A program made the position numbers and the translations under genes. Of a stretch of DNA of 64,000 bases, positions 1 to 64,000 are shown in pieces. The DNA comes from an uncultured Candidatus Midichloriaceae bacterium (GTDB lineage: Bacteria; Pseudomonadota; Alphaproteobacteria; Rickettsiales; Midichloriaceae), in the NCBI GenBank assembly GCA_964558975.1, contig CAZLFQ010000001.1, forward strand, positions 365,341 to 429,340, read 5' to 3'. The notes under the pieces are model-generated. The model had not been told where the DNA came from, searched no databases, and worked only from the letters and a program-made list of their open reading frames with translations. Numbering within the stretch: position 1 is the first letter of the stretch; every line of letters starts with the position of its first letter.

Positions 1-392
1 CATTCCTAAACCTTAGAAACAACAATGGAAAAACCGCTTTAGATATCGCACGAATTAAACAGGTAAACCCAGAAATTATTCAACTTCTAGAACAAGCAAT
101 GTCAAGACAAACCCAACAATCTTCAGCTGTTGCTTCTACAAGTGCTGCCTCTACAACTTCTCAAATGCCACTGGATCAAATGCTACCGCAATTTGATTCA
201 AATTTTTCAAGATTGAGTAGCGCATTTGCTAATAATGTTACCTCAAGCCCTGTAGCTTCAACTGCAATGCCTGAGACGTTCAATCCAGAAGCAGAAAGCA
301 TATTTGGAAACCTGCCAGACTTTGACATATCATCATTTATCGATCAAGATCCACTTTTCGGTGATGATGTTTATCATAATTTGTTTAGGTAA
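1..392 (+). CDS. ankyrin-repeat protein, C-terminal part (5' end lies off the window)
   Basis: The frame of tracked ORF 99..392 stays open back to the window edge. Nt 3-98 translate to FLNLRNNNGKTALDIARIKQVNPEIIQLLEQA, a terminal ANK repeat (compare NGETALDVAKNN in the 14263..15756 protein). An S/T/A-rich tail follows, ending in the acidic patch DFDISSFIDQDPLFGDD. Confidence 0.6.
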   Translation, partial: FLNLRNNNGKTALDIARIKQVNPEIIQLLEQAMSRQTQQSSAVASTSAASTTSQMPLDQMLPQFDSNFSRLSSAFANNVTSSPVASTAMPETFNPEAESIFGNLPDFDISSFIDQDPLFGDDVYHNLFR

Positions 393-494
393 TTGGTAGC
401 TATTCTATAACGCTATTCCCAGCTTTTGCAAAAGCAAGGAGCTGTTCATAATTGCCGTAGTATTAACAGCTTATATTCTGTTATTTATTGATGC

Positions 495-518
495 TTTAAC
501 AGCACATATACTGTTAAA
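495..518. promoter_or_regulatory. inverted repeat TTTAACAG-N8-CTGTTAAA upstream of erpA (candidate operator)
   Basis: Perfect 8-bp arms at 495-502 and 511-518, about 47 bp upstream of the erpA ATG. A second CTGTT/AACAG pair lies at 441-446 and 465-470. Confidence 0.3.
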
Positions 519-564
519 CATAGTAGCTTCGACGTACTTGAACCCCTTAGAGAATTAGTATATA

Positions 565-909
565 ATGACCAGCATGACACAGACAAACTTCGAAATTACC
601 GATAACGCCGCGCGAAAAATTGCTAGTTTATTCCAGCAAGATGGCAAACCTGACTTAAAATTCAGAATAACAGTGCTTGGAGGCGGTTGTTCGGGTTTTC
701 AGTATAAATATGATATTGACAGCAATACCGATGCTAAGGATGTAATTTTCACAAAAGATGGAATATCTGTGGTAGTTGATGATATGTCGCTAGGCTTTTT
801 GAAAGATTCTAAAATAGACTTTGTTGAAGACTTAGGTTCTGCTGGCTTTGAAATTAAAAACCCAAACGCCACAGCTAAATGCGGCTGTGGGAATTCATTT
901 TCAATTTAA
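565..909 (+). CDS. erpA: HesB/IscA-family iron-sulfur cluster insertion protein (ErpA-like)
   Basis: 114 aa. GGGCSGFQY and the C-terminal CGCGNSF cysteine-ligand motifs are typical of A-type Fe-S carriers. Confidence 0.85.
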   Translation: MTSMTQTNFEITDNAARKIASLFQQDGKPDLKFRITVLGGGCSGFQYKYDIDSNTDAKDVIFTKDGISVVVDDMSLGFLKDSKIDFVEDLGSAGFEIKNPNATAKCGCGNSFSI

Positions 910-2265
910 GCTCTCGATAAACTCCGCCACCCTATATCCAGACTCCACTGCACCTTCCATAGTGCCAATATCTGCTTCCACAGCTGTATGCTCACCAGCA
1001 AAAAACACTCGGTTGTCTATCGGGGAATGTGGCTCACGGAAAGTCATGTTATTAATTGTGATGAATTCGTATATACGGTCATATGTATCAACAGACCTAT
1101 AGGAATAAGACCCTCTTGCATAAAGATCATCAACCCAGAAGTGGGTTACGGGGCATGTGTATTCCTTAAGTTGAACATTGTCATCAGCCTCAACTATAAT
1201 AAGCTCTCCACACACTTCTCCATCAAGTGCTTTTATGGCTTTGCTATATAAATCCCTATGAATGGTTTTCAAGTTTCTACCTTCTTCACCGGCAACAAAC
1301 ATATGAATATATGGAAAGCCGTGTGGTTGGAATAGAGAGATGCCATCGGTCATTACAAAATTGTCCTCAGCTTCATGTGATTTGTCGCTGATAATTTTAC
1401 CCGTAGTTCCATACTTTATTTTCTTAAGAAAATTTAGACGGTCAGTTGGAATCACATTGGGATCAATTTCAACATCAGTCAATACTGATAGAGGCGCAGC
1501 AAATATAAGCTTATCACAAAGTACAATTTTACCATTTATAAACCCAATTTGAATAGCTTCTTCTAAAGATTCTATACTACTCACAGCATGACCCAAGTGA
1601 ACATTTGGTTCTAAAAAATCACTCATGCCAAGTGCTAATTTTGCGTTTCCACCCTCTATATACTGAATCTCTATTTCATCACTTTGGTGTACGCCAGCAA
1701 GCCCACCATGTAAGACGTGGTATAAGTTCATCCATAACTTGGAAGAGATATCTTTCGGATTTCCACCTTCATATGCCGCGACTCTAAATGCAGAACTTAA
1801 GTATAGAAGCTCATCGCTCTTGAAAAGCTCTTTCATGACATCATCCATGTTTGAATGCTTTTCAGCTAAATCTTTAATAGTATTTTTAAGAATTTCATCA
1901 TCACCGAACTTAGAAACAAAGTCCTTAAGGAGTTTAGACAAGTTATAGAAATCTCCATTGTGATATAGCTTATCTGAAATCTTGAACATCACACCGCTAA
2001 TGCTTAAGCCTAGTTCTTCAGAAATTTTATTTATATAGCTTGGTGATCCACCATCGAGAATATTCCAACCTCCCATCTCGGCAATTGCTTCTTTGCCTTT
2101 ATTATTGAATTTCAATGAGAATACCCTGCCCCCTACTCGCTCGCGCGCTTCATATATTTCTATATTTTCAAAACCAAGTTGCTTAAGTCTATATCCAGCC
2201 GCTAGCCCTGCAAACCCTGCTCCAACTATGGCTATTTTTTCTTGCTTGTTTGTCATATATACCAA
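901..2265 (-). CDS. FAD-dependent amine-oxidase-family oxidoreductase
   Basis: N-terminal dinucleotide fold IAIVGAGFAGLAAGYRL followed by YEARERVGGR, the flavin amine oxidase signature. 454 aa; substrate unknown. Confidence 0.7.
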   Translation of the reverse strand: MVYMTNKQEKIAIVGAGFAGLAAGYRLKQLGFENIEIYEARERVGGRVFSLKFNNKGKEAIAEMGGWNILDGGSPSYINKISEELGLSISGVMFKISDKLYHNGDFYNLSKLLKDFVSKFGDDEILKNTIKDLAEKHSNMDDVMKELFKSDELLYLSSAFRVAAYEGGNPKDISSKLWMNLYHVLHGGLAGVHQSDEIEIQYIEGGNAKLALGMSDFLEPNVHLGHAVSSIESLEEAIQIGFINGKIVLCDKLIFAAPLSVLTDVEIDPNVIPTDRLNFLKKIKYGTTGKIISDKSHEAEDNFVMTDGISLFQPHGFPYIHMFVAGEEGRNLKTIHRDLYSKAIKALDGEVCGELIIVEADDNVQLKEYTCPVTHFWVDDLYARGSYSYRSVDTYDRIYEFITINNMTFREPHSPIDNRVFFAGEHTAVEADIGTMEGAVESGYRVAEFIESLN

Positions 2266-2380
2266 CTTAATTTAGGAAGATGATAAATCACTGTGGCAGT
2301 ATTAGCAAGTTTTTGTAGCAAACTTATCTAGCCTAACTTTTGGAAATGGAATATAGTACATAAGTAAATATGCTACAAAA

Positions 2381-3541
2381 ATGAAACAATACGACGTCAT
2401 AATTATCGGTGCTGGATACGTAGGCTTAACCTTCGCGTTAATGCTTAAAAATATAGGCTTGGACTTAATAGTATTGGAGAAAAGAGAATTAAATATTGAG
2501 AAAAAAGCCGGCGAACCTTCTAGGCTTCTCGCCATAGCTAAAGCTTCCTGCGATATATACAAAAAGCATAAGGCAATTAAAGATTTTGCTAAATTAGGAC
2601 AAGAGATAAAATGCATTAAAGTCATGGATGCAATGTCTGATGATTATTTGGAATTTAATCCATCGGATATTGATTTAAAAAATTTTGGCTACATGGTTGA
2701 AGAACACACTTTGCATAAGGAGCTTTTACAAAATTCGAAAGATATAGAAATATCAGATAAAATAATAATAGAAGAAATTAGACAAGATCAGAACTTTGGA
2801 TACGTAACTACTTCGACAGAACAACTCAAAGCCAAAATGGTGATTGTGGCAGATGGTAAAAATTCTGAAATTCGCAATAAACTTGAAATTGAAACGTTTA
2901 GGCATGACTACAAACAGTATGCTTTAGTATGTGACATTAAACATAATATTAACCACCAAGGATGTGCTATTGAGCGGTTTTTGCCAACTGGGCCTTTTGG
3001 GATACTTCCGAAAGCAGACGGTTACACATCATCAATAGTCTGGTCAATTGAAAAAGAAATTTGGCCAAGTATTAAACAGCTAGATAAAGAAACATTACTG
3101 GAATCAATTCAAGAAAGGTTTGGCGAAGATTTAGGTAAAATTGAATATGCCAGCGAAATAGCAACATTTCCACTTGAGCTTGTACATGCTAAAAAATATT
3201 ACAATGGAAGGTTTGTTTTGCTTGGTGATTCTGCTCATGCCATCCATCCTCTTGCTGGACAAGGGTTGAACTTAAGTATTCGTGATTGTAATAAGCTTGC
3301 TGAATTGATTAAAAATCAGCACGAGCTTGGGCTGGATATTTGCTCATCTTTAATGCTGGATGAATATGTTAAGAGCAGAACTTTTGATAACAATATGATG
3401 ATAGAATCCACTCATGGACTAAACTCATTATTTTCAAATAACTTTGTTCCAGTAAAATTCATGCGCCGCAAAGGTTTGAGTATTGTAAATAAACTTACGC
3501 CACTTAAAAAGCTATTTATGAAATATGCCAGCGGAATCTAA
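2381..3541 (+). CDS. UbiH/UbiF/COQ6-family FAD-dependent ubiquinone-biosynthesis hydroxylase
   Basis: DVIIIGAGYVGL FAD fold and the GDSAHAIHPLAGQGLNLSIRD motif. 386 aa. Confidence 0.8.
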   Translation: MKQYDVIIIGAGYVGLTFALMLKNIGLDLIVLEKRELNIEKKAGEPSRLLAIAKASCDIYKKHKAIKDFAKLGQEIKCIKVMDAMSDDYLEFNPSDIDLKNFGYMVEEHTLHKELLQNSKDIEISDKIIIEEIRQDQNFGYVTTSTEQLKAKMVIVADGKNSEIRNKLEIETFRHDYKQYALVCDIKHNINHQGCAIERFLPTGPFGILPKADGYTSSIVWSIEKEIWPSIKQLDKETLLESIQERFGEDLGKIEYASEIATFPLELVHAKKYYNGRFVLLGDSAHAIHPLAGQGLNLSIRDCNKLAELIKNQHELGLDICSSLMLDEYVKSRTFDNNMMIESTHGLNSLFSNNFVPVKFMRRKGLSIVNKLTPLKKLFMKYASGI

Positions 3542-4408
3542 CCTACCATCCTCTATGCTTGCAACATTACTTATAAGACCATTAGAAGTTATTATAACCG
3601 TTGATTTAATTTTAGTAGCTGCGCCTGTTTTGGAATCAACGCACTGAATCACTAGTCCAACAGCAGAGCTCGCTGGTATTAATGAATTTTTTACTAAATA
3701 TGTAAAAGTCTGAGATGTTAAAGTTTCCATTAACAAATGTAATTGTGACTCTTTAGGCAAAGTTGTGGAAGCTATTACTTTTTCACCATATTCACCATTT
3801 AACTCACTTAATGTAATTAGAATACTAGGCAGCAAATCAGGTAGTTTTGTATCTTGAGCTTTAGGAGTAATTTGCTCTTCATTCTGCAAAGAATTAATCG
3901 ATTTTAGTATCGGATTAAGATCGGCTTCTTTGATGTCTTTTTTGACTAAAGTTACTACCTCTTTAAATCTACAATATTCTTCTACACTTTTAATACTCTC
4001 TGCTACTTTTTTTATCTTAAAAACAGTTCTATGATATAGTTTTGAATTATTTAAAAGTGAGAGTCCGAGTTCGTGTACTTCCTGAAGACATTGTATAAAT
4101 TCTAAATTCGAAAAACTTTTAATCCTATTATAATAACTATCAATTATTGCTGCCCACCCAAAAGCTTTTAGTGTTTTATAAAAAAAAACCTCAGACCCAT
4201 TTGCTACATAACTTTTATCGATCCAAAGTTTAAAGAATAATTTAAGATCTCTCATAAGAGAAATAAATTCATCATTTCTCAAATCTGAAAGTTTTACAGC
4301 GCCAAAGAAGAGCCTAAATATAAACTCTAAATCGTTAAAATTATTTGAATTAGGAAATTTTGGAACTTCTGTTAAAATAAAATTCAGAAAAGTTCCTCGA
4401 TTCCTCAT
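3512..4408 (-). CDS. hypothetical protein
   Basis: 298-aa ORF starting 14 bp downstream of valS on the same strand. No signal peptide, TM helix or catalytic motif recognisable. Confidence 0.45.
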   Translation of the reverse strand: MRNRGTFLNFILTEVPKFPNSNNFNDLEFIFRLFFGAVKLSDLRNDEFISLMRDLKLFFKLWIDKSYVANGSEVFFYKTLKAFGWAAIIDSYYNRIKSFSNLEFIQCLQEVHELGLSLLNNSKLYHRTVFKIKKVAESIKSVEEYCRFKEVVTLVKKDIKEADLNPILKSINSLQNEEQITPKAQDTKLPDLLPSILITLSELNGEYGEKVIASTTLPKESQLHLLMETLTSQTFTYLVKNSLIPASSAVGLVIQCVDSKTGAATKIKSTVIITSNGLISNVASIEDGRLDSAGIFHK

Positions 4409-4422
4409 CTATGCCTCTAAAA

Positions 4423-6888
4423 TTATATTTCGGCAAGTTTGGCTGATAGCCGTAACTTTGAATTTTCCAACATAATTACTTCACTATCTAAATTATCAAC
4501 TCTCATAACCGAAATAGCATTAGATGCGTTTTTAATATCATTAACTATAGAGTCATTAAGCTCACATCCAGCATAATAAACATGCTCAAGTGGTGTCTTA
4601 ATTGAAATACCTTTTTCAGATTTAAATTTACGAACCAAAGCTAAAACTTCTATAGCATTTTTACCTTCAGCATCCGCAGCTTCTGAATAAAAATGTTCTT
4701 CAATTTTAGGCCAAGCACCACGCGAGTTTACTGATTCACCACCAAAGATTCCTTCATTTAATTCATCACAAATATGTGGGACGAATGGCGCGAATAATCT
4801 GAATAACGTTTTTAGTACGTGGTGAATTGTTATAATTGCACTCTGCCTACTTTTTGCATTCTCAGGATTCTCATCATACGATCTACCTTTGATAATTTCT
4901 AAATAGTTATCACATAAATCATTCCAGAAGAAATCTTCTATTGCCACACGTGCATCACAGTATTCATATTCCTTAAATGCTTTAGTAGCCTTTTCAGTCG
5001 CTTTTTGCAAACGAGAAAGTATCCATAAATCCATCGTTTCAAAAATCAAACCACTTGCCACATCCTCTTTGGGAGTAGATGGTTTTGAAGTTAGGCTCGC
5101 AAATTGCAATGCTGCAAACTTTGATGCATTCCAAAGCTTATTTACCAGCTTCTTACCAATTTTAAATACGTCTTCAGAGTACGCAATATCAACACCTAGC
5201 CTAGAAGTAGATGCCCAGTATCTAATAACATCAGCGCCTTTCTCTATAATTAAGTCAGTTGGCGTTACTGTATTACCTTTTGATTTGCTCATTTTTGTTT
5301 TATCAGCAGCCAAACACCAACCACTAAGAATGATATTTTTCCACGGAATTGTATCTGAATGATAAAGTGCTTTTACAATTGTGTAGAATGTCCACGTTCT
5401 AATAATTTCATGCGCCTGCGGTCTTAAATCTGCAGGAAATAACTGATTGTGACGCTGTGCATCCACAACGAAATCGTCACTAATACCACGCGAATTTAGC
5501 TGTGGGCTAATACTACTGGTTGCCCAAGTATCCATGACGTCCACATCTGGAGTAACTTCCTCCTTGGTATATCCCTTTGGTAAATCAACAAGTGGATCTA
5601 CAGGTAACTGATCAATTTCAGCAAATAAAACTTTGCCTTCTTCACCCGCGCGTTTTGAATACCAAACTGGGAATGGTACACCAAAATAACGCTGACGAGA
5701 AATACACCAATCTTGGTTTAATCCGTTAATCCAATGTTCAAGGCGAACTTTCATATAGTCAGGGAACCAGTTACACTCATTCGCTTTTTGCAGTAGCTCT
5801 TCTTTTTTATCGAGAATTTTAACATACCACTGAGGTGTTGAAATTATCTCAAGTGGCGCTTTAGAACGCTCCGCAACTTTCACCATTTGGGTGATTGGCT
5901 CTTGTTTAATCAACAAACCTTGCTCTTGCAAATCAGCGATAATTTTAACCCGCGCATCTTTTGCATACATGTCGGTATAAATACCAGAGTCCAACATTTT
6001 CCCTTCACGCGAAATGAAGTTTTTGAATGGAAGTTTATGACGCATTATCCATGTCAAATCTAAGAAATCACCAAAGCATGAGCAATATGCAAGACCTGAG
6101 CCTTTATCCATCAGCACATCTTCATCAGCAATCATTAGCACTTTATGGCCAAAAATAGGGGTAACAACTTTTTTGCCTGCTAAATGTTTATAGCGCTCAT
6201 CTTCAGGATGATACATCACCGCTAAACACGCAGCAAATAGCTCGGGGCGAGTTGTAGCAATAGTTAAATCCTGCCCATCTTCAGTTTTGAAGATGACATA
6301 ATTCATTGTGCTTTGGCGTTCTTTGTCTTCAATTTCAGCTTGGGCGATAGCAGTTCTATCAACTGGGTCCCAAAATGTTGGCGAGTCTTTTCTTTCTATT
6401 CTTCCTTTTTTAATAAGGTCAAGGAAAGACATCTGTGATAATTTACGCGACTGCGCACTGATTGTTTGATACTCTTGCCCCCAATCGAAGCTCAAGCCTA
6501 CGGCTTTAAATAATCTTCTAAATTCCTCTTCTGATTCGGCAACAACTTCTTGGCAAAGCTTTATGAAATCAGCTCTGGGCATTTGGACAGCCCTAACTTC
6601 CTTCACTTTTTCAACTAAACGCTCTGTAGGAAGACCATTGTCATCAAAACCAATTGGGTAAAACACATTTTTACCGCTCATACGCTGGTATCTAGCTATT
6701 ATATCAGCTTGCGTATAGCTAAATATATGCCCCATGTGTAAAAGCCCAGAAACCGTAGGTGGCGGCGTATCAATTACATAGCTGTTTTCCCTAGATTCAC
6801 TAGGGTTCCATTTATAAATTCCTTTCTTTTCCCAAAGCTCATGCCATTTCTTCTCAGAGGCCTGAGTATCGTAATTCTGCTGCAACAT
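4423..6888 (-). CDS. valS: valine--tRNA ligase (short form, 821 aa)
   Basis: Class I HIGH-type motif (LLHMGHIFSY) and KMSKS (KTKMSKSKGN). The N-terminus, YDTQASEKKWHELWEKKGIY, is ValRS-like. Confidence 0.9.
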   Translation of the reverse strand: MLQQNYDTQASEKKWHELWEKKGIYKWNPSESRENSYVIDTPPPTVSGLLHMGHIFSYTQADIIARYQRMSGKNVFYPIGFDDNGLPTERLVEKVKEVRAVQMPRADFIKLCQEVVAESEEEFRRLFKAVGLSFDWGQEYQTISAQSRKLSQMSFLDLIKKGRIERKDSPTFWDPVDRTAIAQAEIEDKERQSTMNYVIFKTEDGQDLTIATTRPELFAACLAVMYHPEDERYKHLAGKKVVTPIFGHKVLMIADEDVLMDKGSGLAYCSCFGDFLDLTWIMRHKLPFKNFISREGKMLDSGIYTDMYAKDARVKIIADLQEQGLLIKQEPITQMVKVAERSKAPLEIISTPQWYVKILDKKEELLQKANECNWFPDYMKVRLEHWINGLNQDWCISRQRYFGVPFPVWYSKRAGEEGKVLFAEIDQLPVDPLVDLPKGYTKEEVTPDVDVMDTWATSSISPQLNSRGISDDFVVDAQRHNQLFPADLRPQAHEIIRTWTFYTIVKALYHSDTIPWKNIILSGWCLAADKTKMSKSKGNTVTPTDLIIEKGADVIRYWASTSRLGVDIAYSEDVFKIGKKLVNKLWNASKFAALQFASLTSKPSTPKEDVASGLIFETMDLWILSRLQKATEKATKAFKEYEYCDARVAIEDFFWNDLCDNYLEIIKGRSYDENPENAKSRQSAIITIHHVLKTLFRLFAPFVPHICDELNEGIFGGESVNSRGAWPKIEEHFYSEAADAEGKNAIEVLALVRKFKSEKGISIKTPLEHVYYAGCELNDSIVNDIKNASNAISVMRVDNLDSEVIMLENSKLRLSAKLAEI

Positions 6889-7010
6889 ATAACAAAACCC
6901 TTATTTAGGTATGAAATATACCGCAAAACATTCGCAATGTAATCAATAAATTTACTATTTATTAACCATTTTACGATATACTTTATTTTAAGGTTAAATA
7001 AGGTTGAGCT

Positions 7011-7835
7011 ATGCGACCGAAAAGTTCAGTTTGCATTAAAATAGCTGCTTTGAGAGCTGGCTTCTCGCTCGTAGAGCTTGCAGCATCCTTAGTAATAATA
7101 GGACTAATAGTGGGAGCAATACTTTCAGGCGTCAGTATGTCTTCCCAAGCTGAAATTAGATCTGTTATCTCAGACTTACAAAGCTTTAGAGAAATGTACC
7201 AAACATTTTATAATCAATATAAACAAGTTCCAGGTGATATGGCCAATGCTTCAACAGTATGGCCTGCAGCAAACGTATGTTCTCTTGGACCAACATGTAA
7301 TGGAGATGGCGATGGTATTATAGAAGCGATACATGGAAGTAGCCTTGATGAAACCATAAGAGCTTGGAAACATCTAGAGCTAGCAGGCATTAGCGGATTA
7401 GGAATTGCATCAATTCCAGCCGCTTATACTGGTGTACTTTTAGTTGGATCAATGTCACCAAGAAGTAAAATTGATGGGGCTGGTTATTATATGGCTGGGG
7501 GATCAGACATTGGTGGGGACGCTGGCGGTACAATTATAGCATCTCCATGGACTAATAGAACAAATGCTGTGTTTTTAGGCCAGAAAAGCTCGTCTGCAAC
7601 TTCAAATGGCTTAACTATAGGAGCAGTAACTGGAAAAATCGCATACAGCATCGATATTAAGATTGATGATGGCAAACTGTCAGGCTCATCGCCAATAGGA
7701 CAGGATACAGGAAAATTTAGAACAAGAAATGACAGCGCAGGTGGCACTACATGTATAAACGGTGGTAGTTATATATTAACTTCCACAGCAAAAACATGCT
7801 TAGTTGGCTATCAACTGCACGATGTGAATTTTTAG
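7011..7835 (+). CDS. prepilin-type N-terminal cleavage/methylation domain protein (type IV pilin / pseudopilin-like), paralog 1
   Basis: LRAG|FSLVELAASLVIIGLIVGAIL is the classic G|F-x-x-x-E prepilin peptidase site plus hydrophobic alpha1-N helix. An AAGG Shine-Dalgarno element precedes the ATG. Collinear paralog of the next gene. Confidence 0.8.
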   Translation: MRPKSSVCIKIAALRAGFSLVELAASLVIIGLIVGAILSGVSMSSQAEIRSVISDLQSFREMYQTFYNQYKQVPGDMANASTVWPAANVCSLGPTCNGDGDGIIEAIHGSSLDETIRAWKHLELAGISGLGIASIPAAYTGVLLVGSMSPRSKIDGAGYYMAGGSDIGGDAGGTIIASPWTNRTNAVFLGQKSSSATSNGLTIGAVTGKIAYSIDIKIDDGKLSGSSPIGQDTGKFRTRNDSAGGTTCINGGSYILTSTAKTCLVGYQLHDVNF

Positions 7836-7843
7836 GAGGCTTT

Positions 7844-8632
7844 ATGAATAGAGGATTTTCATTAATAGAACTAGCAGCTGTAATTTTAATTATAGCACTT
7901 CTGTTAGCAGGTATTTCTGCTGGATCAAGCCTAATAAAACAATCTGAAATGCAGGCTGTAATTTCTGATTTTCAAACCTTTAGAAAATCTTACTATGATT
8001 TTACCACTCGTTACAGACAAATTCCAGGAGACATGGCTAATGCCGCTACTTATTGGTCTTCTGGATGTACAGTCACAATAACATGTAACGGCGACGGGGA
8101 TGCTAGAGTTGAATCTGTATGGAACTCTAATACTGACGAAACTGCAAGAGCAATGAAGCATCTGAGCCTTGCGGAACTTATACCTCATGGCATCAATACC
8201 ATTCCTGCATCTTATGTTGGTGTGATTTCGGTTGGGGATCTAGCACCAGCTAGCAAGATTACAGGTGCAGGTTATTTCATATCTTCAGGAACAGATATAG
8301 GAGGTGATGCAGCAGGTTCGATTATAGCTTCACCCTGGTCATCTGATACTCTTATAAACTCAGTTTTTCTAGGCAGAAAAACTGGTTCGGCAACCTCAAA
8401 TGGACTAACCAATGGATCTGTTAACGCCAGCTATGCATATAACATTGATAAAAAAATAGATGATGGCAAAACCGATACTTCTGGTAACAGCATCGGGTTC
8501 AATACAGGAAAAATAAGAGCTAGAAATGACGGTACAGGCGCCACAACTTGTATCAACGCTGGTGCAACAGCATATGTAGTTACCTCTAAAGAAGAAACTT
8601 GCTTGGTAGGCTACCAGTTAAACGACAGATAA
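7844..8632 (+). CDS. prepilin-type N-terminal cleavage/methylation domain protein (type IV pilin / pseudopilin-like), paralog 2
   Basis: MNRG|FSLIELAAVILIIALLLAG. An AGGAGG Shine-Dalgarno element at 7834-7839 overlaps the stop of the upstream paralog and favours the ATG at 7844 over the tracked start at 7796. Shares QxPGDMANA, TCNGDGD, DIGGDA..IIASPW, SATSNGLT, KIDDGK and TCLVGYQL blocks with paralog 1. Confidence 0.8.
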   Translation: MNRGFSLIELAAVILIIALLLAGISAGSSLIKQSEMQAVISDFQTFRKSYYDFTTRYRQIPGDMANAATYWSSGCTVTITCNGDGDARVESVWNSNTDETARAMKHLSLAELIPHGINTIPASYVGVISVGDLAPASKITGAGYFISSGTDIGGDAAGSIIASPWSSDTLINSVFLGRKTGSATSNGLTNGSVNASYAYNIDKKIDDGKTDTSGNSIGFNTGKIRARNDGTGATTCINAGATAYVVTSKEETCLVGYQLNDR

Positions 8633-8636
8633 TGGA

Positions 8637-9365
8637 CTATTTCTTAGTCTTCTTGATTGCATCTAAAAATGCCTGTTCTAGGTTTTTAGTTTTAGCATTT
8701 TTTATGAATTTATCTACTGTGCCTTCATAGTACAAATCGCCATAATGAAGTATTCCAATACGATCACATATCTCTTCCACATCTGCCAGAATGTGTGATG
8801 AGAAAAATATAGAGTTTCCTTGAGTACGATAGTCTTGCAGCTTTTTCTTTAGAAAAATACGCGCACTAGGGTCAAGACCACTCATCGGTTCATCCAATAT
8901 TAAAAGTAAAGACTTTGATAAAAACACCGAAACTAAGCCAAGTTTTTGCCCCATTCCTTTAGAGTAACTACTAACCTTTTTTTCTAAAGCATTCACATCA
9001 AAATCTAATTCTTCACAAATCTTAATTGCAGATTTTTTATCATAAGATTGCTGGTAATAGCCTGAAGCGAGTTCTAAAAATTCATTCCCTTTTAAAAACT
9101 GAGATGGAGTGAATTTCTCAGGTAAGTAGCAAACTTTTCTCTTTGATTCTATATTAGTATTTTCGCTACCAAAAAGTTTTACCATGCCAGAATCTTGTCT
9201 TAATAGTCCAAGTATAATTTTAATTATGGTAGTTTTACCAATGCCATTCAAACCCACTAAACCATAAGTTTCTCCTTGAGAAATTTTTATGTCTAGGGAC
9301 TTAAGCACGTGGTGAGTTTTAAAACTCTTATTGATTTTAGATACTTCTATTGGAAAGGCTTTCAT
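8637..9365 (-). CDS. ABC transporter ATP-binding protein (ABC-2-like), no adjacent permease
   Basis: Walker A GLNGIGKTT, signature YSKGMGQKL and Walker B LLILDEP. Last gene of the 13164..8637 operon, 4 nt after the upstream stop. Confidence 0.85.
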   Translation of the reverse strand: MKAFPIEVSKINKSFKTHHVLKSLDIKISQGETYGLVGLNGIGKTTIIKIILGLLRQDSGMVKLFGSENTNIESKRKVCYLPEKFTPSQFLKGNEFLELASGYYQQSYDKKSAIKICEELDFDVNALEKKVSSYSKGMGQKLGLVSVFLSKSLLLILDEPMSGLDPSARIFLKKKLQDYRTQGNSIFFSSHILADVEEICDRIGILHYGDLYYEGTVDKFIKNAKTKNLEQAFLDAIKKTKK

Positions 9366-9369
9366 AATA

Positions 9370-10569
9370 TTATCCTATATCTCCTTCTTTGATTCTCATA
9401 TTATTTACTTCAAACAACTGGTTTGGGCTCAACCTAAATGAAACAAGTGCACTTGTTTCATCTGGCAGATACACCTCTATATCTTTTTTTGGAGAAACGA
9501 ATTTATTTCTAGAAACTGCAGTCAATCTAGACCTCCAATCTGGGGCAATTGTCTCAAGATTTGGCGTACTCCATTCAACCACTACATATTCCTTTGTAAT
9601 CTCTCTTATCACCAGACCAACTTCATTACCATCATTGCTAATTTTTTGGCTATTGATCCATACTGCCCATTTGTCATTTGAATAGTAAATTAAAGAATTT
9701 AAATAAAATTTACGGCTTGTGGATTTAGCGTCTGCTTTAACTAAACTGCCAGCTATATCATCACTGATACCAAAATTACTCAGAATACTATTAATTTGAT
9801 CAATTTCTTCTGGTGTGAACATTACAGATTTTAAAGTGAATTCAGTAGTTTCTTTACCACTTTTTTCTTTTTCAGCATCTTCTGTTTTATCATTACTATC
9901 TCCAGCAACTTTAACTTTTTCTGAGGCTACAGGTGTTGTGTTAACTCTTGGTTCACTTATTACAGGTATCGGAACAGTTGTAACTTTTGGTTGCTCAGAA
10001 GGTGATGGCACAGGCACTACACTTTGAGCATCAGCAACTTGTGGTACGTCAGACGTCACTTTTACCGCACTTGTCAAAGCACTATCCTTAACTGGTTTGC
10101 AATGCATATCCATTGTATTTTTGAATTCTGTTTTTTCCTCATCGGTTAATGAACTCTGAGTAAATCCAAAAAACTGAATTTGAAACGCTTTATTTAATTG
10201 CCCAAGCTTTGCTGCAGGAAATATACAATCAATTCCACCAAAACCAGGAGTTCTTTCTTCATACTCACAACTGCCATCGGCAGTAGATCCTTTGATTTTT
10301 CTGAAAGTTTTACCAAACTGCTCCTTATCAACACATATTGCAGAAATACACCTATCAATGCTCAGAGGAACTTCTTTACAGTTCGGCGCAGCGAAATCCT
10401 TTACATCAACTTTATCATATACTTTAAACTCGCCATTTGGCTCTGTATTTTCTTGGTTAGGAATCACGACATAGCTATTATCATTATCTTCATAAGGGAT
10501 GTCATCAAAAGCACAGGCTAAGCTTGCGCTTAGAAGTGATAACAATAAAAATAATACGTTTCTTTTCAT
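9370..10569 (-). CDS. secreted hypothetical protein: Cys-rich N-domain, P/T/V linker and beta-rich C-domain (PilP/GspC-like by architecture only)
   Basis: MKRNVLFLLLSLLSASLACA signal peptide. The ATG at 10569 (TAA-N1-ATG after the upstream gene) is preferred over the tracked GTG at 10584. The proline-rich linker is VPVPSPSEQPKVTTVPIPVISEP. The C-terminus reads LIYYSNDKWAVWINSQKIS..GLVIREITKEYVVVEW. Confidence 0.6.
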   Translation of the reverse strand: MKRNVLFLLLSLLSASLACAFDDIPYEDNDNSYVVIPNQENTEPNGEFKVYDKVDVKDFAAPNCKEVPLSIDRCISAICVDKEQFGKTFRKIKGSTADGSCEYEERTPGFGGIDCIFPAAKLGQLNKAFQIQFFGFTQSSLTDEEKTEFKNTMDMHCKPVKDSALTSAVKVTSDVPQVADAQSVVPVPSPSEQPKVTTVPIPVISEPRVNTTPVASEKVKVAGDSNDKTEDAEKEKSGKETTEFTLKSVMFTPEEIDQINSILSNFGISDDIAGSLVKADAKSTSRKFYLNSLIYYSNDKWAVWINSQKISNDGNEVGLVIREITKEYVVVEWSTPNLETIAPDWRSRLTAVSRNKFVSPKKDIEVYLPDETSALVSFRLSPNQLFEVNNMRIKEGDIG

Positions 10570-10570
10570 T

Positions 10571-11317
10571 TTATTGTACCGCACTTGGTTCGTTTACAAC
10601 ATTTTCTGGCGTTGTAGTTTCAGTAGCTTTAGGTTCTACTGTTTTTCCTTTTTCTTTAATCATCACTTCACGTTTTGCTTTGACTTGTTCAGCAACTTCA
10701 GGCTTATCAAGCAAATCATGCCATAACAAATCTACTTTAATACTAACTATATCATTCTTATCGCCCCTTTCTAAACTTGCCAGTACTTCTTCATTTATCT
10801 CATTAATACCAACAAATGAGATATTTTTTACTTGGACATAACCAGGTAGCTCTTTTTGCAAATCTTCTATAAATGAGTATGCATCAATATCTGTATATGC
10901 CAAAAATACTAAAGTAAGATTGCTGAACATTATATTAACAAATTTATTATCAGCAAAATCTGGACGAGCTTCTGGAGTTGAAAGAGTAATATTCATTCCT
11001 TTGATTCGATACTTTTCTTCTAATTTATTTATTAGTACTTTTGAGAAATCCACTTGGATTCCTTCTCTAAATTCATGCTTTTGTCTAACTTTCTCATTCC
11101 ATTCTGCAATAGAAGCATCCGATAATATAATTTTACTCTTCATTTCCCCAACTTGATTCCTCAAATTTTGTGAGTCATTTTTATAGGAAATTTCTGCACC
11201 TTGATTTGTAAGTTGGTACGAAAACAAAGCTATAAATATTACTGAAACTACAAACAAAATTGAAGTAACTATTTTCAGTCTTTCAAGTGCGTAAGAGTGG
11301 ATATGTTTTACTAGCAT
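10571..11317 (-). CDS. bitopic membrane protein (GspM/PilO-like by architecture only)
   Basis: 248 aa. An AGAGGAG Shine-Dalgarno element precedes the ATG. One TM helix (IVTSILFVVSVIFIALF), then a coiled-coil-like segment, a small alpha/beta-looking domain and a K/E/T/P-rich tail. Confidence 0.6.
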   Translation of the reverse strand: MLVKHIHSYALERLKIVTSILFVVSVIFIALFSYQLTNQGAEISYKNDSQNLRNQVGEMKSKIILSDASIAEWNEKVRQKHEFREGIQVDFSKVLINKLEEKYRIKGMNITLSTPEARPDFADNKFVNIMFSNLTLVFLAYTDIDAYSFIEDLQKELPGYVQVKNISFVGINEINEEVLASLERGDKNDIVSIKVDLLWHDLLDKPEVAEQVKAKREVMIKEKGKTVEPKATETTTPENVVNEPSAVQ

Positions 11318-11328
11318 CTTCTCCTCTA

Positions 11329-13119
11329 TTACCTACTTATTCTACTATTGCCACCAGCAGGCCCAGCAGGATTGCTTGGCGCTGGTTCAGCAGCTTTTTG
11401 TACAGGCGTAGTAGTCTGCACCTGAACTTGCGGTGCTGGCGCTGTTCTTGTCACGACCCCTTTCTTAGTGGCAGGATATCTAACCTTAATAATAACCGAC
11501 ACTGGTGTATTTATATCTTGAAATGATATATTTTGAGGTAAATCAGAGATTGAAATATCATAATCCGAAAATGTTTTAATAACTTCTTTAGTAAAGCCAG
11601 TATATTTTTGTTCTAATTCTTCATAAGAAGAGCCTGTACGTCTCATGATTATTTCAAAATCTGCATCGATTACATAATCTCTAGTTTTGCCTAATACCGA
11701 TGTTTTTGATGTCTTATCTATATTTCTAAAACCAATCAGAACTGGATCTTCAAAATTCCATTTTATCACTTTTGCTCTAGCATATAGAGGCATTATATTT
11801 GATAATTTTGCAACAATATCAATTGGATTAGACTTTATTGAAGTGAAGAATTTGTTAAGTGCAACAACTTCAATCACATGATCTGCAGTTAATGGATCTT
11901 TGATTTTCGATTCAGTATTTGATAACCTCTTAGATTGCTCATCAAGCTGTGCTTTGAAATTATCAACCTGCACTTGAATTTGCTTAATAGATTCTTTTAA
12001 ATCAAAAATGTCATTGGCATAATACAAGCTCAGCACCGGTAACACAAAGCATAGACAAATAAAAAACCAACCAAGATAATGAATCGTTTGAGCAGCATTA
12101 TAAACTTTACCTGTAACAGGGGTATGCAGGGTTATAATTTTGGTTTTAACTTTGCTTAATACTGTTAGTATTGTCGGATCTGCAAACTTGTCTTTTTCAG
12201 CAGCAGCTTCAGGAACTTTTACTTTATTAGCTAATTCAAAAGGAGTATAGGTGAACAGATTGGTTGCTTTAATTTTCTCTTTTCTTAAATAGCGAAGAAT
12301 TTCGCTTGAGAGCACTAGATACACGTCCACCTCCTGCTCTGTACCTAGGGATAACCTAGACATATACTCAATTGAATTTGCAATCTCTTGCTCAATATTA
12401 CCAGCAACCACATCTGGTGATGGATCATTAATATTGTTTAGTAGTCGACTAAAAATAATTTTTCCATCTTGGAAAGCTGCTTGTCTAAACCCACCAGTTT
12501 TATTTTGGGATAGATATACTTCCCACCTTCCTGCAGCACCAGGATCTTTAGTTTTAAAATTCGACAAGAATTTCTCTACACTTGTCTTCTTAGACTTTTC
12601 TTGAAATTGATTTTCTCGTTGAGCAATATACTTTAACTTAGTCACAACTGAATAAATCTCTACAGGTAAAAAGTAGATCCCAGCGATAACGTTATGAAAA
12701 GGTAAAAAGAAATCAATCCAAGTTGATATAGGTGGCTCCATTCCAGATGAGATGAAAGTGTAAACCCAATCATGTCTACCTGTAGGTGCTCTGCCAATTT
12801 GTACACAAGATTTAATATGCCCTTTTGGAACTTCTTTTTCCAAATGCTTTTGCGCAATTTTACCAATACCCATTTGACTTACTGCAGGTAGTGATCTTTG
12901 AACATAAGATTGATCAAGTGTATCGATGTAAATATAGACCATCGCATCTTTGTCGTGCGCAAGCAATTCCCTAAGTTTATCTGTGTCGGTTTGCTCTGTG
13001 CTCTTCACAAATAATTTAGCTTTTGCATATCCACTTTGTGTATAAACAACAACAGCGCCTTCCTCACCTACAGACACCTGAAACGTGTTTTTCTTTTGTT
13101 GAAACAGCTTTCTAGCCAT
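11329..13119 (-). CDS. bitopic membrane protein with large cytoplasmic N-domain (GspL / PilM-PilN-fusion-like by architecture only)
   Basis: The tracked ORF starts at a TTG (13164). The ATG at 13119 (MARKLFQQKK) has an AAGG Shine-Dalgarno element 5-6 nt upstream. Single central TM helix (LGWFFICLCFVLPVLSLYY), then the heptad-like stretch DLKESIKQIQVQVDNFKAQLDEQSKRL, a periplasmic domain and a P/A/Q/V-rich tail. Confidence 0.6.
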   Translation of the reverse strand: MARKLFQQKKNTFQVSVGEEGAVVVYTQSGYAKAKLFVKSTEQTDTDKLRELLAHDKDAMVYIYIDTLDQSYVQRSLPAVSQMGIGKIAQKHLEKEVPKGHIKSCVQIGRAPTGRHDWVYTFISSGMEPPISTWIDFFLPFHNVIAGIYFLPVEIYSVVTKLKYIAQRENQFQEKSKKTSVEKFLSNFKTKDPGAAGRWEVYLSQNKTGGFRQAAFQDGKIIFSRLLNNINDPSPDVVAGNIEQEIANSIEYMSRLSLGTEQEVDVYLVLSSEILRYLRKEKIKATNLFTYTPFELANKVKVPEAAAEKDKFADPTILTVLSKVKTKIITLHTPVTGKVYNAAQTIHYLGWFFICLCFVLPVLSLYYANDIFDLKESIKQIQVQVDNFKAQLDEQSKRLSNTESKIKDPLTADHVIEVVALNKFFTSIKSNPIDIVAKLSNIMPLYARAKVIKWNFEDPVLIGFRNIDKTSKTSVLGKTRDYVIDADFEIIMRRTGSSYEELEQKYTGFTKEVIKTFSDYDISISDLPQNISFQDINTPVSVIIKVRYPATKKGVVTRTAPAPQVQVQTTTPVQKAAEPAPSNPAGPAGGNSRISR

Positions 13120-13201
13120 TACTGCCTTTGAATATCCTCTACTATTAAGATATAAATGTATCAAAAGCTTACGTAAAGCCTTAATTTAACTTTAAGAATA
13201 T

Positions 13202-14086
13202 TTATAAGGCTTTAGATATATTTTTAATAAAGGCTCTAGCTTGATCTTTAATCATTGGATCACGCAATGCAAATTCTATATTTGCTTCTAAAAAGCCCAT
13301 ATGGTTTCCGCAGTCTAAACGCTTTCCTTTAAACCTATAACCAAATGTATCACATGATGGAATCATCGCTTTCATGGCGTCGGTCAATTGAATCTCCCCT
13401 CCTCTCCCAGATGGAGTTTTTTCTAAGAAATCAAAAATTTCTGGTTCTAAAATATATCTTCCAACTATTGAAATGTTAGATGGTGCATCTTTTGGCTCAG
13501 GTTTTTCCACCATATCTGTGATTTTCATTGTAACGCCATCATCTTCAGATGGGCTAACAATTCCATACTTAGATGTATCTTCTTTCGCAATATCAGCTAC
13601 AGCCAAGATATTTCCACGCTTTTCATCATATGATTCCACCATTTCTTTAAGTACACTATTGCTTCTTTCAGAAATAAATAGTTCATCTGCCAATAAAACA
13701 GCGAAAGGCTCATTACCCACGAAATTCCGCGCACACCATACTGCATGCCCTAATCCTAACGGGTGCTGTTGCCTTATAAAGGCGATTTTACCTGCATCTG
13801 GAACCCAATCCCTAGTCAGGGTTAAAGCATCATTTTTTTCTTTATTACCAAGATGGCTCTCAAGCTCGTATACACAGTCAAAATGGTTGGTGATTATATT
13901 TTTATTTCGCCCAGTTATAAATATAAATTCCTCAACCCCAGCAGCAACGGCCTCTTCAAAAGCATGTTGAATAAGGGGCTTGCTAGCAATTGGCAGCATT
14001 TCTTTTGGTAACGCTTTAGTTGCAGGCAAGAACCTAGTCCCTAAACCACCCACTGGAAATACTGCTTTTCTTATCTTTTTTGACAT
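13202..14086 (-). CDS. galU: UTP--glucose-1-phosphate uridylyltransferase
   Basis: KAVFPVGGLGTRFLPATKALPKEMLP N-terminal signature. 294 aa. Confidence 0.9.
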   Translation of the reverse strand: MSKKIRKAVFPVGGLGTRFLPATKALPKEMLPIASKPLIQHAFEEAVAAGVEEFIFITGRNKNIITNHFDCVYELESHLGNKEKNDALTLTRDWVPDAGKIAFIRQQHPLGLGHAVWCARNFVGNEPFAVLLADELFISERSNSVLKEMVESYDEKRGNILAVADIAKEDTSKYGIVSPSEDDGVTMKITDMVEKPEPKDAPSNISIVGRYILEPEIFDFLEKTPSGRGGEIQLTDAMKAMIPSCDTFGYRFKGKRLDCGNHMGFLEANIEFALRDPMIKDQARAFIKNISKAL

Positions 14087-14262
14087 TATTTTTTCTTCAA
14101 ATTTTGATTAAATACTATCACAACCTTAAAAACATGTCCTGAGCTATTTTCGTATATTACTTACAAACCCAGAAGTACATTCCTTAATTTTTTAAAAATC
14201 TTAATGATTCACAGCTAAAATCACGATATAGTCCCCAAAAAATTAGGGATAAAGAAATACTT

Positions 14263-15756
14263 ATGCAGGAAAAATTACAATTACCAGAATTACAATTACC
14301 TAATATTTCAAGCTGCACAACCACAAAAGATGCATTTAATTTAATATCCAGTTTATCGGCTGAAGATGTAATTCAGCAAGATAGTACGGGGGCAACCATA
14401 TTACATCACTTGTGTTTTAGTCATAAAATCGCGCCAATCAAGTTTGATCGCAAAGTTATAATGGAAAAAATAATTGAGAAAAATCCAAGTATTGTAAATT
14501 TAAAATGGAATGACTTAGATAATCCCATTCAATTAGCAATTAAGCAAGACGATGTTGAAGCTGTAGCAATTCTAGTCCCTTACTACTCTTCAATTATTAT
14601 TCATGAAAGACACATTGTAGCAGATGACAATGGCGAAATAGTAAAAGAAGAGATAATAGATATGTTTCCTGTGTCTTTCGCTTTGAGGCATGCTCAATTA
14701 GATATGGTTAATTGTCTTTATACAGCAGGTTTTGGGTTTGTTGAAGGCATGAATATGTCTAAGTATTGTTTGGATTATCCCAAGAAAGAAAATCTAGAAG
14801 ATCTATATATAGACTTACTCCTTGCTGGTAAAAAAGAAGAATTAAAAGGCTTGCATGAGTATTTAGGTTATTACAAGGGGTATAGAGGTCAGAGCAGCGA
14901 AGAACTAGTAGATGCCCTATATAATCAAAACGAAAGTGAGGCATTTAAACTTATCTCTCAGGGACATTATATCTATAATGACAGGGTCTCTAGCTTATTT
15001 TTATCTTCTTGTGGTAAAGCTATAGATTTTATATTTTTGCGAACTTTAGCTCACCCCAACTACAGTACTAGAATTATTGATCAAGATAAAAATTGTAAAA
15101 CTCTGCTTCGCTTCACTATTACCTATTCACATCTTACACTAGCTATTAAACTAATAGAAGCTGGAGCAGATGTTAATACAACTAATAACTGCAAATATAC
15201 CTTACTTCACCAAGCTATTCGAAACCATAGTGGTACTTTAGTAGAAAAATTATTAAAGCTAGGGGCGGATATTGATATGGCTGATGAAAATCAGCAAACT
15301 GCAATTCACTTAGCTGCACGTTTTGGTAATGATGCAATATTAAAACAAATTTTAGATCATGGGGCAGATGTAAACAAACCTACCAACTATTTTAAAGATA
15401 CTCCACTTCACTTAGCTGCTGAAGAGGGAGCCATTTACACTGTAAGGATGCTGTTGCAGCGAAGCGAAATAGATGTCTATTTAAAAAACAGAAATGGTGA
15501 AACTGCTCTTGATGTTGCAAAGAACAATTTAATTAAAGAACTTATAAGTGAACACATGAAAGCTAAAACAGAGCAAACTAGATTACTTGCTACCGCCAGC
15601 AACACGAACACAGCAGCAGCTTCACACTCAACAACAGCCGCTACTGTGACACCTACCAAAGAAGGGGCTTTCAGTCTATCAGCTTTACTGGCGCCCACTA
15701 AAGGTAATAAAACCAAACTTTATCTGCCCGACGATAATTCTCTTGGTAAGCAGTAA
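14263..15756 (+). CDS. ankyrin-repeat protein
   Basis: C-terminal half holds tandem ANK repeats (TLLHQAIRNHSGTLVEKLLKLGADID, TAIHLAARFGNDAILKQILDHGADVN, TPLHLAAEEGAIYTVRMLLQ). It ends in an S/T/A-rich tail. Confidence 0.85.
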   Translation: MQEKLQLPELQLPNISSCTTTKDAFNLISSLSAEDVIQQDSTGATILHHLCFSHKIAPIKFDRKVIMEKIIEKNPSIVNLKWNDLDNPIQLAIKQDDVEAVAILVPYYSSIIIHERHIVADDNGEIVKEEIIDMFPVSFALRHAQLDMVNCLYTAGFGFVEGMNMSKYCLDYPKKENLEDLYIDLLLAGKKEELKGLHEYLGYYKGYRGQSSEELVDALYNQNESEAFKLISQGHYIYNDRVSSLFLSSCGKAIDFIFLRTLAHPNYSTRIIDQDKNCKTLLRFTITYSHLTLAIKLIEAGADVNTTNNCKYTLLHQAIRNHSGTLVEKLLKLGADIDMADENQQTAIHLAARFGNDAILKQILDHGADVNKPTNYFKDTPLHLAAEEGAIYTVRMLLQRSEIDVYLKNRNGETALDVAKNNLIKELISEHMKAKTEQTRLLATASNTNTAAASHSTTAATVTPTKEGAFSLSALLAPTKGNKTKLYLPDDNSLGKQ

Positions 15757-16508
15757 TAACTTAAATAAATTACCGGCGTGCTGAGTGCAGCTACCACTAG
15801 CCTTGCTATATATGTCCCCATAACATAAGTAAACATAAGCGTATGGAAACTAACTGGAGTAGGACTCAGTATTACCCATGCAAGAACAGAAAAGATAAAA
15901 TTATCCACCAGAGCTGATACAGCTGTAGATGAAAAAGTCCTAAACCATAAATGCTTTTTATTCGTTTGTTTTGAGAGTTTTTGGAAAATCCATATGTCTA
16001 GCAGTTGACTTGATAAATAAGCAATTAGGCTTGCAATCAATAACCTTGGAGCGGGAAGAAATATTACTTCCATTGCACTCAGAACTTTTTCATTATGAAG
16101 TGGAGGATGGGCGATTGTTAAAATCATCAATATTGTGAATGCTATTTGTGTAATAAAACTTAAGCCCACAGCCATTCTGGCCTTTTCTGGACCATAATGC
16201 TCTGTAATTATGTCGCTTACTAAAAATGTTGTAGCAAACAAAACTGTACCTAAGGCTACAGGCTCATTCGCAAAACTATATTGCGCCATATGAAGCACTT
16301 GGATGTTGGTCGCTATATATGCCATTGTAATGTAGCACATTAGCCCTATTAGGCCGTAAAGTCTAAACAAGCCCAGAATTTTAACTGAAGCAAATGCCAA
16401 TGTAATAAGCGCTAGTAACTCTGGAGAGAAATGAGATGCATTAATTATGCCTTTTAGAAAATCGTCCATTTTTAGCTTAGGCTTACAATACGAATAGCCA
16501 AACGTCAA
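15720..16508 (-). CDS. yhhQ: queuosine-precursor transporter (YhhQ/DUF165 family)
   Basis: Polytopic membrane protein with the family-typical LVSDIITEHYG segment. The start may be the internal MDDFLK (16469). Its 3' end overlaps the convergent ANK gene by 37 nt. Confidence 0.7.
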   Translation of the reverse strand: MTFGYSYCKPKLKMDDFLKGIINASHFSPELLALITLAFASVKILGLFRLYGLIGLMCYITMAYIATNIQVLHMAQYSFANEPVALGTVLFATTFLVSDIITEHYGPEKARMAVGLSFITQIAFTILMILTIAHPPLHNEKVLSAMEVIFLPAPRLLIASLIAYLSSQLLDIWIFQKLSKQTNKKHLWFRTFSSTAVSALVDNFIFSVLAWVILSPTPVSFHTLMFTYVMGTYIARLVVAALSTPVIYLSYYCLPRELSSGR

Positions 16509-16518
16509 ATCATAATGA

Positions 16519-17787
16519 TTAATTCGGGTGAGACCATAATTCTAATTCACTATGAACGGGTGCAATCAAAGCTCCTATATCTAAACCTCCATATGGAGTA
16601 TCATCGTCTTCTGACCAAACTTGATTTAAACTTAACACCTGTGTAGATGCAAGTGTGAAAGTACAATTTACATGACTTAAAGTTAAATCGCCTAAACTAC
16701 CAGAATTTCTTGCTCCTGTTCCTCTACAAAGAATTGCACCTGTCGAGTCATTTCTAAGACTTATTTGATGCGTTTCAACATAATATGCACCTGACCAACC
16801 TCTTGCAATGTACGTACCAGGCCCTAAAGTTACTTGCCCAGTTCCAGCGTTGAGTGTAGCTGAAGTTAAATTATTAAATCTCACAGTATTTAACCTCCTA
16901 GTACTACTCATTGCAACGCCAGCACTACTTTGATCAGCATACTGCTCTACAAATAAAGCATATTTATCGAAATTTGCAGTTGCTGGAGTTACTGGCCCGC
17001 CACCACCTGCTGCACCTGAAGAATAAGTAACTTCCCTAACAATCTGCTGCTTAGTTTTCCATCTAATATAGTCATCGTAGTAACCACCAGTACTAGAATC
17101 AAATATAGATTCCACAAACACAGCATCACTATCGCAATTTTCTACATCTCTACCACCTGAACAGGCAACCATAGGGTTTACCGTACCTAAGTAATTCACG
17201 GCACCCTTATTATTTGCTCCATGACTTACAAGTGTGTACGCAACAATATTTGCATATGTCGCTGAGTTAGCTTGATGAATCCTGTTAGCTCCAGCATCTT
17301 CAACTCTAATAACATCAGCTTGTGTGCTTGCGTATGGAGCAAATAAAGCATTAGTTCTTGCCATATTCTTCACAGCAACATACGTAATTCTTGTATTCCA
17401 ACTATCAAACATCATTTCATCTGGCAGATTCAACGTACGCGTTGGAATAGCACCTATCCTCACATTTTCATTTGCAGTAGCACCAGCCACTTCTACTGTG
17501 CCCGCAACCGTAGCGGCACTACAGTCTGTTGCAACCCCAAAGTTAGCTGTTGCTGGCAAATCATTTACTCTTGCTGGGCATGGTATGAAACCATTTTGCG
17601 CATAAAATGTATCGATAGCTTTTTGGATTGTATCCAGCTTCGAATTCATTATAGTTGTGGAGTTAGTTTGATGAATTGTAGGAATCATTCCTACAATTGC
17701 TCCAATGGTTATGCCAAATATCAATATGACAATTGAGAGTTCAATTATAGTAAACCCTAACCTATAGCTAGATTCACTTACACGCAC
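16519..17787 (-). CDS. large prepilin-type protein: GspG-like pseudopilin core plus extra C-terminal domain
   Basis: GTG start preceded by an AAGGAG Shine-Dalgarno element. YRLG|FTIIELSIVILIFGITIGAIVG is the prepilin site. GspG-like blocks are IQKAIDTFYAQNGFIPCP, DSWNTRITYV and YTLVSHGANNKGA. A Gly linker (SSGAAGGGGPV) is followed by a roughly 150-aa beta-rich domain. Confidence 0.8.
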   Translation of the reverse strand: MRVSESSYRLGFTIIELSIVILIFGITIGAIVGMIPTIHQTNSTTIMNSKLDTIQKAIDTFYAQNGFIPCPARVNDLPATANFGVATDCSAATVAGTVEVAGATANENVRIGAIPTRTLNLPDEMMFDSWNTRITYVAVKNMARTNALFAPYASTQADVIRVEDAGANRIHQANSATYANIVAYTLVSHGANNKGAVNYLGTVNPMVACSGGRDVENCDSDAVFVESIFDSSTGGYYDDYIRWKTKQQIVREVTYSSGAAGGGGPVTPATANFDKYALFVEQYADQSSAGVAMSSTRRLNTVRFNNLTSATLNAGTGQVTLGPGTYIARGWSGAYYVETHQISLRNDSTGAILCRGTGARNSGSLGDLTLSHVNCTFTLASTQVLSLNQVWSEDDDTPYGGLDIGALIAPVHSELELWSHPN

Positions 17788-17850
17788 CAGTATCTCCTTA
17801 CCATCTGTAATTATATTATATCATAATAATCATACATTTAGCAAAACCTA

Positions 17851-19065
17851 TCATTTTTTAATAAACTTGATAAGCTCGGATATCAAGTCCAGCTTCTCCC
17901 AACTAAAAGTGCCGTCTGCACCTGCTTGTCTGCCAAAATGGCCGTATGTAGCTGTAGGAAGGTATATTGGATTATCTAATTTCAAATGATTTCTTATCCC
18001 TCTTGGAGTTAAATCCATAGATTTAGTAATTGCCTTAACAATAAGCTCCTCACGCACCCTAGATGTTCCGTTTGTATTAACGTATACAGAAATTGGCTGA
18101 GCCACACCAATTGCATAAGACACTTGAATTAAACAGCTTTCAGCAATCCCAGCAGCAACCACATTCTTAGCAAGATACCTTGCAGCATATGCAGCAGACC
18201 TATCAACTTTGGACGGATCTTTTCCAGAGAACGCGCCACCTCCGTGTGGGGCTGCACCGCCATAAGTATCCACAATAATCTTACGCCCTGTAAGTCCTGA
18301 ATCACTTTCAGGCCCCCCAATTGTAAATAAACCTGTCGGATTCACATAAAATCTATTTTCCTCACACATCCATCCTTCAGGCAAAGCTGCTATAACATAT
18401 GGCCTAACTAAATCACGCACATCATTTTGATTTAATTTATTTGTATGTTGGATTGATACAACAACTGATGAAGCCCTATATGGCTTACCATCTTTACTAT
18501 ACTCAAGTGTAACTTGGCATTTAGCATCTGGTCCTAAACCAACTAACTTTTTTTGCCTCACTGCATCAAGCAAACTCTTCATAATTTTATGTGAATATAA
18601 AATCGGTGCTGGCATTAGTTCTTCTGTTTCTTTGCAAGCGTAACCAAACATTATACCTTGATCACCTGCCCCTTCTTCTTTATTCGAAACTCCCATATCA
18701 ATTTCAGCAGATTGGCTATGCAGCAAATTTGTAATATTTAGCGTTTCATAATTAAAAGGATCACTTGTATATCCAATTTTTTTTATGAGGTTTCGAATTA
18801 ATTGCTCAACCTCGTCCTTACTAAATTGGTATACACTCTTTACTTCACCAGCAATTATAACATTATTTGGAGCAACCATGGCTTCAACAGCAACATGTGC
18901 TTTTGGGTCATGCGTTAAATATTGGTCTAAAATCGCATCTGAAATTTGATCACAGATTTTATCTGGATGCCCTTCAGAAACTGATTCGCTTGTAAAAAAG
19001 TAATCCTTAAGTCGATATCTCTTAGATCTCAGGGCTTTAATATATTTAGAGTATAAAATCTTCAC
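17851..19065 (-). CDS. metK: S-adenosylmethionine synthase
   Basis: FTSESVSEGHPDKICDQISDAILD and GGGAFSGKDPSKVDRSAAY motifs. The tracked GTG start adds about 20 aa before the usual N-terminus, so the start is uncertain. Confidence 0.9.
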   Translation of the reverse strand: MKILYSKYIKALRSKRYRLKDYFFTSESVSEGHPDKICDQISDAILDQYLTHDPKAHVAVEAMVAPNNVIIAGEVKSVYQFSKDEVEQLIRNLIKKIGYTSDPFNYETLNITNLLHSQSAEIDMGVSNKEEGAGDQGIMFGYACKETEELMPAPILYSHKIMKSLLDAVRQKKLVGLGPDAKCQVTLEYSKDGKPYRASSVVVSIQHTNKLNQNDVRDLVRPYVIAALPEGWMCEENRFYVNPTGLFTIGGPESDSGLTGRKIIVDTYGGAAPHGGGAFSGKDPSKVDRSAAYAARYLAKNVVAAGIAESCLIQVSYAIGVAQPISVYVNTNGTSRVREELIVKAITKSMDLTPRGIRNHLKLDNPIYLPTATYGHFGRQAGADGTFSWEKLDLISELIKFIKK

Positions 19066-19113
19066 AAAAATTCCTATAATGCTATACTAGTAAAAAAACC
19101 AAAGTATATATTT

Positions 19114-19326
19114 ATGAATAAGCTGGTTATTTCCTTATTTCTTATTACTACACTATCTGGCTGTGCACATCAACTTTTTGAAACAGAACCTGAAGCAGAA
19201 GTAACTACTGAAACTGAAAGTATTATAAATCAGCCTACTGCACCCAAACCAGCAAAAGCTGTTGTACCTCAAACTCCATATAAGCGCGTTACTAAAAACC
19301 CATCGGGCGATGCCTATAATGACTAG
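19114..19326 (+). CDS. small putative lipoprotein
   Basis: 70 aa. Signal peptide with lipobox LSG|C (LITTLSGCAHQ), then a T/E/P-rich mature part. Confidence 0.5.
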   Translation: MNKLVISLFLITTLSGCAHQLFETEPEAEVTTETESIINQPTAPKPAKAVVPQTPYKRVTKNPSGDAYND

Positions 19327-19329
19327 CCT

Positions 19330-20580
19330 TTATCTTTCAAACAAGGCTTTAATTGGAGAATAACAATAAAGTGGGACATCTTGTGCACCATCATACTTTG
19401 CATTAAAAATATAATCATTACATGCATAAAAATTTGCTATTCCAGCACAGATACCAAATGAAAATATATTCGCAAAATTTTGTTGATTAAAATTACTATG
19501 AAGGCTGGTTCTACTAGCAAGGAAAAATGAAGCTCCCACACAAGCAAATGTCAAGAACAACCCTGATAAAATAGAGGCATTAGAAATTGCAACGAGATTA
19601 AATAACACCATGCCTACTATACCCACTTCTATAGTAAATATAAGTGCTGGAGATATAATTTTACAAAGACCAAAAACAGGTACTTCAATACATTTAAACA
19701 AATCTCTAATTAGTCGTGGTGATTTACATAACAATCTGTATGCAGCTATATAGTGCCCTAAATGCAAAGCCGAATCTATTGGTGTACGATTCGCATCATC
19801 TTTGATCAACAAACTTTCTTTATAACCATTAACTCCTTCTAACTGCTTTAATAATTCTAAATCATTAAAAATTGCTGCGTTCTGGGCTATTGTACAACCA
19901 AACCGCCCTTGAACTAAAGGATTTGGCAACTTAGATGGACGTGTATGTTGTCTACCATGTAGGCGATCTGAATAGTATGTACCCCAAGCTTCAACCAACT
20001 TTGCTTCTACTTCATAATATTCGTGTAGCATCTTTTTTAAAGGCTGGTTTTTAAATTTTGGATCAAAAATACAAAACTTTTCAGGTTCTTTAAGCTCACA
20101 TTTTTTATATAAATCAAGTAGCAATAGATTAAATTGTTCAGATCGATAATATCGAGATATTAAATGCCATGTTAATATGCCATCTAGCTCCTTTCTGTCG
20201 AAGCCATTATCTAGTAAGAATTTCGCAATTTCTGCTTGTCCTTCTTCAAAAACATAGCGAAGAAGTGGAGTGCCATCTATATTTAAACTGGATTTTTGAC
20301 TCATATAAAAAGGCAAAAGAGCTTTTACCATTTTCGGATCATCGTGTCTTACAGCCCACTCAATTGGCAAGTCATCGTCTAATCTGTAATTTAGAACTTG
20401 CGGATCACTATTAATTAACGACAAAGCTCTGTCTATGCTTCCTTCATCTTTTACTGGCAGGTATTGCGAATTTACTAGTGCTTGAAGCGTATGAAAAACT
20501 TCTAAATACTTCAATTCAGGAATTTCTCTCATGATTTTAATTCTATTAATTTGCCAGATTATATCATGAAAATGATACAA
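19330..20580 (-). CDS. ankyrin-like repeat protein with C-terminal multi-helix hydrophobic anchor
   Basis: The N-terminal half is paralogous to the 14263..15756 protein (DPQVLNYRLDDDLPIEWAVRHDDPKMVKALLPFYMS versus NPSIVNLKWNDLDNPIQLAIKQDDVEAVAILVPYYSS). ANK-like units are TPLLRYVFEEGQAEIAKFLLDNGFD and RTPIDSALHLGHYIAAYRLL. The last ~110 aa are hydrophobic (ALIFTIEVGIVGMVLFNLVAI, LSGLFLTFACVGASFFLA, IFSFGICAGIANFYA). The start may be MREIPEL (20532). Confidence 0.65.
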   Translation of the reverse strand: MYHFHDIIWQINRIKIMREIPELKYLEVFHTLQALVNSQYLPVKDEGSIDRALSLINSDPQVLNYRLDDDLPIEWAVRHDDPKMVKALLPFYMSQKSSLNIDGTPLLRYVFEEGQAEIAKFLLDNGFDRKELDGILTWHLISRYYRSEQFNLLLLDLYKKCELKEPEKFCIFDPKFKNQPLKKMLHEYYEVEAKLVEAWGTYYSDRLHGRQHTRPSKLPNPLVQGRFGCTIAQNAAIFNDLELLKQLEGVNGYKESLLIKDDANRTPIDSALHLGHYIAAYRLLCKSPRLIRDLFKCIEVPVFGLCKIISPALIFTIEVGIVGMVLFNLVAISNASILSGLFLTFACVGASFFLASRTSLHSNFNQQNFANIFSFGICAGIANFYACNDYIFNAKYDGAQDVPLYCYSPIKALFER

Positions 20581-20656
20581 GAATATTAAGATCGCTAAAG
20601 TTTTTTTTTAAAAACTATATAGTTACCAAAAACCCATCTAATAATGCTCATAATGA

Positions 20657-21598
20657 CTAGCTAAGCTTAAAGCTCTTCTTCTTAGGCTTAATGCCTTTCT
20701 TTTTGAGTTCATCAAGAATTTCAGGCATAAGCTTGAGTGTTTCTTGGCGGCCTATTTCATATAATTTTTGGTTATGAGCATCATCAAACATCCCGAATCC
20801 ATTTAAATTTGGGTGAATACTAACATCTGAAGTAAGAGACTGAAGCCTTGAAAGTGCATAATAACTTACATACAACGACTTATTTGAAACATCCCACATA
20901 TTATTAAGCGGCAAATCATCACCTGGGGTACTAATATCGACAGAAATAAGAACTTTAGGATTGTACTGTCTAGCCGTAGCAACGGGTACTGGTTCAACAA
21001 CTCCACCGTCTACTAAGAACATTCCATATTCTTTTACTGGGGTAAAGACAGGTGGAATTGCAGACGAAGCATGCACTGCAACAGCTACAGGACCGCTAGA
21101 AATTGCAATCGGTCTATCGTTTTCTAAATCTGTAGCAACTGCAACAAATGGGATTTTTAAATCCTCCATATTATTCACAGTTAAATTCTTAACAATAAAT
21201 TCTTCTAAGTAAAAACCTTGCACAGGCCCACGTACATCAATAAAAAAGTGGAGTGAATCAAAAAGCGAAACATCAAGAATATCCCACTTACTTATGTGCA
21301 ATACATTTTCCTTTAAAAGCTGAGAATCAGCATAATCAGCGTATAATGCTCCCATTATACTCCCAGCACTAGTTCCAACTATTAAATCTATTGGAATCCC
21401 ATATTCTTCAAGAACTTCCAGCACACCTAGATGCACAAAGCCTTTGCTACCACCACCACCTAATGCAATTGCAACATTTACATTTTCAATTTTTCTTGGT
21501 GGAGGAAGTCTATCGGGTGGAGTAATTAACCTTCTAGGAGCTGTACATGCCACTAGAGATAAAATAATTAATATAGAAAGTAACTTTTTCAATTTCAA
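20657..21598 (-). CDS. patatin-like phospholipase, predicted lipoprotein
   Basis: Lipobox LVA|C (LSLVACTAP), oxyanion GGGSKG, nucleophile elbow GTSAGS and catalytic Asp in VDGGVVEP. Confidence 0.85.
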   Translation of the reverse strand: MKLKKLLSILIILSLVACTAPRRLITPPDRLPPPRKIENVNVAIALGGGGSKGFVHLGVLEVLEEYGIPIDLIVGTSAGSIMGALYADYADSQLLKENVLHISKWDILDVSLFDSLHFFIDVRGPVQGFYLEEFIVKNLTVNNMEDLKIPFVAVATDLENDRPIAISSGPVAVAVHASSAIPPVFTPVKEYGMFLVDGGVVEPVPVATARQYNPKVLISVDISTPGDDLPLNNMWDVSNKSLYVSYYALSRLQSLTSDVSIHPNLNGFGMFDDAHNQKLYEIGRQETLKLMPEILDELKKKGIKPKKKSFKLS

Positions 21599-21699
21599 AA
21601 CAACTTAATATTCTTAATCTTATTTTGCGTAATTCACCTTTAAAAGTAAAGATTTTCTTGGTATATTAAGCTCTAAATAAGATTGTTTTCGTAGAATTA

Positions 21700-23007
21700 A
21701 TGACTGTAATTACAAGATTTGCACCCAGCCCAACAGGTTACTTACACGTAGGCAATATAAGAACTTGCCTAATCAACTGGCTATTTGCACGTGCCAATGG
21801 TGGTAAATTTATATTACGCATTGATGATACTGACAGAGAAAGATCGAAACAAGAATATGTCGATGCCATAATGCAAGACATGGAATGGCTAGGTCTAACT
21901 TGGGATGAAATTCACTACCAGTCTAAACGTATCGATCTACATGAAGCTGCGAAAAAGAAATATATTAGCTCAGGTAGATTGTATCCCTGCAATGAATCGT
22001 CAGAAGAATTGGAAGTAAAAAAGAAAACCCTATTAAGCAGAAATCTTCCACCCATTTATGATCGCTCAGCTCTTAAGCTAACCGATGTGCAAAAGGCACA
22101 AATGAAAAACCCTCATTACAGATTTTTCGTAAATGAAAAACAAATTGATTGGGAAGATGGCATCCGCGGACACATGCACTTTGATCCCAAAAACATCAGT
22201 GATCCAATTCTAATTCGTGGTGATGGCTCAATGACATATGCAATTGCATCGGTTGTTGACGATATTGATTTAAAAATTACTAATATTATTCGTGGTGAAG
22301 ACCACATTAGTAACAGTGCTGTTCATATACAAATGTTTGAAGCACTTGGTGCTACTCCACCAAGTTTCGCGCATCTTTCATTGCTTAAAACCAAAGAAGG
22401 TGAAATTTCAAAACGACTTGGTGGCTTTGATATCGCATCACTTCGTGAAGCTGGAATTCATCCATTAGCAATCCTAAGTTTCTTAGCAAAACTTGGCAGC
22501 TCTGACCCACTTGAGTACAGATTGAGTCACGAAGAATTGATTAAAGAATTTTCGCTTAAAAAATATGGCAAAGCTCCAGCGAATTATGACTTGGTAGAGC
22601 TACAGCGCATCAATTCAAAATTGATCCACCATATGCCATTTGAAATGGCAAAACCGCATTTTACAAACTCAAAAATCGATGAGAAGTTTTGGAATTCTGT
22701 TAAACTGAATTTAACAACTATTAAAGAAGTTGATACGTGGTGGAAAATTTGCAATGAAGATTTCACTCCAGTTATTACCGATGCAGAATTCACAAAAACC
22801 GCAAGCACCCTACTACCTTCTGGTACTTGGGATAACGATACGTGGAATACGTGGGTTCAGGCAGTTAAATCGGCAACTGGCAAGTCTGGGAAAGATTTAT
22901 TCATGCCAATCCGTTTAGCACTTACAGGCATGGACAACGGCCCAGAACTTAAAAGCTTACTACCAATTTTGGGGCGTGATAAGGTGATTGCAAGGTTGGG
23001 TGGCTAA
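21700..23007 (+). CDS. gltX: glutamate--tRNA ligase
   Basis: RFAPSPTGYLHVGNIRT (HIGH region) and GEISKRLG (KMSKS equivalent). 435 aa. Confidence 0.9.
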   Translation: MTVITRFAPSPTGYLHVGNIRTCLINWLFARANGGKFILRIDDTDRERSKQEYVDAIMQDMEWLGLTWDEIHYQSKRIDLHEAAKKKYISSGRLYPCNESSEELEVKKKTLLSRNLPPIYDRSALKLTDVQKAQMKNPHYRFFVNEKQIDWEDGIRGHMHFDPKNISDPILIRGDGSMTYAIASVVDDIDLKITNIIRGEDHISNSAVHIQMFEALGATPPSFAHLSLLKTKEGEISKRLGGFDIASLREAGIHPLAILSFLAKLGSSDPLEYRLSHEELIKEFSLKKYGKAPANYDLVELQRINSKLIHHMPFEMAKPHFTNSKIDEKFWNSVKLNLTTIKEVDTWWKICNEDFTPVITDAEFTKTASTLLPSGTWDNDTWNTWVQAVKSATGKSGKDLFMPIRLALTGMDNGPELKSLLPILGRDKVIARLGG

Positions 23008-23264
23008 GTTAGTCGACCGAAACGATCTATTTGATCTAAATTGAATTTTAGAGACTTTAAATCTTCGCCATAGTTTTTATCGGAAAAGTCTGCTTCAACT
23101 CGTTTACTCATAAAATCTAATAGTTTTTCCCATTGCCCATCTTTTTCTATTTCTTTTTTTATATCACTTGGAAGAAGAATTTTTTGACCAGGGATCACCT
23201 CTCTCATCGAAAAGTATTTACCCATCATAGTGATATAATCGCCATCTTCATTTGTAAGTGCCAT
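23004..23264 (-). CDS. hypothetical small protein
   Basis: 86-aa ORF with no motif. Supported only by ORF length and lack of a competing gene. Confidence 0.35.
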   Translation of the reverse strand: MALTNEDGDYITMMGKYFSMREVIPGQKILLPSDIKKEIEKDGQWEKLLDFMSKRVEADFSDKNYGEDLKSLKFNLDQIDRFGRLT

Positions 23265-23364
23265 AGTATTTACTTATTTGTTAATAGTACTTTATATCAT
23301 GCTATAATCTAGCTTAGTTAAAACAAAGTTAACAATACCGTTTTTATCATTGTCTCTGCATGAG

Positions 23365-23700
23365 TTATAAATAACTGATAATCTTAATGAATAAAAAGTA
23401 TATAAAGCTCATTAAAACACAAGACAAAGATATTGAGGTGTAAAATTCAAAGCCATATTTTAACAGGAGTGGTAGTATCAAAAAAAAGCTAAGTGATGGT
23501 ATGATGAGTAATAAGATTTGGTAATTCAAATCTACAATCTGAGTTATATTCCTCGATTCATAATATACCCAACAAAAAACCAAAACAGATGTGATAGGAA
23601 GTGAAACAGTTAAGGCTGCGAAAGTTTTATTATACTTCGCTAATTCAGAAACAGACGCAATTATTATGGCACTAATTAATACTTTTAAAAAAAAGAACAT
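23365..23700 (-). CDS. small integral membrane protein
   Basis: 111 aa, with about four hydrophobic helices (VLISAIIIASVSELA, LTVSLPITSVLVFCWVYY, LLLIIPSLSFFLILPLLL, CVLMSFIYFLFIKII). Confidence 0.5.
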   Translation of the reverse strand: MFFFLKVLISAIIIASVSELAKYNKTFAALTVSLPITSVLVFCWVYYESRNITQIVDLNYQILLLIIPSLSFFLILPLLLKYGFEFYTSISLSCVLMSFIYFLFIKIISYL

Positions 23701-23765
23701 CGCTAATAACCCATTAATCCTATTAAGAGTTTAATAGTATTCTATTTAAATTAAATATAAATAAT

Positions 23766-25151
23766 TCAAATTCCAGCTGGCACAAACCCAATCTCAGCGA
23801 AGTAGCTTTTTACTTCTGTCAGGATGATTTCCATGTCATGCATTGTATTGCCTTCAACACGCATGACTAGGCAGCTTTGGGTATTGGACGCGCGCAGCAA
23901 CCACCAGCCATTTGGCTTTGTCACGCGGATACCATCAAGGTCATTAAATTCCAATTTTTTAGCAACTATCAGTTTTTTTAGATCATCTACAACTTTGAAT
24001 TTCACATCTTCTGCAATATCAATTCTAAGTTCAGGAGTGCTGAATAACACTGGCATTGAATTGATCATATCTCCCAATGTTTCTTTTGAGTGAGAGAGAA
24101 TATTTATGATTTTACATGCACCGAACAAGGCATCATCAAACCCAAAATAATCTTCACCAAAGAATGTATGGCCACTCATCTCTCCAGCGAGAATTGCACC
24201 CTCTTTCTTCATCTTTGCTTTTATGTGAGAATGACCTGTTTTCCAAATAATTGGCTGGCCACGATGTTCACGAATTTTATCAAAAACCATGTTGCTGGTT
24301 TTGACATCACCAATAATTTTTGAATTTGGAATGCGGCTTAGCAAATCTTTTGCATATATCAAAAGCTGTTGATCGCCAAACACCATTCTTCCTTTGTTAT
24401 CAACTGTGCCTATACGATCTCCATCACCATCGAATGCAATTCCAAAGTCACATTTTTGTTTGATAACAACTTCCATTATTTGTTCAAGATTTTCAGGGAC
24501 AGTTGGGTCTGGATGATGCGCGGGAAAACTGCCATCGATTTTTGTATTAATCAGAACGTGCTCTCCAGCAAGTTTTTTGGTTAGCAATTCAACTATTTCA
24601 CCAGTAGCTCCATTTCCAGAATCCCATGCAATTTTAAGCTTTTTGCCATTTGGTTTTATTGCACGACTAATAATATCATCAATATATTTTTGCTTTATAT
24701 CTATCGATTCAACAGACCCTTTGCCATTTATATATTCACCAAGCTCTGCAATCTTTGCCAATGTCTGAATATCATCGCCAAAAAATGAGGCTTTTTGCAT
24801 AACCATTTTAAAGCCATTTTGGTCACCTGGGTTATGTGAACCTGTAATCATAATAGCTGCGGCAGAATCTATAGTGAAATGAGCATAATAAAGCACAGGT
24901 GTTGCAACTAAACCTATGTCTATTATATCTATTCCTGAATCCAGCAGACCTTTAACCAAAGCCTCACGAAGCTCAGGTGAACTCAGCCTACCATCTCGGC
25001 CTAAAACCACCTTACCTTTAATGTGTTTTTGCTGCAAATAGGTCGCAAAACTTCTACCTAAATGATATGCGTCATCAGTATTTAAATTCTTATTTACAGT
25101 GCCACGTATGTCATACGCGCGCATGATTGTTGGATTAAATTTATGTGCCAT
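23766..25151 (-). CDS. phosphomannomutase/phosphoglucomutase
   Basis: Active-site loop TGSHNPGDQNGFK and metal loop FDGDGDR. 461 aa. Confidence 0.85.
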   Translation of the reverse strand: MAHKFNPTIMRAYDIRGTVNKNLNTDDAYHLGRSFATYLQQKHIKGKVVLGRDGRLSSPELREALVKGLLDSGIDIIDIGLVATPVLYYAHFTIDSAAAIMITGSHNPGDQNGFKMVMQKASFFGDDIQTLAKIAELGEYINGKGSVESIDIKQKYIDDIISRAIKPNGKKLKIAWDSGNGATGEIVELLTKKLAGEHVLINTKIDGSFPAHHPDPTVPENLEQIMEVVIKQKCDFGIAFDGDGDRIGTVDNKGRMVFGDQQLLIYAKDLLSRIPNSKIIGDVKTSNMVFDKIREHRGQPIIWKTGHSHIKAKMKKEGAILAGEMSGHTFFGEDYFGFDDALFGACKIINILSHSKETLGDMINSMPVLFSTPELRIDIAEDVKFKVVDDLKKLIVAKKLEFNDLDGIRVTKPNGWWLLRASNTQSCLVMRVEGNTMHDMEIILTEVKSYFAEIGFVPAGI

Positions 25152-25402
25152 TACCTAACTATTTTAATCGCTAATGCGTGAATTTTATTTTTCATTTCAT
25201 CTTTAAGAATATCATAAATCAGCTTATGACAATCTAAAGTCTTCTTATCTTCAAACATAGCAGATTTTATAGTCACACGGAAGTGCGTTTCACCTTCTGG
25301 CCTTGCGCCCATATGGCCCTTATGCAAATGTGATTCATCAATCACTTCAATAAACGAAGGAGAAATAAGAGATACTAATTTATCATTAATGATTTGTTTC
25401 AT
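25151..25402 (-). CDS. bolA: BolA-family protein
   Basis: 83 aa. IEVIDESHLHKGH...THFRVTIKSAMFEDKKTLDCHKLIY follows the BolA pattern. Confidence 0.8.
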   Translation of the reverse strand: MKQIINDKLVSLISPSFIEVIDESHLHKGHMGARPEGETHFRVTIKSAMFEDKKTLDCHKLIYDILKDEMKNKIHALAIKIVR

Positions 25403-25623
25403 TATCTTTGGTTTTGAATTTCTTTTTGTTCAGGATTATGCTTAGTCCCATATTTTTTGCAGTAGTTAGCTATCATCTCTTGCATATTATCCCCAAAGAA
25501 TGCCTCAAAGTTCTTAAAATAAGATTCAACATCTAGTGCAGAATCTTTAGTTGTAAACTTATATGGACCAATATACGTTGAATTCTTGAATTCAAACTCT
25601 GTACTTTGCTTGCCAATATGCAT
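25402..25623 (-). CDS. hypothetical small protein between grx and bolA
   Basis: 73-aa ORF that overlaps the bolA start by 1 nt. No motif. Confidence 0.4.
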   Translation of the reverse strand: MHIGKQSTEFEFKNSTYIGPYKFTTKDSALDVESYFKNFEAFFGDNMQEMIANYCKKYGTKHNPEQKEIQNQR

Positions 25624-25679
25624 ATTTTCCTCAAAAAAATTACGAGGAAAGATACATCAATAATTGATTTTGTACAAGG

Positions 25680-25955
25680 TTAAGAAGCTTTTTTCTGCTT
25701 AGTAACGCCAGATTTGGTAAACAATCCTTTCTTGTCCATGCGGAATAAATCATCACAGCCACCAATGTGTCTGCCATCCACAAAGATTTGAGGTGTGGTC
25801 ACCCTACCCCCAGAAAGTTCTATCATCTCTCTTTTGACCAAGACATCGTACGTGATATCCCTTTCGTCAAAATTTACACCTTTCGATGTTATTAGGCTCT
25901 TTGCTTGTTGGGAGAACCTGCAACCCATTTGTGTATAAATAACAACTTTGGACAT
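25680..25955 (-). CDS. glutaredoxin with monothiol C-R-F-S active site
   Basis: 91 aa. VVIYTQMGCRFSQQAK (CxxS) and TTPQIFVDGRHIGGCDDL, a glutaredoxin fold. Confidence 0.8.
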   Translation of the reverse strand: MSKVVIYTQMGCRFSQQAKSLITSKGVNFDERDITYDVLVKREMIELSGGRVTTPQIFVDGRHIGGCDDLFRMDKKGLFTKSGVTKQKKAS

Positions 25956-26042
25956 TACATATGTTGTAAAGTTGAGTCATAGATTTAATACTATGATATC
26001 AATCCCATATTGCAACAATAAAATATTATAAATTTCAAAAGG

Positions 26043-27134
26043 TTAAAAATTAATATGGCAAACATTATCAAAAACCTTTTCAAGCTCAGGCTCTGTCGAG
26101 GTTACCCAGATTTGGGCTTTCAAATCTTTTAACTCAATTGCAAGTTGTTCCCTTCTTTTTTCATCCAAATGAGTGAATACTTCATCAAATAATACTATTG
26201 GTGTGCAATTAAACAAATCATTCATTGCTTTAATTTGGGCTAATACCATAGATATCAGCATTCCTTTCTGTTCACCTGTAGAACTCAAATTTGCATTAAT
26301 ACTTTTTTGCGAGTTACTAACTTTTAAATCACTAGTATGCGTACCAAAATTAGTTCGTTTAGATTTTGCATCTCTAAATCTATTGCTTTTAAAATTTTGT
26401 TTTAGAACATCTTGCAAATCATCTTGCCCTACTTCCAAGACCATATCTTCTACCTGCCCTTTCACTTGAAGAATTGGCTTGATAAATGCTGTTTTAAGTT
26501 CTGAAATATATTTATTTAACAAATCAACACACTCGATTCTTTTTCTAGCAATATTGATCGCTGCATCAACTATACTCTTTTCTAAGTTATCCACCCAAAT
26601 TTCATCATAACTTCCACTAGTAAGTAATTTAATTCTAGATCGCAAATAATGCTCATATTTCGCAACTTCCGTAGCATGCTCTGGATAAAAATTATATGAG
26701 AGTCTATCTATTAATTTTCTTCTAGTAGATGGAGAGTCCAAGAAGATTCCATCCATCTGAGGTGTTAACCAAATAATCTTCAAGTATTGCAGCACTTCAC
26801 TTTGCTTTTGAAGTACTGTCTCATTAATTTTAATGACTCTCTTAGCATTAGATGTTTGTCTTGAGTATCCTGTAGCAATCCTATTACTATCATTATTTGA
26901 ATTAACTACAGAACACACAGCCCACTCATTTGCAGGAGCAGAGATTTTACTTACAATATCCTCAAACTTAGCCGTTCTTAATCCCCTCCCCGGAGCAAGA
27001 AGGGAAATTGCTTCAAGCAGATTGGTTTTGCCCGTACCGTTTTGGCCAGATATCAAAATGAATTTATGGTCAGTATCAACATCAACCCTCTCGTGATTTC
27101 TATAGTTGATTAATGATACTTTAGTTATTGTCAT
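26043..27134 (-). CDS. recF: DNA replication and repair protein RecF
   Basis: Walker A GQNGTGKTNLLEAISLL, signature-like SSTGEQK and Walker B VLFDEV. 363 aa. Confidence 0.85.
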   Translation of the reverse strand: MTITKVSLINYRNHERVDVDTDHKFILISGQNGTGKTNLLEAISLLAPGRGLRTAKFEDIVSKISAPANEWAVCSVVNSNNDSNRIATGYSRQTSNAKRVIKINETVLQKQSEVLQYLKIIWLTPQMDGIFLDSPSTRRKLIDRLSYNFYPEHATEVAKYEHYLRSRIKLLTSGSYDEIWVDNLEKSIVDAAINIARKRIECVDLLNKYISELKTAFIKPILQVKGQVEDMVLEVGQDDLQDVLKQNFKSNRFRDAKSKRTNFGTHTSDLKVSNSQKSINANLSSTGEQKGMLISMVLAQIKAMNDLFNCTPIVLFDEVFTHLDEKRREQLAIELKDLKAQIWVTSTEPELEKVFDNVCHINF

Positions 27135-27157
27135 AGTTCTCCCATGACATAAATTTA

Positions 27158-46394: not shown

Positions 46395-47720
46395 TTAATT
46401 TGTTAAGCGCTCAGAGTATAACGCCATTCCCTTCACTAGGTCAACTGCTCTTAATAACTGGAAGTCTTCACCGGCCAGCTTCTTATTCCCAGACACACTA
46501 TTGATACTTTTATGCTTTTTAGCATCAGCTGGCTGTTTACTATCATCATCTCCTTCTAAATGACCCATTAGGGAAGCTTCAGAACCCATAAACTCATTAC
46601 CTTTCGTCGCCGTGACCACACCTTCTTCAATGACAACATCTGGTTCAATGCCTTCAGCTTGAATTGAGTTGCCTGATGGAGTGAAGTACCTTGAAGTAGT
46701 AATTTTCATCGCAGTATTTCCGGGTAATGGCATCACTGTTTGTACCGAACCTTTACCAAATGACTTTGTTCCTGCGATTAATGCCCTTTTGTTATCTTGT
46801 AGAGCGCCCGCCACAATTTCAGAAGCAGAAGCAGAGCCGCCGTTAATTAGCACAACAATAGGCAAGCCATTTGTCATATCCTTGCCATTAGCTCTATAAA
46901 CATTGTTAGAATCAGGAATTCTTCCTTTTGTAGAAACTATTACTCCTTCTTCAAGGAATAACTCTGTCACTTCTCTTGATTGGTCAAGCAATCCACCTGG
47001 ATTCCATCTAAGATCCAGAACTACACCTCTTAAAAGTTTACCAGAATCTTTAGCTTGATCTTCTAATCTCATAAATTCTTTTCTCAGCAGCTGGGAGCTA
47101 TTTTCACTAAAGCTTGCCAACTTCAAGTGAGCAACATCTTCACCTACTAATTTTGCTTTAACAGGAATAATTTTAATGATCTCCCTAGATAGAGTCATCT
47201 CAAGTGTCTCATTTGAAGACTCACGATAAATTGTCACTTTAACTTTTGTTTTAGGTTTTCCACGAAGTTTTTCTACAGCTTGTGATAGCGTCAGACCTTT
47301 AACAATCTGACCATCAATCATGGTAATAAAATCACCTACTTTGACACCAGCTTTAAATGCAGGGCCGTCTTCATAAGGAGAAATAACTTTTATAAAGCCC
47401 CTTTCCATAGTTACTTCAATGCCCAGTCCACCAAACTCTCCTTTAGTGGAAATTTTCATGTCTTGAAAATCTTTTTCATTTAAAAACGTTGAGTGCGGAT
47501 CAAGAGAAGAAAGCATTCCTTCTAACGCTGCTTCAATAAGCTGCTTATCATTTGTTTCTTCCACATACTCGTTTTTGACTTTTACAATAACATCATCGAA
47601 TAAACGTCTGTAGTCTAGCTTCTGCTTACCAACTAAATAGCTAACTATATTATCGCCTTCAGCATAAGCAGGAGATACCATTAAACCAACGAACATAAAT
47701 GCAAATAAAAATCGCGACAT
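46395..47720 (-). CDS. ctpA: carboxy-terminal processing peptidase (S41)
   Basis: Signal peptide, PDZ region (GIEV...GPAFKAGVKVGDFI) and the catalytic block GGSASASEIVAGALQD...GKGSVQ. Confidence 0.9.
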   Translation of the reverse strand: MSRFLFAFMFVGLMVSPAYAEGDNIVSYLVGKQKLDYRRLFDDVIVKVKNEYVEETNDKQLIEAALEGMLSSLDPHSTFLNEKDFQDMKISTKGEFGGLGIEVTMERGFIKVISPYEDGPAFKAGVKVGDFITMIDGQIVKGLTLSQAVEKLRGKPKTKVKVTIYRESSNETLEMTLSREIIKIIPVKAKLVGEDVAHLKLASFSENSSQLLRKEFMRLEDQAKDSGKLLRGVVLDLRWNPGGLLDQSREVTELFLEEGVIVSTKGRIPDSNNVYRANGKDMTNGLPIVVLINGGSASASEIVAGALQDNKRALIAGTKSFGKGSVQTVMPLPGNTAMKITTSRYFTPSGNSIQAEGIEPDVVIEEGVVTATKGNEFMGSEASLMGHLEGDDDSKQPADAKKHKSINSVSGNKKLAGEDFQLLRAVDLVKGMALYSERLTN

Positions 47721-47866
47721 CAGAAAACAAATAAAACTTATATAATAATATATTATTTGTAATTGGAGCCTTTAGCAAGACACGATTGTCCTTTCTTCAC
47801 ATATAGACTTGTTTCTATACATCCATATAGTAAAGTGTATTTTGAAATATTCATGGTTGCAAAGGT

Positions 47867-49384
47867 ATGACAATAATCAAAAACTCTATAACTGTGGGCG
47901 GACTGACGCTTATTTCACGAATTTTCGGCTATATTCGTGATGCCTTTATAGCATTTGTACTTGGCGCTGGTGCTCTAAACGATGCATTTATCATCGCATT
48001 TAGAATCCCAAATTTATTTAGAACAATCTTTGGAGAAGGCGCTTTTAGCGCTGCATTCGTACCGATATACTCAGCATTGTCATCAAAGTCAGGTACTGAA
48101 GCTAAGAAATTTGCACAACAAGTTCAGGCATGGTTATTAATAGCTCTAATAATTTTCTCAGCAATCATGATGTATTTCATGCCAGAGTTAGTCATGATAA
48201 TGGCACCTGGATATATTGATGATCAGAGCATATTCACTACCGCTGTAGCCTTAGGAAGGATTACCTTTCCTTACATAATATTTATGTCATTTCTAGCATT
48301 TTACGGCGGCATGCTTAATAGTCTTGGGAAGTATGCTGCATTTGCCTCAGCACCAATTTTATTAAATATAGTCATGATATTTTCTGTAGCGTTCGTTAGC
48401 ATCACAGAAACAAAGGCTCATGCTCTATCTTATGGTGTTTTAATAGCAGGTATTGTTGAATTATTATGGGTTTTATACTTTGCTAAAAAGAATAAAATTC
48501 TTGTTAACTTCACATTCTCACTAAAAATGTCGGACGAAGTAAAAACGCTACTTAAGCGTATTATACCTGGAATTTTTGGTTCTGGAATAGCCCAAATCAA
48601 CGTTTTTATAACAACCATTCTCGCTTCATATGTGATTGGCGGCATCTCTTATCTTTACTATGCAGATAGAATATACCAATTACCTTTAGCTTTAATAGGA
48701 ACAGCAATGGGAACTGTATTACTCCCTACCCTTGCAAAAGATTATGAAAACGGAAATAGTGCCAGTGCAATCAAAAATAAGAACACAGCAATTGAATTTT
48801 GCATGTTGTTTACAATTCCAGCCATGCTTGCAATCGTTATTCTTTCAGAAGATATTATAAAATTACTTTTTGAACATGGTGAATTTACTCACGAAGCAAC
48901 AATTCAAACTTCAAAAGCATTATCAGTATTCGCATTTGGATTGCCAGCATATGTGTTGTTAAAAGTTTTCACATCAAGCTTCTTTGCTGCAGGAGATACT
49001 AAAACTCCTGTAATAATCTCAACGCTAAGTCTTCTAGTAAACATTTTGATAAGTTTACTTTTGTTATCTCAATTCAAACACGTTGCAATTGCAATAGGAA
49101 GTGTCGTTTCGTCTTGGTTAATGCTCATAATTTTAATCAAACTCTCAATCAATAAGAAAAGATATAAATTATCTGAAAACAGCCTAACTAGAATCCTCAA
49201 ATTTTTCATATCAGGTTTACTTATGACGCTAGCAATATATGGCATTGAGTCACTGACTAACAACATAAATATATTCGTATCAATGGCACTTGAAATAATT
49301 GTCGGCGGAATTTTATATCTAGCGTTTTGCTACTTTTTTGGTGTTATAAGTAGAAAACAGATCACTCAGTTTTTAAAGATCTAG
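47867..49384 (+). CDS. murJ: lipid II flippase MurJ
   Basis: GGLTLISRIFGYIRDAFIAFVLGAG..DAFIIAFRIPNLFRTIFGEGAFSAAFVP N-terminal signature. 505 aa, polytopic. Confidence 0.9.
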   Translation: MTIIKNSITVGGLTLISRIFGYIRDAFIAFVLGAGALNDAFIIAFRIPNLFRTIFGEGAFSAAFVPIYSALSSKSGTEAKKFAQQVQAWLLIALIIFSAIMMYFMPELVMIMAPGYIDDQSIFTTAVALGRITFPYIIFMSFLAFYGGMLNSLGKYAAFASAPILLNIVMIFSVAFVSITETKAHALSYGVLIAGIVELLWVLYFAKKNKILVNFTFSLKMSDEVKTLLKRIIPGIFGSGIAQINVFITTILASYVIGGISYLYYADRIYQLPLALIGTAMGTVLLPTLAKDYENGNSASAIKNKNTAIEFCMLFTIPAMLAIVILSEDIIKLLFEHGEFTHEATIQTSKALSVFAFGLPAYVLLKVFTSSFFAAGDTKTPVIISTLSLLVNILISLLLLSQFKHVAIAIGSVVSSWLMLIILIKLSINKKRYKLSENSLTRILKFFISGLLMTLAIYGIESLTNNINIFVSMALEIIVGGILYLAFCYFFGVISRKQITQFLKI

Positions 49385-50965
49385 GTGCGAATATAAATCA
49401 CTATGCTGTTTACAATTACTTTGATCAAAAGATGACCATAATTCATCGAAACCATTTATAATGATATTTGGATTAGATTGTTTTGCTATCTCACAAATTG
49501 GAATCTGATGCTCAAGATTATCATAATATATCAAGTTCTGATCTTTAGAATGAAGTAAGTTTATTGTTTTAAACTTACCTGCTAAAACAGCTATGTTAAT
49601 GATATTATCTTTATTTTCGTTAACATAAGAAACATTTGCACCACACTCTATTAAAATTTTGACCGCTTCAGGATCATCAGACAATACAGCATTTGTTAAT
49701 GGAGTTTTGATATTGATATTATCAGCAGCATTTACATCATTACCAAGTTTACATAAACTCTTTAGAATATTATTTTTAATTTCTGAAGTTTTTTGTGCAG
49801 CTATTACGTGAAGCGCAGCCTGCCCTTTTGCATCTTTTAAGTTAACATCAGCTCCAAGTGCAAACAATAAATCTGCAAAATCAAAATTACCATTTTGTAG
49901 GGCTATGTGTAATGGAGTCTCCCCAGCAAAATTCGCAATATTAATTTTTTCTACACTCTCTCTTATTTTTGAAACATCTCCTCTATATGCTGCAGGTATT
50001 AGTGAGGATACTGAATGAGTAAAAATATTATAATAACCCAATTTACTAAGCATCGACTCAGAAACCCTATCAAAATCACTACCTGTAATAAAATTAGATA
50101 CTGTATCTATAAATTCTTTTGGCATATTCCACGCATATTTAAATGTCCCAAGATCTTTCCAAACATGGTACATCACGCCCTGATCGCGCAGATCTAACTC
50201 ATCAGTTTTAAAGTAGTGATTTATAGTTGGATCAATCCCTACACTTTCAATTATATCATAAGCAAAGTCTGCACAATTTTTACCAAAGTAACCTAAGAAA
50301 TCATATTTATGAGATTCGCTATGAAATTTCGCGTTGTGCTTTTGTATATTGGCAATCAACTGCTTTGCTTTCTCTTTATTTAATGGAAACGTTATAGAAA
50401 TCGATCCCTTGTTAAAATGAGGGTTATATTCACCATTCTTTAGAAATTTATCACCTGTAGAATATTTTGGCGTGTAATAGCTATCATTCCTTATATAGAG
50501 ATCACTATACATCGAACCTTTTTGTTTTGGTGCCACACCGAATGTGAGAGTATGGTTAGTAACGAGATCTTTAAGTTCTATGTATGAATGATATTCAGCA
50601 GTCCTAAATACAAGGCTATAGCTGTAGTCCTCAGGAGTAATATATAGTTTTTTTACAACATCTCTATAATTGGTATTGGCAAAAATATATTGATGATCTT
50701 TATCGCAATAAAGAGCTGTGTCTTCGCCTCTCTGAAATACTTGGAATTTATTTACTTCCAATCTTAAAAAATTTAATAATGATTCATTATTAATTGCGTC
50801 GTTTTTAAAATAGTAATAAGTCTTTGATGTTATCTTAGTGTCTTTCACTTCATTGGCTATGAAATCATCAGGCATCAACAAATGTAATGGTACTTTTGAA
50901 ATTAGTCCCTGAAACTGATCACTATATGCATTCTCTTTATGATTCAATGTAACTTTGGCTATCAT
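49373..50965 (-). CDS. two-domain protein: N-terminal His/Cys (permuted-papain-like) domain plus C-terminal ankyrin repeats
   Basis: ANK repeats GETPLHIALQNGNFDFADLLFALGADVN, QAALHVIAAQ and TPLTNAVLSDDPEAVKILIECGANV. The N-domain motifs AEYHSYIEL and YDFLGYFGKNCADFAYDIIESVGI are shared with the 57857..59290 protein. Confidence 0.75.
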   Translation of the reverse strand: MIAKVTLNHKENAYSDQFQGLISKVPLHLLMPDDFIANEVKDTKITSKTYYYFKNDAINNESLLNFLRLEVNKFQVFQRGEDTALYCDKDHQYIFANTNYRDVVKKLYITPEDYSYSLVFRTAEYHSYIELKDLVTNHTLTFGVAPKQKGSMYSDLYIRNDSYYTPKYSTGDKFLKNGEYNPHFNKGSISITFPLNKEKAKQLIANIQKHNAKFHSESHKYDFLGYFGKNCADFAYDIIESVGIDPTINHYFKTDELDLRDQGVMYHVWKDLGTFKYAWNMPKEFIDTVSNFITGSDFDRVSESMLSKLGYYNIFTHSVSSLIPAAYRGDVSKIRESVEKINIANFAGETPLHIALQNGNFDFADLLFALGADVNLKDAKGQAALHVIAAQKTSEIKNNILKSLCKLGNDVNAADNINIKTPLTNAVLSDDPEAVKILIECGANVSYVNENKDNIINIAVLAGKFKTINLLHSKDQNLIYYDNLEHQIPICEIAKQSNPNIIINGFDELWSSFDQSNCKQHSDLYSHLDL

Positions 50966-51040
50966 GGTTTTACAACATAGATTTCTGACTCCTAAATTAT
51001 AGAACTGTAATCATTTAGCAAAACAATTATTTACCTTAAC

Positions 51041-51084
51041 AAAAAATAAAAAAAGCTCGCATTTTTTAAATGCGAGCTTTTCAT
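51041..51084 (-). terminator. Rho-independent terminator of flgE
   Basis: Perfect 12-bp stem AAAGCTCGCATT / AATGCGAGCTTT (51052-51063 with 51069-51080) and a 5-nt loop, 18 nt past the flgE stop. On the minus strand a U-rich run follows (complement of AAAAAATAAAAA, 51041-51051). Confidence 0.65.
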
Positions 51085-51097
51085 TTAGTTAGTTTCA

Positions 51098-53923
51098 TTA
51101 TGTATTAAATGTTCTATGTAACAAGTCATCTTGAAGTTTATCAACAACGCTAATTACCTTAGCACTGGCTTGATATTGCCTCTGCGCTAAAATTAGTTTT
51201 GTAAGCTGATCTGCAGTATCAACGTTTGATCCCTCAAGTGTGCCAGAAAGAACTTTACCAACACCTTCCTGTCCTGCTTCTTTTAAGTTAAATGGACCCG
51301 AATCTTTACTTGCGCTGAAAACGTTACCTGCATAAGGAATCAATCCGTTAGGGTTTGCAAAGTCTGCAATTGCAAGTTTAAAGATCTTTCTAGTTCTGTT
51401 GTTTGTAAATTGTGCAACGATGTAACCATTACTATCAACAGTAACACCACTTAACTGACCAGTAGACCAACCGTTAGCTTCTTTTGACTTAATTGAATAG
51501 ATCCCAGAAACCTGTCCAATACCACCAGCTGTTCCAACATCACCAAATTTCACACTAATAGTATTTGGCTCTGCACCAACGATTGCTGACCAGTTCACTA
51601 CAAATTCATCCTCTAATGAAGCAAGTTGATTGGATTCAGAGGTGTTTTTCAGTCCAAGGGCTTCATATATAGTTGTGCTAACACCAGTACCAATTGGCAC
51701 ACCTATTATTTGAGCATCTCCGTTAAATGTCATATTTAGACTTGGATTCTTAGGCTGAATTTTTAGTCTATATGTATTATCCATAGTGCCTGTCACAACT
51801 TCAGCTTGGAGTGCAAAAGGCCCTTCTGTGCTATTAAGTTGCTCAGCTAATTCGTATAAAGATGTGAAGCTATTTGCTGCTATATTATCAGCACTGGTAA
51901 TTCCTAAATCTGTACCAAATCCAGCAGCTGGAGTTTCACCAAATTCAACGATTTTAGTCGAATCAATAGGCCTAATATCAATTTTGTATTTGTTTGTTCC
52001 ATCTTTATCATAAACAACATCGGCTCTAACTACGTCTCTTAGGCCAACCGTAGTGTTAATTTGATTAGCTAAATTCTTTAGAACATCAATATTAGTTACA
52101 CCAGCACCTCTTGTTACGTTATATGTTGTGCCTGGATCTACAGATGAAGTTTTATAAGTTATGTTCAACTGATCGCCAACAGTTCCCGCCAAATCAACGC
52201 CTGTTTGAGCAAAGTACGAGCTACTTGCAATAGCAGCACCATATGTAAATGTATGTTTGATGCTTGTAGAACCAGCTGATACGTCAACTTCTAAAAGTTG
52301 ACCAGCTGTCGCTCCGAGAGCTTGGTGTGGTGAGGAAATATTTTTAGTTTTTGCTAATTGAGTTGTATTTAACATCGACTGTAGGTTACCTCTACCGTCA
52401 AATTTTAAAACACCAGCTTGCAATAATCCATCAGTTCTGCCCGCAACGCTTACTTTTGACGGATCATTAGCATACGCTTCAACAGCCCAAGTATTTGTAT
52501 CTAATTTCAGGAAAGCTAAAATCATAACATGCTTATTACCCATCCTGTCATAGATCTCAACATCTTGGCTGAAGTGAGCTTCTACTGATCTGCCAGCCAT
52601 ATTATTGTTTGCATCATATGGATCGTAATTTGTAGCTAAGAACCCTTGCTTCAAACCGAACTCTTCAAGGAAATTACTGCCCGACCCTTTATTATAGTTT
52701 TCTAGGAATAGCGGGTTAGTAGATTGAAGTGTAATATTAGCACCTACGGAATCAGATGAAAATATATCAGCTGATAAACCTGCAGTGCCCAAATGCTCTT
52801 TTAAATCTTGTAGTGAAGAGAATCTACCAATTACGTCGCTACTACTACTAATTTGGAATGCTTTGATATTTTTCGCATCTTCAAACCCTATAGTATTTCT
52901 TAATGTAGCATCTCCCAAAAAAGTTAAAGAATAGTTTGCTTTATCAGGCGACACAAGCAATGTAGATTTTAGTACACCAGCAACATATTGAGTCACAACT
53001 CTCGCTCTTACAGAATAATCGCCAGTTGATTTCTCATTAATTTGTTGAGCAAGATTCTCTAGAACAACTTGGTTTGATGCACCAGAACCTCTAGTCATAT
53101 CATCAGAAATACGGTCGTTAACTTGGAATTTAAGAACTGTGCCAGCAGCGCCTGCTAGTTCTGTACCTGCACTGTTAAATGTATACGACTGCGCAAAACC
53201 ACCATATTCAATTATTTTCTCTACCTTTGCATCACTAGATGAAGTATATGAAGTTAATTTTATACCTTCACCAACAGTCAGGTTATTAGCTGCGTTTGGA
53301 TACAAAATATCATTAGCCCTGATATTAAAGTTAGCTGGCGAAGCTTTAGGTCCTTTATTCAATATGTTAATAGTTGTGACACCACCGCCCGCCACTTTTT
53401 GTTGGGCATCTAAGTTGGCACCAAATTTAATTTCAGAGGTGGACGACGCTTCAGAAATTAATTGCTTAACATCAACCAACTTCAAGCTCGAAGGCAAGGA
53501 CTTAGTATCTGGCAATCTTTCATTAGAATCTAATGGCCATCCTACAAGTAGATATTCCGCACCATTTACGAATCTTCCTAGATTATCTTTTCTAAATGAA
53601 CCTTCACGGGTAAAAAACAAGTTGCTAATATTTCCATTTTCATCAAGTTTGTCTGTAACAACGAAAAAGCCCTGTCCGCCAAGTGCTATATCTGTAGCGA
53701 ATTCCGTCCTTTCCATTTTACCTTGTTGATCAACCAACTGGCGTGTAACGCTCAATACACCGCCCGCAGATTTTCCCGAAGCATTTACTATACTTTGCGC
53801 CTGAGCCTCGAAGCCTTTATACCCCTTGGTTCCAACGTTCGCAATGTTACCAGAATATTCCTCAATCCTTCTGTCTGTCTCTGTCATGCTTGATACGGAA
53901 GCCGATATTGCACCTGTAGCCAT
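51098..53923 (-). CDS. flgE: flagellar hook protein FlgE, unusually long (~941 aa) with duplicated insert domain
   Basis: N-terminal rod/hook motif GNIANVGTKGYK, then GGQGFFVV, FTREGSFRKDNLGRFVNGAEYLLVGWP, EIYDRMGNKHVMILAF and VLKFDGRGNL. The C-terminus reads LEGSNVDTADQLTKLILAQRQYQASAKVI. The ATG at 53923 (MATGAIS) has a GGAGAA Shine-Dalgarno element 5 nt upstream and is preferred over the tracked start at 53971. Confidence 0.85.
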   Translation of the reverse strand: MATGAISASVSSMTETDRRIEEYSGNIANVGTKGYKGFEAQAQSIVNASGKSAGGVLSVTRQLVDQQGKMERTEFATDIALGGQGFFVVTDKLDENGNISNLFFTREGSFRKDNLGRFVNGAEYLLVGWPLDSNERLPDTKSLPSSLKLVDVKQLISEASSTSEIKFGANLDAQQKVAGGGVTTINILNKGPKASPANFNIRANDILYPNAANNLTVGEGIKLTSYTSSSDAKVEKIIEYGGFAQSYTFNSAGTELAGAAGTVLKFQVNDRISDDMTRGSGASNQVVLENLAQQINEKSTGDYSVRARVVTQYVAGVLKSTLLVSPDKANYSLTFLGDATLRNTIGFEDAKNIKAFQISSSSDVIGRFSSLQDLKEHLGTAGLSADIFSSDSVGANITLQSTNPLFLENYNKGSGSNFLEEFGLKQGFLATNYDPYDANNNMAGRSVEAHFSQDVEIYDRMGNKHVMILAFLKLDTNTWAVEAYANDPSKVSVAGRTDGLLQAGVLKFDGRGNLQSMLNTTQLAKTKNISSPHQALGATAGQLLEVDVSAGSTSIKHTFTYGAAIASSSYFAQTGVDLAGTVGDQLNITYKTSSVDPGTTYNVTRGAGVTNIDVLKNLANQINTTVGLRDVVRADVVYDKDGTNKYKIDIRPIDSTKIVEFGETPAAGFGTDLGITSADNIAANSFTSLYELAEQLNSTEGPFALQAEVVTGTMDNTYRLKIQPKNPSLNMTFNGDAQIIGVPIGTGVSTTIYEALGLKNTSESNQLASLEDEFVVNWSAIVGAEPNTISVKFGDVGTAGGIGQVSGIYSIKSKEANGWSTGQLSGVTVDSNGYIVAQFTNNRTRKIFKLAIADFANPNGLIPYAGNVFSASKDSGPFNLKEAGQEGVGKVLSGTLEGSNVDTADQLTKLILAQRQYQASAKVISVVDKLQDDLLHRTFNT

Positions 53924-53966
53924 AATTTTTCTCCAAATACTTTTTGGTTTAAATGTGACAATACGA

Positions 53967-53982
53967 AGCAATATCTATGCCA
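53967..53982 (-). promoter_or_regulatory. sigma54-type -24/-12 promoter upstream of flgE
   Basis: The minus strand reads TGGCAT-AGATA-TTGCT, against the consensus TGGCAC-N5-TTGCW, with exact GG/GC spacing. It lies about 44 nt upstream of the preferred flgE ATG. Confidence 0.55.
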
Positions 53983-54034
53983 AACCTTATTAATTTGTTA
54001 TTCTAATTCACATAACATATATTAAAGCAGAGCA

Positions 54035-54754
54035 ATGCAACTAGAAGACCAAGCAATAATACTTGATCAGCAGAGGTTTCAAGAATCCAAATATATTATT
54101 TCGTTACTTACTAAAGAACATGGATTAATGAAAGGGCTTTTTGCAGCAAATAAAAAAAACAAACCAGATATGCTTAGTGGAAATATATCGAATATGTTTT
54201 GGAATGCTAGGCTTTCTGACCACCTTGGAATTATTAGACTAGAAACTATTACCAATGTTTTTACAATCGTCAGTAATAACCAAAATAAGATGATCATATT
54301 GAATTCTGCATTAGCGATGTGCAAATCTTTCCTACATGAAAAAGAACCACAGACTGATATTTATAATAAGTTGGCAGAACTAATGGTTGCAATTCGTGAT
54401 GATATTGATCCATACAAACATTATATATTATTTGAATTATTACTACTTAGCAAAGCAGGGTATGGACTTGATCTCTCTAAGTGTATCGCAACTGGAGAAA
54501 CTGAAAACTTAGAATATATATCCCCTAAGTCTGGGGCTGCTGTTTCAAAGATTGCTGGAGAGCCTTATAAAGATAAAATGTTTATGCTACCATCATTCTT
54601 TTTAAACGACTCTTCACAACCAGTTGTTTCAGAGATTCAAGAGGCAATAAGAATACTCAGTCATTTTATGGAAAAGTTTTACTTTTTCCCGTATGGAAAA
54701 AAAATTCCATCTGCGCGAACACAATTAGCGGAATCTATATTACTCAGTTTATAA
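54035..54754 (+). CDS. recO: DNA repair protein RecO
   Basis: 239 aa. N-terminal OB-fold pattern (DQAIILDQQRFQESKYIISLLTKEHGLMKGL) and typical length. Confidence 0.75.
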   Translation: MQLEDQAIILDQQRFQESKYIISLLTKEHGLMKGLFAANKKNKPDMLSGNISNMFWNARLSDHLGIIRLETITNVFTIVSNNQNKMIILNSALAMCKSFLHEKEPQTDIYNKLAELMVAIRDDIDPYKHYILFELLLLSKAGYGLDLSKCIATGETENLEYISPKSGAAVSKIAGEPYKDKMFMLPSFFLNDSSQPVVSEIQEAIRILSHFMEKFYFFPYGKKIPSARTQLAESILLSL

Positions 54755-55856
54755 AGACCGAAACTATATCTTTTACAGTTACATATATCATAAGCGCTAC
54801 AAGTAGTGTTAGGCCAATCCTGAACCCAATCATCTGTATTTTTTCGCTCAAGGGTTTTCCTTTAATGGCTTCAATTGCGTAATACATTAAATGCCCACCA
54901 TCTAACATTGGAATAGGGAATAAGTTAACCAACCCTAAGTTTATTGAAATAAGGGCAACAAACCACAAGATGCCATTTACCCCTGACTCAGCAGATTGTC
55001 CTGAATACTTTGCAATTTTAATTGGCCCACCTAGATCATCTGTGCTTCTTGCGCCAATTAGCATTTGCCAAACAGCCTGCAACATACCAACAGATATGTT
55101 ATAGGAATCCTGAACTGCTTCAATAGCAGCCATACCAAAAGTTAATTCTTCGTTTTCATATTTATTAGATGTTATACCTAGCATAGGCATTTTAATCTCA
55201 TTACCGAATACGTCTTTTGTCACTTTGATTTCAGGCTTTAAATCGAATTCCAAAACCCTTGAGCCACGCTCAATAACAACATGTATTTCTTCGCCAAGAT
55301 TCAGAGCCAGTATCTGTCTAATCTCTTCGAATGTTTCAATCTCTCTATCATCAATTTTTTTTACAACGTCACCCGCTTCTACTCCTGCTTTTGCAGCAAC
55401 ACTGTCTTTTACAACAGCTGTAATTTCTGGAAGAATATAAGCCTTTCCGTAGAAACTAAACATGGTTGCTAGAATCACTATTGCTAAAATATAGTTAGCA
55501 GCAGGCCCAGCAAATACTACCAAAGCTTTCTGCCATATTTTTTTAAAATAAAACGACTGCGCCTTTTCTTTTTTTGATAATTTCTTAAGTTTATCAAAAT
55601 CAGGAGAGCTCGATGGATCAGCATCACCGTACATTTTTACATACCCACCCATAGGAATAGCTGCAATTTTCCAACGTGTTCCATGCGGATCTGTCCAACC
55701 AACCAGCTCTGAACCAAAGCCAATTGAAAAAACCTCAACTTTCACACCATTAAGACGAGCAACAAAATAATGCCCAAACTCATGAACAAAAACAACTATG
55801 GTTATTACTACTAAAAACCAAAACACACTCATCAAACCTGTTAAGATCGGATCCAT
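54744..55856 (-). CDS. rseP: RIP zinc metalloprotease RseP (M50)
   Basis: HEFGHYFVAR zinc motif in TM1, a central PDZ (AAKAGVEAGDVV) and the C-terminal NLFPIPMLDGGH motif. Confidence 0.9.
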   Translation of the reverse strand: MDPILTGLMSVFWFLVVITIVVFVHEFGHYFVARLNGVKVEVFSIGFGSELVGWTDPHGTRWKIAAIPMGGYVKMYGDADPSSSPDFDKLKKLSKKEKAQSFYFKKIWQKALVVFAGPAANYILAIVILATMFSFYGKAYILPEITAVVKDSVAAKAGVEAGDVVKKIDDREIETFEEIRQILALNLGEEIHVVIERGSRVLEFDLKPEIKVTKDVFGNEIKMPMLGITSNKYENEELTFGMAAIEAVQDSYNISVGMLQAVWQMLIGARSTDDLGGPIKIAKYSGQSAESGVNGILWFVALISINLGLVNLFPIPMLDGGHLMYYAIEAIKGKPLSEKIQMIGFRIGLTLLVALMIYVTVKDIVSVFIN

Positions 55857-56041
55857 AAACTCTCTATTCCAAAAATACTTACCAATTATAATATATTAAA
55901 TTTACTAGCAATTGCTAGGTGTTATTTAAGATTTATGTAAATCATATTACGCTGTGTGGAAGAACGGAAGTACATGTGGACATTTATTTTAACAAGTGAA
56001 AAATTCAACCAGAAATTATATGTGACATTAACGTTTTTTTA

Positions 56042-64000: not shown

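Follow-up and report, generated by a model that had tools for sequence, protein, structure and literature searches.

A four-gene locus of Candidatus Midichloriaceae that probably encodes the inner-membrane alignment subcomplex of the Rickettsiales type IVa pilus, with an accessory ABC ATPase

Which machine is encoded by four closely packed genes lying near prepilin-type genes, when three of the products (P1, P2 and P3) have no match among the curated Pfam and NCBIfam models and the fourth is an ABC ATPase? We asked this of a locus in a 64,000-nucleotide stretch of DNA, called here the window, whose nearest relatives belong to Candidatus Midichloriaceae, order Rickettsiales, in line with the host that an earlier note on this DNA had guessed. 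That note, which likewise recognised no family for P1-P3, read them as a GspL/PilMN-type platform within a novel or highly derived machine. We consider it likely that the locus is the inner-membrane alignment subcomplex that serves the type IVa pilus in Rickettsiales, formed by a P1-P2-P3 platform together with an accessory ABC ATPase. The features are the following:

7011..7835, plus strand: prepilin-type gene 1, 274 aa; N_methyl / TIGR02532 motif GFSLVEL
7796..8632, plus strand: prepilin-type gene 2; PF07963 E 1.2e-4; TIGR02532 24.2 bits, over cutoff
8637..9365, minus strand: ABC ATPase, 242 aa
9370..10584 from GTG (404 aa), or 9370..10569 from ATG, minus strand: P3
10571..11317, minus strand: P2, 248 aa
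11329..13164, minus strand: P1, 611 aa from TTG
16519..17787, minus strand: prepilin-type gene 3, 422 aa; motif LG↓FTIIEL

An ORF check of the window returned the four closely packed minus-strand ORFs at 8637-13164 as claimed before, with the same junctions: an 11-nt gap between P1 and P2 (GGAG inside), TAA-A-ATG between P2 and P3, and TAA-TATT-ATG between P3 and the ABC gene. P1 probably starts at ATG 13119, which gives 596 aa as in the database form, and P3 most likely at ATG 10569, which gives 399 aa. The galU gene (13202-14086; TIGR01099 340.8 bits, over cutoff) had been placed 37 nt upstream of P1, a distance that holds with the TTG start only; because the P1 start is moved to ATG 13119, the spacer becomes 82 nt. 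The three prepilin genes reported near the operon are present, and all of them carry the motif G↓F(S/T)(L/I)(V/I)EL. The first is convergent with the four-gene operon, and at its position locus L001 has two genes (262 and 282 aa) without a precomputed Pfam match. The second likely starts at M17 (~7844), giving the predicted leader MNRG↓FSLIEL, and its stop lies 4 nt from that of the ABC gene; the third, 3.4 kb upstream of P1, has weak GspG/GspH matches in addition to TIGR02532. No pilB, pilC, pilD, pilT or secretin gene is found in the window.

The domain layouts of P1, P2 and P3 are as the earlier note described them. P1 opens with a soluble N-domain, continues through one transmembrane (TM) segment at ~357-375 and a long helix into an alpha/beta domain, and ends in a low-confidence P/A/Q tail; its AF2 model (pLDDT 79.7) shows the C-terminal region as a long helix and then alpha-beta-beta-alpha-beta-beta. 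A Foldseek search with this model placed PilM on top (5eou, 2ych and 3jc8_M, E 8e-8 to 3e-7) and EpsL/GspL cytoplasmic domains at E 2e-6, with TM-scores of 0.61-0.62 on target. The best 33 matches (E 8e-8 to 1e-4) were PilM, FtsA or GspL/EpsL cytoplasmic domains with one exception, an uncharacterised actin-fold protein at rank 2. Moreover, a profile built from 79 P1 C-terminal halves matched M. xanthus PilN (3jc8_N) at E 0.0013, the next match being at 0.13, in an alignment spanning the TM, the coil and up to the first strand; as a sequence match it is only marginally significant. P1 is a PilM-like cytoplasmic actin-fold domain followed by a TM, a coiled coil and a PilN-like periplasmic alpha/beta domain, in agreement with the GspL-style PilM+PilN fusion proposed earlier.

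P2, which has a single N-terminal TM, found no sequence match by itself in Pfam, NCBIfam or the PDB. Results from hhalign showed that the P2 family aligns with the P1 C-terminal family (Prob 94.7, E 6e-8, 121 columns), compared with E 0.07-0.4 in three control comparisons. P2 is accordingly paralogous to the periplasmic half of P1 and GspM/PilO-like, as had been claimed, a paralogy that parallels the relationship of PilO to PilN.

The decisive evidence comes from synteny across the order. We found 114 relatives, including MAGs that carry the labels Midichloriaceae, Jidaibacter or Rickettsiaceae and also UBA6187, which Schon et al. placed in Athabascaceae. Among ~80 Rickettsiales genomes the usual order is pilB-pilC-P1-P2-P3-ABC, often with pilT/pilU next on the opposite strand. 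This order is exact in 52 loci, and in 29 of them pilT/pilU comes next, on the opposite strand. The spacers in the 52 loci are mostly of -4 to ~+30 nt; a few are longer or seem to overlap, since the longest ORF was used. P2 comes after P1 in 78/82 loci, P3 after P2 in 74/82, and P1 adjoins pilB-pilC in most relatives. The synteny that the earlier note had proposed to check extends to distant relatives, where the genes stand directly behind pilB-pilC. In the Midichloriaceae clade, pilB and pilC are separated from the platform genes, which now lie behind galU and may share a transcript with it. As this order-wide synteny is decisive, we assign P1-P3, with good though not full confidence, to the platform of the type IVa pilus in Rickettsiales. 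The data of Schon et al. 2022 (PMC9352585 supplement) list pilA/B/C/D and a secretin annotated as mshL (K12282) for Rickettsiales, whereas pilM/N/O/P were not recognised there. The platform genes were most likely overlooked in this order until now, and the presumed novel machine would rather be the alignment subcomplex of an already reported type IV pilus; the core reading of a GspL/PilMN-type platform is upheld, with fold, sequence and synteny added to architecture.

Compared with the type IVa PilM-PilN-PilO-PilP of Pseudomonas, Myxococcus and Thermus, the locus has the same actin-like cytoplasmic module of PilM fold, the same bitopic PilN-like module with a paralogous PilO-like partner, an exported protein encoded next, like the fourth component, and the same neighbourhood of pilB, pilC and pilT/pilU. 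However, PilM and PilN are here joined in one polypeptide, no curated HMM recognises P1-P3, the secretin gene is not adjacent and an extra ABC ATPase gene is appended.

This last gene (PF00005 at 1e-22) encodes an ordinary member of the ABC-2 type, a subfamily that usually pairs with ABC-2 permeases; its nearest solved relatives are TM0544 (1vpl, E 1e-38), Rv1218c, ABCA1/4 and NosF. Across 70 orthologues, conservation reaches 90% or more in Walker A and B, the signature motif, the D-loop and the H-loop. These orthologues share a median identity of 50% with the window protein, far above the 25-30% of P1 and the 12-25% of P2 and P3. The gene is found next to P3 or pilB in 70/82 loci. The motifs and gene order point to a catalytically intact ABC-2-type ATPase domain attached to the platform subcomplex throughout the order. 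The earlier description of it as permease-less agrees with the absence of a permease within 10 kb in all 70 loci, and no ABC-2 permease was recognised among the scanned window ORFs, a set that excludes five ORFs of at least 120 aa near the 3' end and short internal opposite-strand ORFs; the window also has two unassigned polytopic proteins at 31446-33030.

It is possible, though rather unlikely, that the protein has no part in the pilus, drives a housekeeping ABC-2 exporter whose permease is encoded elsewhere, and only happens to be in one operon with the platform genes. Its subfamily motifs YLPE and YSKGM are common to TM0544 and Rv1218c, both of which have permeases, a few lineages (L005/L013, L011 and L038, for instance) lack the gene beside P1-P3, and operons of reduced genomes often mix functions, as with galU preceding P1 here; the linkage to the platform could be operon inertia. 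On the contrary, the adjacency is kept where P1 is at 25-30% identity, with frequent overlapping or very short junctions, and the link to the cluster survives two rearrangements, one in 7 loci where the gene lies divergently upstream of pilB and one in the Midichloriaceae clade, where it stays with P1-P3 away from pilB/pilC. The lack of a permease within 10 kb also speaks against a housekeeping exporter. In the table of Schon et al. 2022, the sole widespread ABC-2 permease cluster pairs with another ATPase cluster, and a permease-less ABC-2 ATPase cluster agrees with the presence or absence of pilC in 37/41 taxa; cluster 01SYE is the putative counterpart of the ABC protein, and the phyletic correlation could track genome reduction.

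We consider the ABC protein a dedicated accessory of the pilus system. The PilGHI proteins of M. xanthus, of which PilI is a permease and PilG an accessory protein, are its nearest precedent. Their genes pilG/pilH/pilI, which are ABC-transporter homologues, lie within the pil cluster, their deletions are T4P-negative, and PilG, PilH and PilI are said to be essential for pilin translocation across the inner membrane (PMC3724824, PMC6060248); the statement that an ABC ATPase belongs to no described T2SS or T4P was wrong. Both systems have an ABC-transporter-type ATPase inside a type IVa pilus gene cluster, although there are three proteins in M. xanthus and only the ATPase in Rickettsiales. By analogy with PilGHI, the ABC protein would most likely supply the energy for an exporter or flippase, as a subunit whose membrane partner lies unlinked or has escaped recognition.

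The role of P3 is the least firmly assigned. The protein consists of a signal peptide, a Cys-rich N-domain that is clade-specific, a P/T/V/S linker and a beta-rich C-domain (residues ~245-399) kept family-wide, and a short helix, S-[LM]-[MF]-F-T-x-x-E, is conserved. The family as a whole carries signal peptides of the signal-peptidase-I type; a lipobox-like Cys is present in only 8/74 members, and neither lipobox nor membrane anchor was found in the window protein. The sole recurrent Pfam signal is PF16537 (T2SSB, the GspB HR domain), in 7/70 and 5/113 members of two largely independent sets, always at the same segment, with a best E of 0.0012 and 0.011 for the window fragment. HR domains bind the secretin's N0 domain (PMC9239104). 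The HR match being weak and the fold search uninformative, we infer a PilP/GspC-type connector as a candidate role only, mainly from gene position, then from export and the recurrent GspB HR matches; the earlier assignment to PilP/GspC is weakened to that extent.

That P3 is instead a lineage-specific periplasmic accessory (adhesin-related, pilotin-like or peptidoglycan-related, for instance), the secretin being linked by another protein or by P1/P2, seems to us unlikely, even if several results lean that way. Foldseek with the confident all-beta C-domain (AF2, pLDDT 73) gave nothing significant (best E 0.1) and no PilP, GspC or GspB match; profile searches against solved structures returned no HR-domain protein; and hhalign reached no significance with E. 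coli GspB, GspC and HofP or with an alignment of two GspC HR sequences. The C-domain has ~11 strands, larger than the six-strand HR sandwich (PMC9239104), and the N-terminal regions vary greatly. P3 is soluble, without the lipid or membrane anchor that PilP, GspC and GspB possess, and it lacks a TM anchor and any PDZ or coiled-coil domain. Nevertheless, it is encoded right after the PilO-like gene, GspB HR is the only Pfam family matched repeatedly, the first five strands show an HR-like pattern with an alignment in register (E 0.2), and the neighbourhood of the P1-P3 loci contains no other conserved candidate gene for a connector.

Could the whole cluster be a type II secretion-like pseudopilus machine that exports proteins, and not a pilus that extends and retracts? 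We find this quite improbable. P1 does have the fused GspL architecture (actin-like cytoplasmic domain, one TM, periplasmic ferredoxin-like domain), the weak family matches of the pilins are GspG/GspH, and Castelli et al. are cited in support. The type II platform also resembles the locus in that GspM is a paralogue-like partner and in that the HR domain of GspC/GspB is the only family weakly matched by P3. The neighbouring platform protein scores 298 bits on the GspF model and 243 bits on PilC models, and the pilB-like gene is nearly even between GspE (491 bits) and type IV-A PilB (502 bits). However, PilT/PilU-family retraction ATPases are encoded beside the cluster in ~40 fetched loci, usually paired, and the two tested were both above the curated cutoff. 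The pilins are large, 274-422 aa against ~140 aa for GspG, and the PilB-like ATPase carries an MshE-type c-di-GMP motif (53.5 bits, cutoff 38), typical of pilus motors. Neither a GspH-K set, with its GspI/J/K-type genes, nor a neighbouring GspC-GspD pair was seen in the examined loci, and hhalign comparisons with E. coli GspL, GspM, GspC and GspB gave nothing significant.

That P1 is an FtsA- or FtsL-like cell-division protein is hardly credible: FtsA structures come at E 1.4e-7, almost level with PilM, and JGI calls three homologues "cell division protein FtsL", but FtsA matches are expected because PilM and FtsA share a fold, on nearly all long contigs the gene is flanked by pilC and the PilO-like gene, its C-terminal half matches PilN and no division genes lie nearby.

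In the favoured alignment subcomplex, the actin-fold domain of P1 would lie beneath the membrane, where PilM/GspL dock the PilB/GspE motor and PilC. The PilN-like half of P1 crosses the membrane once and would pair with P2 through the coiled coil and the alpha-beta-beta-alpha-beta-beta domain. P3, exported as a soluble protein, would do the PilP/GspC job, its short helix and beta-rich C-domain connecting the periplasmic domains of P1/P2 with the N0 ring of an MshL-like secretin encoded elsewhere.

A PilM/PilN-like fusion is also known from the MSHA pilus of Vibrio, where the PilO-like MshJ and the small MshK come after MshI. The Rickettsiales cluster resembles this system in the MshE-type c-di-GMP-binding motif of its motor, in a large TPR protein that recalls MshN and is conserved near the cluster in 29 loci, and in the secretin annotation K12282 mshL (PMC9352585 supplement). 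On the other hand, P1-P3 match no NCBIfam or Pfam Msh model, the gene order differs, PilT/PilU is adjacent, and MshM belongs to the AAA+ (ExeA-like) ATPases and not to the ABC type.

Finally, all four genes are under purifying selection in comparison with an 81%-identical relative, with pN of 0.07-0.27 against a saturated pS of at least 0.75, and the ABC gene has the lowest pN of the four (0.066).

The cluster consists of four minus-strand genes, encoding the proteins P1, P2 and P3 and an ABC ATPase, and has prepilin-type genes on either side, as follows.

Genes of the cluster and its surroundings (window coordinates)
7011-7835, plus strand, prepilin-type gene 1
7796-8632, plus strand, prepilin-type gene 2, with a canonical short leader MNRG/FSLIEL from M17 (about 7844)
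8637-9365, minus strand, ABC ATPase, 242 aa
9370-10584, minus strand, P3, 404 aa from GTG 10584 (database version 399 aa from ATG 10569)
10571-11317, minus strand, P2, 248 aa
11329-13164, minus strand, P1, 611 aa from TTG 13164 (database version 596 aa from ATG 13119)
13202-14086, galU, TIGR01099 above its cutoff
16519-17787, minus strand, prepilin-type gene 3

The junctions are as the earlier note had read them, with an 11-nt spacer carrying GGAG before P2, TAA-A-ATG before P3 and TAA-TATT-ATG before the ABC gene, and the three prepilin-type genes that it had placed near the operon were recovered as family HMM hits. Its galU-P1 spacer of 37 nt is less likely than one of 82 nt, because database versions begin P1 at ATG 13119. 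Scanning 6800-14400 for promoters and terminators gave counts at or below shuffle expectation and was uninformative about the operon. All four genes are under purifying selection when compared with the 81%-identical homologous locus L008 (pN 0.07-0.27, synonymous sites saturated). We also noticed that the 40-nt overlap of the tandem pilin genes (7011-7835/7796-8632) is an artefact of the longest-ORF choice, and that the stops of the second of them, 7796-8632(+), and of the convergent ABC gene are 4 nt apart.

We looked at the distribution of the cluster in other genomes. P1 has 114 family relatives in species-representative genomes. Many of them carry a Rickettsiales label; the others go by Alphaproteobacteria or Pseudomonadota alone, and a single one by Hyphomicrobiales. 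The closest belong to Candidatus Midichloriaceae MAGs (81% and 69% identity), and further relatives come from Jidaibacter, Rickettsiaceae and UBA6187, the latter assigned to Athabascaceae by Schon et al. (PMC9352585). ORFs were called in 88 sequences (87 fetched loci and the window) and searched with iterated HMMs, and 82 non-redundant loci were counted. Results clearly showed the exact order pilB-pilC-P1-P2-P3-ABC in 52 loci, with junctions mostly between -4 and about +30 nt, the few longer or apparently overlapping ones stemming from longest-ORF choice; in 29 of these 52, pilT/pilU come next on the opposite strand. Among the non-redundant loci, pilB-pilC lie directly upstream of P1 in about 65-70 of 82 and P2, the PilO-like gene, lies downstream in 78, while P3 was recovered in 74, and the ABC gene and pilC in 70 each; contig ends account for many of the gaps. 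On the type IV-A PilB model the upstream ATPase scores 502 bits, and its MshE-type c-di-GMP motif is also above cutoff; both ATPases on the downstream side exceed the cutoff of the PilT/PilU model. In the Midichloriaceae-like clade (the window and the loci L001, L008, L022 and L053) the cluster lacks adjacent pilB/pilC, and galU precedes P1 in the window and in L001. The window has no pilB, pilC, pilD or pilT gene, and no secretin gene was found in it or in the fetched loci. The synteny comparison proposed earlier thus finds the four-gene order conserved beside pilus motor and platform genes, and this genomic context settles what system the cluster belongs to. A large TPR-repeat protein (685-876 aa) is also encoded just past pilT/pilU in 29 loci, for example L003 17350-19980 (-) and L017 11209-13266 (-), and may be a PilF/PilW/MshN-type secretin-assembly factor.

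Scans with Pfam and NCBIfam returned only noise for P1, P2 and P3 of the window, apart from a sub-threshold match of P3 to PF16537, and only noise for a distant orthologous set of the three proteins. Curated PilM models (Pfam PilM_2 and the NCBIfam equivalents) did not match the window P1 or a distant homologue at E up to 1. An AlphaFold model of P1, built from an alignment of 41 homologues (mean pLDDT 79.7), folds residues 1-330 into two beta-beta-beta-alpha-beta-alpha lobes of the actin/FtsA-like ASKHA type, followed by a 70-residue helix including the TM, an alpha-beta-beta-alpha-beta-beta domain and a disordered tail (helix 334-405, H432-442, E447-457, E483-492, H499-516, E521-525, E540-548). 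This second half has the PilN/PilO/GspM-type layout, bitopic and N-in, with a single TM, a coiled coil and a ferredoxin-like alpha-beta-beta-alpha-beta-beta domain. Foldseek against the PDB retrieved PilM of Pseudomonas, Thermus and Myxococcus (E 8e-8 to 1e-6, prob 1.00), FtsA (about 1e-7 to 1e-4) and the cytoplasmic domains of EpsL/GspL (E 2e-6, TM-score 0.61-0.62 on target), the odd one among the top matches, at rank 2, being a Bacteroides protein that is uncharacterised and has the fold of actin-like ATPases. In the 41-homologue alignment, glycines are invariant in the beta1-beta2 turn and in the NKTGGFRQ loop.

The link to PilN came from profile searches. The 41-sequence P1 profile reached M. 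xanthus PilN (3jc8) weakly (E 0.12), and a profile of 79 P1 C-terminal halves from the genome loci placed the same protein at the top with E 0.0013, the next match being at 0.13; the alignment spans the TM, the coil and the first strand. Model and profiles together indicate that P1 is a PilM-PilN fusion of GspL/MshI-type architecture, in agreement with the GspL-like reading first made of this gene. The analysis establishes the fold of its N-domain and the paralogy of its C-domain with P2, and its PilN link is marginal but specific. It would differ from PilM/PilN of the type IV pilus in that the PilN part is covalently attached to the PilM-like part. The JGI name "cell division protein FtsL", given to three P1 homologues (P0004, P0007 and P0025), was rejected on genomic context and fold, and seems to be a misannotation prompted by the TM and the coiled coil.

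P2, with its one N-terminal TM, had been read as PilO/GspM-like. The Pfam PilN, PilO and T2SSM models gave no hit, and the P2 profile against solved structures gave coiled-coil noise only. When a P2 alignment (78 sequences) was compared by hhalign with the post-TM half of P1 (82 sequences), the two aligned over 121 columns (Prob 94.7, E 6e-8), with coil, strands and helix in register. Controls were clean, as P2 against the P1 N-domain gave E 0.4, P3 against the P1 C-terminal half E 0.1 and P3 against P2 E 0.07. An earlier comparison with the 41-sequence P1 alignment was weak (E 7e-4), the similarity becoming clear only after the 82 and 78 sequences were used and the C-terminal half of P1 was isolated. 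When the family profiles were set by hhalign against GspL, GspM, HofM, HofN and HofO of E. coli K-12 as single sequences, E was 0.0098 or worse. The profile similarity argues that P2 is a PilO-type paralogue of the P1 C-domain, so the adjacent bitopic pair would reproduce the PilN/PilO (GspL-C/GspM) situation, and the first reading of P2 is upheld.

For P3 the evidence is mixed. Conservation across the family is confined to about 150 C-terminal residues, and the Cys-rich N-domain is limited to the Midichloriaceae-like clade. Since cleavable signal peptides of A-x-A type are present in nearly all members and a lipobox-like Cys in only 8 of 74, P3 is predicted to be a soluble periplasmic protein; the test for a PilP-type lipid anchor or a GspC/GspB-type TM attachment came out negative for the family. 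The only Pfam family recurrently matched is PF16537 (T2SSB), with hits in 7 of 70 and 5 of 113 members, none of which reaches the gathering score (best E 0.0012; 0.011 for the window fragment, residues 295-338). The conserved periplasmic region of GspB, which this Pfam family covers, is an HR domain, a six-strand beta-sandwich that shares the fold of the GspC HR domain and PilP and binds the secretin N0 domain (PMC9239104). An AF2 model of residues 240-400 (pLDDT 73, core 80-94) is all-beta with about 11 strands, and Foldseek of this C-domain against the PDB gave nothing above chance (best E 0.097, prob 0.18). By hhalign, P3 aligned in register with a two-sequence GspC HR alignment (E 0.2) and with single E. 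coli K-12 GspB, GspC and HofP (E 0.0098 or worse), none of these being significant. The profile also hit titin FN3 repeats among solved structures (whole-sequence E 3.7e-5 and 0.0047). We rejected FN3 homology, as no single repeat had i-E < 0.24 and Foldseek returned no FN3 fold, and read the hits as a short V-x-V-x-W strand motif. The PilP/GspC reading proposed earlier therefore stands on gene position, export and the weak recurrent T2SSB signal, while fold search, HH comparisons and membrane anchor do not back it; we consider the role probable but unproven. Nearly all P3 members also carry a short helix motif, S-[LM]-[MF]-F-T-x-x-E, before the beta-domain (window residues about 245-265, with S249 nearly invariant), which by analogy with the N-terminal tail of PilP on PilN/PilO may be a peptide docking P3 on P1/P2.

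Published work describes the type IV pilus as an ancestral trait of Rickettsiales, with a proposed role in host-cell attachment (PMC9352585, PMC10847448). The parts recognised in the supplementary table of Schon et al. 2022 (PMC9352585) are pilins, pilB, pilC, pilD, pilT and a secretin annotated as mshL; it has practically no pilM/N/O/P, one broad cluster (01Z70) having 8% of its members flagged T4P_pilN, and the supplement of Castelli et al. 2024 contains no pilM-Q terms. The locus is most likely the alignment/assembly-platform subcomplex of this Rickettsiales type IVa pilus, MSHA- and T2SS-flavoured, made of the PilM-PilN fusion, a PilO-like partner, a PilP-type connector that is probable though unproven, and a conserved ABC-2 ATPase that lacks a neighbouring permease. 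It is not the novel envelope machine of the earlier note, belonging instead to a pilus already reported. The earlier parts list left that pilus without its obligatory alignment complex, a gap that P1, P2 and probably P3 fill; the assignment is for this reason of moderate interest. With P1-P3 assigned, the presence or absence of a functional pilus can be scored across Rickettsiales, and profiles are gained for the P3 family, which has more than 1,200 representative clusters in metagenomes. More speculatively, such divergent GspL/M/C-like profiles might help to trace the "missing" GspL, GspM and GspC in mitochondrial type II secretion (PMC10128026).

The association of the ABC ATPase with the pilus genes seems to us the most worth following. 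The protein is an ordinary ABC nucleotide-binding domain (PF00005, 1e-22) whose closest solved relatives are TM0544/1vpl (E 1e-38), Rv1218c, ABCA1/4 and NosF. The catalytic motifs are intact: among 70 orthologues, conservation is 90% or higher in Walker A, the YSKGM signature, Walker B with its Glu, the D-loop and the H-loop. The Q-loop (YLPE) and signature (YSKGM) were rejected as unusual features, the identical motifs being present in TM0544 and Rv1218c, and are typical of the subfamily. None of the other three proteins is as well conserved: median identity to the window protein is 50% for the ATPase, against 25-30% for P1 and 12-25% for P2/P3, and the ABC gene has a pN of 0.066 in the comparison with L008. 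The gene is adjacent to pilus genes in 70 of 82 loci, and its linkage to the cluster survives two kinds of rearrangement: in 7 loci it is divergent, upstream of pilB, and in the Midichloriaceae clade it remains with P1-P3. A few lineages have no ABC gene beside P3. In one locus (L005 13076-15556, on a contig shared with L013; MAG SZAS-26) its place after P1-P2-P3 is taken by a FliJ-like coiled-coil protein of 151 aa and by a 644-aa protein of no recognised family.

The earlier observation that no permease lies near this ATPase was confirmed, as the 10 kb around the gene in 70 loci hold no conserved family of polytopic proteins, no ABC-2 permease accompanies the relocated ABC copies and none was recognised in the scanned parts of the window. 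The sole membrane proteins of the window without a family are an adjacent polytopic pair downstream of an aminotransferase (31446-33030 (-); 288 aa, 6 TM, no Pfam match, and 248 aa, 5 TM, weak GPDPase_memb match), in which no ABC-2 permease was recognised; the locus L001 has a comparable pair, a 283-aa protein and an aminotransferase, 4 kb from galU-P1.

The ATPase had also been taken as foreign to any described type IV pilus, and this did not hold. In M. xanthus, pilG, pilH and pilI are ABC-transporter homologues in the pil cluster, and deletion mutants are T4P-negative (PMC3724824, PMC6060248). The likeness is an ABC ATPase encoded within a type IVa pilus cluster, and the Rickettsiales gene is an independent second case of ABC-type ATPase genes tied to such a cluster. 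The two differ in that the Myxococcus PilI is a permease, whereas the Rickettsiales ATPase is permease-less, with no PilI-like gene near it in the 70 loci or at the relocated copies. To our knowledge, the role of PilGHI has been unclear since 1998, and a comparative handle on this question is the most interesting outcome of the analysis.

The gene-family table of Schon et al. 2022 (PMC9352585) contains two widespread ABC-2 ATPase clusters and one widespread ABC-2 permease cluster. The presence pattern of the permease fits one of the two ATPase clusters; that of the other, 01SYE, is the same as for pilC in 37 of 41 taxa. That 01SYE, the putative counterpart of our ABC protein, tracks pilC is suggestive only, as genome reduction correlates many losses. 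One could imagine, though we think it unlikely, that the protein is no conventional-transporter motor but a fourth cytoplasmic ATPase, beside PilB, PilT and PilU, dedicated to the Rickettsiales type IV pilus. It would then dock on the PilM-like ring or on the single-pass P1/P2 helices, and its ATP would drive or gate a step of platform assembly, pilin extraction or secretin engagement. Like SufC with SufBD, the ABC domain would act on a partner other than a permease.

Elsewhere in the window we found eukaryote-like candidate effectors, namely a U-box protein, three ankyrin-repeat proteins and a patatin-like phospholipase (37722-38480 (+), 14263-15756 (+), 19330-20580 (-), 49373-50965 (-) and 20657-21598 (-)). 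Moreover, a FlgE-like protein of the flagellar hook (957 aa; Flg_bbr_C, FlgE_D2) is encoded at 51098-53971 (-), which shows that flagellar genes are retained alongside pilus genes in this Midichloriaceae genome.
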